A stretch of 64,000 bases of DNA from Candidatus Omnitrophota bacterium (GTDB taxonomy: Bacteria; Omnitrophota; Gorgyraeia; 2-01-FULL-45-10): positions 10 to 64,009 of the forward strand of contig JBAZNZ010000010.1 of the NCBI GenBank assembly GCA_041648975.1. The letters are read 5' to 3'. Made by a program: the position numbers and the translations under genes. Below, one piece after another: positions 1 to 64,000 of this stretch; positions within the stretch are counted from its first letter, which is position 1, and every line of letters begins with the position of its first letter. The notes under the pieces were generated by a model, which was given only the letters and a program-made list of their open reading frames with translations, was not told where the DNA came from and did no database searches.

Positions 1-3000
1 TTCGCCATCCCTCGACTGGCTCGGGATGGCGTCCTGAGCTCGTCGAAGGACGCCATGTCCGGAGACTGCGGGCCTTGCTGCGCGGCTGAAGATAGGGTGT
101 CCCCTTTTAGGCTGGCCCTGTTTTGAGGAACGCTCGCAATATAAGGGTCCAGATTATTGCCAATGCCAAGGTCCTCGGTCTCCATTTCAAGCTCTTCGAG
201 TTTTTCCTTCAACTCCAAATCCAGGTCGTCAAAGGCGATAATGTTTACGATGTAATCCGCGTCCAGGTCTTCAATCGCAAGACCGGCATTCCTGCGCGTC
301 TCCCCCTCCTCTACCAGCGCGTCCTCCAGGCGGTCGGTTACATCGCCGTATATGTTTTCGGTCACGATCCGCATCCTTGTTTCTTCATCAAGCTGGGGAG
401 TGACCCATGCGGTACAGGCATTGAAGTATTTTTTCAGGTCCGGCGTCAACCCGGCGCCGTCCGGGTTCGTCTTTTCGAGGGCCTTGAACGTCTGGTATTC
501 CGCCCAGAATTCGACGGCGCACGCGTATTCGAGACTGTGGTCATACGAAATAAGCAGCCTTCTGAAGTGTATGTAATTCAATATACGATGCTCGAACCAC
601 TGCGGCGTATGCGCCGCGAGGCATTTGTAGGATATATCTATCGTCTTCCCGTCAGGGGATATATCCAGCAGGTCCGGGTTCCGGGCAGGGCTGCCGAGTC
701 TTAATATCTCTATCTTAAGTCCGTTATCGATGATATATTCTATCGCCGCGTTGGGCAGCCTGCGCATAATCTCCCCGGAGGCTGTTGGGAAAAGCCCCCA
801 TTCGTTTGTAAGAAGATATTCCAGCTCTTTGCGGCATGCCGACTGATGAAGCCTCTTTCTGGCCTCAGCGGCTTTGTCCTTATTTACAAGCATGCCTTGG
901 GCGTCTCTTTTATTGGCCCATTCCATGATCCTGTCGCCGAGCACAGACTTCTCGACGATATCTTCCTCGGACGCGATACCTTCGCTTTCGGCAAAATGCA
1001 TCCACCCTTTCAGCTCCGACTTCTCATGGATGACCTTGGATCGTTTACGGGCATAAACGGTCAGCTCATTGCGGCCTGCATGGTCTACGTCGAAACCGGG
1101 GTTCAGTATTACTACGATGCCGTCTTCCAGCCATAACTTTACAGGGTGCAGCCCCGTAAAAAGGACTATCTCCTGTCCGTCTACATCGTCATCGACTTTG
1201 CCTGCGCGCAACATGCGCCTGCGCTCTTCCTCCACTATATCCTTTATCGCTTTTTCTATATCATAATGCATTATGCCGCCGCGGTGAGGACGAGAACCGA
1301 GCCGTAAACCGTATATCTTAAGCCTGGCATCCAGCGTGTCCGAGATCTTACGCATCTCCTGAGAGATGTTGCTGTGGTACAGGTCATGCGCCTGCCTGGT
1401 CGTGACCGGCGCCAGGCTCGCGGGCATAAGTATATCCCTTGGATAGCGCAAACTGTAGAGCTTCGCGAAAATATTGCCTGTCAGGTGAGCGATCATAAAA
1501 TTAGCGGCAATATCCGGGAAAGTATTTTTAATACCCGTAAAACAGGAAAGGGCCGCTACAAAAAGCGTTCCAAGCATCACCGCTACAGGTATGCCAAAAA
1601 CGCGCTGGTACATATCGGCTCCGCCGGGCGGCTCCTCGCCATTATTCATCTTCTTATACAATTCGATGTAGGCGGATTTATTGAAGTAATGGACAGCGAT
1701 CAAAGTAGCCGATATATAGAAGAAACCAACCCAACCGCCGTTTACATAAAACAAGGCGCGCAACAGCTCCTCTATCAGTGGAGACACAGCCAGGCTCGCG
1801 AACCATCCGGTTCCAAATATTGATCCGGGCATTATTGCCGGTTTATCCCACAATTCATTCATGTCGGCCGGCAGTACCGCATACCCCACGCCTATGCCTT
1901 TCTGGCGGAGCCTCGTTACTGCGAAATTGACGATAAAGTGCGAGACAGCGGTAATGCCTATGGCTATCCAGGGGCTTGATGCGAGGAAAAATACGGCGAT
2001 TGTGTCGAAGATGCTTACTATGGCTGGGGCTATCGATTGCTTGAATATCTTATCGGGAGGCGCCCTCATGCTCTTCAAGTGCAAAATTGTAAATATAAGC
2101 CCACCTATACCTATAATAGAGGTGAGTATGCCTGTACGGAATATTGATATGGCCGGGAATAAATATTCTAATACCGCAAAGAGGCCGAAAGGTGCGCCTA
2201 TCTTAAGTATCTGCTCAAACCATGGGGCTATCTCTATAGCTGTACCCCTAAGAAGCTCCTCTTCACCCAGGTTAAGCTTAAGCACTTTGTTATACCACCA
2301 CCTACCAATAGACTGGGTAAGAGGTAGAGTAGCGGGTTGCCACGGCCTGGCAAACCGAATCTTTATGCGATCCATAGCAGACCTTATCGTCTGTTCAAAC
2401 GGATACACCCATTTCCCGCTTCTTATCCGTTCGGCATGAAGATAGTCATTATATCTTATGACGATCTTCGGCGCCGCACCCACCTCTTCCGACCGCAAAG
2501 ACAATTCGTTTATTCCGTCCAAATCCATTCCAAGGGTTGCTATCGTATCGAGGAAGTCGGATCTGGAATCAATTAGATTTTTGCTCTTCTCGAAATACGG
2601 CCTTACGATCACTGTATCCTTATAAGTCGATTCAAACTGCCCGAATGAGGCGTCAATATATAAAGACGGCTCCTCGTCTCCCGTATACACGGCTATCCAT
2701 TGATGATATACAGGAAGCGCGTCTTTATACTTATAATACCCGGGGATAATTTCAATCCTCACACTATCATTGCCTCCTATCGGAATATTAAATCGCGCGG
2801 ACAATATTTCCGCCAGGATATTGGATGTTATTATACATTCTTGTCTTGCGTATTTAGGCAGAAGCAGCCCTTCCTGTTTCAGCGCGGCGAAGAAATCGCT
2901 TTGGATGCTTCCGGCAAAATCTCCCGCCATGTCCGGGCCTTCCTTCTTCATGTGTGCTTTAAAAAAGTTCATTAACCGGGGTTTTGCAGATGCGTTATTT

Positions 3001-6000
3001 GTAACGAAATAATAACCGAACAGCCCGCTGTTTCCAAACTCCTCTCTACGGGTAAAAAGTGCGCCCTTGTATCCGTTATTTCTGAATAGATAACTTACTA
3101 TAAAATAGGCCATCCTGTTATGAGCGCCTGCCGGATGAGGTAAATAAGAATTAAAGGCGTTTACCGGCCGATATTCCCTGACTGTATCAAATCCCGGCAA
3201 ACCTGGTTTTGCATGCGCCCTCCCTTCGCCTTTCTTAGCATGATCTATCAATATCTGCCGGCCGATGATATAAATATACAGATCGACTGCCGCGTCGAAT
3301 AAATCATTCTCATTGTCGAATCTGGTATTGGCTATTTTCAATATATCCGTATCAACCGGCAACCTTTCCTTTAGCGTGCGTAATCTCTCTGTCCTGATCT
3401 CATCGCTATACTCTTTATTTTTTCTGTCCCCCCTGAATAATTCGACCACATCCAAAACCTTCTCCCAGGTAAGCGGTTCCAGCGGCAGGCCCGAAGGCTT
3501 GGATGAAACCAGCACTTCAGAGTTGAAATAATGGACTGCTTCCATAAAATTGTCATCGACTATTCTATTATCCACATTTAACCGCAGAGACGGCACCACC
3601 GAAACTACTCCAACCTTAGCTGTTGCCTGCAGCGTCGCGTACCCTATTTCATGGCCTCGCATGCGCAGCCGCATGATGATGAAGTTTACGATAAAGTGCG
3701 AAATTGCGGTAACACCTATGGCTATCCAGGGGCTTGTAGGCAGGAAGAATACGGCGATTGTGTCAAATATGCTTATGATGGCTGGGGCGGCGAGTTGCTT
3801 AAATAGGGACTGTCCCCGGACTGTAGAATCCACCGAGGTGGGGACTGTCCCTATTCTTACCGGAGGCGCCCTCATGCTCTTCAAATGCAGAATTATGAAT
3901 ATAAGACCGCCTATACCTATAATAGAGGTGAGGATGCCTGTGCGGAACAGGCCTATGGCCGGGAAGAGACGTTCGAGTATAGCGAATAATCCGAAAGGTA
4001 TGCCGACTTTGATGAGTTGCTCGAACCATGGGGCTATCTCAAGAGCCGTTACCCTTAGAAGCTCTTCCTCGCCAAGGTTAAGCCTCAATACTCTGTTATA
4101 CCACCATCTGCTTATAGACTGGGTAATGGGCAGAGTTGATGGGGCAACTAATCCTTTTGCTGCCGTGGCCGCGGCAAGCGCCCTGCTCTCGCGTAAGCTA
4201 GGCAGATACATATCTCTCTCATAATCGCCGGCGAACCTTCCCATCGTAAAGTGCGCCATAGTATCGTATACGGCATTCTTTGAAAGCTCTGCCCAGCGGT
4301 TTTTATTGTTCGCGTAAACTTCCATGACTTCTGTAAGCGCCTTTAACATATTGTCGGCCGTCTCTTCATTCCTTCTATTGGCCGACTCAATATCCTTATC
4401 GTCTTTTACTTTTATTGAACTTTCATTAAACAGGAACGCCGCCCCCTTTATCTCGCTTAAAGGTTTCGGTTGATTCTTCTCCTCATCCCACGCGTTCTCG
4501 GCTTCCAGGACCCATCCGTCCGGCGTAGAGACGCTCAAGGCTCCGCATAATCCGGCCTTCATACCGCTCGTTCCACTCGCCTCAAGCGGCGGTATGGGAT
4601 TATTCAGCCATACATCGGCTATAGAAGCGAGGTGTTTCGCTACGTCGATATCGTAATTCTCAACGAAAAAGACATCACCCTTGTTACGGTCGCTCAAGAT
4701 AAACTCATTGATACTTCTTATTATATCCTTCCCTTTATCATCGGCCGGGTGCGCCTTACCGGCGAAGACTATCTGTAGCTTTAAACCGCGTTTTGTTGCT
4801 TCCGCGCGTAATGTCTCTATCCTCTTCAATACCAGGTCGAGACGCTTGTATGGAGCGGCGCGCCTCGCGACGACGATGGTAAGGGCGTTATCATCAAGGC
4901 CTTCGAGCCGGCTTGCCGGACGCTTCTGCCTCAGATCCTCAATAGCGGCCTTCTTTGCGGCTTTTCGCATCGCGAGATATTTGTCCGGATCAGCGTAGCC
5001 GATGAGCTGGCGTATCTGCTCTTCATTCAGCCTATCCATTGCCATCCTTTTCAAATAACCAAGGGATTTCGCATGCTTAAGCAGGCCCTCGAGGAAGGCC
5101 TGCATCGGTTTCATCTGCCAGAACCTGCGGTGGACAGCGTTTGTTATGGCTATTATCTTGTTGCCGTTCTTATAAAGCGTCCGCGAAACCCTCGCATGGC
5201 TCTTCGCCACTGCGTTGGCCCTGCATGACAGTTCTAATGCCGCGTCCGCCATACAGACCATATCTTGATTGTTAAATCTTCTGCTCGGATGCAGAAATAT
5301 CTTCTTTATATCCTCATAATTCAAGCCGTTCAGATTCGCGTAATGCTCAAAATAATCCCTGAATAACTCTTCGTCAAATTGTTCGTTGCCGGCTTCTATG
5401 GGCGTGTGGGTCGTAAATATCATGCGGTCATGCGCGGCGCGTTTCGCGTCTTCGAACCGGGACCCTGCCGGCGCCCCCGCCGATCGCCTTTTTTGCTCCT
5501 GACTTATCAATTCAAGACCGGCGAAAGCGCTGTGGCTCTCGTTCATATGCACAAGCGCCGGCCGCATCCCGCAGGAGGCTACCGCCCTCATGCCTCCCAC
5601 TCCAAGAAGAAGCTCCTGCATAAACCGCAGCTCATCCTTGTGGGCGGGCACAATACTTCCGGAAGCGTCTTTGCCGCGATCGTAAAGATTATTCGTAAGC
5701 TCTTTAGCCCTGGGATGCGCGTCGTCTTTAGTATGGTTCTCGGGAATGTTTGTATCCAGCAGGTACATCTCGACCCGGCCCACCCTGATCCGCCAGATCT
5801 TCGCGTAGATATATTTGTCGCAGCCCGCTTCTATCTTAAGGACGATGTCGTTCTTTTTGCCGGTCAGGGCATCCGTCTCCTGGACAATCTCCCCTAATTT
5901 TGAAAAATCTGTAGGCACGTTAATTTCGACCTGAGATCCTACCGGTACGTTTCTATGATGATCGTTAGCATGGTCTTCGGCAGTCACTATATGCTGTTCA

Positions 6001-9000
6001 AAATATCCGTTCTTATACGCCAGGCCTACACCGACAAATGTGTTGGGGCCGTATCGGTCGTTCAGTCCCCGTATAGTGTCGCCCGACAATATACCCAGGC
6101 CCCCGCCGTATATCCTAAGCCATTCCGAAAGGCCGTACTCGAGGCTTAAATATACCACCCTCTCGTCATCTTTAAGCCCAAGCTTCCTTGATGCCTGCCT
6201 CTGTATCCCGGTTCCTTCGATGTATTTGCGGTATGCCGATTCAAGGCGGAGATAGTTGTCGAAATTCAACCGCGCCGGGTCGGCGAGGACAGCCGCGAGT
6301 TCCTCTCTAAATGGGACCGCTGCGCCTTCCTCATTCACTACCAGGCCCTCGACCACAGCAAGGTCCTTGCTGATCGTTTCCAGCCGCCTTCGGGCGGCCC
6401 CCGGCATCTGAACATCCTGCCGGGCAAAGAATCGCGTAATAGTTCCGGCGACTACTTGATTAGCCGCGACAAAAAGCAGCCTTGCCGCCAGCTGGCAATA
6501 GAATATAGTATCTTCGCCGGGAGCACCGGTTTTTGCGCGCGAGATGACCTCATCTGTTAGGCGCCTGTTAAGCCCTGCTATCTCTTTCGCGTCATGGAGG
6601 AGGACCTCCAGGGTACCTGAAGCGGCAGCGTCCTCTGCCTTGACGCTTTCTCTCATATCGTCGATCATTCTTTTATATTTATCAAAAAACTTTTCGGAGA
6701 ACGGCGATTCGGCTTTGAAGAGCATCCACTGCGCGGCGTCGACGGTATCTTTATTATCGCTTTTATTGTACGTGAGGATAACAGCCCTGAACACTTCCAG
6801 GAAATTTTCTTCCTGCCAGTGATTCCGGTGGCCGCTGACAAATTCCCTGGCCCAACCGGCCTGGTATTTCTGACGCAGGAGATCGGCCTCCATATCGAGC
6901 AATCTGCCAAGAAGAGCCTTCAAATCACTATCTGCCTTAATATGGCCTATGACCATCCGTACCGTGCCGACGGCTTTGTCAATAAGGCACTCATTTAAAC
7001 CGGGCATCTTCTCGGCGGCCGCGAGGTACTCCCTCAATCCATCCAGCGCCGACTGATCGCCCTGCTTAAGTCTCTCGCCGAAACCGGCAAGCGTGTCGGT
7101 GTGTTCTCTCATGAATATAGCGGAGAATGCCGAGGCAGGATCAAAAAGTATCCACTGGGCGGCATCATGAAGAGCATCGTCTTTTTCAAGGTTCCATTCA
7201 AGGACCAATGATTTGAAGGCAGAGTACCGGCCGGGTTCGGTCATGTCATACTTATGGTTTTCGATGATCGCGCGCGCCCAGGCGATATTGAGCGTCTGAC
7301 GCAAAAGCATCGCTTCCGCCGAATAGAGCGTTCTCAATTGCTCATGCTCATTGAAATGGGCAATACCGGAACAGACAGCGTTTACCATCTCGCTGGAAAC
7401 GCGCCTTGCCAGACCCGGTATTTCGATAACTTCGTCAATTAGGCCCTTGAGAGCTTCGATGGCCTGTATATCGTCATGCTCAAGCCTGTCTTTTACCGCG
7501 GATATCCTTGCCAAATAATAATCCCTGAATCTGGAAGAGAGCTCTGATTGCGGATCATAAAGCATCCAGCCTGCGGCATCGCGGTCGGCCTGAACGGCGC
7601 TGCGGCTCCAGGCAGCAACAGCCTGATAGCAGGATGCAAAGAATGTCTCATTACCAAAAGCTCCTTTGCGCGATTCGAGGAATTTGCCGGCCCACTCCGG
7701 GCCATGCTCCTGTTCGAGTAGGGCTTTTTCCAGGTGTAGAAGATTCGTTATCTGCGGTATAGAGAGCCCTCCGAGGTCTGGACCGAATGCGTGAGTTATT
7801 TTAGCCAGGATCCGTTCCCTCAATCCGGAAACAATGACCGCATCCGCTACGAGCTGGCCTAACGCTATTCCGGCTTTCATATCACCCGTATGCAGAGAGT
7901 CCCTTACGATAGCGAAATTACCTTCCTCAGCGTAGTCGAATTCCTGCTTAAATCCTCCATCAGCACCTGTCAGTATCCAGAGAGAGCCTTTTTTCATGTT
8001 CTCGTCGCCGTAGCGCAGCATGAGCCGGACAGCCCTTCGGACCTCATTGAGGGGCGCCTGCCATGCGCGGCATTCATCGCACAGCTGCAGGGCCCACGCA
8101 TGATTGGTCCCGTCGCCAAACAGCTGCCGGGCGCGCCTGTACAGCATACTGCCGTTTACGATATCCCGTTCATGCAGTGTTGTGCCGTCGACAAAGTAGA
8201 CGCGCACTTCCCATGGCAGAAACTCGGCCACGGTCTTTTCAACATCCGGCATATTGAGATATTTCGTGATCTCCAGCGTACGGGGTTCGGGAGAACGGTT
8301 TGCCACAACGATAGCGGTCCTGCCCTGATAAGAACGCGTGAAATATACGCACTCATCCTGCGGAGGAGCGTTAAGCATCACCCCTTTACGGAATATGGGA
8401 TCGCCCTTGGCATTTATCACGTTTGCCACGCCGCCGGCTATCGATGTGTCATACGGCAGGGCTTCGTATGTCTCGCCGTCCAGCGGCCTTCCCTCATTCG
8501 TCTCCTTTACAAGCTGCCGGAATTTCTCATAGGTCGCGTGTCTTCGTATATCATGCCGGAGCTCGCCGGTATGGCGATCACGATATCCGGGCATCATAAA
8601 CCCAAGCGCGTCCGGGAAGTTGAACATAAAGTATCCCGGCAAAAACGCCGTTATTGCCAGGTCACACAGGTATTTTTCCCTGTTGCCTTCATACATGCTA
8701 AGGGCAACGTCTTCATCGTGGTTTGATACGAAATTAACAAAGATGCCTATAGTAAGGTACTTTTGAGCATTATATAACCACCTCTGTACCGGCGCGGCAG
8801 AGTCTTCTTTCGAAAATTGATCGCGCAGGCGCGTCCAGAGTTCCGAATAATCATAGAATTCATCAATGCCGCTTTTCCTGAAAATATCGATAAGCGCCCC
8901 GAAAAGATTGTAATGTTCGGTGATGAACCTTGCCTGCGGGAATTCTTTTCTAAATTCAGCCAGAAGTTCTATCGGAAACCTGTCCGCCATATCGATACGG

Positions 9001-12000
9001 AAAACGGTAACCCCTGATTCGATCCACGCCCGGATAGTATTGAGTAAATACCGGTGCACTTTGGGATGGCGCAAATCTAATGCAGCGGTGCTGGTCATAG
9101 CGCGATGCGTCCGGTTGTGGCTTATCAGAACACGGATCCTGCCTGTTGGTTTACCGCCGATCTTCTCTATACCCGAAACAAAACCGCGTTCTTTTAATTT
9201 CACGACCAACGGATCATTGGGATCGTTGCAGGGAACGTATAGCAGGAATGCGGCACTGCGCGGCCCTTCGCTGACTCCCTGTGTTTCCAGTATCTGCTGT
9301 TCGGACAGGCCTTCAGGTATGCCGTCGGCGCGCCACTGGACCGGGACATTCGTATGTGGAACGCACCAATAAGGATGTTTAACGACGAGCGGGCTATCGG
9401 GAGTTAAATGGCCGGTGATATCCACTGCCGTGGTTATTTTGCGGCCGGCCAACCATTGGCTACACGTTTTTACTTTGTCAATAACATCAGGGTCAGCCAT
9501 ATCAGAAACGGAAAAAGCCGAAGCCGTCTCGTTTTTCCGGGCCTTTGGAGTATCGCGCACTACCACCCTGTATTGAACCCTTTCCCCTCCTATATCCCTC
9601 GTGTAAAGATGATCCGGTGGCGATAATTTCGAGTCATTGAGCATCTTCCCTATTTCGCCTTCCCTGTGGACGCCGACGAGATAGATGGTATTTCCTTGCG
9701 GTATAATGATGGATTCCAAAAGACGTTCCAGATTCTGACGAAGCCTGTCCAGTCCGCCTAAAAATCTCACCATGACCTGCATAATACCGGGACGCTCTTT
9801 ATCAAACGCGGGAATGAGGTGAAATACCTGGCCTCCCTGCGGGATCGAGACAGGAAGAGGCTCCGCGGTCAATTGCCTTTTATCTGTCGTGCGCTCCGAC
9901 CTTTTCGTGTTAATGTCGAACAGAAGATATGTGCCCGAGAAACCTTCGATAGCGCCCGCTTCAGGCAGAAAACCAAAACTCTCCGGCAGGATGGCGCCGG
10001 TGTGGTTATCTCCTAAGAAAAGTAAATACACCTCGCCGTCCGCGATTAAAGCAAAGGCATCCATCGATTCTTCGGACTTAACCTTGAGATTTATTAGCCT
10101 GGGCCGCAACGGCTGGGCGCCTGCAATATCACAGGTGTTTTCCGCCTCTACCCAGGCATTCTGCCGGGCTATGTCATTTAACGTTATGCCCGTATCCTCC
10201 TCTGTGATTTCGTATATATCTTCTCCATCCGAGCTCTCGCGTTTCCTGACAAACACTTTGGCCGCCACGGCAGGAGTAATCATATCTTTGATCTTCCCGG
10301 CCCGCATCATGGGAATCTGCTTATACCGCCTCTGCATCAATGCCTCTTCCGTGCCCGCCGGCATTTTCAATCGTCCCGCCTCGGCGATTAACGGTAAAGC
10401 GGCAGGCATCGAGGAAAAGACCTCTTTCATAATCTGAGTGCGAAGATTGATATCATCGACTGCCATCGCCGCGCTCATAAGCTGAGCAATGATCCAACGC
10501 TGCTTTGCCGCGGAAACGAGCTCGAAAAATTTGATAATCGCTCCAAGGCCCGCGAATTTATGGTCCAGGGCCAACGGCAGAACCGAACGGTCACCCGACC
10601 CCTGAAGCAGATTTTCCAATTGCTGGTTATCCGCCGCACTTAAAAATGCGACAGGACCTAAAAATTCTTCATGTGAAATGATCCACGCCGTCCCCCGCCT
10701 TATTATATCCTGATTCGAAAAAAGAAGCCGTTCCAGTACATCCTCAAACACCGCCTTGAATTCGGCGAAACTTATCTCGTCCTTATGATGGGAGTAAAAA
10801 TTGCTTGCCCATGCGGCGCCGTCACCGCCTTCACTCTCCGGGCGGGCTCTTGTATATGCCTCGGCTAAAAGCGCGTCCGCGCTCTCTCTCCCATTCTTGT
10901 ATGCCTCTGTTTGGCGGAATACCAACCGGCAACGGCCGTACTTAGGCAGTTCGATAACAAGTGTTCTCGGCCCAAAAAACACCTTCGTTCCAGTTGATAA
11001 TACTACATTGCTCAATTCCCCTTCCATTGAATCTCCTGCCGCGCCCGGGCCAAAAATACGGTCGAGGCAGATGGTTGTCTCGGTGGGGACATCTGAATCA
11101 TTAACGACCTCAAGGACATCTTCCTGGCCTGTGTGCCGCACCATCGGTATAAGGCCGCTGTTTTCCAGCGTATCGACGTACCATGGAACCACAATCGTAT
11201 GTGTCACTCCGTCGCTTCTTAGAGCAACGGCTACATCCGGTTGAGATTTGCGCACGCTCTCGGCATGCGCCCATCGCCTCTGAACACCTCTATGCGGCCG
11301 ATGAGTAAAGGAATTACTTTCTTCCGCGAGCCCGATGTCCAGATTCTCAAAAGGATACTCTGGGATATAAACAGCAGAGTCACGCCAGTTTTTTTCCGCC
11401 GTCTTTTCGCGAGTCGGCGGCCGCTCGATCGGCAAAAACTCGATAAATGGAATAAGCATGTACCCGCCTCCCATTGCGCATATTGCCGCTGCCGCGCGGA
11501 CATGCTCCATCGACCCAAGGCGTTCAAGTCCTACTCCTTCATCATGATTTGTGTACATAGTCGCGTCTCGCGCCTGCGCGCTCGTCCCGCCTGCCCCAAA
11601 AAGATAACCCCTCACGGCCTGGGCGGTTCCGCCGCTAAGTGTATCAGCGAATTCCTTGTTGTAGCTTACAGCGCATCCCCCCTGGCGCATACCCATCTCT
11701 CTGAAAAAGACCCTGTTGTTCTCTCCGTATACTTCACCCAGAATTAAGAGGCCGGGATGTTTTTCGCGCAAACCGGCCATAAGATCATCCCATATCTCGC
11801 GGGGCATCATCCTGCCGGCAGCTTCTCTTGATATGCCCCAGGGCTTGAGCTTTTCATCAAAATACCTGTTCCAATAGATCCAGTCCGCCAGGTCCGCCCT
11901 TACACCTCCCTCACAGGTCATGTCCGCGATAGAGCCCAATATGTCCGCTATCTTCCCGCGGTTTTGGCCCTTTGAATAATTTATCAGCGCGAGACTAAGC

Positions 12001-15000
12001 GCCCCTGGCGCCATGTGCCGTACAATTCGCATAGAATCGTGGTATCGCGCGGGAAGTATTCCCTCGTCCATCCATCGCGCCATCTCTCCATCAGTCACCT
12101 CCGCTTCGAAGAACATCCCTTCAGCCACCCATGAGAATTCGCGGCCCGGCCCTTTAAGAAGACGCGCCTCCAGCTCCTCGTCGGAAAGATTTTTAAGATC
12201 CGGGTTCCCGCGCGCCCATCCGAAAAATTCGTCTCTATCTTTCCATGACCAGAAGAGCCCCGCCGACTCTTCGCTAAAAATGAGCGGCGAGTCGGAGGCA
12301 AACTGGTTCGTGACAAAGTCGAGATCGCACTTAAGGCCTTTCGGCTTAAGCCTCTCCCGCACAAAACGCCTGAACCCTTCGTTGGTATTATCGGAAGCGA
12401 TAAGCCTTGGGTCTATCTTATAGTCATAGACGTCGTATTTTGAGCCGCTTTCCCGCGTTGCTCCCGGGCTCTCCTTGCCGGATGCGACATCGCGCTCATG
12501 CCACTCGCGAGCCATAGCTTTAGAAAGCGGGCTCTCCTGCCAGACGCCCTTAAACCATATATGGCCGGCCCCCAATTCATAGGCATACCAGTCCCATATA
12601 TCCTTTATCAACTTCGGGTCACAGTGCAGATATCGGGGATTAAGGTGCAGGCGTTTAAGTCCGCTGCTATCGTCTATTATCTTCGCTGGAACGCCATCCC
12701 CGAGATTCTGGTCCATGACCACATCCGGAATCTTGTCAAGAGTCGTCCCGAACGCCCGGGCAAGTCCGTGGGCGTCTACTTCAATAATAAGCTTGTCCGA
12801 ACGCTCAGAGGCCCTTACGGCTTCGCATAAACAAACTATAAGATCTTCCCGCTTATCTTGGACAAGAAAGTTGTCATCAATATAGAGCGTCTCATCGGCA
12901 TACACCGCTTCAACGGGCATCTTCGCGAATCGAATCCTGCTCCTGGCGTAAAGATCGGCTAGAAGCATCACGGCGCCATTATCTCCGCCGATGCGGCTTT
13001 TCGCCTCGGCGAGGACTGCGGCGAAATCGCTCTGGGCTTCCTGGTTTAACTCTATCTCTTTGCCCATGCCGCTTCGAATATCCGCCATTGCCGCGCCGAT
13101 ATTATCCGGCTTGAATCGGCAATATCCGATTACGGCCGACTTTGCCCTCACGTTTCCTGCGCCGGCAAGGGGAGTATCCGACTCTAGCCTTCCGAGCCCC
13201 CAGAGCACGGAAGCGTTTGACCACGCCTGCCTCCAGCACCCTTTGGGGTAATTCTTCTTACCCTCTCCGCCGGGGATTTGCGATGCCTCCGCATCAACGA
13301 GTTCCGGAGAGCCTCCGTTAAAGAGGTAGTCACCGCCCGTATACGGATCGCGCGCGAGCTCCATGCACTCATCCACCATTTTCGCTTTAGCCTCTTCCTT
13401 CGTCATATATCCGTATTCGGCCGCGCATAACATATAGAAAGGATAGAGCCACGGCCAACCGGTTCCGTTGTGATATGCCTTATCCCGATCTTCCTGTGGT
13501 TTATCCTTATCGTAATATCTGTAATAATACTCCCCGTAACCTTTGGGCCAGCCGATGACCTTGCCCTCTTCGTTATCGCGCGTATCCTCTACATACATCT
13601 TTACAGGCGGCGCGAGACTGCGCAAAGCTCCCGTTCCCGGAATAAGCAGGCGGTCGCGCGTTGATTCCACTATCCGTTTAGCGTGTTCGCCGGCCGCAAG
13701 GCCGAAATATACGACGAATATCTGGTTTGGCCTGACGCATGGGTCGCGCCTATTTTCCTGTTTCGATTGCTCCGCCGTCTGGAAACCCTCGGTCCCGAGG
13801 ATGTCGAAGACCGTGCCCTCTTCCTCGTTCCAGAAATATTCATCGAAATTATTCCGGATTTTTTCGGCGGTCTTCCTATATTCTGTCCTATTTTCAGGGT
13901 CTAATTCCCTCATCCTGTTCAGGGCATTGAACCATAGCGCCTGTATCTCGACCGGATATCCCTGGCGCAGGGTATTTTTGGTATCCATCCAGGTAAATCT
14001 GGCCGGACTATAGATGAAACCTGTCGCCGCATCGGCATGAACGCTTGACGGGTCATCGCCTGTGGTAGAGTATCTGGTCATGATAGCACGAAGAACGTCG
14101 CTCACCTTCCTGTTGTTTTCGCCTACTGCCATATCCAGGATCGCTATATCGTTAAATTTGTCGATGTGCCTGTAAATGGCCTCGATGAACCATAATGCGG
14201 CGTCCGACGATTCATACTTGCCGTGCACATTCGGGATAAGCCCATCTTTTTCCCATCGGGCCCATTTTAACAGGATCGCTCTAGTAGTATCGAACCGGCC
14301 GGTCTCGATGGCCCCAAGAAGAGATATCATGCTGTCACGGCCCCATTCCTGATGAGGAAAATTCGGAACGCCGGCTTCTATCGCGGCCAACCCTTCGCCA
14401 TCTATGAAAACGCGCTCAATAAAAGAGTCCATCATTCTTGCCTCAAGAGCTTTCTCTTTGTTTATTGTTATCTCAAATTCATGTTTCCGGCCGGGCTCAA
14501 GTTCGTAATAGATACTGCCGTCGGGGGAAATATTCTCCCCGGGTATAAACATTACTTCGCTTCCGGTGGAAAGATCCACATGCCTGGACGGCTGCGATAC
14601 ATCTACCCCCAGATGGTGAAGTTTTAAGGGGGCAATGCCGGACTTGGCCCGGTCCGAATGGTTCACAACGGACAGGCGCACCCTATCACCGTCTTTCTGC
14701 CATCTGGCCGCGATCAATATACCGTCGGAATCCGATATGATCCTGGATTCGGTAAATGTCCCATCAGCGGCCTGCCCTACCAGCTGCTGGCCCGCTGCCA
14801 TACCGACCGCAAGTTTCAGCAGCCTTGCGATGTCGCGGTTATAGAAGCCGTGACCGAGGGTTATGGCTGTGACGAGGGCTGCGGATATGGTTATGAATAT
14901 AGATATGGCCGTTACATGGGGTAAAAATAGGAACGGAATGATATATATGCTTCTCAAAAAAGTGCCAAGCCCTAAGATGGTGAGTATCTTTAAGGCGAAG

Positions 15001-18000
15001 TCCTTGGTTAATTTGGGAGGCGCGCGGGTGAGTTTACCGCTCTTATCGTATTCGTAGACTCCGCCCATATGGCCGATTGTAAATAATAAAACGGTCGCAG
15101 CCGAAATGCATGCGAATATACCTGTGTGATCATAACCTATTAAATACTGTGCTATACCTAACATACCGCCTATGATGGCCTCCTCGCGTAAACCGCATAC
15201 AAAAGCGATATTTTTATCCTGCCATCCCCTGCCCCGCAAATACGCGATGACAGGCGCAGCCTTTTCAGCATTTATCCTACCTTCTGTCTTGATCTTATTC
15301 CCAATATAACCCGGCGAACAGATGTTCAGGTCGGAGTCCGGAGGCACGGCGAAAAGATCCTTTTTGCCCGATGCGACAATAACACCGTCTGTCGTCTCAA
15401 CCTCTATATGCGCGTCGTAATGGCCCGGTACTCGGGCGGCCCAGTCGTTATGCGTCCATTTTTCATCTCCGGCGGGAAGCCCGGCGCTGACTACGCATTT
15501 CGTCATCGGCACTTTGACTTCGTTGCCGCCTGCAGAGACTACCATATTGACAGACTTGACGTCACCCCGAACATACGCATCTACGAGGAACGGCTCGCCG
15601 ACAACGCGTATCTGCTGAGTCTGCGGCTCTACATTGAGGATCTCTGTCACGCCTGTTTTATGTTCAGGCGGCTTTCTAAAGGATTTGAGATGCATGAGCA
15701 ATTTTACCGCTTCAGTCGCGCGTGCGGTCGTCTGATGCGCTTCTGCGCCGCCAACCCGCTTCAAGTTTCTCGCGGCGCCCAATAGGTCCTCCACCGTGAC
15801 GTCGCCCGGCAGCCTCATCTCCCACTGCGCCGTCTGCACACCGGGGCGGTTCAGCCTGTATTCATCTGTAAGGCCCAGTATATCGAGCCAGTTAAGCACT
15901 ACCATGCTTCCGGGCGAGGCGTATATCATCTCCAGTATCTTCTGGTGGACCTCCGGCGTGAACGCTCTGTAGCTCCCTTCCGGGCCGACAAAACGACTGT
16001 CTTCCGTTTTCCATTTCTTTATGAGCGCAGTCTTCTGAGCTTTAAGATCGGGATTACCATCCATCTCCTCTTCCCACCTCGTCCTGATGGTGCATGAATC
16101 TGAAACGCTTCCCGTTACGAACGCGTTAGGCAGGTGCTTTGACGGGTGGAACATATCACCGGGATCAAGCCCCCATATCACAGGAGTAAGTATCGAGCCG
16201 CCCAACCGGCGTGTCGACTGGTTGATATTTTCGGGAAGCGCGCCGAGCGTCTCCCATATCTCGACCATGCCTTCCTCCTGGGCGAACTTCAGGAATTCCG
16301 ACAGGACACTCTCGCCTTTCGCGAGCTTGAAATAACCCACCAAAACGCTGTCATTGGCTTGCGGCGGAAGCGCGCCGTCTTCAGGGAAGAGGTATTGCAC
16401 CATGAAGCCGCCGTCTTTGAGCATATCGCTCGGCGTAAGCCGTATGAAATCCCACATCGGCTCGCCTTTAAATACCTTCTTCTCGACAATATCCTCCCTG
16501 ACGCGCGGCGAGCCTGGCGGGAGCATTTCGCCGTGCTGGGCCTGCGGAACCATTCTCCCCATCTTTATCATATTATCAGGCCGTAAATTTCCGTGCTCAT
16601 CAAAAAGGAGCTGTAATGCGTCTTCGGGTAATCCCGGATGTTCTCCGCGTTGTCTCATATCCAAAAGCTTACCTTTAATAAGCCCCATGACTTCTTCACA
16701 CGCTTTCTTTTTAGACTTCTTTCCGGCAAGAACCTCTTGCCGTATCGCCTCTATCTTTTCGAAGAGGCCGAGTTTCTCAAGCGTCATATCTTCATCTATG
16801 TCCTGACTTATATGATAAGTACGGTAATATCCCAGGCCGTGGTCTTTGCGGTTATACATAAAACCGAGCTCTTTATACAACATGGCGTTGGCCTTAAGAA
16901 ACTCGAGCGTTGCGGGATTATCCCAGTCGAACGGATAGAACTGCCAGTGCTGACCGGCTGGATATGCCCCTTCGGGCGGGACGCCTTGCACGGTAAGGCG
17001 CCGGTAGCCGTTCTCTTTTTTCAATCCGAATACTTCGGGGTGAAGCCACGTATCTGCGCCGCCGAACGCGAACGGATGGTCTATGGCGAATTCGACGCCC
17101 TGTCTTCTGCCGTATCCCATAAGCTCTTCGAGCTGGCGGCGCGCCGCGAACTGGACGAATAACTGGAACTCTATCTCCTTGGCATGCCGCTGTCTGGCCC
17201 TCTCGATGGCCGGATTCGGCTCGCCTGTCCGTCTCGTCAGTCCGTAATCGCTTAAACCCTTGTCGTAATCATTCCATCTTCTCCAGTCCCATCCGCGCAT
17301 GTTGTTATTCAATAGCCCTTCGGTTTTAAGCTGACGATAAAGTATATGGTCGCTCAACTCCGAGCCGTTCTCCCGCAAGAATCGCTCATATTCGGCGTAT
17401 AGCGGATTTGATTTATCGTCTTTAAAATTACCCCAGACGCGCCTTAAGCAGTCGAGCTTTAATTGCGCCACCCTATAATGGTCCACCCTCTGCGCCGCAT
17501 TAAGCCTGGCGATCTCTGCCTGATTGTCCTTTATAAAATCGGACCCATCCTGCGCAGGATAATCTCTTAAGAATGCGGGAACGCTAAGATATTTAGGGTC
17601 AATGAGCTTGGAGCTCTCCATAGAATAAGGCGAGTTGGAATAAGAATCGGAGACCATGATGGGAAACCACTGGATGATATGCTGCCCCATCTCAGCGTTA
17701 AAATCGACCAGGGGCTTTACTGTATCGAAATCGAGCACCCCCCAGTCCTGCCTCGAACGGCCCTGCAAAAGCGGCATGAAATTTCCGTCTACACGCCGGC
17801 CCGCCTTGACGGGCGAGACAAATTTTTGCGAAACCAGGGCCTGCGGCTGCGAGGCGGTTCCGGAGGTTATTTTGCGCAGGTTCAGAAAATAGGCGAAGAA
17901 TATCGCAAGCGTGCTTCCCGTGAGGCAGGCCAGAAAAACACGGATGTAGACGTCCGAAACCAGCTGTATTCCGACATGACGCAGAAAATCGCCGCCTACT

Positions 18001-21000
18001 TTCCATAAGAAAGGTCTCTGTATGCGTTCCCTCACTTTTTGGACAGAAAATTCTTCTGCGCGTTCGGATCTTTCGCCTTTATAAGATACATTGTGGATTA
18101 TCATAGACACAACCGCATACCAGATCGTAACGACTATGGTGCAGCACGTTGCCAAAATAACTTTCATAAAATACGGCGTCGGCGACGCATAAACGTAATA
18201 TAGGAATGGCCCATTAAGCACGCCCACAAGAAGGCCCATTCCGAACACCTGGTTTATGTCGACTTTCCTGTTCGCGGAATACTGCGAGGAGAAATCTATA
18301 AGCATATTTGAAACTACGGTCATTATTGTGGAAAAGACGACCTGGTAATAGGTAAACGAGGTGAAATAAAGTCCTATAAGCCCTATTACAGAGACAAATA
18401 CAATCGGAATAATGAGACGCTTATTCAGCGTCTCGCCGGGCAGTGTCACCGAATATGACCAGCTCCTGTTTGGAAGCACGAGTTTAACCAAAAATTCCGC
18501 TATTACCTTTAACGCGGACGTGCGTACTTGCGGAGAAACAGGTTGATCGGTACCTCGAAACTGCGCTATCTCGCGCACCGACCTCTGCCCCGGAATGCTG
18601 TCATCCTCCTTGGCCATGTCCGGAGATTCGCCCTTGCGGCGGGGGACAGCTTTTCCCGCGACCGGGCCGGTTTCAGCGGGTTTTTTATATACCGTGATTA
18701 TATCGACCGGTTTGTTCGGGACCATCTGATTGCTAAGGGTATAAAGCTTCTGTTCATGCCGCAGGCCTTCAAATCCCTCCGTAATCAATATCGAGTCCTC
18801 GATAAGCGCCGCTCTCTCCTTCTGGCCGGCGAGCTTCCATTCATCGACCGCTTCAAGTTCATAATAATCGTCTGTGAATGCTATGAATAGCGCTCCTCCG
18901 GACTTAAGCACCCGGGCGATCTCCTCAAATAGCATGCGGTAATTTTTGGGCTCAAGATAGGCCATTCCGCTCGTTATCATAACGACATCGAAGCGCCCGT
19001 CCTCAAAATCGAGCCTTTGGTTTTCATTAAGATCCTGAACCACAGATGCCGTGAGTCGCCTATTGCCGGCCAATTCTATCCTGTTTAAACCGATACCTAC
19101 GACCTCCTCCACCGGTATCGAGCCGGGAATATACGTATTATATCCGCTAAACAGGTCAAGCACTTTTAATGGCCGGCCGGAGCTTCCGCGCGGCAATGAC
19201 TCCCTGGCTTTCTGTAATATTATCCTTTCGGCGGGCTTGACAAGATATGATCGGGTCCTAATCTCCCGGACAAAGCTTGAGGAAGGACGTTTCCGGCCGG
19301 ACTGGCTCATATCGTCTGCCATGTCCGGCACCTTACCCTTGCGCCGCGGTTTGTTCGCCGCCGATCTGACTTGAGCAAGTAAAGCCAATACCGGCGGACC
19401 GCCGAACCACCTCGAAAGTGTTGAGCGCCATGACACCGCCTCATGCAGCTTGTCGAGCGACCACCTGGCCCATACGCCGACGTTACCATCTTCGGCAGCC
19501 GCCTCTTCCAGGGCGCTGAGCGTGTCCTTTATATCGGACTGGCTCATCCCTTCGCATACGTACGAGAGCGCTTCAGCTGCGCTCCTCCTGACAACGGCCG
19601 GCCTGTCGGACCGCAGGATATCGATGAACTTTATCTTCGCCGCCGCCCTCAACGGGTCTGCCGGGTCCACCTTGAACGTGAAGACCCTTCCGAGGACGAA
19701 TAGCGTGTTCGCGAGCTCGTCATCTTTCAAGCTATCGAGTTTCGCCAATTCTAAGGACGCGTCGATATTGCCGTAATATACCTTGTCATGCGCTATCTCC
19801 GAAGCCGCGATTATCAGAGCGTATTTTTTCGGTACCGCTCTCTTCGTATATATGGCCGCCCTCTGGGCTATGACAGGGTTTGAAGCGCCTTCCTCAAGCA
19901 GCTTCTTCTTCTCCACCCTGATCTTATTTGAAAGCTCCTGCATTATCTTATAAGGATGCGTCTTGTAGCCGCCTGCCTTATACATCGCAAGTATCGTCTT
20001 TGTGATAGAAGTAGAATAATCAGATATGGCATCCAGGACATGGCTCTTCAGTCCTGTAAATACCTTCATGTAATAATGGATCACCTCTTCGGTGGAGGTG
20101 TATATGCCGCCGCCGTTCGCGACAGGGCCCGGTATATAGAGAATTCCCATCTCGTGAAGAATGTTCTCGAGACCGCTCTCGAACGCGTTGTTCGACCCCT
20201 CGACTATGAGCTTCGCCCTTATCCTTGATATATTGTTCTTCTGTTTTGTAAATATATTAGACCCCGCCGCGAGCACAAGCGCCGTGCAATCCTTATACAG
20301 GATCTCGTCCGGGTCACCGTCATATCTTTCGACGCCCTCGCCTTGATAAGCCTTGGCCAATTCAAACTTCTCGCCGTTCTCGAACATCTGACGCAGCCTC
20401 ATCAACTCATCGATATCGAGGCCCTTTGCGGAATAGACGGCTCCGAACTTGTCCGAGACACCTGTTATCTTGAAGCCGAGCCTCTTATATTCGGTAAGAA
20501 GGAGTTTTACAACCCCGCTTCCTACATCGCCGAAGCCCTGGATTATTACCGTCTTATTATTTTCATCTATCTTTACCCCGTGATGCGCAAGCGCTTCAGT
20601 ATCTGAAATTGCTACGGCAAGCGAGTCAACGACTCCACGGCTTGTAACCATCCATGGCATATGCGGAAGGCTTCCCATAGCCTCGGGCCTGCTTGTGGTG
20701 GCAAGTATAGAGCGCTTACCGAGGGGCTTCAGGATCTTATTACGGATTACTCTTTCCCGGAATCGCTTATCGGCCTCATCCTGCAGCCACGTCATCTCTG
20801 TTTCGCCCATATCCATGTCCGGGCCGGCTATGTAAAGGCCGCACAACATGCCTGACGCTATGGATGAAGCCACCCAATTCCGTATCACGCTCTCTTTGTG
20901 CGCGCCCGGAACGGCCAGGAAGACTGTTTTGCCGCCGTCAAAGAAGACGTCCCACAAGGGATTTTTGTCTCCCATCGCTTCCGCAAGCCGCGCGGATTCG

Positions 21001-24000
21001 GCGAGGACCTGGCCTGATTTATTCGCAAATTCGGCTTCACTTGTGAACTGATACCACCGGCACCCGCCCTTCGCCAGCGTAGTGCCTGCGTCGCCCGAAC
21101 AGCTGTTCACTGAAGTAACGACAAGAGAGCCGTCTTCCATCACGGTAATAGCGACCCTAAAGGGCTTCTTATCCTTATACCAGCTGAACATCTCTGAATT
21201 AGCGGAGTCGAACATAAGAGTAAGCGGCAGTTTTCTTTTAACACAATACCTGTAAGCGTCGGCGTCTTCTATGAGGGCTTTTCTTAATATATCTTTTGCG
21301 TTGGGAAGATCGGCGGGAAGAAGGCGAGTCGCACAGGCTGTCAACGCCTCATCCAATTTTTGTTCCACTGTAAGCGCTAACTCTTTCTGCGCGAATAAAA
21401 CCCGGTTCACCGCCCGGAACGCCGCAAACGCCGCTGCTGCTCCGGCGGCCGCGCCGAAGAACCAGAATAACGGCCCGAATATTACAGCGATATAGATATC
21501 ATCCAGAAGCCCCGGCCCACGGCACAATCCGATCACCGCGAGGGACGACATAAGCGCCGCGCCTATCGCGGCAGATACGCCTATGAACTTCAGTCCGATG
21601 CGCTCCCTTAGCAGGATCAGCTTATCCAGCGGCGATTCGGTAACCGGCGAATCTTTGCGCTGCGCCTGTCCGTCCTCATCCTCCGCCGCCATGTTCGGGC
21701 TCTCGGTCTTTGCCCTGACAAACATCCCGGCAGCATGCCTTCTCTTCGCGACCGTTACGACAACCGTCTGATCGGCGTCGGACTCTTCCATTTGGGTGGC
21801 TATCTCAAGACGGCCGTTATCGTCTATCTCCCGCCTAACTACATCGGCGGTCAGATCGCTCTGTCTGCTGTCTAATATTTCAATAAATATCGCCATGCCC
21901 GGCGGCGACAAAAGTTGAGCAATGTTGCTGAATAGCATGCTTCTTGCGTTTACCGGCTGCGGATCAAGCGCGCCTATCCTCTTCTCCTGGTTCATTGAAA
22001 ATTCGTCATAACCGCTCGCGATCCTTCCTGCCTCATGCAGCGTCCTATTTACGGATATGACATCGAAGCCGCCGTTCATCCGTTTCGGAAATGCCCGGTC
22101 CGTTATGTCGTCCTCGACTATCTCCACATCGAGCGGACCGATAGCGCCTGATGACCTATAGTCATTTACGAGCCTGAGATACTCGGCCAATATTGTCGCG
22201 ATGAATGAGTTATTATCGACAAGCGCGATCCTCTTCCCCGGCTGCGCGACGCTTATCCAATATAATCCTTCGAGTCCCGCTCCGAACAGCGCAGCCCGGC
22301 CTGATTCTATCATCTCTTTTCCCAGTGGTTCGGAATCGGGTATCAATATTTCCGGATTGCCGCCCGTCATCATCGGAATGTAATAATTCCGGTAAACATA
22401 CCGCGCATAGGCGCACGCGAAAGATATGCGGTATCGTTCCAGCATATCAGGCTTTCTATATAGAACATTAGCCAACGTGGTCAATAGACGAGATAAGGCT
22501 TTCGAGCCGTCATCGTTTTGCATCTCTTCCGACAGAAGATTGAGCGTAGAAAACCTGGGCTTAAACTGGTGCGGAAGGTATAAAGGCGCTGTCAGGATAT
22601 AACTTATGGCATCCGGGTCGATCCTGCGAAGGGTATCCTTCTCCCCTTCGGATAATTCGGCAATCTCTTTTATGACATCCGCGAAATCTTCGCCTCCGGC
22701 GGCGTGGCTCACGTAGATGTGCGCGCCGTTTAAAGTACCGGATGATATATGAAGTTCTGAGTTGCTCCCCACGGCGTTGCTTACAAGCGATAAAATTATC
22801 GAGGATATGCCTCTGTCCTGGTAATTCACTCCGCCGACATCTGCGCGAATGTCCACAACTCCCAAATCGAGGGTCAGATTGCCGTTTCCGTAGTTGGTCT
22901 TGAAACCGAATTCCATAGTCCCAACTACCGCGCCGTTCGATCGGCGTAATATCTCGATAGTTATCGGCCCCGGAGCCTCGACACCCCTTAAATTGAGCCT
23001 GAACCGTTCGCCTGTATTATCGGCGAATTCATCGTCCTGCAGTTCCAGCACCTTTGCGATGCTCAGCAGGCGGCTTATTAAACGGCCGTCGTGCTCTATC
23101 GCATCTTCGGGATGCTCTGCCCCGGCTATAACGCCGTGGTCGTTTATAATCCTGCCACCCGGTAGTTCATATCCGGGTTTTACTATATGCTGGCACTCTT
23201 CCAGGAGCAGTTGCGCAAGGTCTTCCGCCGATAACTTATTCAGCAAGATCTCCCCTAACCACATTGTCGGCTTAAGGCCGTGTATCTCTTCGCTAAAACC
23301 TGTTCTCGTACTGCATAATATATTCCTGCCTTTATCATTGCCTATAATCACGCAACCTGCAATAACGCTTATAGAGATATTGCGCGCCGTTTCGATGATA
23401 TCGACCCGCTGTTTAGCCGTAAGGTTTCGGAAATTCGGCCTCTCCGACAGTATCATTGCCAGCCGCCCGGGCTCTTTAGCCTCCCGCATCTTTTTGAAGA
23501 GGCCGTTTGCGGCGTATTTTTCCTGCAACGCCTGCGATTTCTTGTCGGCGGTCGGCTTATAAGGCAGCCTCCTGATTCGTTTTGCCGTATCGGTATTGTG
23601 GTCCAGCTCAAAGGCATGTTCCGCACTTATATGATAGCGTAAGAATGGATTAGTATGATCTACATCGTCTCCGGGTTCATCCTCGATATCGGGTAATTCA
23701 TGCCGCCGTAGGGGCGAATACGGCCCGCGGCCTTTTGCGCGATACCCTGCGCCGGGAATAGCCATGTTAGGAGCGACGCGTTTCCTGCGGCGCTCTTCGT
23801 TCTGTAAAGAAATTAGGCCGATGACACGCGACCTGTCCAGCTGCGTGGCTATAGCAAGCGGCATGATACAGGCCGCAACACAAACCGTCCGCCTTATTCC
23901 GGGATAGGACTCTGCCATGCGCTTTGCGACGCCGGCAAGGTTCAGGATGCTCTCAGGCGAGCCGAGGCCTCCGTATGCGAGATGGAGGAGCAAAGCTGCG

Positions 24001-24713
24001 ATCGTAATAGATACGGCTGCGCTGACAGCAGGGACAATAGCGCGCCGCAGGTTGAAGAAGGGCCATGAAAAGCGCCTCCCGGGCTCGGCGCGGCTTGCGG
24101 GAATTGCTTTAGTCTCGATGGCGGGCAATTTCTCTTCAGGTTCTTTTGCCGCTACTTGTTTTTCCGCAGGCAGAGATTTAGCCGGCGCAACCTGCTCCTG
24201 GGGCTCGACCTTGCCGGCTTCCGGAGACTCGAAGAGCTGCTCATATAGCAGCTCTCTCCGGTTAACCGGTATCGATACCATTACCTTCTTATTACGATAT
24301 TTGTTTATATTAGATTCTAAAGGATCAAACTTAAAATACCGGAGGGTATAACCTGAAAAATTTATGAGGACTTCGTCATAAAATATATTGCAGACCATTC
24401 CATTGTCCTGAAGCCACTCGTGGTCCTGTTCTGCCATCGTCCTGACAGCCTTCTTGACATCGTCCAGGGTTAGGTCAGCCTTTTCCTTTCCAGAAAGCCT
24501 CTGGATAAGCACGTCAATGAACCTGACGCTTGCCTTAGGACCGGAATCTTTGAGCTTCAGGAAAGATTCAACCGCTACTTTGTTATTCCGGGGCTTTCTT
24601 TCGCTGAAAAAGTCGGGGTTCGCCCAGGTGATATCCTGGGCAATAAAAGTGATGACAAGGATGGCTGCGATTATCCTTATGGGCCGGTTGAATCTTCTGG
24701 ATGGTGTTTGCAT
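1..24713 (-). CDS. Giant multidomain membrane-associated protein, N-terminal >8,237 codons inside the window; stop codon lies beyond the window start. Mosaic of alpha-glucan enzyme modules (GT35, GH77, GDE, 2x GH13-like) plus ELFV-dehydrogenase-like and SAM-MTase-like modules and several TM clusters.
   Basis: ATG at 24713-24711 with an in-frame TAA 5 codons upstream. The frame (codon top coordinate = 2 mod 3) was hand-translated at 24713-24580, 20759-20520, 14219-14100, 12050-11970, 4379-4140 and 140-1 and is open everywhere. The track lists no minus-strand ORF in this frame, as expected if the frame never closes inside the window. The + strand ORFs here are short, mutually overlapping and R/V/F/S-rich, typical of antisense. 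N-terminus MQTPSRRFNRPIRIIAAILVITFIAQDITWA looks like a signal anchor. Confidence 0.8.
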   Translation of the reverse strand, partial: MQTPSRRFNRPIRIIAAILVITFIAQDITWANPDFFSERKPRNNKVAVESFLKLKDSGPKASVRFIDVLIQRLSGKEKADLTLDDVKKAVRTMAEQDHEWLQDNGMVCNIFYDEVLINFSGYTLRYFKFDPLESNINKYRNKKVMVSIPVNRRELLYEQLFESPEAGKVEPQEQVAPAKSLPAEKQVAAKEPEEKLPAIETKAIPASRAEPGRRFSWPFFNLRRAIVPAVSAAVSITIAALLLHLAYGGLGSPESILNLAGVAKRMAESYPGIRRTVCVAACIMPLAIATQLDRSRVIGLISLQNEERRRKRVAPNMAIPGAGYRAKGRGPYSPLRRHELPDIEDEPGDDVDHTNPFLRYHISAEHAFELDHNTDTAKRIRRLPYKPTADKKSQALQEKYAANGLFKKMREAKEPGRLAMILSERPNFRNLTAKQRVDIIETARNISISVIAGCVIIGNDKGRNILCSTRTGFSEEIHGLKPTMWLGEILLNKLSAEDLAQLLLEECQHIVKPGYELPGGRIINDHGVIAGAEHPEDAIEHDGRLISRLLSIAKVLELQDDEFADNTGERFRLNLRGVEAPGPITIEILRRSNGAVVGTMEFGFKTNYGNGNLTLDLGVVDIRADVGGVNYQDRGISSIILSLVSNAVGSNSELHISSGTLNGAHIYVSHAAGGEDFADVIKEIAELSEGEKDTLRRIDPDAISYILTAPLYLPHQFKPRFSTLNLLSEEMQNDDGSKALSRLLTTLANVLYRKPDMLERYRISFACAYARYVYRNYYIPMMTGGNPEILIPDSEPLGKEMIESGRAALFGAGLEGLYWISVAQPGKRIALVDNNSFIATILAEYLRLVNDYRSSGAIGPLDVEIVEDDITDRAFPKRMNGGFDVISVNRTLHEAGRIASGYDEFSMNQEKRIGALDPQPVNARSMLFSNIAQLLSPPGMAIFIEILDSRQSDLTADVVRREIDDNGRLEIATQMEESDADQTVVVTVAKRRHAAGMFVRAKTESPNMAAEDEDGQAQRKDSPVTESPLDKLILLRERIGLKFIGVSAAIGAALMSSLAVIGLCRGPGLLDDIYIAVIFGPLFWFFGAAAGAAAAFAAFRAVNRVLFAQKELALTVEQKLDEALTACATRLLPADLPNAKDILRKALIEDADAYRYCVKRKLPLTLMFDSANSEMFSWYKDKKPFRVAITVMEDGSLVVTSVNSCSGDAGTTLAKGGCRWYQFTSEAEFANKSGQVLAESARLAEAMGDKNPLWDVFFDGGKTVFLAVPGAHKESVIRNWVASSIASGMLCGLYIAGPDMDMGETEMTWLQDEADKRFRERVIRNKILKPLGKRSILATTSRPEAMGSLPHMPWMVTSRGVVDSLAVAISDTEALAHHGVKIDENNKTVIIQGFGDVGSGVVKLLLTEYKRLGFKITGVSDKFGAVYSAKGLDIDELMRLRQMFENGEKFELAKAYQGEGVERYDGDPDEILYKDCTALVLAAGSNIFTKQKNNISRIRAKLIVEGSNNAFESGLENILHEMGILYIPGPVANGGGIYTSTEEVIHYYMKVFTGLKSHVLDAISDYSTSITKTILAMYKAGGYKTHPYKIMQELSNKIRVEKKKLLEEGASNPVIAQRAAIYTKRAVPKKYALIIAASEIAHDKVYYGNIDASLELAKLDSLKDDELANTLFVLGRVFTFKVDPADPLRAAAKIKFIDILRSDRPAVVRRSAAEALSYVCEGMSQSDIKDTLSALEEAAAEDGNVGVWARWSLDKLHEAVSWRSTLSRWFGGPPVLALLAQVRSAANKPRRKGKVPDMADDMSQSGRKRPSSSFVREIRTRSYLVKPAERIILQKARESLPRGSSGRPLKVLDLFSGYNTYIPGSIPVEEVVGIGLNRIELAGNRRLTASVVQDLNENQRLDFEDGRFDVVMITSGMAYLEPKNYRMLFEEIARVLKSGGALFIAFTDDYYELEAVDEWKLAGQKERAALIEDSILITEGFEGLRHEQKLYTLSNQMVPNKPVDIITVYKKPAETGPVAGKAVPRRKGESPDMAKEDDSIPGQRSVREIAQFRGTDQPVSPQVRTSALKVIAEFLVKLVLPNRSWSYSVTLPGETLNKRLIIPIVFVSVIGLIGLYFTSFTYYQVVFSTIMTVVSNMLIDFSSQYSANRKVDINQVFGMGLLVGVLNGPFLYYVYASPTPYFMKVILATCCTIVVTIWYAVVSMIIHNVSYKGERSERAEEFSVQKVRERIQRPFLWKVGGDFLRHVGIQLVSDVYIRVFLACLTGSTLAIFFAYFLNLRKITSGTASQPQALVSQKFVSPVKAGRRVDGNFMPLLQGRSRQDWGVLDFDTVKPLVDFNAEMGQHIIQWFPIMVSDSYSNSPYSMESSKLIDPKYLSVPAFLRDYPAQDGSDFIKDNQAEIARLNAAQRVDHYRVAQLKLDCLRRVWGNFKDDKSNPLYAEYERFLRENGSELSDHILYRQLKTEGLLNNNMRGWDWRRWNDYDKGLSDYGLTRRTGEPNPAIERARQRHAKEIEFQLFVQFAARRQLEELMGYGRRQGVEFAIDHPFAFGGADTWLHPEVFGLKKENGYRRLTVQGVPPEGAYPAGQHWQFYPFDWDNPATLEFLKANAMLYKELGFMYNRKDHGLGYYRTYHISQDIDEDMTLEKLGLFEKIEAIRQEVLAGKKSKKKACEEVMGLIKGKLLDMRQRGEHPGLPEDALQLLFDEHGNLRPDNMIKMGRMVPQAQHGEMLPPGSPRVREDIVEKKVFKGEPMWDFIRLTPSDMLKDGGFMVQYLFPEDGALPPQANDSVLVGYFKLAKGESVLSEFLKFAQEEGMVEIWETLGALPENINQSTRRLGGSILTPVIWGLDPGDMFHPSKHLPNAFVTGSVSDSCTIRTRWEEEMDGNPDLKAQKTALIKKWKTEDSRFVGPEGSYRAFTPEVHQKILEMIYASPGSMVVLNWLDILGLTDEYRLNRPGVQTAQWEMRLPGDVTVEDLLGAARNLKRVGGAEAHQTTARATEAVKLLMHLKSFRKPPEHKTGVTEILNVEPQTQQIRVVGEPFLVDAYVRGDVKSVNMVVSAGGNEVKVPMTKCVVSAGLPAGDEKWTHNDWAARVPGHYDAHIEVETTDGVIVASGKKDLFAVPPDSDLNICSPGYIGNKIKTEGRINAEKAAPVIAYLRGRGWQDKNIAFVCGLREEAIIGGMLGIAQYLIGYDHTGIFACISAATVLLFTIGHMGGVYEYDKSGKLTRAPPKLTKDFALKILTILGLGTFLRSIYIIPFLFLPHVTAISIFITISAALVTAITLGHGFYNRDIARLLKLAVGMAAGQQLVGQAADGTFTESRIISDSDGILIAARWQKDGDRVRLSVVNHSDRAKSGIAPLKLHHLGVDVSQPSRHVDLSTGSEVMFIPGENISPDGSIYYELEPGRKHEFEITINKEKALEARMMDSFIERVFIDGEGLAAIEAGVPNFPHQEWGRDSMISLLGAIETGRFDTTRAILLKWARWEKDGLIPNVHGKYESSDAALWFIEAIYRHIDKFNDIAILDMAVGENNRKVSDVLRAIMTRYSTTGDDPSSVHADAATGFIYSPARFTWMDTKNTLRQGYPVEIQALWFNALNRMRELDPENRTEYRKTAEKIRNNFDEYFWNEEEGTVFDILGTEGFQTAEQSKQENRRDPCVRPNQIFVVYFGLAAGEHAKRIVESTRDRLLIPGTGALRSLAPPVKMYVEDTRDNEEGKVIGWPKGYGEYYYRYYDKDKPQEDRDKAYHNGTGWPWLYPFYMLCAAEYGYMTKEEAKAKMVDECMELARDPYTGGDYLFNGGSPELVDAEASQIPGGEGKKNYPKGCWRQAWSNASVLWGLGRLESDTPLAGAGNVRAKSAVIGYCRFKPDNIGAAMADIRSGMGKEIELNQEAQSDFAAVLAEAKSRIGGDNGAVMLLADLYARSRIRFAKMPVEAVYADETLYIDDNFLVQDKREDLIVCLCEAVRASERSDKLIIEVDAHGLARAFGTTLDKIPDVVMDQNLGDGVPAKIIDDSSGLKRLHLNPRYLHCDPKLIKDIWDWYAYELGAGHIWFKGVWQESPLSKAMAREWHERDVASGKESPGATRESGSKYDVYDYKIDPRLIASDNTNEGFRRFVRERLKPKGLKCDLDFVTNQFASDSPLIFSEESAGLFWSWKDRDEFFGWARGNPDLKNLSDEELEARLLKGPGREFSWVAEGMFFEAEVTDGEMARWMDEGILPARYHDSMRIVRHMAPGALSLALINYSKGQNRGKIADILGSIADMTCEGGVRADLADWIYWNRYFDEKLKPWGISREAAGRMMPREIWDDLMAGLREKHPGLLILGEVYGENNRVFFREMGMRQGGCAVSYNKEFADTLSGGTAQAVRGYLFGAGGTSAQARDATMYTNHDEGVGLERLGSMEHVRAAAAICAMGGGYMLIPFIEFLPIERPPTREKTAEKNWRDSAVYIPEYPFENLDIGLAEESNSFTHRPHRGVQRRWAHAESVRKSQPDVAVALRSDGVTHTIVVPWYVDTLENSGLIPMVRHTGQEDVLEVVNDSDVPTETTICLDRIFGPGAAGDSMEGELSNVVLSTGTKVFFGPRTLVIELPKYGRCRLVFRQTEAYKNGRESADALLAEAYTRARPESEGGDGAAWASNFYSHHKDEISFAEFKAVFEDVLERLLFSNQDIIRRGTAWIISHEEFLGPVAFLSAADNQQLENLLQGSGDRSVLPLALDHKFAGLGAIIKFFELVSAAKQRWIIAQLMSAAMAVDDINLRTQIMKEVFSSMPAALPLIAEAGRLKMPAGTEEALMQRRYKQIPMMRAGKIKDMITPAVAAKVFVRKRESSDGEDIYEITEEDTGITLNDIARQNAWVEAENTCDIAGAQPLRPRLINLKVKSEESMDAFALIADGEVYLLFLGDNHTGAILPESFGFLPEAGAIEGFSGTYLLFDINTKRSERTTDKRQLTAEPLPVSIPQGGQVFHLIPAFDKERPGIMQVMVRFLGGLDRLRQNLERLLESIIIPQGNTIYLVGVHREGEIGKMLNDSKLSPPDHLYTRDIGGERVQYRVVVRDTPKARKNETASAFSVSDMADPDVIDKVKTCSQWLAGRKITTAVDITGHLTPDSPLVVKHPYWCVPHTNVPVQWRADGIPEGLSEQQILETQGVSEGPRSAAFLLYVPCNDPNDPLVVKLKERGFVSGIEKIGGKPTGRIRVLISHNRTHRAMTSTAALDLRHPKVHRYLLNTIRAWIESGVTVFRIDMADRFPIELLAEFRKEFPQARFITEHYNLFGALIDIFRKSGIDEFYDYSELWTRLRDQFSKEDSAAPVQRWLYNAQKYLTIGIFVNFVSNHDEDVALSMYEGNREKYLCDLAITAFLPGYFMFNFPDALGFMMPGYRDRHTGELRHDIRRHATYEKFRQLVKETNEGRPLDGETYEALPYDTSIAGGVANVINAKGDPIFRKGVMLNAPPQDECVYFTRSYQGRTAIVVANRSPEPRTLEITKYLNMPDVEKTVAEFLPWEVRVYFVDGTTLHERDIVNGSMLYRRARQLFGDGTNHAWALQLCDECRAWQAPLNEVRRAVRLMLRYGDENMKKGSLWILTGADGGFKQEFDYAEEGNFAIVRDSLHTGDMKAGIALGQLVADAVIVSGLRERILAKITHAFGPDLGGLSIPQITNLLHLEKALLEQEHGPEWAGKFLESRKGAFGNETFFASCYQAVAAWSRSAVQADRDAAGWMLYDPQSELSSRFRDYYLARISAVKDRLEHDDIQAIEALKGLIDEVIEIPGLARRVSSEMVNAVCSGIAHFNEHEQLRTLYSAEAMLLRQTLNIAWARAIIENHKYDMTEPGRYSAFKSLVLEWNLEKDDALHDAAQWILFDPASAFSAIFMREHTDTLAGFGERLKQGDQSALDGLREYLAAAEKMPGLNECLIDKAVGTVRMVIGHIKADSDLKALLGRLLDMEADLLRQKYQAGWAREFVSGHRNHWQEENFLEVFRAVILTYNKSDNKDTVDAAQWMLFKAESPFSEKFFDKYKRMIDDMRESVKAEDAAASGTLEVLLHDAKEIAGLNRRLTDEVISRAKTGAPGEDTIFYCQLAARLLFVAANQVVAGTITRFFARQDVQMPGAARRRLETISKDLAVVEGLVVNEEGAAVPFREELAAVLADPARLNFDNYLRLESAYRKYIEGTGIQRQASRKLGLKDDERVVYLSLEYGLSEWLRIYGGGLGILSGDTIRGLNDRYGPNTFVGVGLAYKNGYFEQHIVTAEDHANDHHRNVPVGSQVEINVPTDFSKLGEIVQETDALTGKKNDIVLKIEAGCDKYIYAKIWRIRVGRVEMYLLDTNIPENHTKDDAHPRAKELTNNLYDRGKDASGSIVPAHKDELRFMQELLLGVGGMRAVASCGMRPALVHMNESHSAFAGLELISQEQKRRSAGAPAGSRFEDAKRAAHDRMIFTTHTPIEAGNEQFDEELFRDYFEHYANLNGLNYEDIKKIFLHPSRRFNNQDMVCMADAALELSCRANAVAKSHARVSRTLYKNGNKIIAITNAVHRRFWQMKPMQAFLEGLLKHAKSLGYLKRMAMDRLNEEQIRQLIGYADPDKYLAMRKAAKKAAIEDLRQKRPASRLEGLDDNALTIVVARRAAPYKRLDLVLKRIETLRAEATKRGLKLQIVFAGKAHPADDKGKDIIRSINEFILSDRNKGDVFFVENYDIDVAKHLASIADVWLNNPIPPLEASGTSGMKAGLCGALSVSTPDGWVLEAENAWDEEKNQPKPLSEIKGAAFLFNESSIKVKDDKDIESANRRNEETADNMLKALTEVMEVYANNKNRWAELSKNAVYDTMAHFTMGRFAGDYERDMYLPSLRESRALAAATAAKGLVAPSTLPITQSISRWWYNRVLRLNLGEEELLRVTALEIAPWFEQLIKVGIPFGLFAILERLFPAIGLFRTGILTSIIGIGGLIFIILHLKSMRAPPVRIGTVPTSVDSTVRGQSLFKQLAAPAIISIFDTIAVFFLPTSPWIAIGVTAISHFIVNFIIMRLRMRGHEIGYATLQATAKVGVVSVVPSLRLNVDNRIVDDNFMEAVHYFNSEVLVSSKPSGLPLEPLTWEKVLDVVELFRGDRKNKEYSDEIRTERLRTLKERLPVDTDILKIANTRFDNENDLFDAAVDLYIYIIGRQILIDHAKKGEGRAHAKPGLPGFDTVREYRPVNAFNSYLPHPAGAHNRMAYFIVSYLFRNNGYKGALFTRREEFGNSGLFGYYFVTNNASAKPRLMNFFKAHMKKEGPDMAGDFAGSIQSDFFAALKQEGLLLPKYARQECIITSNILAEILSARFNIPIGGNDSVRIEIIPGYYKYKDALPVYHQWIAVYTGDEEPSLYIDASFGQFESTYKDTVIVRPYFEKSKNLIDSRSDFLDTIATLGMDLDGINELSLRSEEVGAAPKIVIRYNDYLHAERIRSGKWVYPFEQTIRSAMDRIKIRFARPWQPATLPLTQSIGRWWYNKVLKLNLGEEELLRGTAIEIAPWFEQILKIGAPFGLFAVLEYLFPAISIFRTGILTSIIGIGGLIFTILHLKSMRAPPDKIFKQSIAPAIVSIFDTIAVFFLASSPWIAIGITAVSHFIVNFAVTRLRQKGIGVGYAVLPADMNELWDKPAIMPGSIFGTGWFASLAVSPLIEELLRALFYVNGGWVGFFYISATLIAVHYFNKSAYIELYKKMNNGEEPPGGADMYQRVFGIPVAVMLGTLFVAALSCFTGIKNTFPDIAANFMIAHLTGNIFAKLYSLRYPRDILMPASLAPVTTRQAHDLYHSNISQEMRKISDTLDARLKIYGLRLGSRPHRGGIMHYDIEKAIKDIVEEERRRMLRAGKVDDDVDGQEIVLFTGLHPVKLWLEDGIVVILNPGFDVDHAGRNELTVYARKRSKVIHEKSELKGWMHFAESEGIASEEDIVEKSVLGDRIMEWANKRDAQGMLVNKDKAAEARKRLHQSACRKELEYLLTNEWGLFPTASGEIMRRLPNAAIEYIIDNGLKIEILRLGSPARNPDLLDISPDGKTIDISYKCLAAHTPQWFEHRILNYIHFRRLLISYDHSLEYACAVEFWAEYQTFKALEKTNPDGAGLTPDLKKYFNACTAWVTPQLDEETRMRIVTENIYGDVTDRLEDALVEEGETRRNAGLAIEDLDADYIVNIIAFDDLDLELKEKLEELEMETEDLGIGNNLDPYIASVPQNRASLKGDTLSSAAQQGPQSPDMASFDELRTPSRASRGMA
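1890..4200 (-). repeat. Duplicated ~170-aa four-helix transmembrane module inside the giant ORF (two copies about 1.8 kb apart)
   Basis: The antisense + ORFs 1861..2439 and 3550..4224 are about 75 percent identical to each other. Sense strand: TLPITQSISRWWYNRVLRLNLGEEELLRVTALEIAPWFEQLIKVGIPFGLFAILERLFPAIGLFRTGILTSIIGIGGLIF (about 4150-3900) versus TLPLTQSIGRWWYNKVLKLNLGEEELLRGTAIEIAPWFEQILKIGAPFGLFAVLEYLFPAISIFRTGILTSIIGIGGLIF (about 2350-2100). Confidence 0.6.
4215..6200 (-). other. Domain of giant ORF: GT35 alpha-glucan (glycogen/maltodextrin) phosphorylase module
   Basis: VVYLSLEYGLSEWLRIYGGGLGILSGDTIRGLNDRYGPNTFVGVGLAYKNGYFEQ (N-terminal GGLGxLAGD block), MNESHSAFAGLE, RMIFTTHTPIEAGNEQF and the PLP-lysine block EASGTSGMKAGLCGA (codon at 4557-4559). 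The C-terminus was translated codon by codon at 4379-4215. Confidence 0.7.
6650..7650 (-). repeat. Three tandem ~145-aa (about 435 nt) helical repeats inside the giant ORF
   Basis: DAAGWMLYDPQSELSSRFRDYY, DAAQWILFDPASAFSAIFMREH and DAAQWMLFKAESPFSEKFFDKY, anchored at about 7582, 7171 and 6740. Confidence 0.5.
8550..9450 (-). other. Domain of giant ORF: GH13 catalytic module 2
   Basis: GRIRVLISHNRTHRA (region I DxVxNHxS), DLRHPKVHRYLLNTIRAWIESGVTVFRIDMADRF (region II GFRxDxA), ARFITEHY (region III Glu), FVSNHDED (region IV). Confidence 0.55.
11400..12700 (-). other. Domain of giant ORF: GH13 (alpha-amylase superfamily)-like module 1
   Basis: GAGHIWFKGVWQESP, YDVYDYKIDPRL (GYDxxDYxxIDPxFG block), DLDFVTNQFASDSP (region I, His replaced by Gln), ARYHDSMRIVRHM (region II candidate), LILGEVYGEN (region III), YTNHDE (region IV). 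Confidence 0.5.
13150..14800 (-). other. Domain of giant ORF: glycogen-debranching-enzyme-like module (GDE_N plus amylo-alpha-1,6-glucosidase GDE_C)
   Basis: Translation checked codon by codon at 14219-14100 (KYESSDAALWFIEAIYRHIDKF...). Also FTWMDTKNTLRQGYPVEIQALWFNAL, AYHNGTGWPWLYPFYM and CWRQAWSNASVLWGLG, which are hallmark GDE_C blocks. Confidence 0.65.
15780..17770 (-). other. Domain of giant ORF: GH77 4-alpha-glucanotransferase (amylomaltase-like) module
   Basis: PIMVSDSYSNSPYSMESSKLIDP (matches GDSPYQSFSAFAGNPYLID), YGRRQGVEFAIDHPFAFGGADTWLHPEVF, YNRKDHGLGYYRTYHI (IDH region) and the C-terminal VVLNWLDILGLTDEYRLNRPGVQTAQWEMRLP (matches PMQDLLGLGSEARMNTPG..GNWRWRL). Confidence 0.7.
17900..18480 (-). 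other. Polytopic transmembrane cluster (about 5 helices) between the MTase and GH77 modules of the giant ORF
   Basis: RLIIPIVFVSVIGLIGLYFTSFTYYQVVFSTIMTVVSNMLIDF...LLVGVLNGPFLYYVYAS...VILATCCTIVVTIWYAVVSMIIHNV...LACLTGSTLAIFFAYFLNL. Comparable clusters occur at about 14850-15300, 21300-21760 and 23950-24160. Confidence 0.5.
18850..19230 (-). other. Domain of giant ORF: class-I SAM-dependent methyltransferase-like module (second)
   Basis: RPLKVLDLFSGYNTYIP (motif I region) ... LDFEDGRFDVVMITSGMAYLEPKNYRMLFEEIARVLKSGGALFIAF (motifs II-IV), translated from 19190-18860. Confidence 0.55.
19990..21180 (-). other. Domain of giant ORF: Glu/Leu/Phe/Val dehydrogenase-like module
   Basis: Hand-translated motifs DGGKTVFLAVPG, IAGPDMDMGETEMTWLQDE, TVIIQGFGDVGSGVVKLL and IVEGSNNAFESGLENILHEMGILYIPGPVANGGGI match the GDH-family GGGKGG / GPDxDxGxxEM / QGFGNVGS / EGANGP...NAGGV blocks. 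Confidence 0.6.
21950..22650 (-). other. Domain of giant ORF: class-I SAM-methyltransferase-like module (first of two)
   Basis: GAGLEGLY...RIALVDNNSFIAT...EDDITDRAFPKRMNGGFDVISVNRTLHEAGR...LLSPPGMAIFIEIL follows the motif I / II / III / post-III order of Rossmann MTases. Weaker than the second copy. Confidence 0.35.
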
Positions 24714-24920
24714 AGATTTTAAAAGTTTTGTTAATCACCAAAAAAGATAGACCAGATCGCCAAGCATAGCTTTCTAGGCAATCTGGTCTGTAATAGCTAC
24801 AATAACATAGCACAATAAAATTTCTATGTTACTGCACTGTCTAAGACCCACGATCTTCCCCGAGTTTTATTAAAAATCAGGGATCCTAGAAACAATCTGT
24901 CAAACAAAGTACTTGTATAT

Positions 24921-24948
24921 ATATTATCATATAAAAGAAATGTGTCAA
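24921..24948 (-). promoter_or_regulatory. Candidate sigma70-like promoter for the giant gene
   Basis: Minus-strand TTGACA (+ coordinates 24943-24948) followed by an AT-rich TAATAT-like -10 in an AT-rich 250-bp spacer. No Shine-Dalgarno before the ATG. Confidence 0.2.
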
Positions 24949-24967
24949 CAGATTGATTCTGGCTTTT

Positions 24968-25423
24968 TTATACCTTAACGTAAATGTAGCGGAATATTAA
25001 TTGCAGTAGAAGGTTTGTATATATTGCGGCAACTATGTCATCGAACATGACGCCCATCGATCCGGTCATTCTCTCCATCTGTTTCGCGGGTGGTATCTTC
25101 AATATATCGAATATCCTGAAAAGGAAGAATCCCAGGACCACAGCCAGCAGGCTGTAAGGCACAAAGAAGAGGCTCAAAAGCATGCCGCAGGCCTCGTCTA
25201 TCACTATCATCCTTGAATCCTTGCGCCCGTATATATTCTCCGCCTCCCCCGCGAATATCATGCCCAGGATGAAGAGGAAAAATATGCAGAAGGCGTAAAG
25301 TATCTCGTTCTTCCTGACAAGAAAATATACCACCAGCCCTCCCAGGCTGCCCATCGTGCCCGGCATATAAGGAGAGTGGCCCAGATAGAAAAAGCTCGTT
25401 ATCAGTTTAACCCTTTTTCGCAT
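24968..25423 (-). CDS. pgpA: Phosphatidylglycerophosphatase A
   Basis: GTMGSLGG...IVIDEACGMLL...RIFDILKIPPAKQ are PgpA family blocks. Confidence 0.8.
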   Translation of the reverse strand: MRKRVKLITSFFYLGHSPYMPGTMGSLGGLVVYFLVRKNEILYAFCIFFLFILGMIFAGEAENIYGRKDSRMIVIDEACGMLLSLFFVPYSLLAVVLGFFLFRIFDILKIPPAKQMERMTGSMGVMFDDIVAAIYTNLLLQLIFRYIYVKV

Positions 25424-25997
25424 TGGTTATTACCTCCCTGTTTTTCATTAGAAAGGATACCCCGCTCGCCAATGTAAACGCAACCGTTATCAGCATGATA
25501 ACATAGATAACGTTTGAATATATAAGCTCCGGACGCCCGCCCCAGAACCCGAATGCTGCTCTGCCGCCTTCTCTCAATATAAGGAATATAAGTATCACAT
25601 ATATCGAGAACATCTGCCAGACCGTCTTATGCCGTCCGCTTCCATCGGCGGGGATCACTCTTCCTTTAGTAAGCGCAAGCATCCGTATCCCGGTTATCGC
25701 AACCTCCCTGAAGACGATGACGATGACCATCCATGCCGGGATAATCCCCATTTCGACAAATACGAGGAAGGCCGACAGGACAAGAATCTTGTCCGCGACG
25801 GGATCCATCAGTTTTCCGAAGTCCGTAATCTGGTTGTTGCGTTTAGCGAGGAATCCGTCAAGGGCGTCCGTGATGGACGCTAAAAGGAATACGAGGAAAG
25901 CCGCCACTTTCGCCGCAAGGCCTGCCGACAATATTAAAAATATAAACGCGAAAGCGAGGATTATCCGCAGTATTGTAAGTTTATTCGGAAGGTTCAC
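25407..25997 (-). CDS. pgsA: CDP-diacylglycerol--glycerol-3-phosphate 3-phosphatidyltransferase
   Basis: CDP-alcohol phosphatidyltransferase motif DALDGFLAKR...GKLMDPVADK, multi-TM. Confidence 0.8.
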   Translation of the reverse strand: MNLPNKLTILRIILAFAFIFLILSAGLAAKVAAFLVFLLASITDALDGFLAKRNNQITDFGKLMDPVADKILVLSAFLVFVEMGIIPAWMVIVIVFREVAITGIRMLALTKGRVIPADGSGRHKTVWQMFSIYVILIFLILREGGRAAFGFWGGRPELIYSNVIYVIMLITVAFTLASGVSFLMKNREVITNAKKG

Positions 25998-26043
25998 CCC
26001 GCCCTTCCTTTCTTGAGTTCCCGGCCCTCAGGAAGGGCGGGGT

Positions 26044-27417
26044 TCATACTTTTTTCCCGACCAGGTCGTACTCCAGCGCTTCGGTTATCCTGACATCGCA
26101 AAAACCGCCCACTTTTACGTTCTTGCCGGAAACGTGCGCCACGCCGTCCACCTCCGGGGCATCGCCCTGCGTGCGGCCTTCAAATATATCCTTCTCACCC
26201 TCCGTCTTATCATCAATCAGCACTTTGACCGTCCTGCCGATCAACCGTTTATTTTTGGAAAGCGAGATGCGCTGCTGCAGCTTCATGAGGCAGTCGAACC
26301 GCTCTCTCTTCACGCTCTCCGGGACCTGCCCTTTCATCTTCGCGGCCGCGGTCCCTTCCTCCCTTGAATAGATAAACGCGCCGCACCGCTCAAAAGCCGT
26401 CTCTTTCATAAAAGCCGTCAGTTCTTCAAAATCCCTGTCTGTCTCGCCGGGAAACCCGACTATTATCGAAGTCCTGAGGACCAGACCGCGAATGTCCTTC
26501 CTCAATTTTTCTATCAGGCGCGATATGTCCGCCCCGGTAGTCCGCCTGTTCATGCTTTTTAGGACCTTGTCCGAAATATGCTGTATCGGCAGGTCAAGAT
26601 ATTTACAGATCTTTTCTTCTTCACTTATGGCGGATATCAGCCCGTTCGTGTAGTGCGCGGGATGGGTGTACAAAATGCGGATCCACTCAACGCTGTTCTT
26701 AAGAGCGCATACCCTCCGCAACAACTCTTCCAGGCCCGCCTGCCACGCAAATGTTTTACTGCCGGCGGGCAGGCGCTTCTTGCCGTACCTGTCATAGCCG
26801 AACAGGGTCGTGTCCTGGCCGATCAGGTTCACCTCTTTCAACGTCCCCGAAACAGATAACTTCTTTATTTCGTTTATAACGGAATTTATCGGTCTCGACC
26901 TGAATGTGCCGCGTAACCGCGGGATTATACAATAACTGCAGTGGTTGCAGCAGCCCTCCGAGACCTTGACATAAGCGTAATGGCTCGGCGTCATCATATA
27001 TCTCGGAGTATTTTCGCTGTAAAGATAATTTGGCGCGCGCGATACGTGGGACCTCGGCTTTCCGCCCTTAAGGTTTTTGATAAGCCGCGGCAGTTCAGGG
27101 AAATCGCTTGAGCCGAGGAAGAGGTCGACTTCGGGAAGTTCGTCGATTAGCTTCTCTTTATACAACTGCGGCAGGCATCCGCACACGACGATGCGCTTTA
27201 TCCTGCCTTCTTTTTTCAGTTGGGATATTTCCAGGATCGCGTCGACCGACTCTTCCCTTGCCTGGCCGGTAAAGGAGCAGGTATTTATAACGCAGATATC
27301 TACTCCGCTCCCGACACCGGCAATCTTCAGACCCTGTTTTTTCAAAGAACCTGCTATCACTTCAGAGTCGAGCAGATTTCTGGCGCAGCCGAGGCTGATT
27401 ATTCCGACTTTGATCAT
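26044..27417 (-). CDS. rimO: Ribosomal protein S12 methylthiotransferase RimO (radical SAM MiaB family with TRAM domain)
   Basis: MIKVGIISLGCARNLLDSE N-terminus, radical-SAM CNHCSYCIIP, C-terminal TRAM domain. Confidence 0.8.
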   Translation of the reverse strand: MIKVGIISLGCARNLLDSEVIAGSLKKQGLKIAGVGSGVDICVINTCSFTGQAREESVDAILEISQLKKEGRIKRIVVCGCLPQLYKEKLIDELPEVDLFLGSSDFPELPRLIKNLKGGKPRSHVSRAPNYLYSENTPRYMMTPSHYAYVKVSEGCCNHCSYCIIPRLRGTFRSRPINSVINEIKKLSVSGTLKEVNLIGQDTTLFGYDRYGKKRLPAGSKTFAWQAGLEELLRRVCALKNSVEWIRILYTHPAHYTNGLISAISEEEKICKYLDLPIQHISDKVLKSMNRRTTGADISRLIEKLRKDIRGLVLRTSIIVGFPGETDRDFEELTAFMKETAFERCGAFIYSREEGTAAAKMKGQVPESVKRERFDCLMKLQQRISLSKNKRLIGRTVKVLIDDKTEGEKDIFEGRTQGDAPEVDGVAHVSGKNVKVGGFCDVRITEALEYDLVGKKV

Positions 27418-27483
27418 ATGGACGTTACGTAATGTTAATTAAGGTTACGTAAGGTTACTTTTCTCTTGGTAACATTACGTAAC
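27418..27483. repeat. Cluster of three GGTTACGTAAGG-type boxes (TTACGTAA palindrome core) in inverted orientation, rodZ-rimO spacer
   Basis: TTACGTAA at 27425, 27445 and 27475. Outer arms CGTTACGTAATGTTA / TAACATTACGTAACC form a 15-bp inverted repeat. Confidence 0.7.
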
Positions 27484-28326
27484 CTATTTTACCCTTATCC
27501 CTTTTCTCGTGATCTCGATATTTTCGACGACGCCTTTCCCGGGAGAAAAAGATTGGCCGTTAAGGCTGAGTTCTATCGATTCGGCCTTAGCGACATAGAT
27601 GTTAAAACTGTTTTTGGCGGTAAATGTCTCCACCGAGCCTTTTGGCATGACGCGTTTAAAGATCAGCCTGTCGTCGGCCTTCAACCCTATGAGGACAGCC
27701 TGTTTTACGGTCAGTGACAATTTTAACGGCGTATTTTTAGAAACTGTTATCCTGGGCGAGTCGGATCTATTGACTTCTTCTTTAGGGGCCTCTTTCCTGC
27801 TTGACGTTCTAGCCGGCGCCACATTAGACTTGCGCGCAGCAGTCTGCCTGGGAACAGTCTTTGCCGCCTTTACCGGCCTGGAGGCGTGGCTTAGCCTGAC
27901 TTCTTTGAGGAAATGCACAGCTTTGTTCCAGACAAAAGCAAATATGAATACCACTACTATAAATATTATGACGGATCTTGCGAAACGCATGAGCCCGCCG
28001 ATACTGAAGGACCTGTCTTCAAGCGGCGACGGCATGTTGATAACCTGGTTCTGTAATTCAGGGTGAACCGCCGCATAAGCCTTCTGCGTCTCTTTCTGGT
28101 CCAGACCCAAATACTGAGAATACTTTTTCAGGAAGCTCTTCACATACGTCGGCGTCAGCATTTCATCGCATCTTCCCTCTTCGAGAGCCCTGATGACGCT
28201 CGAATGTATGTGGGTATGCTTCTGGGTCTCCTCTATCGTAAGGCCCTTCTTTTCCCTGGCCTCTTTCAGCTTCTCGCCTAAGCCGGCCATGGAGATCGCG
28301 GTCGATTCAGTATTATTGGTTGCCAC
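27484..28326 (-). CDS. rodZ: RodZ-like cytoskeleton protein (N-terminal XRE-type HTH, TM helix, DUF4115-like C-terminus)
   Basis: LGEKLKEAREKKGLTIEETQKHTHIHSSVIRALEEG HTH, single hydrophobic helix, beta-rich C-terminal region. Confidence 0.55.
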   Translation of the reverse strand: MATNNTESTAISMAGLGEKLKEAREKKGLTIEETQKHTHIHSSVIRALEEGRCDEMLTPTYVKSFLKKYSQYLGLDQKETQKAYAAVHPELQNQVINMPSPLEDRSFSIGGLMRFARSVIIFIVVVFIFAFVWNKAVHFLKEVRLSHASRPVKAAKTVPRQTAARKSNVAPARTSSRKEAPKEEVNRSDSPRITVSKNTPLKLSLTVKQAVLIGLKADDRLIFKRVMPKGSVETFTAKNSFNIYVAKAESIELSLNGQSFSPGKGVVENIEITRKGIRVK

Positions 28327-30592
28327 TTTTTGCCTGATACTCCTCTAATGTCATAAGCAGGTCCCTGGGCTTGGATCCCTGATAAGGGCCTACTATCCCT
28401 TCATCCTCCATCATGTCTATGAGCCTCGCGGCCCTTGTATACCCCAAACCCAGTCTTCTCTGCAGGACAGATACAGACGCCTGTCCCGTCTCCAGTATCA
28501 TCTTCACTGCCTCTCCGTATACCTCGTCCTTCTCAAATTTCTTGAAACTCGTCTTCTTCTGGACTTCCAGTATGCCTTCGACGTATTCCGGCTGCCGCTG
28601 GCTCTTTATGAAGTTAGTTATGCTTTCGATCTCCTTATCGGAGATAAGGCTGCACTGCGCCCTGACTGGTTTTGCTGCGCCGGGTTCCACGAATAGCATG
28701 TCTCCTCTGCCCAGCAACTTGTCGGCTCCGTTCATATCCAGGACGGTCCTTGAATCGACTTTTGACGCGACCTTGAACGATATCCTGGCCGGGAAATTCG
28801 CTTTAATGACGCCGGTAATGACGTCGACCGACGGCCTCTGGGTAGCTATTATGATATGTATCCCAACCGCTCTTGAAAGCTGGGCCAGGCGCGTAATCGC
28901 CCCTTCGACATCGGCCTGCGCGACCATCATCAGGTCAGCCAACTCGTCGATTATTATAACTATATACGGCAGCCTCGCTCCGGCGCCATTGCCTGCCCCG
29001 CCCCTCGCCTCACTCCCGGCGGGGCCGAATTTAGCATTATAAAGGTCTATATTCCTTACACCGAATTTCGCGAAGAGCTCGTATCTCGAATCCATCTCGC
29101 TCACGACCCACGCAAGGGTGCTCTCCACCTTTTTGGTATCGGTCACAACCGGCGACAGTAGGTGCGGGAGACCGTTAAAAACGGCCAGCTCTACTCTTTT
29201 CGGATCGATCATTATGAATTTGACGTCTTCAGGCGTGGAATTATACAGCAGGCTCGTTATGATAGTATTGACGCAAACCGTCTTACCCGAACCGGTCGCG
29301 CCCGCGATCAGCAGGTGCGGCATAGTCGCAAGGTCCGCCACAACCGGCATGCCCGCTATATCTTTCCCTATACCGAGTTTCAACTTGGATCTCGAGTCCT
29401 TATATTCGGGTGAATCTATGACCTCCCTTAAATACACGAGCGCGCTCTTCGAATTCGGGACCTCAAAACCTACGGTGCCCTTTCCCGGTATTGGGGCCAC
29501 TATCCTTACACTCTGGGCTTTCATCGCGAGAGCTATGTTATCGCCAAGCGAAGTGATCCTGTGGAGTTTGACGCCGGGCGCAAGCTCAAGTTCGTATCTC
29601 GTTATAACGGGCCCTTTGTTTATCTCCACGACCTTGCCTTCGATGTCGAAATCCCTCAATGTCTCCTCCAGGATACGGGCATTGCCTTCAAAATCATCTT
29701 TTATCTTCCTTGATTCCATAGGCGGCGGAGAATCCAGGAGATCCAGTCCGGGAAGTATATATTTTGCGACGGGCGCGGAGGCGGCTGCCATGGACGGGAC
29801 TGCCGTTTTAACGGTCTCCTGGGACGGCGCCTTGACGGCTACCGCAACCCGCGGCGCGGGTTTTTTAACAACAACGTCTTTGCGCTCAGGCGGAAGGTTT
29901 ATCCTGATAGGGACTTCCCTCTCGGGTTTCCGGGCGATCGGCGGCCTTGCAGCTTGCGCCGCGGATTGTTTTTCACCGTTAGCGATCTTTATAACCGGCT
30001 TCCTTACCGTAAATAAAGGCTTATCGCGCCGCTCCGCAGCGCGTTCATCCGCGTTCTCTCCAAAAGCCTTTAGCCTCCCAAATAGCCCGGTAAGAAAAGG
30101 CAGCAGCAGGAATTCTGTGGCGAGAAGCACGGATAACAGGAATAATACCGCTATAATAAGGAGCGCTCCGCCCCTGCCCAGATATTTTACCAGGAAATCA
30201 GAAAAGACCAGGCCGGCAACGCCGCCGAGGCTGAAACGGAAAGAGTTGTCTCCCTTACCTATCAAGGAAAATATGGAGCTTGAGGCAAGTATGAGGAAGA
30301 ACGTGCCGAATATCTTGAAATATATCTTTTGAGGCGTAATGCCGGACAAACGCGCTACAGCCCATGAAAGTATGAGAAGCGGTATAACATATGAGCTAAG
30401 GCCCATCATGAAGATAAGGGCAGCGCCCAGGTAGACGCCGAAGAGCCCTGCAAAATTCCTGACCGGCACATTCGGCTTTGAAGTGAAAAGCTGTAGATCT
30501 GAAAAGCTGAAAGTGATGAGACTTATAAAAACGAGGATCGCCGCGGCGAATAATACGATAGCTTGTATCTCATTCCATCTTGTCTTGTCCAT
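28313..30592 (-). CDS. ftsK: DNA translocase FtsK
   Basis: N-terminal TM helices, Pro/Ala-rich linker, Walker A GATGSGKTVCVN, C-terminal gamma winged-helix domain. Confidence 0.9.
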   Translation of the reverse strand: MDKTRWNEIQAIVLFAAAILVFISLITFSFSDLQLFTSKPNVPVRNFAGLFGVYLGAALIFMMGLSSYVIPLLILSWAVARLSGITPQKIYFKIFGTFFLILASSSIFSLIGKGDNSFRFSLGGVAGLVFSDFLVKYLGRGGALLIIAVLFLLSVLLATEFLLLPFLTGLFGRLKAFGENADERAAERRDKPLFTVRKPVIKIANGEKQSAAQAARPPIARKPEREVPIRINLPPERKDVVVKKPAPRVAVAVKAPSQETVKTAVPSMAAASAPVAKYILPGLDLLDSPPPMESRKIKDDFEGNARILEETLRDFDIEGKVVEINKGPVITRYELELAPGVKLHRITSLGDNIALAMKAQSVRIVAPIPGKGTVGFEVPNSKSALVYLREVIDSPEYKDSRSKLKLGIGKDIAGMPVVADLATMPHLLIAGATGSGKTVCVNTIITSLLYNSTPEDVKFIMIDPKRVELAVFNGLPHLLSPVVTDTKKVESTLAWVVSEMDSRYELFAKFGVRNIDLYNAKFGPAGSEARGGAGNGAGARLPYIVIIIDELADLMMVAQADVEGAITRLAQLSRAVGIHIIIATQRPSVDVITGVIKANFPARISFKVASKVDSRTVLDMNGADKLLGRGDMLFVEPGAAKPVRAQCSLISDKEIESITNFIKSQRQPEYVEGILEVQKKTSFKKFEKDEVYGEAVKMILETGQASVSVLQRRLGLGYTRAARLIDMMEDEGIVGPYQGSKPRDLLMTLEEYQAKSGNQ

Positions 30593-30602
30593 TTCTTATC
30601 TC

Positions 30603-31361
30603 CTAAAACCGCACAATCACAATGAGCCCGACAATGATGCAATATACGCCGAACATATAAAATTTGTCGCTCCTGGCCATCTTCAACAGAAGTTTTATGG
30701 CGATGAGGCCTACGCACATCGCCGCAAGCCCTCCGGCAATAAACGTCAGCGGATCCTGGCCGGTAAGAGCGCCCGCTATCTTCCTGGCCTTAAATACTAT
30801 CGCCCCTAATACCGCGGGTATAGAGAGAAGGAATGAGAATCTTACGCATAACTCTTTATCCAGGCCCGCCAGGAACCCCGTAGCTATAGTAGCGCCGCTT
30901 CTTGATATTCCAGGAATTATCGCTATCCCCTGGGCAATTCCTATCAGTATAGAATCGGCTGCGGTCAACTCTTTCCTCGTCTCGATCTTCTTAGAAAACA
31001 ACACCGACGCTATCAACCACGCCCCGGTCACAAGAAGCATGTATCCAACGACTTTCGGCGCCGCAAACAGCCTCTCCGCCATATCCTTAAAAACGATCGC
31101 GATGATGAAAGTCGGTATCGAGGCGATAACCAGGAACAGCAGAAGCTTCCTCTCTTTCCCGAAAAGGGCCAATATCTCTTTTCGGAAGAACGCCAGTACA
31201 GCGACAAGCGTGCCGAAATGAAGAAATATGTCAAAAGCTATCTTGGATTCCTTCAGACCGAATATGCCCTGCAGCGCCACAAGATGTCCCGAGCTCGATA
31301 TAGGAAAAAATTCCGTTATACCCTGGACAATGCCGAGTATGATTGCCTGTGTAATAGTCAT
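30603..31361 (-). CDS. uppP: Undecaprenyl-diphosphatase
   Basis: MTITQAIILGIVQGITEFFPISSSGHLV and the second PISRSGATI motif. Confidence 0.9.
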   Translation of the reverse strand: MTITQAIILGIVQGITEFFPISSSGHLVALQGIFGLKESKIAFDIFLHFGTLVAVLAFFRKEILALFGKERKLLLFLVIASIPTFIIAIVFKDMAERLFAAPKVVGYMLLVTGAWLIASVLFSKKIETRKELTAADSILIGIAQGIAIIPGISRSGATIATGFLAGLDKELCVRFSFLLSIPAVLGAIVFKARKIAGALTGQDPLTFIAGGLAAMCVGLIAIKLLLKMARSDKFYMFGVYCIIVGLIVIVRF

Positions 31362-31465
31362 GCTGTAAGTTACGTAAGGTTATTGAAGGTTAAGTAAGGT
31401 TAGGGAACGTTACGTCGGCACCCTTACGTAACCTTACATAACATTCTCTACCCTTACGTAACATA
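31362..31465. repeat. Second cluster of GGTTACGTAAGG / CCTTACGTAACC boxes, dut-uppP spacer
   Basis: TTACGTAA at 31370, 31424 and 31454, plus variants TTAAGTAA (31390) and TTACGTCG (31409). Same box as 27418-27483. Confidence 0.7.
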
Positions 31466-31469
31466 TTAT

Positions 31470-31919
31470 TTAAGTCCCGCTATGCCCGAATCCGCCGTGC
31501 GATCTAGCGGTATCATCCAGTTCTTCCGTTTGCTTTACGTCGGCTCTGATGACCTCTTTTATGACCATCTGGGCGATCCGCATCCCCCGGCTTATTTTAA
31601 AAGGCTCTTTCCCGTGGTTTATCATTATGAGGCTCAATAGGCCTCTGTAGTCGGAATCTATCGTCCCGGGCGTATTGACCAGGCTTATGCCGTGTTTCAG
31701 GGCCAGCCCGCTTCGCGGCCTTATCTCGGCCTCGTAACCTTCCGGGATGCTTACATAAATGCCAGCCGAGATAAGTCTTATCTCGCCTGGCAATATGACA
31801 GCTTCAGCTTCGACGTCGGCCGCAAGATCCAACCCACTCGAACCCGCAGTGGCGTAAGCCGGCAACGGCAGGTCCTCGCAGCCATTCTTCTTTTTTATAA
31901 GGACATTTACTTTTTTCAA
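31470..31919 (-). CDS. dut: dUTP diphosphatase
   Basis: AGSSGLDLAA...RSGLALKHGI...GTIDSDYRG are Dut motifs. Confidence 0.9.
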   Translation of the reverse strand: MKKVNVLIKKKNGCEDLPLPAYATAGSSGLDLAADVEAEAVILPGEIRLISAGIYVSIPEGYEAEIRPRSGLALKHGISLVNTPGTIDSDYRGLLSLIMINHGKEPFKISRGMRIAQMVIKEVIRADVKQTEELDDTARSHGGFGHSGT

Positions 31920-34040
31920 CTCTTTTTGCGCCGGGAGGCGTTTTCATCGGACTCCGGCTTATAGTCGGGGTCAGCCTGTTTTTTAGACAGGTTCACCCTC
32001 CCCTGTTCGTCTATCTCTATTACCTTGACCGTGACCTCATCACCGACCTTCACTACGTCTTCGACGTTCTTCACGAACTTATTCGCCAGTTCAGAGACAT
32101 GTATCAAACCTTCCTTGCCGGGCATAATCTCGCAAAAAGCTCCAAAGTTCATTATACGCTTTACCTTCCCGCTGTATATCTTTCCGACCTCCGGCTCTTC
32201 GACCATCCCCTTGACGATATTGACGGCCTTTTCTATCGCCGCGCCATCCTGCGAAGCTATCTGCACGACGCCGTCATCGTCTATATCTATGGTAACACCG
32301 GTATCCTGTATTATCTTCTTTATATTCTTTCCGCCCGGCCCTATGACCTCCCCGATCTTCGATTGACTTATCTTGAAACTGACTATATGAGGAGCGAATT
32401 GCGATATAACGCCTTTGGGCCCCGATATCGCCTCTGCCATCTTGTCCAATATGAAGAGCCTGGACCTCTTACCGATCTCGAGGGCCTTCTTTATGACCGA
32501 CATGTCTATACCCTGGACCTTCAGGTCCATCTGAAGGGCCGTGATACCGTCTTTAGTCCCCGCGACCTTAAAGTCCATGTCGCCGTAATGGTCCTCGACC
32601 CCTCCTATATCCGTAAGAATGATCGGCTCTTTCCCATCCATAATAAGCCCTATCGCGATCCCGCTTACAGGCTTCGTTATCGGCACGCCCGCGTCCATCA
32701 ACGAAAGCGAACTCGCGCATACCGTAGCCATGCTCGAAGACCCGTTCGACTCCAATATCTCGGACACTACCCTGACCGTATACGGGAAATTCTCTTTGTT
32801 GGGCATTACAGCCTTCAGCGCTCTTTCCGCTAACGCGCCGTGGCCTATCTCTCTCCTGCCGGGACCTCTCATCGGCCTGGTTTCTCCGACGGAGAACGGA
32901 GGAAAATTATAATGCAGCATGAAGCTCTTCTGCGTCTCGCCCTCGAGGGCGTCTATCATCTGCTCGTCGGCGCTCGTCCCGAGCGTCGTGACCGACAGGC
33001 TCTGGGTCTGTCCGCGCGTGAATAGTCCCGATCCATGCGTCCTCGGCAGCACTCCGACCTCACACGTAATCTGCCTGATCTCATCGAAACGCCTGCCGTC
33101 TACGCGCTTCTTCTTCTCTATAATGAACTTACGCACCGCCTCTTCTTCTACAACGCTTAAGGCATTCTTGACGTCCTTCTCGCTGTATCCGGAATCTTCC
33201 GTGGCCAGCTTCTCCATCAGCTCCCTGGAGAGGTTGTCCATCGCTTCTTCCCTCTGCTCCTTGGTGCCGAGTATATTTATGTCGTTAAGTTTAGCGGCGG
33301 AGAATTTCTTAACCTCGGCGATAAGCTTTTCGTCTATCTTATAGAACGTTACTTCCCTCTTTTTCTTTCCGCACGCTTTTATCATCTTCTCCTGAAGATC
33401 CAGTATGGGCTGCAGGCTCTCATGCCCGAACTTGATCGCGGCGGCGAGGTCATCTTCGCTTATCTCGTTCGAACCCGACTCTACCATAATTATCGCGTCC
33501 CTCGACCCTGTCACTACAAGGTCCAGGTCGCTTGAGTTCAATTCCTGGAATGTCGGATTGATCACGAACTTCCCGTCAATCCTGCCCACTCTGACAGCCG
33601 CAATGGGTCCGCTGAACGGGATATCGGATATCGAAAGCGCCGTCGAAGCTCCTACCATGGCCAGGACATCGGAATCGTTCTCCCCGTCGCTCGACACCAC
33701 TATGGCGACCAGCTGCACTTCATTGATAAAACCTTCAGGGAATAGCGGCCTGATCGGCCTATCCATCAACCTTGCTGTAAGTATCTCTTTTTCAGACGGC
33801 CTCCCCTCACGCTTGAAAAATCCTCCAGGGATCTTCCCGGCGGCGTATGTCTTCTCCTGGTATTCGCAGGTAAGAGGGAAGAAGTCGATATCCTCCCTCG
33901 GTTTCTTTGAGCATACGGCGGTTACCCACAACAGTCCCACCGAGCTGGACCGTGCATGCCCCATCGGCCTGCTTGGCCATCCTGCCGGTCTCTATCACCA
34001 ATTCAGACTGCCCTAATTTAGTTTCGAATTTTTGTACCAT
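31916..34040 (-). CDS. pnp: Polyribonucleotide nucleotidyltransferase (PNPase); apparent +1 frameshift near 33925 splits it into a 77-aa and a 682-aa ORF
   Basis: N-terminal ORF MVQKFETKLGQSELVIETGRMAKQADGACTVQLGGTVV (frame 2) continues as VTAVCSKKPREDIDFFPLTCEYQEKTYAAGKIPGGFFKREGRPSE in frame 1. KH and S1 domains at the C-terminus. Confidence 0.85.
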
Positions 34041-34155
34041 TTTTTTCCTTTTCTTTGAGCGCAGATGACCGCAGATTAAAAGATAAAGATGACCACGGAT
34101 CTGTGATCATCTGCAAACATGTAAATGACTCTACTCTTCCGATAGTCTAAGGTTA
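34041..34155 (-). promoter_or_regulatory. rpsO-pnp intercistronic region with imperfect hairpin (candidate rpsO terminator / pnp leader RNase III-type stem) and T-rich tract
   Basis: Imperfect palindrome at 34087-34112 (AGATGACCACGGATCTGTGATCATCT) followed on the minus strand by TTTATCTTTT. Position matches the classical pnp autoregulatory leader. Confidence 0.35.
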
Positions 34156-34425
34156 TTATTTCCTCAGGTCCAACTTCTTGATAATATCCTGGTACCCTTT
34201 CGCGTCTGAACGCTTGAGGTACTCGAGGAGCCTTCTTCTCACGCTTACCATGCGAAGCAGACCCTGCCTCGAGTGATGGTCACGCTTGTGGTTCTTAAAA
34301 TGCCCTGAGAGGGAGTTGATCCTCTCGGTAAGCAGCGCGATCTGGACGCTCGGCGAACCCGTGTCCTTTTCGTGTCCCTTAAAGGTCTTTATTATCTCTT
34401 TCTTCTTCTCTTTAACCAATGCCAT
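34156..34425 (-). CDS. rpsO: 30S ribosomal protein S15
   Basis: [57 protein letters not shown]. Confidence 0.95.
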
Positions 34426-34479
34426 TTTGCAATACCTCGCTTTTGCGTTATATTAACATATTCCTAAAATTTTGTAAAG

Positions 34480-35412
34480 TTATTTATATAATAATTTCTT
34501 GGCGGCCGTCACATCCTGTCTTATGCGTCTCATCAGTTCGCCGCGGTCGCTGAACTTTAACTCATCCCTTATCTTCTTTACAAACGATATTTCGAGATCC
34601 CTTCCGTAGATATTGCCGGTGAAGCCGAATATATGCGCTTCTATCGCGGTCTCCTCGTCCCTGGAGCCGTAAAAAGTCGGCCGTACGCCTATGTTCAGCA
34701 CACCCCTGTATGTCTTGCGGCCCAGGCGGACGGTAACGGCATATACGCCTGCCGGCGGCACGGCTTCATGGTGAGGGTTCACATTGGCTGTAGGATAGCC
34801 CAGCGCCCTTGCGATCCGGGAACCGCTGACTACCGTGCCGAGCACTGAAACAGGTCGGCCCAATATCCTGGAAGCGCCGGCAAGGTCTCCTTTTAATATT
34901 AGATCCCTGGCAAGGCTCGAGCTGGCTATCCGCCCCATTACCATGACCGGCCTTACCTCTATTACTTTTACGCCTAGAGACAGGGCCATATTCTTAAGCT
35001 TGCCGGTCCCTGCCTTCGCGCCCTTGCCGAAATAAAAATTCTCTCCGGCGTATATATATTTTACGCCTAGCCTGCCGGCCAGGACATCTTTAAGGAATTT
35101 CTCCGGCGAGAGACCGGAAAAATGTCTCGTGAATTTCAACACCACCGATATGTCCACCCCGCGTTCGGCTATGAGCCTCATCCTGTGATCCAGCGAAATA
35201 AGGCTGGGCACGTTGGGCCGGGGATACAGGACCTTTGCAGGATGAGGGTCGAACGTCAGGACGATACTCTTTAACCCCGAAGCCCTGGCGCGGGAAACGG
35301 CCATATCTATGATCTTCTTATGCCCGATATGGACCCCGTCGAATACGCCTATGGTCGCGACCGACCCGCATACGGGCTTCTCGATATGATGTAAACCGTA
35401 TATTACTTTCAT
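34480..35412 (-). CDS. ribF: Bifunctional riboflavin kinase / FMN adenylyltransferase
   Basis: MKVIYGLHHIEKPVCGSVATIGVFDGVHIGHKKII. The track ORF starts at GTG 35454; the ATG at 35412 aligns with RibF N-termini. Confidence 0.85.
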   Translation of the reverse strand: MKVIYGLHHIEKPVCGSVATIGVFDGVHIGHKKIIDMAVSRARASGLKSIVLTFDPHPAKVLYPRPNVPSLISLDHRMRLIAERGVDISVVLKFTRHFSGLSPEKFLKDVLAGRLGVKYIYAGENFYFGKGAKAGTGKLKNMALSLGVKVIEVRPVMVMGRIASSSLARDLILKGDLAGASRILGRPVSVLGTVVSGSRIARALGYPTANVNPHHEAVPPAGVYAVTVRLGRKTYRGVLNIGVRPTFYGSRDEETAIEAHIFGFTGNIYGRDLEISFVKKIRDELKFSDRGELMRRIRQDVTAAKKLLYK

Positions 35413-35416
35413 AAAT

Positions 35417-36100
35417 TCAACCCGCGCAATTAACGAGCCTCTTCTCCAGATCACCCATCCCGGAACCCAACAGCTCGTCCATCTTGACGGCCTTATCTAT
35501 CGTAAAAACGCCCGACCTCATCCTCTTCAGCTCGGAAAGATACGCGCCGCTGCCAAGAGATGCTCCGATATCCGCGCATAATTGCCGGACATACGTCCCC
35601 TTGGAACACGTGACGCTAAAATTGACCTTGGGAAGTTCTATCCTGGTTATATCGAACCGCTTGATATGGACCTTTCTCGGCTCACGCTTCACTTCTATTC
35701 CTTTTCGCGCAAGTTCATAAAGTTTCTTGCCCTGCAGTTTCACAGCCGAATACATCGGCGGCAGCTGCTCGATCTCTCCCATAAAACCGGCAAAGGCCTT
35801 CTTGACGTCCTCTTCTTCTATGTCCGCCGTTCTCCCGCCAGGAGTTATTTTACCCCACGCGTCGAGTGTATCCGACGTCGCGCCCAGGACGAGCGAGCCC
35901 TCGTAATCCTTGTCGTCGGAAATGAAACGCCCCGATAACTTCGTGCACTTCCCGATCAGCAGGACGAGGACGCCTGTCGCCATCGGGTCGAGCGTCCCGG
36001 CGTGGCCGGCCTTCTTAACCCGGAATTTTTTCCGCACGAGGTCCACGACGTCATGGCTCGTCATCCCCTGAGGTTTGTCTATTACCAGTATACCGTCCAT
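35417..36100 (-). CDS. truB: tRNA pseudouridine(55) synthase
   Basis: GILVIDKPQGMTSHDVV...KKAGHAGTLDPMATGVLVLLIG. Confidence 0.9.
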   Translation of the reverse strand: MDGILVIDKPQGMTSHDVVDLVRKKFRVKKAGHAGTLDPMATGVLVLLIGKCTKLSGRFISDDKDYEGSLVLGATSDTLDAWGKITPGGRTADIEEEDVKKAFAGFMGEIEQLPPMYSAVKLQGKKLYELARKGIEVKREPRKVHIKRFDITRIELPKVNFSVTCSKGTYVRQLCADIGASLGSGAYLSELKRMRSGVFTIDKAVKMDELLGSGMGDLEKRLVNCAG

Positions 36101-36112
36101 ACTTTTCCCTTT

Positions 36113-37084
36113 TTACTTTTTACTTTTACCTTTCATTAGTTCCTCTTCCACCTTCGCCAATACTTTCTCCTCGGCGCTTTCGAGGTTCTCGTCTATCATG
36201 CATCCCGACGCTTTGACATGGCCGCCGCCGCCGAAATAAGAGGCGATCTTGTTGACGTCGATTTCGCCTTTCGACCTGAAACTCACATTGATCCTGCCGC
36301 CCGCGTCTTCCTTGAATATCACCGCGACTTTCACCTTGTCGATAGACCTGGCGTAGTTCACGAACCCTTCGGATTTCGCCGTATCGGCACCGGTCTCACG
36401 CAGCATCTTATTCGTTATCTCGAGATACGCCACGTCCCCCGTTTTGTTCACTTTGAGCGTCGACAGGGCCATGCCGAGAAGTTTTATGTCCGCGATGGAG
36501 CGGCGCTCGTATACATTCTCCGAAACCTGCGCCGGCTCGAGCCCATACCCGAGCAGCTCGCCCGCTATCTCATGCGTGATCTTCGAGGTGTTGTCGTAAT
36601 TAAATGAGCCCGTATCGGTCAATATCGCTATGTAAAGGCACAACGCCGTTTCTTTCGTCAGCTTCACCCTTGCGTCCTTGAAAAGCTTGTATACCATCTC
36701 TCCGGCGGAACTGGCGTTCGCATCGACCCAGTTTACCGTTCCAAATTTCTCATTGGAGATGTGGTGGTCTATATTTATAATTACCCCGTATTTGGAAATC
36801 ATATCCTTGACCCGGCCCGTCCTTTTCAGTGTGGGGCAATCGACGACAATGGCCGCGTCAAAATCAGGGGCGTTCTCGACATCATTCGATATCTCCCCGA
36901 CCTTGGGAAGGAATTTATAATGATCCGGCACAGGATCGCTGTCGACTATTGTCCCATTTTTGCCCAGGCCGGCCAGGAGCTCTTTCATGGCAAGCTGGCT
37001 GCCGATCGAATCGCCCTCGAGATTGACGTGAGCGGTTATCAGGAACTTGTTATGCTTCTTTATCGCCTCTATTATCTTCTTCAT
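36113..37084 (-). CDS. nrnA: DHH/DHHA1 family phosphoesterase (NrnA-like oligoribonuclease/pAp phosphatase)
   Basis: ITAHVNLEGDSIGSQLAM, DHH and GGGH motifs. Probable start is MKKIIEAIKK at 37084 rather than the track start at 37150. Confidence 0.7.
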   Translation of the reverse strand: MKKIIEAIKKHNKFLITAHVNLEGDSIGSQLAMKELLAGLGKNGTIVDSDPVPDHYKFLPKVGEISNDVENAPDFDAAIVVDCPTLKRTGRVKDMISKYGVIINIDHHISNEKFGTVNWVDANASSAGEMVYKLFKDARVKLTKETALCLYIAILTDTGSFNYDNTSKITHEIAGELLGYGLEPAQVSENVYERRSIADIKLLGMALSTLKVNKTGDVAYLEITNKMLRETGADTAKSEGFVNYARSIDKVKVAVIFKEDAGGRINVSFRSKGEIDVNKIASYFGGGGHVKASGCMIDENLESAEEKVLAKVEEELMKGKSKK

Positions 37085-37433
37085 TGGTTTTCTCCCTTTT
37101 GATTTTATCCAATATATCGTATATCTCCTGCGCGCGCCCAAGCGATTCATCTATCTTGAATTCTATTTGCGGCATGAATCGCAGTTTTATCTTTTCCGAA
37201 AGCAATCCTTTAATATATCCTTTAGCGTTGTTAAGGCCTTTAAGCGCCAGATGCCTGTCTTTTGACTCACCTAAAACGCTGAAATATACGCGGGCGTAAC
37301 GAAGGTCTTTGGTCAATTCGACTTTTGTGACCGTCAGGAAACCTATCCTTGGGTCCCTTATCTCGGACTGCAGGATCTTGGATATCTCCTGTCTTATAGC
37401 TTCCTGCACCCTTCCGGGCCTTTGTGTGCTCAT
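37050..37433 (-). CDS. rbfA: Ribosome-binding factor A
   Basis: RVQEAIRQEISKILQSEIRDPRIGFLTVTKVELTKDLRYARVYFSVLG. Confidence 0.9.
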   Translation of the reverse strand: MSTQRPGRVQEAIRQEISKILQSEIRDPRIGFLTVTKVELTKDLRYARVYFSVLGESKDRHLALKGLNNAKGYIKGLLSEKIKLRFMPQIEFKIDESLGRAQEIYDILDKIKREKTNEEDNRGDKEA

Positions 37434-37458
37434 GTTATTCTCCGGATTTGCATTTAAC

Positions 37459-40074
37459 TTACACGCATCTTCTTTTTACCAGCCTGCCCGCATATGCCAG
37501 TTCATCTTTTTTAGTTTTCAACAGGCCGTTTATCCTGGCGTCCAGGACCTTATCCAGGATCAGCTTGAAATCAGGGCACGGCTTCATTCCCATCGATTTC
37601 AGATCGTCGCCCTTGATCCTTATCTTGGTCCCATTGTACTTCCGGAAAAAATCTTCGATCCGCGACCTGGCCTTCTTTGAGCCGGACCTCGCCATAATCA
37701 ACAATATCACCTCAAAAGAAAGCGGTTCCAGCAGGTTATATACCGTGCTCGACTGGACCGCGTTCGCCGGCATCAGGGCTTTACTCACCTTATCCGCCGA
37801 TTCTTTATATGAAAGTATCCTTATGGTATCGCCTCTCCTGAAGACAAACCTGCCGCACATTGCCGCAACGTCTTTATAGCTTATCTCCTCAATGAGGGCC
37901 ATGAGATAAATTATCCATTTATCTATATTCCTCTTTTTGAAGATAGCCCTGTCATACCAGCGGCAGGTCTTCTCTATCGACCTGTATAAATTAATGATGC
38001 GCCTGTCCCATCTTATGCCCGGGTGAAGGAACCGCAATTCGTCGAGCTCCGCCATTCTCCTCAACGCCTTGAAAGGCTCTTCTTCTTTAAGGATCAGCAC
38101 GACCTCGTCCCGTATCCTCTGAGGTTCGACCTTATCAAACATCTCGAGGCTGATGGCGTGTTTTATGAGGTCCTCGGTATGGGAATCTATTATGAAACCG
38201 AATCTCTGCTCAAAACGGACGGCCCTGAATATCCTGGTCGGGTCGTCTATGAAACTCCCGTCGTGCATAACCCTTATGCGTCCGCGCGCCAGGTCTGCCT
38301 CGCCGCTAAAAAAGTCGACCAGCCGGCCGAAGCTCGCCTTATTCAGGCTTATTGCCATCGCGTTTATCGTGAAATCTCTGCGCACAAGATCGTTCTTCAG
38401 GGAGCTGAATTCCACAGTGGGAAGGGCCGCGGGCCGTTCATAGACCTCTTTCCTCGCAGTGGCAAGATCTATCTTCAACCTGCCCTTCGTAATGACGGAA
38501 CATGTCCCGAACCTCCTGTGCGCCACAAGCGAAGCCTTGAGGTCGCGCGCGAGGACGCGCCCCAATTCTATCGCCGCGCCTTCAACTACTATATCGAGGT
38601 CCAGGTTCTTGACCCCCAGCATCAGGTCCCTCACGAGCCCGCCTACGCAAAAAGCGCCGTAGCCCAACGAATTCGCTTTCCTGCCTATCTTCCCCAGGAG
38701 CGTCATTATCTCCCCGGGAAGGAGCGCGCTCATCTTCTTAGACATATTCACGACTACCTGTTTTTTCACTGCGTGCGGCTTAAGAAAAAGGCTGTCGTGT
38801 ATATTCCTCAGGATATCGGTCCTGTTTATAACTCCCACCACGCGCTTATTGCTCATCACGGGAATGACCCCGATATCATGCTCCGATACTATCTTCCTGA
38901 CGGCATGCAGGGGAGTGCCCGGTTTTACGCTCACTATATTCCTCGACATGTAACCTTTTACGCGGGAATGGCCGAGGCCGCCCTTATCCGCCTTATTCAG
39001 GCAGTCCGGCGTTATTATACCGACCACCTTGCCGTTGTCCATGACCGGCATCCCGCCGAGCTTTGTATCTGAAAGCGCTTTCCTTGCAGTATCTATGCTG
39101 TCATTTACGGAAAGGGCCTTTACTTCTTTTGACATCACATCCTTAGCGTAGCTCCTGACTTTTATATTATCTTTCAATACTTTCATAAGCTTGTCCCTTA
39201 CTGCGCCTATGTCGGTATCGCGTATCTTGGCGCTCGCGGCGCCCGGATGGCCCCCTCCGCCGAAATGGGCCATTATCTTATTTACATCTACTGCCTGCAG
39301 GGAACTGCGCGCTATGATATCCACTCTTCTTCTCGGGCTGTTAACCAATACGAACAGCACAGGGATGTTCTCTATCTCCATCAGCTTATGCATGATCATG
39401 CCGAGCTCGCCTGCGTAACTTTCGCTGTCGAGCTCGATAAGCGAGACATTTACGCCTTTGGCCACTATCCTTTTCGTCCCACTGATCAATTTTGTCAACA
39501 TCGAAAGCTCGCCCTCGGACAGCTCCCTGTTGAGATAGCTGGAGACCACAGATAAGCTGGCGCCCTGGGACAGCAGAAAGCTAACCATATCGACGTCGAG
39601 TTTGGTCGTTATCCTGTAAGTAAGGGATCCTGTCTCTTCATATATTCCGAGGAGCATTATGGTCGCTTCCAGAGGCGACAGCCTGACGCCTCTCCTCTTC
39701 AGCATATCGGCTAGCATAGTGACCGTTGCGCCGACCTCCTCGGATATGTCTTTGTCCGCGACTATATCGCCTTTCATCCTGGGATGGTGGTCAAAAACGT
39801 GGACCTCGACGCCTTTATCCAGCAGGCTCGCCGCTATGCCTATCCTCGACTTGTGGCGCGTATCGACGAGGACGAGCCTGTCGACATCATCGAGGGAGCA
39901 CTCTTTCTCTGACTCCACCACTATCTGCTCTTTGGCCAGCGAGAGGAATTCCCTTACGGATCTTTCCTGCGATCCGGGCAGGAGGAGCCGCGCGTCAGGA
40001 TAGAGCCTCTTCGCCGCGACGAGCGACCCCAGCGCGTCGAAATCAGCGTTCATATGTGTGGTGATCAGATCCAT
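37459..40074 (-). CDS. DHH-DHHA1 / tandem CBS / poly(A) polymerase-head (CCA-adding tRNA nucleotidyltransferase family) fusion protein
   Basis: N-terminal DFDALGSL...DHH, two CBS pairs in the middle, C-terminal GGLVRDLMLG...DLDIVVEG...RRDFTINAMA nucleotidyltransferase head. Confidence 0.75.
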   Translation of the reverse strand: MDLITTHMNADFDALGSLVAAKRLYPDARLLLPGSQERSVREFLSLAKEQIVVESEKECSLDDVDRLVLVDTRHKSRIGIAASLLDKGVEVHVFDHHPRMKGDIVADKDISEEVGATVTMLADMLKRRGVRLSPLEATIMLLGIYEETGSLTYRITTKLDVDMVSFLLSQGASLSVVSSYLNRELSEGELSMLTKLISGTKRIVAKGVNVSLIELDSESYAGELGMIMHKLMEIENIPVLFVLVNSPRRRVDIIARSSLQAVDVNKIMAHFGGGGHPGAASAKIRDTDIGAVRDKLMKVLKDNIKVRSYAKDVMSKEVKALSVNDSIDTARKALSDTKLGGMPVMDNGKVVGIITPDCLNKADKGGLGHSRVKGYMSRNIVSVKPGTPLHAVRKIVSEHDIGVIPVMSNKRVVGVINRTDILRNIHDSLFLKPHAVKKQVVVNMSKKMSALLPGEIMTLLGKIGRKANSLGYGAFCVGGLVRDLMLGVKNLDLDIVVEGAAIELGRVLARDLKASLVAHRRFGTCSVITKGRLKIDLATARKEVYERPAALPTVEFSSLKNDLVRRDFTINAMAISLNKASFGRLVDFFSGEADLARGRIRVMHDGSFIDDPTRIFRAVRFEQRFGFIIDSHTEDLIKHAISLEMFDKVEPQRIRDEVVLILKEEEPFKALRRMAELDELRFLHPGIRWDRRIINLYRSIEKTCRWYDRAIFKKRNIDKWIIYLMALIEEISYKDVAAMCGRFVFRRGDTIRILSYKESADKVSKALMPANAVQSSTVYNLLEPLSFEVILLIMARSGSKKARSRIEDFFRKYNGTKIRIKGDDLKSMGMKPCPDFKLILDKVLDARINGLLKTKKDELAYAGRLVKRRCV

Positions 40075-40621
40075 AATTTCACTCTAATTTTCCAAGTTCC
40101 TTCTGCTCAAACCTAAGCACTGAAAATATTCGCTCATTATGAAATTTTTCCAACCTATCCCCAATGGCCATCTCGGCCGTGGGCTTCGCCTAATTTTGCT
40201 TTCAAGAATGATCAGTTTTGTAGAAATTAATCCGTTTTATTCAGTTCTTATGGATACCCTGCTCCAATATGCTTTGGGTAATAGCTATAATCTTAGCAAA
40301 ATTTACGGCTCCCGCCTGCCAGCAAGATACTCTTTCAGGCGGGCAGGGAACTTGCGGGCGGTTCCCGGAGATGCTTTTAACCAGTCTCCTAACAAAAATA
40401 TCTTCGCTCGGACTGCAGGGGCAGATAACGGCAGGTTGCCCTTGAGGCGTTATATTTTGCCGACACCGCGCTACACCCAAACTCCTTAAAGCCTTTGTTT
40501 CCATAACGGCAAGATTAAAATCCATAATTAACACTAACCTATATAATATTGACGGCAAAATTAGCCGAAAGGGCGCCTGCCGTTAAGCTGCCCTGTGGCG
40601 GGGCGAAAAATTTCATTCTCT

Positions 40622-41509
40622 TCATGCTCTCGGGTGAAATTGTCTGTGTATCGACTTAAGCCTCTCTTTATCTATATGCGTATATAATTGGGTTGTCGAT
40701 ATATCGGAGTGTCCCAGCAACTCCTGCACCACCCTTAGATCGGCGCCTTTTTCCAGAAGATGCGTCGCGAAGCTGTGCCTCAGCGTATGCGGCGTTATCT
40801 CTTTCTTTATCCTCGCCTGCTTAGCGTACTTCTTTATCATCTTCCAGAACGATTGCCTCGAGATCTTCCTACCCAGCCTCGACAGGAAGAGATGATTATC
40901 TTCACGCTTCTTAAGGAGGCGGGCTCTCGTCTTTTCTAGATAACGCGCAATGGCTTCCTGCGCCTTCTTGCCTATAGGCACAAGCCTCTCTTTATCGCCC
41001 TTGCCTCTGCATTTTATTATTCCAACATCCAGGTTGAGATCCTCTTTTCTGACTTCTACCATCTCCGAGACACGCATTCCGGCCGCGTACATAAGTTCCA
41101 GCGCGGCCTTGTCCCTTATACCCATCCAATCCCTGATATCCGGTGCGGAGATGAGCCTGTCGACCTCGGCGATATTCAGCACGTTCGGAAGCGTCTTGAT
41201 CAGTTTAGGCGACTCAAGTATACCGGCAACATCGTCTTTGGCAAGGCGTTCCTGCACCATGAATTTGTAAAACATCTTTATCGCCACAAGCGCCCTGGAT
41301 ATGGAGTTACTGGATATGCCTTTATCTTTCATGTAAAGAAGGTAGTCGGATATATCCTGCCTCTTGACCCTATCGATATCTTTGATGCCCCTGGCCTCAA
41401 GCCGGGCCGCAAAATGGACCAGGTCCGCTTTGTAAGCGGCTGTTGTGTTTTTGCTCAGGCCGCGTTCGACAGAAAGGTAATTCAGGAACTCGTCTATCAA
41501 TACTTGCAT
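40622..41509 (-). CDS. xerD: Tyrosine site-specific recombinase XerC/XerD family (probably XerD)
   Basis: TPHTLRHSFATHLLEKGADLRVVQELLGHSDISTTQLYTHI catalytic C-terminus, N-terminal SAM-like domain. Confidence 0.75.
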   Translation of the reverse strand: MQVLIDEFLNYLSVERGLSKNTTAAYKADLVHFAARLEARGIKDIDRVKRQDISDYLLYMKDKGISSNSISRALVAIKMFYKFMVQERLAKDDVAGILESPKLIKTLPNVLNIAEVDRLISAPDIRDWMGIRDKAALELMYAAGMRVSEMVEVRKEDLNLDVGIIKCRGKGDKERLVPIGKKAQEAIARYLEKTRARLLKKREDNHLFLSRLGRKISRQSFWKMIKKYAKQARIKKEITPHTLRHSFATHLLEKGADLRVVQELLGHSDISTTQLYTHIDKERLKSIHRQFHPRA

Positions 41510-41518
41510 TCTATCTCC

Positions 41519-42163
41519 TCACTCGGCAATGAATGGATTCCCTGCCTTCTCAGCCTCTATAGTAGACGGCCCGCCGTGCCCGGGATATATCTCCGTATCA
41601 TCGCTATAGATAAGAAGCCTCTTCTTTATCGAGTCGATCAGGGCGCGGCCATCGCCGTATGGAAAATCAGTGCGTCCTACGCTCTGTTGAAAAAGCGCGT
41701 CTCCGGTAAATATCACATCTTCGAGTTTTAACGATATCGACCCCGGCGTATGTCCGGGCGTATGTATCACCTCTAACGTCAGTCCGCCGAGCCCTAGCTT
41801 ATCGCCATCTTCCAGCAACTTCGCCGCCGGCCTGGAAACTATATTAAATAAAAAGGCGCGCGACATGTTCTTTACAGGGTCCGCGAGAAAATCCTTATCG
41901 AGCTTGTGTATATATAATGGGACGTCAAATGAATCGTTGGCCGCTATATGGTCGGCGTGCCCGTGCGTATTTATTATAAATTTCAACCGGAACCCGTTCT
42001 TATCTAAGGCCTTTTTCAGGATGTCCGGGTCGGCGCCCGGATCTATCAGGCAAGCCTCTTTAGTGGCCGGATCCGCCACAAGGTAGCAATTTGTCTCCAG
42101 TGGCCCCACTACAAAATTTTGTATAAATAATTTATTTCTCGTTCTCGGACTCCTCTTCGGCAT
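41519..42163 (-). CDS. MBL-fold metallo-hydrolase (hydroxyacylglutathione hydrolase-like)
   Basis: IINTHGHADHIAAN and later HTPGHTPGS motifs. Confidence 0.75.
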   Translation of the reverse strand: MPKRSPRTRNKLFIQNFVVGPLETNCYLVADPATKEACLIDPGADPDILKKALDKNGFRLKFIINTHGHADHIAANDSFDVPLYIHKLDKDFLADPVKNMSRAFLFNIVSRPAAKLLEDGDKLGLGGLTLEVIHTPGHTPGSISLKLEDVIFTGDALFQQSVGRTDFPYGDGRALIDSIKKRLLIYSDDTEIYPGHGGPSTIEAEKAGNPFIAE

Positions 42164-42647
42164 CGGGTTCTTTCCTGATATAGTCTTTTACTTTCGTGTA
42201 TTTGAATTCCCTCTTTATGGCGCGGTCTTCCCGCTCAAGCGTCATCAAGACATAGTTCTTATTGAACTGCGTGAGGTCCTCCTTAAATATGATCTCCTTG
42301 ACCTTTACTAACTTATCAATATGGCCCCCCAACCTGTCGGCCTTTTCCGGCAGGAGCAGGTTCTGCATATCTTTAAGATTGTTCACAGACTCTTCTACGC
42401 ACTTCACGTCTTTTTTGTGGTTCTTCCCGAGGGTCTTTATGAGCTCGGAATGCCACGAGTCCCAATACGAGAAATGCTTTTTATACAGCTCCGGAGCGGG
42501 CTTCTTGTAATACATCTTTGTCTGGTATATCTTGGGTATCTTCACTACGGCCTTCTTCTTTCGGGTGAATTTCTTCTTGAGGGTCTCGCAACCCGTAAGA
42601 TTCGCCAACAGACAAACGACCAGCAGCGCACTCAATAATTTTCTCAC
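42132..42647 (-). CDS. Hypothetical lipoprotein
   Basis: MRKLLSALLVVCLLANLTGC lipobox. Lys/Glu-rich body, no recognised family. Confidence 0.55.
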   Translation of the reverse strand: MRKLLSALLVVCLLANLTGCETLKKKFTRKKKAVVKIPKIYQTKMYYKKPAPELYKKHFSYWDSWHSELIKTLGKNHKKDVKCVEESVNNLKDMQNLLLPEKADRLGGHIDKLVKVKEIIFKEDLTQFNKNYVLMTLEREDRAIKREFKYTKVKDYIRKEPDAEEESENEK

Positions 42648-42673
42648 ATCATCACCTCGCGTTTAGCAAAGCT

Positions 42674-45408
<2,735 letters not shown>

Positions 45409-45410
45409 GG

Positions 45411-45683
45411 TTAGAACCTTACGTCGAACCCGACGAACTCGCCGGTCGCTTCCACCGTTTCTTGATCAACGTCGCGGATGTATTCTTTAAAGACGGATGC
45501 GATCTTTTGTAAAAACGCATCGAGGTCTGCCTTCTCGCCTTCACAGACAACTTCAACACGGCCGTCATCCAGGTTCTTCGTCCATCCGGTTATACCCATG
45601 ACGCTAGCGGCCCGTTCAGCCGTAAACCTGAAACCGACGCCCTGGACAGAACCCGAATAATATATATGGAGGCGTTTTTTCAT
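45411..45683 (-). CDS. acyP: Acylphosphatase
   Basis: VQGVGFRFTAERAASVMGITGWTKNLDDGRVEV. Confidence 0.85.
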   Translation of the reverse strand: MKKRLHIYYSGSVQGVGFRFTAERAASVMGITGWTKNLDDGRVEVVCEGEKADLDAFLQKIASVFKEYIRDVDQETVEATGEFVGFDVRF

Positions 45684-45768
45684 TTAAGGTAGAAAAAGAA
45701 TGGATATTAGCAAAAAACTTGTCCTACGAAGCTCTACCGCAGTTTGACTGCCTCAAGAGCGAAGTAGG

Positions 45769-45789
45769 ATGGTCGGGGCGGACGGATTT
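45769..45789 (-). repeat. 21-bp direct repeat of the tRNA-Pro 3' end (att-site-like scar)
   Basis: ATGGTCGGGGCGGACGGATTT is identical at 45769-45789 and 45915-45935. Confidence 0.7.
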
Positions 45790-45915
45790 CCCTACGCGCG
45801 CACCTTACGTGTTCGCGCTTCGGGCCGGCCAAATTCCTGCCGGGCCAGAGGCCCTTCCCCTCCCTATTCGGTCGGCGGAATTTGGCTTCAAATCCATACA
45901 CTCTTCCGACTTAAA

Positions 45916-45992
45916 TGGTCGGGGCGGACGGATTTGAACCGTCGACCTCTTGGTCCCGAACCAAGCGCGCTAGCCAGCTGCGCTACGCCCCG
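45916..45992 (-). tRNA. tRNA-Pro (anticodon CGG), with encoded CCA
   Basis: Minus strand reads CGGGGCGUAGCGCAGCUGGCUAGCGCGCUUGGUUCGGGACCAAGAGGUCGACGGUUCAAAUCCGUCCGCCCCGACCA. Cloverleaf with 7-bp acceptor stem, anticodon loop UUCGGGA. Confidence 0.9.
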
Positions 45993-46039
45993 TAAAATGA
46001 TCAAAAATGTAACACTACGAAATTCAGAAAACAAATCTT

Positions 46040-46167
46040 ATTACGAATATCAGGGTTATAAACTTACAAGCTCGTGGCCTCAAACTAATCGCGCTAGCCT
46101 CCGCCTAAACCCGACTCTAAACAACTCATGGCGGATCCGCCTTCGGCGGAAGCTGCGCTACGCCCCG
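46040..46167 (-). other. Degenerate second copy of the tRNA-Pro 5' half with an insertion in the D-loop (pseudo-tRNA / integration remnant)
   Basis: Minus strand CGGGGCGUAGCGCAGC-[about 50 nt insert]-GGCUAGCGCG-AUUAGUUUGAGGCC parallels the tRNA 5' end, D-arm and anticodon-stem start. Confidence 0.4.
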
Positions 46168-46280
46168 TGAAATTTTCGATAGAAAATTTCATCCCGAGGT
46201 TGCGATGAATAAGAGCAACCGAGGGACTACATCATCTCTTTTTACGTAGTTAACATAATAACATATATTATAATTATGGG

Positions 46281-46337
46281 CAAACGAAAAAGACCTACGA
46301 GGTGCAATGAGTTTAAGTGATTGCTCCTCGTAGGTCT
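46281..46337 (-). terminator. Intrinsic terminator-like palindromic hairpin after the 46378-46713 gene (also copy 1 of the AGACCTACGAGG repeat family)
   Basis: AGACCTACGAGG-23 nt-CCTCGTAGGTCT, followed on the minus strand by TTTTTCGTTTG. Confidence 0.5.
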
Positions 46338-46377
46338 GTTCAAAGGGTTAGACTGACGGTTACCTCAGCTTGCGTGT

Positions 46378-46713
46378 TTACCAGTTTTCCTCTTCAAAGA
46401 AAAATTCCGGGTCTACCAGTATGGGCGTATAGTCCTTAGGAAACGGGAGCGGGAACGTGGCTACTTCATAAACACCGACGACAACGCGTATGCCCATCTT
46501 GCCGATACCTTTCAGAACGCCCCATGTACTGGCAGCCGCAGGGCCTTCCGAATTATTGACCCTGGATATTTGCAGAGGCAGTTCGAACGGGCAGGTAACA
46601 ACATTGCATAATCCGCGTCCCAGCTTTTTTATAGCGTCTCCGCAATACGCAGGAGTTGTAAATAATACAGATAATAAAAATATAAGACCGGCAATCAATA
46701 ATATTTTCCTCAT
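46378..46713 (-). CDS. Small secreted hypothetical protein
   Basis: Start MRKILLIAGLIFLLSVLFTTPAYC (signal peptide), preceded by GGAGG 7 nt upstream. The track ORF extends to 46791 in frame but the SD supports 46713. Confidence 0.55.
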   Translation of the reverse strand: MRKILLIAGLIFLLSVLFTTPAYCGDAIKKLGRGLCNVVTCPFELPLQISRVNNSEGPAAASTWGVLKGIGKMGIRVVVGVYEVATFPLPFPKDYTPILVDPEFFFEEENW

Positions 46714-46827
46714 TGAGGACCTCCGATTTGCTGTCATCACACTCAAGCAACAAGGGACTACCTTTTGTTCTAATATAGCATATGAACGCATGATTTACAA
46801 ATATTTATTTATTACCCGGGCGCTCTG

Positions 46828-47481
46828 CTAAAACCCTTTTTCCCTTAAAAATTTTTCGTTAAGAATAGGATTTTTCTTCGATCCGTTTACATCCTGACCA
46901 GCCAGATATTTTGCAATATATTTTCCTATGACGTCGAATTCAATATTCACTTCATCTCCCGGATGCTTTGATCCGAGAGCAGTATTTCCGAGCGTATGCG
47001 GTATTATATATACTTTGAATGAATTTTCGGAAGGTTTGGCCACCGTCAGGCTTATGCCATCTAACGCGATAGAGCCTTTTTCAACGATGAGATTTGAATA
47101 TTTGGCAGGCATGTTTATCTCCAACATAAATTCGCCGGAAAATTTTAGCATATTTTTTATCTTACCAATACAATCTATATGCCCCAGCACAAAATGCCCA
47201 CCGAGCGCGTCGTCAGTCCTCAGGGAATCTTCAAGATTAACAAGGTCGCCCCGCTTCAATCCTTCCAATCCCGATTTTCTTAACGTCTCCGCCATTACAT
47301 CGAAAGCGAGCGTGCCATTCCTCTTTTCTACAACCGTCAAACAAGCGCCGTTAACAGCAACGCTATCGCCTATGACGACACGACCGCATATATCTTTGGC
47401 GGATACATCGAGCCTGCGCGTCTTGCCTGATCCGCCAAAACTCCGGACCGTACCCAATTCTTTTATTATACCGGTAAACAT
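46828..47481 (-). CDS. ribE: Riboflavin synthase alpha subunit
   Basis: MFTGIIKELGTV...GDSVAVNGACLTV...GGHFVLGHIDC lumazine-binding repeats. Confidence 0.9.
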   Translation of the reverse strand: MFTGIIKELGTVRSFGGSGKTRRLDVSAKDICGRVVIGDSVAVNGACLTVVEKRNGTLAFDVMAETLRKSGLEGLKRGDLVNLEDSLRTDDALGGHFVLGHIDCIGKIKNMLKFSGEFMLEINMPAKYSNLIVEKGSIALDGISLTVAKPSENSFKVYIIPHTLGNTALGSKHPGDEVNIEFDVIGKYIAKYLAGQDVNGSKKNPILNEKFLREKGF

Positions 47482-48572
47482 TACCTTGCCCTCGCCTCTA
47501 TCAAGACGTCTTCCTCAAACCTCTTTATTTTTATATCCCGGAGCATCACCGCTTTACTCATCTTTCCAACGCCCAAACCTTCGACGGCTGTCACGGCATC
47601 TCTGCCTCCGACTATCTTAGGGGCGATAAAGAATAGGAACCTGTCGGCCAGCCTTTCTTCTATCAGGCTGGCAGCCAATTCCCCGCCGCCCTCGACCAGT
47701 ACGTGTGTTATGTTAAGAACGCCTAATATCCTGAAGAGGTCTTTCAAATCGACTCTTCCGCCTTTTGCCTTCGCCCGCAGGAAATTTACACCTTTAGCCT
47801 TGTAAAGCCTGGTTTTCCGTTCCGGCATGTTCTTAGTAGTCGCTATGATGACCGGAGAAACGGCAGTAGTAGAAAATATCTTGGCCTTCAGAGGCGTCTT
47901 GACATGGCTGTCGACTATTATCCTTATCGGCTCTTTGCCGGATGACGCCCCGCTCAAGAGCGTGGGATCGTCCTTTGCCGCGGTGTTGGATCCCGTCATG
48001 ACGGCGTCCACCCTCCCCCGAAGCCCCCTGACATAATGTCTGGCGTCTTCAGACGTTATCCACTTTGAGTCGCCCGTCCTTGTAGCTATCTTACCGTCAA
48101 GCGATTCCGCCATCTTAAGAGTTACAAACGGCATGCGTGTACTTATAAATTTAATATAAGGACTGTTCAGATCCCGCGCTTCCTGCTCTAAGACGCCGAC
48201 GGTGCACTCTACTCCGGCCTTCCTTAATTTCCTGAAGCCTTTACCGTTATTTATAGGATTGGGATCTCTCATAGCAGCCACTACTTTTTTTATTCCGTGC
48301 TCAATAATCGCGGCGGTGCACGGCGGCGTCCTTCCGAAATGGTCACAAGGCTCGAGAGTGACGTAAAGGATAGCGCCCTTTGCTTTCGAACCGGCCTGTC
48401 TTAAAGCAATAACTTCGGCGTGCGGCGCTCCGCACTTCTTATGGTATCCGCGGCCGACTATCCTGCCGTTCCTGACAATGACCGCGCCGACGGCCGGGTT
48501 GGGGCTCGTCAAACCTTCGGCCTTCCGGGCCAGGTCCAGGGCTATACGCATGTATTCATCGTGGGCATTCAT
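47481..48572 (-). CDS. ribD: Bifunctional diaminohydroxyphosphoribosylaminopyrimidine deaminase / 5-amino-6-(5-phosphoribosylamino)uracil reductase
   Basis: Deaminase HAEVIALRQAG...LEPCDHFGRTPPC and C-terminal reductase domain. Confidence 0.9.
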   Translation of the reverse strand: MNAHDEYMRIALDLARKAEGLTSPNPAVGAVIVRNGRIVGRGYHKKCGAPHAEVIALRQAGSKAKGAILYVTLEPCDHFGRTPPCTAAIIEHGIKKVVAAMRDPNPINNGKGFRKLRKAGVECTVGVLEQEARDLNSPYIKFISTRMPFVTLKMAESLDGKIATRTGDSKWITSEDARHYVRGLRGRVDAVMTGSNTAAKDDPTLLSGASSGKEPIRIIVDSHVKTPLKAKIFSTTAVSPVIIATTKNMPERKTRLYKAKGVNFLRAKAKGGRVDLKDLFRILGVLNITHVLVEGGGELAASLIEERLADRFLFFIAPKIVGGRDAVTAVEGLGVGKMSKAVMLRDIKIKRFEEDVLIEARAR

Positions 48573-48603
48573 AACACGAAACCTTCAGTCTGACCATTTG
48601 AGC

Positions 48604-48708
48604 AGACCTACGAGGAGTGATTACTTTAACTCGTCACACCTCGTAGGTCTTTTGTTTGGCATTGACCTGCGAGGTCGAACCGGTTTAAGTAATTCGTCCT
48701 CGCAGGTC
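48604..48708. repeat. Two further copies of the AGACCTACGAGG palindromic hairpin family (REP-like) between ribD and the PHP gene
   Basis: 48604-48650 AGACCTACGAGG-23 nt-CCTCGTAGGTCT, and 48664-48708 GACCTGCGAGG-23 nt-CCTCGCAGGTC. Loops share GTTTAAGT(G/A)ATT with copy 1. Confidence 0.7.
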
Positions 48709-48716
48709 TAAACTAG

Positions 48717-49556
48717 TTACTTTCTATTCTCAGCCTTTATTCTGTCCGCCTCCGCTTTTAGCTTATCCACCAGTTCATATGGGACTCTTGTAGTGCCGAT
48801 CAGGACCCTGCCTTTGCCCAGGCCATGGCAATCGGAACCGCCTGAGGCAAGAAGCCCGTACATCTTCGCGATCTCTTCGTAATGCCTGGTCACTGTAGGC
48901 GTGTGGTCTGTATGGTAAACCTCGATGCCTTTCAATCCGTATCCTATAAGTTCCGGGATATGCTCGTCCTTGCACATTATTCCCGGATGGGCCAGGACAG
49001 GCACGCCCCCGGCTTTCAATATCAGCCCTATCGCCTCCTGAGGAGTAAAGGCAATGTTCGAAACATAACACGGCTTTAAAAAACCTATATATTTATCGAA
49101 CGCCTCTTTCAGCCTCTTTATCTTTCCTGTCCTCAGCATAGCCTGGGCTAAGTGCATCCGTCCGACCGAACCTTTGCCGGATATTTTAAATACATCGCCG
49201 GCGTCCATCCTGACGTTTTCCTGCGCCAGTTTGGCGACCATCTTGTGTATGCGTTCTATCCTGATGCCCTGGATCTCTTTGAGCCGCTTCCGGAGCCACT
49301 CCTGTTCCCAATCGATGAAATACCCGAGGAGGTGTATCTCGGCGTCGGGTTTTTCCACTGTAAGCTCTATGCCGGGCACTATTTCGACTCCGGACCGCAG
49401 CCCGAGCTCCGTACACGGCCCTATCCCGTCTATCGAATCGTGGTCGCATATCGCTATGGCGGCCAAAGCCTTGTTGCTTGCCGTAGCTACGACCTCTTCG
49501 GGCGAGAACGTAGAGTCGGAATAGAATGTGTGTATGTGCAGGTCGGCATATTTCAT
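48717..49556 (-). CDS. PHP-domain metal-dependent phosphoesterase (histidinol-phosphatase-like)
   Basis: MKYADLHIHTFYSDS...ICDHDSIDG PHP motifs. Confidence 0.75.
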   Translation of the reverse strand: MKYADLHIHTFYSDSTFSPEEVVATASNKALAAIAICDHDSIDGIGPCTELGLRSGVEIVPGIELTVEKPDAEIHLLGYFIDWEQEWLRKRLKEIQGIRIERIHKMVAKLAQENVRMDAGDVFKISGKGSVGRMHLAQAMLRTGKIKRLKEAFDKYIGFLKPCYVSNIAFTPQEAIGLILKAGGVPVLAHPGIMCKDEHIPELIGYGLKGIEVYHTDHTPTVTRHYEEIAKMYGLLASGGSDCHGLGKGRVLIGTTRVPYELVDKLKAEADRIKAENRK

Positions 49557-49629
49557 GGTTCGATTCGCTCCGCTCGCTCACCATTACCCTGAGTAAGGCT
49601 ATTATTTGAATAGAGGCCGCGTCGAAGGG

Positions 49630-50049
49630 TCATTTGGCCGGTTTTCTTTCTGTCTTGTTGATATTGTCGAGGACTCCATTAACGAACTTCCCGGAATCCG
49701 TGTCCCCGTATTTCTTCGCGATATCGATCGCTTCATTTATCGATACCTTGGGCGGTATCTCTTCCATATAGATAAGCTCATATGTGGCGAACCGCAGCAC
49801 GTTCCGGTCTATGACGGCGATCCTCTTCAGTTCCCAGTTCGTCGTATGTTCGGATATCAGGGCGTCTATCGCCTCTCTGTTCTTGATGACGCCGCGAACG
49901 AGATTCTCGGTAAATGTCCTGACCTGCGGCTCCATAACATCGCTGTTCTGCCAGTAGTTGTCGACGCACTTCTGCGGGTCCTCGTTCGTTATGTCTATCG
50001 CGTAGAGTATCTTAAGCGCGCATTCTCTGGCTTTGGTCCGTTTTCTCAT
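49630..50049 (-). CDS. nusB: Transcription antitermination factor NusB
   Basis: [17 protein letters not shown]...all-helical 139 aa, NusB family. Confidence 0.85.
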
Positions 50050-50066
50050 AGTCAGAATACTCCTTG

Positions 50067-50185
50067 AGTGATTAAGCGATTCTGAAGTCAGACACTCTTG
50101 GCGATTCTATAAGCAAACTCTCGCAGCGATTAAGTAAAAACTTATTGATTTTAACCCAGACTTAATCACTTAATCGCTGACTCAC
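50067..50185. repeat. Cluster of GATTAAG / CTTAATC heptamer repeats in the ribH-nusB spacer
   Basis: GTGATTAAGCGATT (50067), GCGATTAAGT (50126), CTTAATCACTTAATCGC (50161-50177). Confidence 0.3.
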
Positions 50186-50231
50186 ACTAACTCAAAATCG
50201 CCAAGCGAATCTAACCGAAGAATCACTTCTA

Positions 50232-50696
50232 TTATATTTTCTCCCACAAACTCGCCATCTCGATCGCCGATAATGCGGCGTCGCGGCCCTTGTTGCCGTC
50301 CTTGGTACCGGCCCTTTCGATGGCCTGCTCCAGGTTGTCGGCTGTAATCACACCGAATATACACGGCGTTCCGGTATCGAGCGAAACCTTGGCCACGCCT
50401 TTTGCCGCCTCGCTCGCAACGAATTCGAAATGCGGCGTTGCGCCCCTTATAACCGTACCAAGGCATATGACCGCGTCATACTTTTTCGACTTTGCCAGTT
50501 TTAACGCAACTATCGGTATCTCGAAAGCGCCCGGCACCCAGACCACATCCTGGCTATTATCGACCGCGCCGTGCCTGGCCAGAGTGTCGAGGCACCCTTC
50601 CAGGAGCTTCGACGATATGAATTCGTTAAAACGCGATATCACTATCGCGAACTTCTTCCCTTTCGCCATCAAGTCAGACTTTATTACATTTGCCAT
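50232..50696 (-). CDS. ribH: 6,7-dimethyl-8-ribityllumazine synthase
   Basis: [20 protein letters not shown]...WVPGAFEIP...[14 protein letters not shown]. Confidence 0.9.
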
Positions 50697-50788
50697 GCTT
50701 CACCCTCCGATTTGTTGTTATCTCACTCTTACAAATCGTCCCGAGCCACAATAATCGAACTCATGTGGCGAGGGACTACATTTAATTT

Positions 50789-51985
50789 TTATACTCCAAT
50801 AACGTGCCCCATCTTCTTCTTCTTCGTCTCCAGGTATCTCTTATTAGTGCTGGACGGCCGCATCTCTAACGGCACGCGCTCCACGATCTCCAGGCCGTAT
50901 CCTTCCAGCCCTACCACTTTTTTCGGATTGTTGGTCAATAATCTTATCTTTTTTAATCCGAGATCCGCCAGTATTTGGGCGCCTATGCCGTAATCCCTGA
51001 GATCGGGCTTAAACCCCAAGGCCTGGTTCGCCTCGACCGTATCGAGGCCTTTGTCCTGAAGTTCGTATGCCCTCAGCTTGTTGGCAAGACCGATACCCCG
51101 GCCTTCCTGCCTCATATAAAGGATGACCCCTTTGCCGGCCTCATCGATAAGTTTCATGGCCGCGCGCAATTGTTCGCCGCAGTCGCACCTCTTCGAACCA
51201 AAGACGTCGCCCGTCAGGCATTCTGAGTGGACGCGCACGAGCGTCGTCCTTTTATCCGGCGACCCTTTGACCAAAGCGAGATGATGATACTTATCCGTAA
51301 AAGATTCGTAAACAAATACCTTAAAGTCGCCGAAATCCGTAGGTACCGTCGTCTGGGCAATCTTCGTTATAAGTTTCTCGGACTTTCTCCTGTATTCTAT
51401 AAGGCTCGCTATTGTGCATATCTTCAGTTTATAAGCCTTGGAGAATTCAAGCAGGTCCGGCGTCCTCGCCATGGAGCCGTCGTCTTTCATTATCTCACAG
51501 ATAACGCCTGCCGGATACTTTCCGGAGAGCCTCATGAGATCGACGCAGGCTTCGGTATGGCCGGCGCGGACCAGCACGCCGCCTTCATTCGCGCGAAGCG
51601 GGAATATGTGGCCCGGCCTTACCAGTTCGTCAGGCGTCGATTTCGGATTCGCCAATATATTTATCGTACGCGCTCTGTCGGGAGCGGAGATGCCTGTAGT
51701 TATTCCGCTTTTCGCGTCGCATGAGACCGCCCAGCCGGTTTTGTAGGGGTCCGGCGCCTTGGCCGACATGGGATGCAGATCGAGCTTGTCCAGCCTCGCT
51801 CCTTCCATGGGAACGCATATAAGGCCGCGGCCGTATTTAGCCATAAAATTAATATCGGAGGCTTTTGTGCAGGCCCCTGCCATCACGAGATCGCCTTCAT
51901 TCTCACGGTCTTCATCGTCTATGACTATGACGATCTTCCCGGTCTTTATGTCGTCCAGGATTTCCGGAATCGTATTGAGTTTCAT
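50789..51985 (-). CDS. ribBA: Bifunctional 3,4-dihydroxy-2-butanone-4-phosphate synthase / GTP cyclohydrolase II
   Basis: DDEDRENEGDLVMAGA (RibB) and C-terminal RibA domain with the Cys cluster CDCGEQL. Confidence 0.9.
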   Translation of the reverse strand: MKLNTIPEILDDIKTGKIVIVIDDEDRENEGDLVMAGACTKASDINFMAKYGRGLICVPMEGARLDKLDLHPMSAKAPDPYKTGWAVSCDAKSGITTGISAPDRARTINILANPKSTPDELVRPGHIFPLRANEGGVLVRAGHTEACVDLMRLSGKYPAGVICEIMKDDGSMARTPDLLEFSKAYKLKICTIASLIEYRRKSEKLITKIAQTTVPTDFGDFKVFVYESFTDKYHHLALVKGSPDKRTTLVRVHSECLTGDVFGSKRCDCGEQLRAAMKLIDEAGKGVILYMRQEGRGIGLANKLRAYELQDKGLDTVEANQALGFKPDLRDYGIGAQILADLGLKKIRLLTNNPKKVVGLEGYGLEIVERVPLEMRPSSTNKRYLETKKKKMGHVIGV

Positions 51986-52071
51986 GTCGCCTTTGGCTGA
52001 ATGATAGTTATAAGTTATAAGTCGTAAGTTGTAGTTTTTTACTTACAACTTATAACTTACGACTTACTACT

Positions 52072-52102
52072 AAATAAAAACCCCAGAGAGTAATCTCCGG
52101 GG
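52072..52102 (-). terminator. Intrinsic terminator of the FMN riboswitch expression platform
   Basis: Minus strand CCCCGGAGATTACTCTCTGGGG followed by TTTTTATTT, immediately 3' of the aptamer and 5' of ribBA. Confidence 0.65.
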
Positions 52103-52129
52103 TCTGATTCGACTGTCAACTAATAATCT

Positions 52130-52320
52130 ATCATCTTCTTCCATCCCGACTATACGGTCGGCACTTGAATTTCACAAGTTCAGTCCGCCATTGAAACATT
52201 GGCGGACTCGCGGGCTATCGCAGATTTTGTCTTATCAAAATCTGCAGGCATAGGAAATTTTCAGAGAAATTTCAAATGCACACCGCCGGTCGAGGGATAT
52301 CACCTCGCCCCGAAGACAAA
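52130..52320 (-). promoter_or_regulatory. FMN riboswitch (RFN element) leader of the ribBA-ribH-nusB transcription unit
   Basis: Minus strand CUUCGGGGCGAGGUGAUAUCCCUCGACCGGCGGU...AGCCCGCGAGUCCGCC...GGCGGACUGAACUUGUGAAAUUCAAGUGCCGACCGUAUAGUCGGGAUGGAAGAAGAUGAU matches the conserved RFN core blocks. Confidence 0.85.
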
Positions 52321-52323
52321 ATT

Positions 52324-52352
52324 ATTGTATCAATTAACAACATATTTGTCAA
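52324..52352 (-). promoter_or_regulatory. sigma70-type promoter of the rib leader
   Basis: Minus strand TTGACA (52352-52347), 17 nt, TACAAT (52329-52324), about 7 nt before the riboswitch start. Confidence 0.6.
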
Positions 52353-52365
52353 CTCCTTTTAGAAA

Positions 52366-52394
52366 TTGACACCGGGCAGATAGTGTGATATACT
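52366..52394 (+). promoter_or_regulatory. sigma70-type promoter of the 52420 gene (divergent from the rib promoter)
   Basis: TTGACA (52366-52371), 17 nt, TATACT (52389-52394). AGGAGG RBS 7 nt before ATG 52420. Confidence 0.6.
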
Positions 52395-52419
52395 TCAACC
52401 TACAAGCGAGGAGGGTAGT

Positions 52420-52908
52420 ATGAGTAAAAAAGTATTTGTTGTGTTTGTAGCGATAAGCTTTTGCGCGGTAGGCATATTCGGCCTTGCGTGCGCAGCAGAA
52501 CAGAAGGCCCCTGCGGCAAAGCCTGCCAAAACGGCCGTTCCAAGTCCGAAGGTTCCTGTATTCCCGACCAAAGCGAATGTTCCGCCGATAAAATCCACTT
52601 TCGGCATGATCACCGGGACGCTGGTAAAGGTCAATAGTACGGATCCGGCAAATACCACGCTGGAAGTGAAGAACGACGCGGACCAGACTACACACGTAGT
52701 ATCGCTAACGCCGTGGACGAACGTTACAAAGGTAACGGATGTCTCCGAGCTTAAGACAGGCGATATGGTCAGGGTCATGACCAGGAAGATGGATGATAAA
52801 GAAGTGGCGATGGGCGTTATGTTCGGTAAGATCAAACCGATACCCAGGCCGAAACCGGCCGCCGCAGCCCCGGCTGCTCCAGCTGCCGCGCCAGTCAAAG
52901 CGCGATAA
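52420..52908 (+). CDS. Secreted Pro/Ala/Lys-rich protein of unknown function
   Basis: Signal peptide MSKKVFVVFVAISFCAVGIFGLACA, strong SD, Ala/Pro-rich termini. Confidence 0.7.
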   Translation: MSKKVFVVFVAISFCAVGIFGLACAAEQKAPAAKPAKTAVPSPKVPVFPTKANVPPIKSTFGMITGTLVKVNSTDPANTTLEVKNDADQTTHVVSLTPWTNVTKVTDVSELKTGDMVRVMTRKMDDKEVAMGVMFGKIKPIPRPKPAAAAPAAPAAAPVKAR

Positions 52909-53007
52909 TCTATTCTGCACTTGTTCAGGTTAAAGCCATAGAATCCCTTGACTTTTGGGTTCTATGGCTTTGGCTTCTATCGGCCGGCACAAGATCGGCG
53001 CAATTTT

Positions 53008-54195
53008 ATGGATAAAGAGAAGAATCTGAAAGAAGAGCTTGGGCGACTCAATTGGGAGTTCTCGCTGCTTTACGAGATCTCCAATGCGATGAGGACTACG
53101 TTGAAGCTTGACCAGATATTTTACATAATCCTTACCGCCCTTACTTCACATGAAGGGCTCGGTTTTAACCGCGCGATGCTATTTCTGGTAAACCAAAAAG
53201 AGAACGTCCTTGAGGGCGTCATGGGCATAGGCCCTCATACGGCGGAAGAAGCCGGCAAGATATGGCACGCGATATCGCAGTCAAAGATGTCGCTTGAAGA
53301 CTTCATCTCGTCTTATGACAATTTCAAGAGGGACACCGAATCCAGGCTCAACAGCATAGTCAAAGGAATAAAGATACCTCTCAGGGAAGACATGGGGATC
53401 CTTGCGCTTACCATACTCGAAGGCATGCCTTTTGAAATAACCACCCAGGAGGCGCGGCGTCTGGTCGACGCGGAGACCCAGAAGATGTTGAGCACCGACT
53501 TCTTCGTCACGATACCCATGAAGGCAAAGGACAAAGTGCTGGGGGCGATCCTGGTAGACAATATATTCAACAAAAAACCTATAACGAAATCGGACGTAAG
53601 GATGCTGACGATGTTCGCCAACCATGCGGGACTCGCCATCGAGAATTCGCGCCTTTATGAGGAAACCGTATACCTGTCAAATACGGACTGGCTGACAAAA
53701 TTATGGAATTACGGCAAGTTCCAACTAAGTCTTTCTTTCGAGACAGAGAAGGCCAGATTCAATGACACTAACCTTAGCCTTGTAATGGCCGACGTTGATA
53801 ACTTTAAGAATTACAACGATACCAACGGGCATATAAAAGGCGACGGGGCCCTGAGAGAGATAGCAAATGTCCTGCAAAGCAAGTCAAGGAAGATCGATAC
53901 TGTGGCGAGGTACGGCGGCGAGGAATTCGCCATAATAATGCCGGGCACGACTAAAGAGAACGCCAGGTTATTCGCGGAGCGGCTCAGGAATGAAGTAGAG
54001 AAACTTTTTGCCGATGACGCCACGATCACCCAGGACAAACGCCTTACAATAAGCTGCGGCATTTCCACCTATCCGGAAGATGTCTCCACAAAAGATGACC
54101 TGATCGCAAAAGCCGACCTTGCATTATATGAGGCAAAACGCGCGGGAAAGAACAGGACCTGCATATACGTAACGGCTATGGGCGAGAAAAAATAA
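53008..54195 (+). CDS. GAF-domain diguanylate cyclase (GGDEF; GGEEF active-site motif)
   Basis: N-terminal GAF-like region, C-terminal RYGGEEFAIIMPG. The track ORF starts at TTG 52948; the first ATG is at 53008. Confidence 0.8.
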   Translation: MDKEKNLKEELGRLNWEFSLLYEISNAMRTTLKLDQIFYIILTALTSHEGLGFNRAMLFLVNQKENVLEGVMGIGPHTAEEAGKIWHAISQSKMSLEDFISSYDNFKRDTESRLNSIVKGIKIPLREDMGILALTILEGMPFEITTQEARRLVDAETQKMLSTDFFVTIPMKAKDKVLGAILVDNIFNKKPITKSDVRMLTMFANHAGLAIENSRLYEETVYLSNTDWLTKLWNYGKFQLSLSFETEKARFNDTNLSLVMADVDNFKNYNDTNGHIKGDGALREIANVLQSKSRKIDTVARYGGEEFAIIMPGTTKENARLFAERLRNEVEKLFADDATITQDKRLTISCGISTYPEDVSTKDDLIAKADLALYEAKRAGKNRTCIYVTAMGEKK

Positions 54196-54211
54196 AGACT
54201 ACCGGGAAAGT

Positions 54212-57200
54212 TTAGACTGCCTGCTGGGAGGTTTCCGGAACCGGAGCGGGCGATTCTACCAGCGCTGCCGGGGCCTTGCTTTTTTCATTAGAGAATTTGA
54301 CAGAGACTATCTTAGAAACACCCCTCTCCTGCATCGTAATACCATACATCACGTCCGCCAGTTCCATTGTCCGTTTATTATGGGTGATTATGATGAACTG
54401 GGATATCTTCAGAAAATCCTTCAATACTTTTGAGAACCGGGTGACATTCGATTCGTCAAGAGGAGCGTCGATTTCGTCCATCACGCAGAACGGGCTCGGC
54501 TTCACCTTGAATATCGCGAAGAGGAGCGCTATGGCGGTCATGGCCTTCTCTCCTCCGGATAATAGCATTATATTCTGAAGCTTCTTCCCGGGCGGCCTTA
54601 CTACTATCTCTATCCCGGATTCCAATATATCCTGTTCGTCTATAAGCACAAGTTCGGCCTGCCCTCCGCCGAAGAGCATCCTGTAGAAATTCTTAAATTC
54701 GACCTGTATCTTCTGGAACGTATCCAGGAACAGGTCTTTCGTCGTCTTATTTATCTTCTGTATCGCCTTGTGGAGCGAATCTTTTGCGTTAAGCAGGTCT
54801 TCCTGCTGGTGGACAAGGAAGGAGTGCCGCTCTTCCAGTTCCTTATGCTCATCTATTGCTACCAGATTCACCGGACCCATCTTCTCGAGCCGTTCTTTCA
54901 ATTCTGTCACCTGGGACCGCAGGGCTTCCCAATCAATGCCGTCTTCCAACTCCATATGGGTAGTCTCAAGGTCCACTTTATATACCTGAGAGATCCTATC
55001 CTTAAGGTTTGTCTTCTGGTAACTCAACTGCGTTATCTTGACGTCCAGGTCCCTTATCTGGTTCCTGAACCCCTCAAGGCTCTTCTCCTTCTCTTTAAGC
55101 TGCAATTCGTCGAGGCTCAACTTATCGGTAAGCTCCGACCGGGATTGCTCTATCCTGGTCATCTCGTCTTTAAAGACCTTGAGATCCTGAGATATAACGG
55201 CGTTCTGGGCCGTAAGGTTCTCAATCTCTTCCGCAAGACTCTTTTCTTTTTCCTGCGACTCTTTCAGCAGGGTTTCTTTTGAATATACGGCCTCTTCCAG
55301 CTCAAAGGCAGCACCCTCCTGGCTCTTTAAACTGACGGCTATACCCTCTTCTTCTTTCTCGAGAGACATGGCTTCAGCTCTTAAAGTGGCTGTTTCAAGC
55401 GCCATCTTCTCCCGCAGGCTCCTCTTTTCCCCGATTAGCGCCTGGGATTCATCTATGAAATTTTGCGTCTTCGCCTTCTCGATCTCTATATTGTTAAGCT
55501 CACGATTGAAATCTTCGCCTTTTTTAGTCAGGTCATCTATAGTCTGGTTGACCTCGTCCAGTTCCGAGATTAAAAGCGTTACCTCTTCCTTCAATTTTCC
55601 CGAGTTCTCTACCAGACCGTTTTTTTTGACCTTTATATTCGACAGGTTCATCTCTTCGGCATGCATCTCTTTTTCCAGCGCGTCTATCTCTAATGTAAGA
55701 GCCCGGCCGGTCTCGCGCGCGAGCGCGCAGGCGGAATTAAGGGATAACATCCCGGTCTCGATATCATTCAACATGGCCTTAAAATCTTCAAGCCTGTGTT
55801 TGCGGCCTATAAGCAGCGATTCCTCGCCGTCTGAAACGCTTCCGCCGGATATCTTTCCGTTGTCGAACATGGCGCCGGATTTAGTGACGGCCTTAACGGC
55901 GCTTGAGCCGTCGAAGCTCCTGATATGCCCTTCCAGCGACTCCGCTAAATAGGCGTCCCGAAAAAAGTGTTCTGCCACATCCTCGTGTCCGGGTTCGGTC
56001 TTGACAAAGGTCATAAGGGGCGTAAGACCGCTCATTTCGTGCCTTGCGCCCCTCGCGACGCGTTCTCGGCCTACCCTTCTTAAAGTCTCACGGGAAATGA
56101 AACCGGCCTTGCCCAGCTTCTTCTCCCCCAGAAATCCGATTATATTCGTTATGTCGCTGTCGGTCTCTGTTACTATGACCTGCGCGTCGTCTCCCAAAAA
56201 CGCGCTTACTGCCTCTTCATACCCTCTATCTACCTTTATTATATCCGCCAGGACTCCCAGTATGCCGGGGAAGTGTATCCTGTTCTCTTCAGCGAGGAGG
56301 TTCTTGACGCCGAGGCCGAAACCTTCATACCTCTTTACACTCTCCTCCAGCAATTCTATCTTAGACCTTACGGATGACTTCCTGTTCTCTTCCTTCGATA
56401 TCTTTTCTTCCAACTCCCTGGCCTCGGCAAGAGCGTTTTCATTAGCGCCTTTTTTAGACTCCAGGTTAGAACGTAATACCATGAACTTATCTTCTACGGC
56501 TTTGAATTCCGACGATACGCCTTCCAGCGCCTTCTCGACAGATCCTAACTCGCCGGCGACCGTATCTTTTTCTATCGATATCCTTCGCTGACGCGACCGC
56601 CTGTTCTGCACATCGGCCCCGATCTTGATGAGCTCATTCTTCAGGTGCGTCTCTTTAGATAGATGGTCTACTGCCTGGACCTTGCATATCCTTACGCGAT
56701 TTTCAATATCCTCAACATCTTTTGACAGGTTATTCGAAAGGAGCTCTTTCTCCTCTACCGATTTCTGCTTCGACGTCTTCAGCAATGTCGCCTTGCTTAG
56801 TTCATCCTTCAGCTTTTCCAGCAGAGCCTTGGCGCCTAACATCTTCTCTCTTATCGACTCTATCTCTTTTGTAATGCCCCCCTGGGCGAAGCGAGCCTCT
56901 TCTATCCTCTCCTTGTCGATCGCGATCTTATGAGAATTCATGTCGAGCTGGCTCGATTGGCCGGCATACTTATCTTTGAGCTCCGACATCTTTTGATTGA
57001 CCTGGTCCAGGGAGCTTCTATACCCGGATATGGTGACTACAACCGATCTTATTTCTAAATCGAGCTCTTTTTCGCGCGTCTTCGCGTCGTCGTTCTCAAC
57101 CGAATGGGTCCTCTCCCGCGTCTTCAGGTTCTTATATTCAGAGAACGATAACTTGACCTCCATATCTTTCAATTTGTCAAAATCGACCTTGTATTTTTCC

Positions 57201-59509
57201 GCCTTGCGCGCCTGTCTCTCGATCGACGATATCTGGCGCTTCACTTCCAGTATTATATCGTTTATGCGCAACAGGTTCTGCTCGGTCTGCTCGAGCTTTC
57301 TCAATGCCTCTCTCTTCTTCGATTTAAATTTTGTGATACCGCTCGCTTCCTCAAATACATAGCGCCTGTCTTCGGGGCGGGAGCTCAAGATGAGGTCCAT
57401 CTTCCCCTGTTCCATGATGGAATAGCTTTCAGTGCCTATTCCTGTTCCCATGAGCAGTTCAGATATGTCCTTCAGCCTTACAGGGGTCTTATTCAGAAGG
57501 TATTCGGTCTCGCCTGAGCGGAATACGCGGCGCGTTATCGTTACTTCGTCGTAGTCTATAGGGAGTGTTCTTTTTTCATTGGAGAATGTGAGCGATACTT
57601 CGGCAAAATTGATGGGCTCTTTGTTGTCTGTGCCGTTGAATATGACGTCCTGCATGCTGGACGCGCGCAGGGACTTCGCAGATTGCTCGCCGAGGACCCA
57701 CCTGATGCTGTCGGCGATATTGCTATTATGCACTATGATATCCTGAGCGATAAAGTTATGGGTATCGGATATCGATAGATCGTATACCCATTTTTCCGAA
57801 TAAACTTTTTCTATACTGACAATCTCATCCCAATATATATCGGAATCAGCCAGTTGCTTAAGATAATCAAATATGGACCTGCCAAGCCCTGTTACTTGAC
57901 CATGCTCGGCAACAACATTCAATGCCTCCCGTAATCCCTGCCGGCTCGGCATGCACCTGTTCTCGTAATAGCTTGTCAGTTTGGGTGATACCTTCTTCAG
58001 CCGTTTTATATTTACCCTGGATAACTTAACCAACATTTTGAAAATCTTATTGATTTCAGGTATTAAATCGAGGTTAGGATTTGTCTTATAATCAAGAGCT
58101 CTTATCCTCTCCAACCTCCCTGACTTCTTACCGACAAAATGCAATAGGCCGGCTAGCTTCTTCACATTATCCCGATTGTAAATGTAAACTGAATAGTATG
58201 TCCGCTTAGTCTTCAGGTCTGTATTAACCGCGCATTTATTCTTTTTACGGATTAAGGAAACTACTCCTAACCGAAGAAGCAGGCTGGCAACACCTTCGGC
58301 CAAGGTTTTTGACGCGGTTGCGTATTCAAAATAAGGAAGCTTGTCAGCCGTCCTATCGATAGATACGTATCCATCGCCTTCAAACAGGCTTGAGAGAAAT
58401 GCTGTTATTATCTTGTGGTCAGCGGCAAATATCTGCGGCGGCACTCTCTTTTCTCCAGACAAACCGTTTATCTTCAGGTCGAAAGCCTTCTCCAAAAACT
58501 GGCATAATGCGTGAGAAAATATGAGGACGTCTTGGGCGCGTTTTTTATAATTGAAAACCTTCGCATCAACACCAAATCCGGCTTTGGCGCACAAAATGAA
58601 ATCCTCTATCATCTTTTCGTCTTCATTCACAAACCATATTTGATCGCCCTTAGTAGTCCTTCCTTCGGATATCAGATAACCCAGGAATCGCGCGATTTCC
58701 GGAGTAACTTTTCTCGGTACATTTACACTGCCCGTCCCTCTGGACTTGATAGTCGTTATAAAATCGGGCACTTCACTTATACCGCATTCGCTAAGCATGG
58801 TGGATAATGCCGGCAATGAGATCGCCTGCCCATCCATCGCAGAACTAAGCGCCAACTGTTTAATATTTAAGGAGCCGCTCATTTCCGACAGGGTATTATA
58901 TCCGGTTTTTACGGAACGGATGAACTCCGAAATATCTTCCGAGAAAGGAATATATACTAAATCTTCGCTCTTGAATTTGCGGAATATTTGGAGGAGGTTA
59001 AGCTTTCTTCCGGCATTTTGAATATTAAGGACGCGCGGGGCTGAAATCTTCGTACCAACCTTTAACTGGTCTGCCGTTAACGTAATCAGGCCCGCATCTT
59101 TTATGCTGAAAAATGGGTGATAATGCGTTGTGGTTACTTCTCTGCCGGTCCTTGTTTTTATCTTTAATAGATAGTCCGGCGCCTGTCTTTTAATAAAGGC
59201 GTATACAGGTCTCGGCTCGATTTGTAAAGTCTGTGGATTGAGAGACAGAATTAGAATGTTTGAGCGATCGGGGTAAAACACGGAGCCATCATCAAGAGTT
59301 TCTATAGCGCCGGGAGAGTTGAAAGCAGATTCAACCAGATCTTTGATTGCGATTTGGGAGCCGTTGGAAAGACAGACCTTGCTTTCGCCGCTCAAGCATT
59401 TACCGCAGCCGTTAGGACCGACGACAGCGGTAACGCCGGGCTCGAAATTCACCTTCGTCTTCTCGGCAAACGACTTAAAACCCAGTAACTCGAGGGATTT
59501 AAAGTGCAT
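54212..59509 (-). CDS. smc: Chromosome segregation protein SMC interrupted by a 558-aa intein in the Walker-A P-loop
   Basis: MHFKSLELLGFKSFAEKTKVNFEPGVTAVVGPNGCGK | C...HN | SNIADSIRWVLGEQSAKSLR. Long coiled coils, hinge, C-terminal signature LSGGEKAMTAIALLFAI and Walker B VMDEIDAPLD. Host protein without intein is 1,207 aa. Confidence 0.9.
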   Translation of the reverse strand: MHFKSLELLGFKSFAEKTKVNFEPGVTAVVGPNGCGKCLSGESKVCLSNGSQIAIKDLVESAFNSPGAIETLDDGSVFYPDRSNILILSLNPQTLQIEPRPVYAFIKRQAPDYLLKIKTRTGREVTTTHYHPFFSIKDAGLITLTADQLKVGTKISAPRVLNIQNAGRKLNLLQIFRKFKSEDLVYIPFSEDISEFIRSVKTGYNTLSEMSGSLNIKQLALSSAMDGQAISLPALSTMLSECGISEVPDFITTIKSRGTGSVNVPRKVTPEIARFLGYLISEGRTTKGDQIWFVNEDEKMIEDFILCAKAGFGVDAKVFNYKKRAQDVLIFSHALCQFLEKAFDLKINGLSGEKRVPPQIFAADHKIITAFLSSLFEGDGYVSIDRTADKLPYFEYATASKTLAEGVASLLLRLGVVSLIRKKNKCAVNTDLKTKRTYYSVYIYNRDNVKKLAGLLHFVGKKSGRLERIRALDYKTNPNLDLIPEINKIFKMLVKLSRVNIKRLKKVSPKLTSYYENRCMPSRQGLREALNVVAEHGQVTGLGRSIFDYLKQLADSDIYWDEIVSIEKVYSEKWVYDLSISDTHNFIAQDIIVHNSNIADSIRWVLGEQSAKSLRASSMQDVIFNGTDNKEPINFAEVSLTFSNEKRTLPIDYDEVTITRRVFRSGETEYLLNKTPVRLKDISELLMGTGIGTESYSIMEQGKMDLILSSRPEDRRYVFEEASGITKFKSKKREALRKLEQTEQNLLRINDIILEVKRQISSIERQARKAEKYKVDFDKLKDMEVKLSFSEYKNLKTRERTHSVENDDAKTREKELDLEIRSVVVTISGYRSSLDQVNQKMSELKDKYAGQSSQLDMNSHKIAIDKERIEEARFAQGGITKEIESIREKMLGAKALLEKLKDELSKATLLKTSKQKSVEEKELLSNNLSKDVEDIENRVRICKVQAVDHLSKETHLKNELIKIGADVQNRRSRQRRISIEKDTVAGELGSVEKALEGVSSEFKAVEDKFMVLRSNLESKKGANENALAEARELEEKISKEENRKSSVRSKIELLEESVKRYEGFGLGVKNLLAEENRIHFPGILGVLADIIKVDRGYEEAVSAFLGDDAQVIVTETDSDITNIIGFLGEKKLGKAGFISRETLRRVGRERVARGARHEMSGLTPLMTFVKTEPGHEDVAEHFFRDAYLAESLEGHIRSFDGSSAVKAVTKSGAMFDNGKISGGSVSDGEESLLIGRKHRLEDFKAMLNDIETGMLSLNSACALARETGRALTLEIDALEKEMHAEEMNLSNIKVKKNGLVENSGKLKEEVTLLISELDEVNQTIDDLTKKGEDFNRELNNIEIEKAKTQNFIDESQALIGEKRSLREKMALETATLRAEAMSLEKEEEGIAVSLKSQEGAAFELEEAVYSKETLLKESQEKEKSLAEEIENLTAQNAVISQDLKVFKDEMTRIEQSRSELTDKLSLDELQLKEKEKSLEGFRNQIRDLDVKITQLSYQKTNLKDRISQVYKVDLETTHMELEDGIDWEALRSQVTELKERLEKMGPVNLVAIDEHKELEERHSFLVHQQEDLLNAKDSLHKAIQKINKTTKDLFLDTFQKIQVEFKNFYRMLFGGGQAELVLIDEQDILESGIEIVVRPPGKKLQNIMLLSGGEKAMTAIALLFAIFKVKPSPFCVMDEIDAPLDESNVTRFSKVLKDFLKISQFIIITHNKRTMELADVMYGITMQERGVSKIVSVKFSNEKSKAPAALVESPAPVPETSQQAV
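57725..59398 (-). mobile_element. Intein (class 1, Cys1 ... His-Asn, +1 Ser) with LAGLIDADG homing-endonuclease domain, inserted between Lys and Ser of the SMC GxxGxGKS P-loop
   Basis: Begins CLSGESKV, ends DIIVHN followed by extein SNI. Block-C-like ARFLGYLISEG and block-E-like ITAFLSSLFEGDGYV LAGLIDADG motifs. TTHYHPFF resembles an N3/B block. Confidence 0.85.
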
Positions 59510-60119
59510 AGTTTTTGACTTGTCCTCCGAAGCTTATCATCTACGAAATACATTCATAGGCGAAGGAGGATAATTTATATATAAGGACTACAAAACGAGA
59601 CCGCTGCGTATAATTTACGATAACGAATACGAATGTAACAATAAGTATATCATGGCAATATAAAAAAGGCAAGGTTGGATGAATTTTTTCTGCTCCCCAG
59701 CTCAGCATGCACTTCCTAGCATCAGCCTATGTGGCACTAAATTTTTACGGGTCCTGCTGCTCCTTCGACTTTTTCTTTTAAAGGGCTCGTTTGGGGTTTA
59801 CAATCTCCCTATTTCTTTATACTAAAAGGTGTAGATAACGGTCTAACTTGACACTGAGGTCATTAGATATCGGTATATTCTGTGCGCGTATCTGTACTGC
59901 CCCATCCCAAACTTCGCCCTTTGCGAGAAAAAGTCTGGAAGGAGCATCACCCGTAAAAATTTCAAGATAGATTCAGACAGGAAGCGTTGACGCTTGAGTA
60001 GGCCGAAAAATTTTAGCTGGGAAACAGATAAAACCCAAGCCGACGTTATGATGAGCACATTGAAAATATTAGGTCTTTGTGATGGAGAAAAACGGTTTAA
60101 AAGAGCCAAGGCTGTTCGA

Positions 60120-60181
60120 GGCCGGATCATCGTCCCGCCGAAGGCGGGACGCCGGCCGAGTTGCCGAAGGCTCCCGTTTTT
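60120..60181. terminator. Long GC inverted repeat plus a small hairpin with T-run; probable bidirectional terminator between the large 60243 gene and the SMC upstream region
   Basis: GGCCGGATCATCGTCCCGCCGAAGGCGGGACGCCGGCC (60120-60157), then GAGTTGCCGAAGGCTCCCGTTTTT. Confidence 0.45.
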
Positions 60182-60242
60182 CGACTGAACAAAGACCGGC
60201 CCCATAGATAGAGCGCAGGGGGAATATTTTCAGTGCTTAGGT

Positions 60243-63200
60243 TTAAGCAGATGTCCGCAGCGCAAGGTACTGTTCCTGGGACTTGGCCCAGTTGTTCCAA
60301 TTCACTGAGGTCATTACTTGGAGGCACAGGCCGTTATGCAATATGTCGTTCAATATCACATCCGGCGGCTGGTTGGCAGGAATTGTTCCCGGCTGAACTA
60401 ACGTTACTATATGGCTTACTATCCGGGCCTTCGCTTCCTGATCGAGCCATTCTTCAGGATTTACACGCTCCTCCGCCCTTCTATAATCAAGAAGCTCTTT
60501 ACCCAGGTCGGCGTGATGGGCCACGTTCACAAGCCCGTCTTTCGGAACGGCTTCTTTAACTATCGTGATCATCCCGGCGAGATCGACGAACTCAGTATGG
60601 ACCAACTCTTTTACAATGTCGTATCCTGTAATGGGGTTGCCCTTGGCATCGCTCCTAAATATCCTGTCAGGGGCGAAGATAATGGCTCTCGGATCTTTTC
60701 CCGCGCCCTCTTGTTTAATAGCTCTCACGCTTTCTAAAACTCCTTTAATATTGTCCGTAAATTTAACCTCTATGTCTTCCGCTGTATACGGATAACTGCG
60801 GATAGACATCGACATACGCGGGCCGCATTCTTTCCTGATAAATCTCTCAATCTGGCGGTCAATCTTCGCCTTCATGGCTATAATCTCAGGGTGATCCGTT
60901 CCGCCGGGGCGCGGAGTTATGACTATATCGACCACATTCTGGTCGCGCACTAAGTCACCAGCCGCCGCATTCGCCGCCGCAACCTGCTGCGTGAACAATT
61001 CCTTCTCATCAACCGGGGCCGGCGCAGTCTGCACCACTACGGCCTCGTCGGGAGCGGCCTGGGCCTGCGGCCTGTATTCGAGGACCGCGAATACATCAGG
61101 CAAACGAAAACCTTTGTCGTTTTTCGTAGATATGGGCATTGTCTCTTTAAGATTGAAATCAGCCTTAGGCCAGATATCTACAAAGCCTGCTTGCCGAAAA
61201 TCTGCAATATGGAAATCTGACGATCGCATAATAACGACCCTGTCTCCCGGTTTCAAATTAGGAAGTATCTTTTCTCTAAATATTTGCTCGTATCCTGAAT
61301 TCAGGTAGAGCGCAAACCCTTTCAGAATTATCGTTCTTGGTTTCCCGGGGAATTCACGTTCAAGCGCTTCTATAGCCATCGGAATGCTTTGCGCATCTTC
61401 TATCATTTTCCTATCGTTGCTTGACTTATCGACATCATTGTCCTTAAATATCTTAAATAATTCGTCTAGCCCACTCCCAGCTTCATCGCCTAATAAGGCC
61501 AATAATTTTTCTTCGCCGTTAGGAGCATCTGCAGGATCAGAATTTATAGAATATGTCTTCGCCACTCTCGGAATCAGATCAGGTCCGCTTAGGGGGTATA
61601 TATACCCGCCGAATCCTCTGCCTTGTTTTTCAAGCCATACTGTTAACGCCTTCATAAGCCTTATATATGACTTTAACGTTTCAGCGCGATAACGAGCTAT
61701 CTCAACTAAAGTGCGCCTGTCTTCGGAGGAACCGGTATATTCCCCTGCTTTTGTCCCGTAGTCATCGACTGCAGTCTTCAGCGTTTCGGCCGCTTCCTCA
61801 GCCGTCATTTCCGGCAGAGGCGCGGACAGCTGTCCGCCGTCCGGGAATACTCCTTCATCGGCGCGCGCAGAAGAAAGCCGGAGCGCGGAGGCTATCCTCT
61901 CCTCTCCCAACAGCATCCTTAATGAAGTGCCGGCATTCAATTCGTCCAGCATATCAAGGAGAGCGTCTGCCGGGACTACTTGTATATCCCATATCTCGCC
62001 CAGCCCCCGGCCGAGCGCCTGTTTTTCTTTGAGGCGAACCATATGCAGCTCCTCATCTCTCGATGCCTGGTTCAGATCGGCAATAGCCTTATTCATGACG
62101 ACCATATCCTGTTCGGTAGCGTTATATATATAGACATACCTCCTCTCCGAATCCCTTGGCCGCGCGGCGCCAAAGACCCCTTCCACCCTTTCGAAAACAC
62201 CGCTTAATACATGCCCCTTCGGAAGCCCCATCTCCTCCATAAGCTCTCTCGGGACCGTATCCTCGGGGGTCGCCTTGGCCATGATGTGACCGCTGAATAC
62301 ACTGGCTATGCGATTCTCCGCTTTCTCATTAAAACGGTGCATCAATATAATCTCGTTCTGCGGAGTTCTGACAAACACGTTCACTATTCTGTGCAATAAC
62401 TGCCTCCCTTCACTACCGTCTCTATTTGCTTGTACCCTCACGGCTCCATCGGCGCCAAAATATAGATGGGCTATTGTTCGATTTACAGGGCCCAGGACAT
62501 TGCCGTCATTCGTTATGATGTCTATGTTCTCTTCCGACAGCTCAATGCCGCCGCTGCTGATGAGTTTTAGCGCATTTGCGATATGCCCTTCGGTTAGAGG
62601 CGTATCGTTCATGGGATTTTCTACAATATGCTTCAATTGCGTCTCGACTCCTGCAAACTTCCCGGCCATTATAGCCGCGTCGCTCTCCGGTATGGCAGCG
62701 TTTACTATAATAGATCCCTGTGCCGGCAGGGTCGTGGTAACGGCAGCCTCAGCCTTCGCCGCGGTCGCGGATGGCGCTGCAGCCGGTATGGCAGTCCCCG
62801 TAGTAACTGTAAGCTCTGTTGTTTCCACCGGCGCCGTGGTCTCTTCGGTAGCCTTAACGCCCGCCGATTCCAACTGCCTCCATGTAAGCAGTTGTTCAAA
62901 TAGTAAACTCTTCTCCGGCATTGAGCGGAGATTCTTCTCTATGGCATCCAGCTGCTGCCATCCGCCATCTTCGGCATATCTCAGAAGATCGGCTGCGCTC
63001 GCCGTCTCGCAAAATCTCGCCAGATCATCCAGAGACATACCGCCCGCCGGCACATTGCCGTCCGTCCCGGGAGGCGGCAGAAAATCGCCTGACTGAGTTT
63101 GATCCTTGGAAACAGATTTATCTGACCTTAATCGAGCCAGATAGTCATCTATGGCCAATGGATCGAGCGGATCGGCGGCCGGCTCTATAACGAATACGTC

Positions 63201-64000
63201 TTCATGAGTAGCTGTGACGCGGTTGAATCTAACTACCACCGCCACGTCTATCTGTCCCGGGAATATTTGTTCGATATGTCTGATACCTTTTTTTGCGAGC
63301 GCCGAGACAACAAGCTCTCTGTTCAGCATATCCTGTTCTATCTCAGATGATGACGAGCCGCTCTGGATTTCGCTCCCCGTCACAATAGCTACCCAGTCGT
63401 CTTCCTCGCCCGCTTTCATTGCGCCGATCATGCTGTCAATATCCGCTGGAGCCTCATCGATACATGCCCGTCCGATAGTTTTCGCTTCACGATTACTAAT
63501 ATTAAGGTAGTGCGCGCCATGTGTTATGCCTGTTTTCTTATTATGCACAATAAGCCCTATGCAGCGACCGCAAGATAGCATAATATGTCCAACACCGCCT
63601 TCCGTAAGCGTTGCTCTTCTTCCGGTCATTAACCTTATTTCATCTGTCGCCGAATAAAAACGGGCCAGATTGATCTGCTTCGGCAATACTTGTCTAATCA
63701 CATTTTTCTTTGCGGACGCTTCCCTCCACTCATAAGTATTGATCATTATCATCTTAACTTGAGGGCTGACGCTGCCGGATACAACGGTTTCGGTAGTTAT
63801 TGAAGTAACCTCAAGCCCCGCCATCTCCGCCTGTTTCCACGCGAGCAGCTGTTCGAAGTCCAGCAACACATCCGGCCTTGATTCGAGTTTTTCCTGTATA
63901 TCCGCCAGACGCCCCCACCCCTCCGCCTCGGCCATATTTATCAGCTGCTCCGCGCTGTCTTCCCGGCAGGCCCTGTCAAACTCGCCCAGCTCCACCATTC
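60243..64000 (-). CDS. Large multidomain protein of unknown function, C-terminal >1,251 aa; N-terminus beyond window end. Duplicated ~65-aa helical module, CheD-like Cys/His segment, Nudix-like REx2EE segment.
   Basis: The ORF is open to the window edge. Modules ELGEFDRACREDSAEQLINMAEAEGWGRLADIQEKLESRPDVLLDFEQLLAWKQAEMAG and SLDDLARFCETASAADLLRYAEDGGWQQLDAIEKNLRSMPEKSLLFEQLLTWRQLESAG are paralogous. Also HIMLSCGRCIGLIVHNKKTGITHGAHYL and GHIMAKATPEDTVPRELMEEMGL. Confidence 0.7.
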   Translation of the reverse strand, partial: MVELGEFDRACREDSAEQLINMAEAEGWGRLADIQEKLESRPDVLLDFEQLLAWKQAEMAGLEVTSITTETVVSGSVSPQVKMIMINTYEWREASAKKNVIRQVLPKQINLARFYSATDEIRLMTGRRATLTEGGVGHIMLSCGRCIGLIVHNKKTGITHGAHYLNISNREAKTIGRACIDEAPADIDSMIGAMKAGEEDDWVAIVTGSEIQSGSSSSEIEQDMLNRELVVSALAKKGIRHIEQIFPGQIDVAVVVRFNRVTATHEDVFVIEPAADPLDPLAIDDYLARLRSDKSVSKDQTQSGDFLPPPGTDGNVPAGGMSLDDLARFCETASAADLLRYAEDGGWQQLDAIEKNLRSMPEKSLLFEQLLTWRQLESAGVKATEETTAPVETTELTVTTGTAIPAAAPSATAAKAEAAVTTTLPAQGSIIVNAAIPESDAAIMAGKFAGVETQLKHIVENPMNDTPLTEGHIANALKLISSGGIELSEENIDIITNDGNVLGPVNRTIAHLYFGADGAVRVQANRDGSEGRQLLHRIVNVFVRTPQNEIILMHRFNEKAENRIASVFSGHIMAKATPEDTVPRELMEEMGLPKGHVLSGVFERVEGVFGAARPRDSERRYVYIYNATEQDMVVMNKAIADLNQASRDEELHMVRLKEKQALGRGLGEIWDIQVVPADALLDMLDELNAGTSLRMLLGEERIASALRLSSARADEGVFPDGGQLSAPLPEMTAEEAAETLKTAVDDYGTKAGEYTGSSEDRRTLVEIARYRAETLKSYIRLMKALTVWLEKQGRGFGGYIYPLSGPDLIPRVAKTYSINSDPADAPNGEEKLLALLGDEAGSGLDELFKIFKDNDVDKSSNDRKMIEDAQSIPMAIEALEREFPGKPRTIILKGFALYLNSGYEQIFREKILPNLKPGDRVVIMRSSDFHIADFRQAGFVDIWPKADFNLKETMPISTKNDKGFRLPDVFAVLEYRPQAQAAPDEAVVVQTAPAPVDEKELFTQQVAAANAAAGDLVRDQNVVDIVITPRPGGTDHPEIIAMKAKIDRQIERFIRKECGPRMSMSIRSYPYTAEDIEVKFTDNIKGVLESVRAIKQEGAGKDPRAIIFAPDRIFRSDAKGNPITGYDIVKELVHTEFVDLAGMITIVKEAVPKDGLVNVAHHADLGKELLDYRRAEERVNPEEWLDQEAKARIVSHIVTLVQPGTIPANQPPDVILNDILHNGLCLQVMTSVNWNNWAKSQEQYLALRTSA

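Follow-up and report, generated by a model that had tools for sequence, protein, structure and literature searches.

The window analysed here, the whole 64,000-nucleotide stretch of a Candidatus Omnitrophota contig, contains a giant minus-strand open reading frame (ORF), and the interval 18850-22650 lies entirely within its interior. The frame is open from 24734 to 3, a run of 8,244 codons with zero stops and a chance probability of about 1e-172, and in an identical ENA contig the gene call for this ORF is at least 11,109 amino acids. Pfam places GH77, GDE_C, alpha-amylase and phosphorylase modules downstream in the same chain, and the modules considered below are thus N-terminal to glucan modules within one ORF, as the sequence-only reading had proposed. 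The features, all on the minus strand, are as follows:

3-24713, minus: visible part of the giant ORF, 8,237 codons from the ATG at 24713, exiting at the window start
23760-23774, minus: weak junction-motif copy RKRV-APNMA (low PSSM score), upstream of domain X
23043-23678, minus: domain X, conserved in about 28 other long proteins
21732-22331, minus: MT1, orphan domain with a predicted class I SAM-methyltransferase fold (AlphaFold2 model and Foldseek)
22266-22289, minus: MT1 motif I, LFGAGLEG
22209-22229, minus: MT1 beta2 acidic residue, in IALVDNN
22098-22118, minus: MT1 VEDDITD
22023-22067, minus: MT1 FDVISVNRTLHEAGR
21687-21701, minus: junction-motif copy ...AKTE-SPNMA-AEDEDG, 11 residues past the MT1 end
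21432-21587, minus: two-helix membrane hairpin at the MT1/GDH-like boundary (hydropathy scan only)
19935-21374, minus: GDH-like catalytic module, domain I plus dinucleotide-binding domain (Pfam, family alignment)
21054-21077, minus: K90 equivalent, in LAKGGCRW
20958-20978, minus: K114 equivalent, in AMGDKNP
20922-20945, minus: catalytic K126 equivalent, in FFDGGKTV
20793-20831, minus: IAGPDMDMGETEM
20814-20828, minus: D168 equivalent, in AGPDM
20514-20543, minus: IQGFGDVGSG (GxGxxG loop)
20181-20204, minus: EGSNN
20103-20132, minus: PGPVANGGGI
20091-20114, minus: S381 equivalent, in GGGIYTST
19410-19934, minus: helical region and HEAT-like repeats (VVRRSAAEALSYV, VGVWARWSLDKL), C-terminal part of the GDH-like family module
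19317-19331, minus: junction-motif copy ...RRKGK-VPDMA-DDMS at the HEAT region/MT2 boundary
18681-19202, minus: MT2, class I methyltransferase of the 'VLDLxSSWxSH / QDLNEN' subfamily (Pfam, alignment)
18606-18626, minus: junction-motif copy ...RRKGE-SPDMA-KEDD, about 18 residues past the MT2 end, top score in the window
17883-18416, minus: transmembrane helix cluster separating MT2 and GH77 (hydropathy scan)
15807-17753, minus: GH77 amylomaltase module (Pfam)

The metagenome-type source of the sequence and the unusual size of the ORF could suggest a chimeric assembly, or else decayed pseudogenes fused one after another, a reading that we consider exceedingly improbable. Against it stand the 24.7 kb free of stops, the recovery of the same sequence from assemblies that were deposited separately (the first 8,670 nt are the same in the ENA and Logan assemblies), and the near-identical locus in MAG GCA_028715235.1, where the strain differs by one linker replaced in frame. 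Residues conserved within families are also kept in every module, and giant ORFs of this phylum are well documented (West-Roberts et al. 2023, bioRxiv 10.1101/2023.11.21.568195; bioRxiv 10.64898/2026.06.07.730766). None of the flagged segments (MT1, the GDH-like module and MT2) is a low-complexity linker, and the interval originally assigned to them needs adjustment at one end only, as MT2 reaches about 18681, some 170 nt past 18850.

The arrangement of an ELFV-dehydrogenase-like domain between two methyltransferase-like domains was borne out, with MT2 recognized by Pfam and MT1 by predicted fold. The central module spans residues 1121-1790, counting from codon 24734, and all three peptides on which a GDH-family fold had been proposed (IAGPDMDMGETEM, IQGFGDVGSG and PGPVANGGGI) are present in the minus-strand frame. 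The profile search suggested along with that fold succeeded in part: ELFV_dehydrog (PF00208; E=5.9e-28, 98.6 bits, cutoff 23.4), Methyltransf_11 and Methyltransf_25 all exceed their cutoffs, whereas ELFV_dehydrog_N, colinear with the C-terminal match, falls below (E=0.0038, 17.4 bits, cutoff 25.3) and MT1 is unmatched. A profile of the GDH-like family finds solved GDH structures at E=6e-36, and the tail matches HEAT_2 (E=0.007), aligning colinearly with family members in which PF13646 is annotated. By alignment, the module is colinear end to end with stand-alone proteins of about 760 amino acids bearing PF00208 and HEAT_2, and represents a full-length member of the uncharacterised "ELFV dehydrogenase + helical + HEAT" family, with its closest relatives in Candidatus Omnitrophota. 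Members of about 650-800 amino acids occur in Gemmataceae (P0011, P0029, P0044), Altiarchaeales (P0006) and Omnitrophota (P0002, P0003); they are colinear with the module from helical prefix to HEAT tail at 28-77% identity and share its invariant residues. Unlike the module here, they are free-standing or fused to one other domain (hexokinase, L008), and the KGGxR strand follows DGGKT in the Gemmataceae members but precedes it here. No published function for this family was found in the literature searched.

The module shares with canonical hexameric GDHs (PF02812 + PF00208; bovine/human GLUD1, 1nr1/1l1f; Thermotoga, 1b26) a two-domain layout, the GxGxxG loop, and the EGAN and AN.GG motifs. 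Lysines in KGGCRW, GDKNP and DGGKT, the aspartate of GPDM and the serine of GGIYTS align with GDH K90, K114, K126, D168 and S381, respectively, so that the catalytic Lys and Asp singled out for inspection (K126 and D168) are both kept, as are the two lysines that bind carboxylate and the serine that recognizes the side-chain carboxylate. These positions, together with QGFGDVG and EGANN, are the columns that are invariant or at least 90% conserved in the family (18 sequences, 28-77% identity), and the best-conserved motifs are catalytic or cofactor-related (DGGK, GPDM, QGFGDVG, EGANN and AN.GG..ST). In contrast, canonical GDHs share no more than about 25-30% identity with the module, the N-domain misses the Pfam cutoff, NCBIfam GDH equivalog models score 79.5 bits against a cutoff of 750, and the module adds a helical prefix of about 100 residues and a helical/HEAT tail of about 190. 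The Gly-rich turn that precedes the catalytic Lys reads DGGK in place of GG[SAG]K, and the PROSITE-type GDH signature is therefore unmatched. In place of the R211 equivalent the family has H-x-x-W, and the substrate may therefore be other than glutamate. Hexamer formation is uncertain for a module that forms part of a membrane-tethered chain. Because the K90, K114, K126, D168 and S381 equivalents and the GxGxxG loop are retained, the module is probably an active enzyme, most likely a dehydrogenase that depends on NAD(P) and takes glutamate or a similar acidic amino acid as its substrate, and not a dead scaffold. Its neighbors in three lineages are sugar enzymes (here the glucan enzymes, in L008 a fused hexokinase, and in L013 a domain resembling glucosamine-6-P isomerase), and a link to sugar metabolism is therefore possible. 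The suggested comparison with the large NAD-GDHs of about 180 kDa was negative, yielding no match at E<=0.01 to Bac_GDH (PF05088), the Pfam family of that L_180 class. Both have a GDH catalytic core within a far longer polypeptide, but the flanking domains are unrelated and the closest solved relatives of the module are small and medium GDHs.

MT2 matches Methyltransf_11 (33.2 bits, cutoff 21.2) and Methyltransf_25 (32.8 bits, cutoff 27), and aligns over its whole length with stand-alone methyltransferases of about 310 amino acids, retaining their invariant residues. This alignment places it in the "LDLxSSWxSH" subfamily of class I methyltransferases. Its Pfam matches are shared with class I SAM methyltransferases such as SgvM (8rxg), NNMT (2iip), NodS (3ofj) and ArsM (4fr0), but its motif I reads LDLFSGYN and lacks the canonical GxGxG loop, as throughout its subfamily. 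MT1 has no match in Pfam, NCBIfam or PDB sequences, and no detectable sequence relationship to any family. Its AlphaFold2 model (pLDDT 72.7, pTM 0.76) retrieves more than 1,000 PDB matches at E<=1e-3 in Foldseek, the best 50 of which are all class I SAM methyltransferases at probability 1.00. The predicted seven-strand Rossmann-like fold has the order beta1-alphaA-beta2...beta6-beta7, including the beta6-beta7 hairpin, with a Gly-rich loop after beta1 and an Asp at the end of beta2. Four homologs occur in other long proteins, and this small family shows no variation in GxGxxG, the beta2 Asp or LHEAGR. MT1 is assigned to the class I SAM methyltransferases by its fold, as predicted from a 5-sequence alignment. 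Comparison of MT1 with the MT2 family by hhalign gave a probability of 5%. Inspection of the SAM-binding acidic residue was also proposed earlier; in both domains, those positions of motifs I, II and III that never vary within the respective family are conserved.

The hairpin between MT1 and the GDH-like module carries basic residues at both outer flanks, and the loop between its helices is short with few charges. From this hydropathy scan we infer that the modules are cytoplasmic; West-Roberts et al. reported that most domains of such proteins are predicted to be extracellular and doubted some of those calls (bioRxiv 10.1101/2023.11.21.568195). Omnitrophota giant proteins with methyltransferases, sugar enzymes, HEAT repeats and many transmembrane helices have been described in both preprints, as the 'Archaeovorin' type (West-Roberts et al. 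2023) and as 'multi-enzyme metabolic clusters' (bioRxiv 10.64898/2026.06.07.730766). The present ORF resembles these proteins of the same phylum in exceeding 10,000 amino acids, in its many transmembrane helices between modules, and in the lack of a dominant Pfam family among its tiled modules, which are of the methyltransferase, HEAT and glycoside hydrolase/transferase types. The sugar modules here are glycogen-degrading (GH77, GDE, phosphorylase), in contrast to the GT5/GT1 stressed in both preprints. An ELFV/GDH module is mentioned neither in their main texts nor in one supplementary file of the second, and Pfam revealed no SecA_DEAD domain in the 8,237 visible residues.

A conserved motif, K-P-E-x-P-D-M-A, brackets the flagged modules and is found again in further long proteins of Omnitrophota. 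P[DN]MA occurs six times in the window ORF against 0.12 expected (maximum of 2 in 2,000 shuffles), and three copies sit directly after MT1, GDH-HEAT and MT2, respectively. With a PSSM built from proteins of other organisms, the top five sites of the ORF are all motif copies, the weak A322 copy being the only one of the six left out, and two of these five outscore every shuffle. Across 37 other long proteins, PDM[AST] was counted 18 times where 1.05 would be expected, and the consensus extends to KPE[SAP]PDMA; in P0070, copies lie 23-34 residues past Bac_transf and Abhydrolase_1 domains and 16 residues ahead of domain X. As the copies vary in synonymous codons and some have no Shine-Dalgarno-like purine run, the motif is conserved at the peptide level. 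It has no copies among the carbohydrate modules (residues ~2040-7260). Domain X typically lies about 20 residues past a junction motif, and the proteins bearing it that have a source name are all from Candidatus Omnitrophota. Its invariant residues are a helix-borne E-E-x-x-H and a downstream His. The best PDB matches of its model (pLDDT 82) in Foldseek are all zinc metallopeptidases (selecase, HtpX, Ste24, jannalysin and SPRTN), at non-significant values (E 0.3-5, probability <=0.54), and Glu replaces the first zinc-ligand His of HExxH. Neither motif nor domain X is mentioned in bioRxiv 10.1101/2023.11.21.568195 or bioRxiv 10.64898/2026.06.07.730766, and the motif appears to be new.

Viral and eukaryotic polyproteins combine an embedded protease with short recurrent cleavage motifs. 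By analogy only, the present ORF resembles them in its single long frame, whole-protein modules, junction motif and possible peptidase-like domain, and differs as a bacterial membrane-threaded chain with a weak peptidase match, candidate cleavage only and a motif missing from a large part. It is conceivable, though we hold it to be rather unlikely, that a gene cluster is expressed as one frame and that K-P-E-x-P-D-M-[AST] marks protease sites freeing MT1, GDH-HEAT and MT2 wholly or partly. The zincin-like domain X of the same chain could be the protease. Enrichment of the motif here and elsewhere, its placement at domain ends and before domain X, its independent PSSM ranking, its conservation as peptide and the confident domain X model with exclusively metallopeptidase matches all favor such processing, and according to West-Roberts et al. 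(bioRxiv 10.1101/2023.11.21.568195) it is not known where such proteins are cleaved. However, cleavage is so far a proposal from sequence, the carbohydrate modules are without the motif, so that processing would be partial only, and a docking or structural element would explain a conserved linker motif equally well. Processing of this kind would extend the reading of independent fused enzymes and does not conflict with it.

The motif ends in M-[AST], and bacterial N-termini usually show Met followed by Ala, Ser or Thr. Its Met could thus be an initiation codon at several internal sites, or a relic of the starts of formerly separate genes. Predicted anti-SD pairing is consistent with this (mean -5.1 kcal/mol for motif ATGs versus -3.2 for 199 other in-frame ATGs, one-sided p=0.05), and stand-alone GDH-like family members begin MA... 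(P0011). We nevertheless find this improbable: at real gene starts in the window, GGAGG-type sites and A-rich spacers are present instead of CCGGAC, the L087 copies (KPSAPNMT, KPLAPNMS) have no SD-like sequence, the peptide is conserved although synonymous codons vary, and, with no stop codons, internal starts would yield nested giant products only. Equally doubtful is the earlier suggestion that the GDH-like and methyltransferase-like folds are repurposed as non-catalytic binding or regulatory scaffolds for the downstream glucan enzymes. Their distance from canonical families, the loss of the R211 equivalent, the attached HEAT repeats (a protein-interaction module) and the recurrent sugar-enzyme neighbors are compatible with it. 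In the whole-family alignment, though, catalytic Lys/Asp, substrate-binding Lys, Ser381 and dinucleotide-loop positions are the best-conserved columns, free-standing proteins of the same architecture occur in organisms without giant proteins, and cofactor-pocket motifs are kept in both methyltransferase families.

We therefore favor, at a probability of roughly 0.75, the reading in which the ORF belongs to the known class of membrane-anchored multi-enzyme giant proteins and carries three self-contained enzyme modules fused in frame. From the N-terminus, this part of the chain comprises MT1, the two-helix membrane hairpin, the GDH-like module with its helical and HEAT regions, and MT2, connected by short charged linkers bearing K-P-E-x-P-D-M-A. 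That this combination has no obvious pathway logic, as had been remarked, agrees with the retrieved sequences: the GDH-like module occurs with MT1 or MT2 in none of about 110 related proteins and ORFs, and therefore the trio looks like a concatenation rather than a pathway unit. Such odd combinations are typical of the published Omnitrophota giant multi-enzyme proteins. We infer that the modules are enzymatically active and independent of one another; MT1, the GDH-like module and MT2 would then be separate enzymes united by in-frame fusion, not steps of a methyltransferase-dehydrogenase-methyltransferase pathway, and the junction motif between them is a candidate processing site of such giant proteins.

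Between 18850 and 22650 no conventional ORF of at least 150 aa is listed, because the region sits wholly within one minus-strand frame that exceeds the window. This frame runs stop-free for 8,244 codons from 24734 to 3 and continues past the window start, its earliest ATG lying at 24713, and the probability of such a giant ORF arising by chance is ~1e-172. An exact-match search with the flanking gene at 26044-27417 found that gene on three public contigs; downstream of it the ENA contig (ERZ27247363, k141_1611482) carries a gene call of 11,109 aa that is still truncated by the contig end, and over its initial 8,670 nt the giant gene does not differ between the ENA assembly and the Logan one. 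In the near-identical copy from the metagenome-assembled genome GCA_028715235.1, one linker of ~50 residues is swapped in frame. Thus, the stop-free length, the identical assemblies and the in-frame strain variant indicate that the giant ORF is real and selected to stay open, with an assembly artefact ruled out by the latter two. The linker that is hypervariable between strains lies at ~24069-24221 (-) (residues ~172-222), where the metagenomic copy (protein P0064, locus L005) has a different, longer in-frame sequence between flanks that are ~99% identical. The named nearest relatives of the giant-ORF modules belong to Candidatus Omnitrophota throughout.

Chain layout from the N terminus (minus strand; residues counted from codon 24734, subtraction of 7 giving the count from the ATG; membrane segments and order down to the helix cluster from a hydropathy scan)
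N-terminal start of the chain: signal-anchor
After the signal-anchor: transmembrane helix or helices
23043-23678 (-), residues 353-564: domain X
~22728-23054 (-), residues 561-669: unassigned conserved domain
21732-22331 (-), residues ~802-1001: MT1, methyltransferase by predicted fold only
Residues 1050-1101: two-helix hairpin between MT1 and the GDH-like module
19935-21374 (-): GDH-like module
19410-19934 (-): helical/HEAT region
18681-19202 (-), residues ~1845-2018: MT2, methyltransferase-like
Residues 2107-2284: cluster of ~4-6 helices after MT2
After the helix cluster: GH77 and other glucan modules

Giant Omnitrophota proteins have been described as 'Archaeovorins' (10.1101/2023.11.21.568195) and as 'multi-enzyme metabolic clusters' (10.64898/2026.06.07.730766), with methyltransferase, glycosyl-enzyme and HEAT content and many transmembrane segments, and one of these two preprints reports PF08241 in 137 long proteins. 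The present ORF shares with the Archaeovorin-like class its Omnitrophota origin, a length of >7,000-10,000 aa, many transmembrane helices and the methyltransferase, glycosyl-enzyme and HEAT content. The divergent SecA_DEAD domain of most full-length Archaeovorin-like examples was not found in the 8,237 visible residues, at least 2,870 more lying outside the window. The giant ORF is a further example of this described class, and the odd mix of enzymes in one chain is not new as such. An ELFV/GDH module is mentioned neither in the two preprints nor in one supplementary file of the 2026 preprint, and literature searches for the GDH module, the GDH-HEAT family or polyprotein processing in a giant-protein context returned nothing.

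The sequence-only reading, in which one chain carries an ELFV-dehydrogenase-like domain between two SAM-methyltransferase-like domains, all N-terminal to its glucan enzymes, is confirmed. The three peptides that it quoted are all present in the frame, and Pfam places the GDH-like domain and MT2 ahead of GH77, GDE_C, alpha-amylase and phosphorylase modules further along; these two domains are therefore recognized at the sequence level, whereas MT1 emerges from its predicted fold only. Across the whole visible ORF, the dinucleotide-binding domain PF00208 (ELFV_dehydrog) scores 98.6 bits against a gathering score of 23.4 (E=5.9e-28), while PF02812 (ELFV_dehydrog_N), at 17.4 bits and E=0.0038, does not reach its gathering score of 25.3, its match nevertheless being colinear. 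Against GDHs in the PDB the module itself reaches E=1.5e-18, and its family profile reaches E=6e-36 against solved GDH structures; when the module is aligned by MAFFT with canonical GDHs from retrieved loci, the whole N-terminal substrate/dimerisation domain is covered. Both this alignment and the family-profile/PDB alignment give the following correspondences.

Catalytic and cofactor positions of the GDH-like module
K of LAKGGCRW: bovine GDH K90, a reader of the side-chain carboxylate in GDH
K of AMGDKNP: bovine GDH K114
K of FFDGGKTV: bovine GDH K126, catalytic (K125 in C. symbiosum)
D of AGPDM: bovine GDH D168 (D165 in C. symbiosum)
S of GGGIYTST: bovine GDH S381, a reader of the side-chain carboxylate in GDH
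QGFGDVG: GxGxxG dinucleotide loop, invariant across the family

The catalytic Lys and Asp are thus both kept, and are conserved in at least 90% of the family. All of the equivalents of K90, K114, K126, D168 and S381, as well as the GxGxxG loop, fall in columns that are invariant or at least 90% conserved among 18 members otherwise sharing 28-77% identity. Conservation focused on the catalytic and cofactor columns is the pattern expected from an active enzyme and not from a scaffold, which argues against the earlier suggestion of repurposed binding or regulatory domains. The module does depart from canonical GDHs: its glycine turn is DGGK instead of GG[SAG]K, a regular expression for the PROSITE-type signature [LIV]-x(2)-G-G-[SAG]-K-x-[GV]-x(3)-[DNST]-[PL] finds no match, the R211 equivalent is substituted within an H-x-x-W context conserved in the family, and the NCBIfam GDH equivalogs score far under cutoff. 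A relationship to the large 180-kDa NAD-GDHs, a comparison also proposed from the sequence, was rejected, as no match to Bac_GDH (PF05088) was found at E<=0.01 across the visible ORF. We infer that the module is probably an NAD(P)-dependent dehydrogenase, with glutamate or another acidic amino acid resembling it as a decidedly tentative substrate.

A homolog search with residues 1110-1800 retrieved 51 proteins. The top homologs are from Omnitrophota (64-77% identity), followed by a large set of proteins, mostly of ~650-800 aa, whose annotation is PF00208, in some cases together with HEAT_2; where a source is named, it is Gemmataceae or Altiarchaeales. Scanning genomes extended the family to Elusimicrobiota, Myxococcales and Armatimonadaceae. 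Family members align colinearly over a helical prefix at the N terminus, the two GDH domains, a second helical stretch and HEAT repeats at the C terminus, and the giant-ORF segment therefore equals a complete stand-alone protein. STD1_87, a related Omnitrophota metagenome-assembled genome, encodes the homolog separately, as a gene that has a signal-anchor of its own and lacks glycogen genes in its vicinity. Next to the stand-alone member of a Gemmataceae locus (L015) lie genes for a sugar ABC transporter and a two-component system, and next to that of an archaeal locus (L012) lie genes for RpiA, prefoldin, FtsY and a polysaccharide deacetylase; the two neighbourhoods share no consistent functional clue. 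In the family alignment (columns ~300-440), the KGGxRYY strand follows DGGKT in Gemmataceae-type members and precedes it in Omnitrophota members and canonical GDHs; this displacement looks like a local permutation or insertion inside GDH domain I.

The two methyltransferase-like domains differ in how they are recognized. For MT2, the Pfam scores exceed gathering for both Methyltransf_11 (33.2 vs 21.2 bits) and Methyltransf_25 (32.8 vs 27), each match spanning only the C-terminal half of the profile. MT2 aligns over the whole domain with proteins of ~180-320 aa, mostly ~310 aa, whose sources, where named, are transcriptome datasets of marine eukaryotes, including the diatom Skeletonema. Its motif I, VLDLFSGYN, resembles the VLDLxSSWxSH of this subfamily and departs from the canonical (E/D)xGxGxG, and the subfamily invariants VLDL.S, G.G.N..EL, QDLNEN and ARVLK.GG are retained. 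MT1, by contrast, has no match in Pfam, NCBIfam or PDB-sequence searches, the PDB search returning chance matches only (enterotoxin B, PEP carboxylase) for MT1 alone and for a five-sequence profile; NCBIfam searches of four segments likewise found nothing for the N-terminal 670 residues and, elsewhere, only far-sub-threshold GDH and methyltransferase matches. A word-seeded homolog search with MT1 found nothing at E<=1e-3. An exhaustive HMMER search yielded four homologs, each within another long protein in a region without Pfam annotation, and adjoining an M48 peptidase or CheR domain. The AlphaFold2 model built from the five-sequence alignment (pLDDT 72.7, pTM 0.76, core 80-92) has the beta-alpha-beta order of a class I methyltransferase, seven-stranded and Rossmann-like with the beta6-beta7 hairpin at its end. 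Foldseek against the PDB returned >1,000 matches at E<=1e-3, and each of the top 50 is a class I SAM methyltransferase with a probability of 1.00. The small family keeps the glycine-rich GxGxxG loop after beta1 (LFGAGLEG; G113, G115 and G118), the Asp at the end of beta2 (D135 in IALVDNN) and a DxT/D motif, with LHEAGR, the three loop glycines and D135 all invariant. MT1 is a methyltransferase by this predicted fold only. Comparing the MT1 and MT2 families by hhalign showed no detectable relationship (probability 4.9%).

The hairpin separating MT1 from the GDH-like module has basic outer flanks on both sides and a short loop with few charges, a pattern that fits placement of both modules on one and the same side, the cytoplasmic one, where SAM and NAD(P)H are found. 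The assertion that the enzyme combination has no obvious pathway logic stands, and the chain's place in a known class of concatenated giant proteins accounts for it; among all retrieved proteins and ORFs none joins the GDH-like module to MT1 or MT2. The GDH-like module does lie beside sugar enzymes in three lineages: the present chain continues into glucan enzymes, an Omnitrophota locus (L008, SO_2016_LW1_45, 2-3718) fuses the GDH-like/HEAT module to hexokinase, and an Elusimicrobiota single-cell genome (L013:3212-20797) holds it in a 5,862-aa ORF with a glucosamine-6-P-isomerase/6PGL-like domain. This proximity may be coincidence, since sugar domains are the commonest content of giant Omnitrophota proteins in the preprint literature. 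The best reading is that MT1, the GDH-like module and MT2 are concatenated independent enzymes.

Several further segments of the chain were noted. The unassigned domain between domain X and MT1 lacks a Pfam match and recurs in 8 further long proteins, namely P0094, P0097-P0100, P0065, P0067 and, as the strain variant, P0064. A membrane multi-helix module is duplicated at 3672-4142 (-) and 1866-2336 (-) (residues 6865-7021 and 7467-7623, 122/157 identical). By eye, an EELLR...H...N-type region at residues ~7640-7780 resembles the CPBP/CAAX-protease motif, with no Pfam match at E<=0.01, and three tandem helical units of ~150 residues each, patterned ...AAxWMLxDPxSxxSxxFxxxY...IPGLxxRxxxExV..., lie at ~6700-8100 (-) (residues ~5560-6100) between the second amylase-like and the phosphorylase modules.

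The boundaries between modules carry a recurrent peptide. The linker after MT1 reads ...KTESPNMAAEDEDG, that after the HEAT region ...RRKGKVPDMADDMS and that after MT2 ...RRKGESPDMAKEDD, and P[DN]MA has 6 copies in the visible ORF where 0.12 would be expected, 2,000 shuffles giving at most 2.

Copies of the junction motif
21687-21701 (-): junction motif
19317-19331 (-): junction motif
18606-18626 (-): junction motif
2922-2939 (-): junction motif
48-65 (-): junction motif
23760-23774 (-): weak junction motif copy

The motif also occurs, as K-P-E-[SAP]-P-[DN]-M-[AST], in retrieved proteins P0065-P0075 and loci L086-L089. An N-terminal query retrieved other long proteins whose overall architectures show no relationship and whose sources, where named, are all Omnitrophota; PDM[AST] occurs in them 18 times, the expectation being 1.05, and the consensus extends to K-P-E-[SAP]-P-D-M-A. 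With a scoring matrix built from foreign copies only, five of the six window copies are the top five sites in the 8,244-residue ORF, the exception being the weak copy at A322, and two outscore every shuffle. One of these proteins, P0070, has three copies, lying 34 residues after Bac_transf, 23 after Abhydrolase_1 and 16 before domain X. Two more long ORFs upstream of the giant gene, at 54212-59509 (-) (1,765 aa) and 60243-63998 (-) (at least 1,251 aa, exceeding the window end), contain no P[DNSAE]MA copies. Neither preprint mentions the junction motif, and the extended consensus is absent from the literature searched.

Internal translation initiation at the motif ATGs is a less likely reading; a test of anti-Shine-Dalgarno pairing gives a borderline p=0.05 for the window and mixed results for other loci, which decides nothing. 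The copies KPSAPNMT and KPLAPNMS lack a Shine-Dalgarno-like sequence, the true gene starts in the window look unlike the motif ATGs, and synonymous codons differ between copies; together these features suggest that conservation of the junction motif acts on the peptide. Domain X is common to ~28 long proteins, those with a named source being from Omnitrophota. Its AlphaFold2 model is confident, and zinc metallopeptidases are the only folds that it matches, and these weakly; compared with the HExxH plus third ligand of zincins, the domain has an invariant E-E-x-x-H and a downstream His. Pfam searches of the family members at E<=5 gave scattered single chance matches only, and searching the PDB with a profile brought up a cNMP-binding-like stretch below significance. 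We tentatively propose, at a probability of roughly 0.3, that the K-P-E-x-P-D-M-[AST] motifs are candidate processing sites and the giant ORF a bacterial polyprotein, an operon written as one frame, whose modules would be freed or trimmed at the junctions; the protease may be the zincin-like domain X, which usually lies behind a motif copy.

Whether and where such giant proteins are cleaved is unknown according to West-Roberts et al. (10.1101/2023.11.21.568195). Of the by-products of this analysis the junction motif is the most interesting, because it makes that question testable by direct experiment, giving the exact residues to seek in proteomic data and a peptide for the candidate embedded peptidase. 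The ELFV dehydrogenase and HEAT family, widespread, unstudied and with its catalytic machinery kept, offers in turn a defined target for enzymology.
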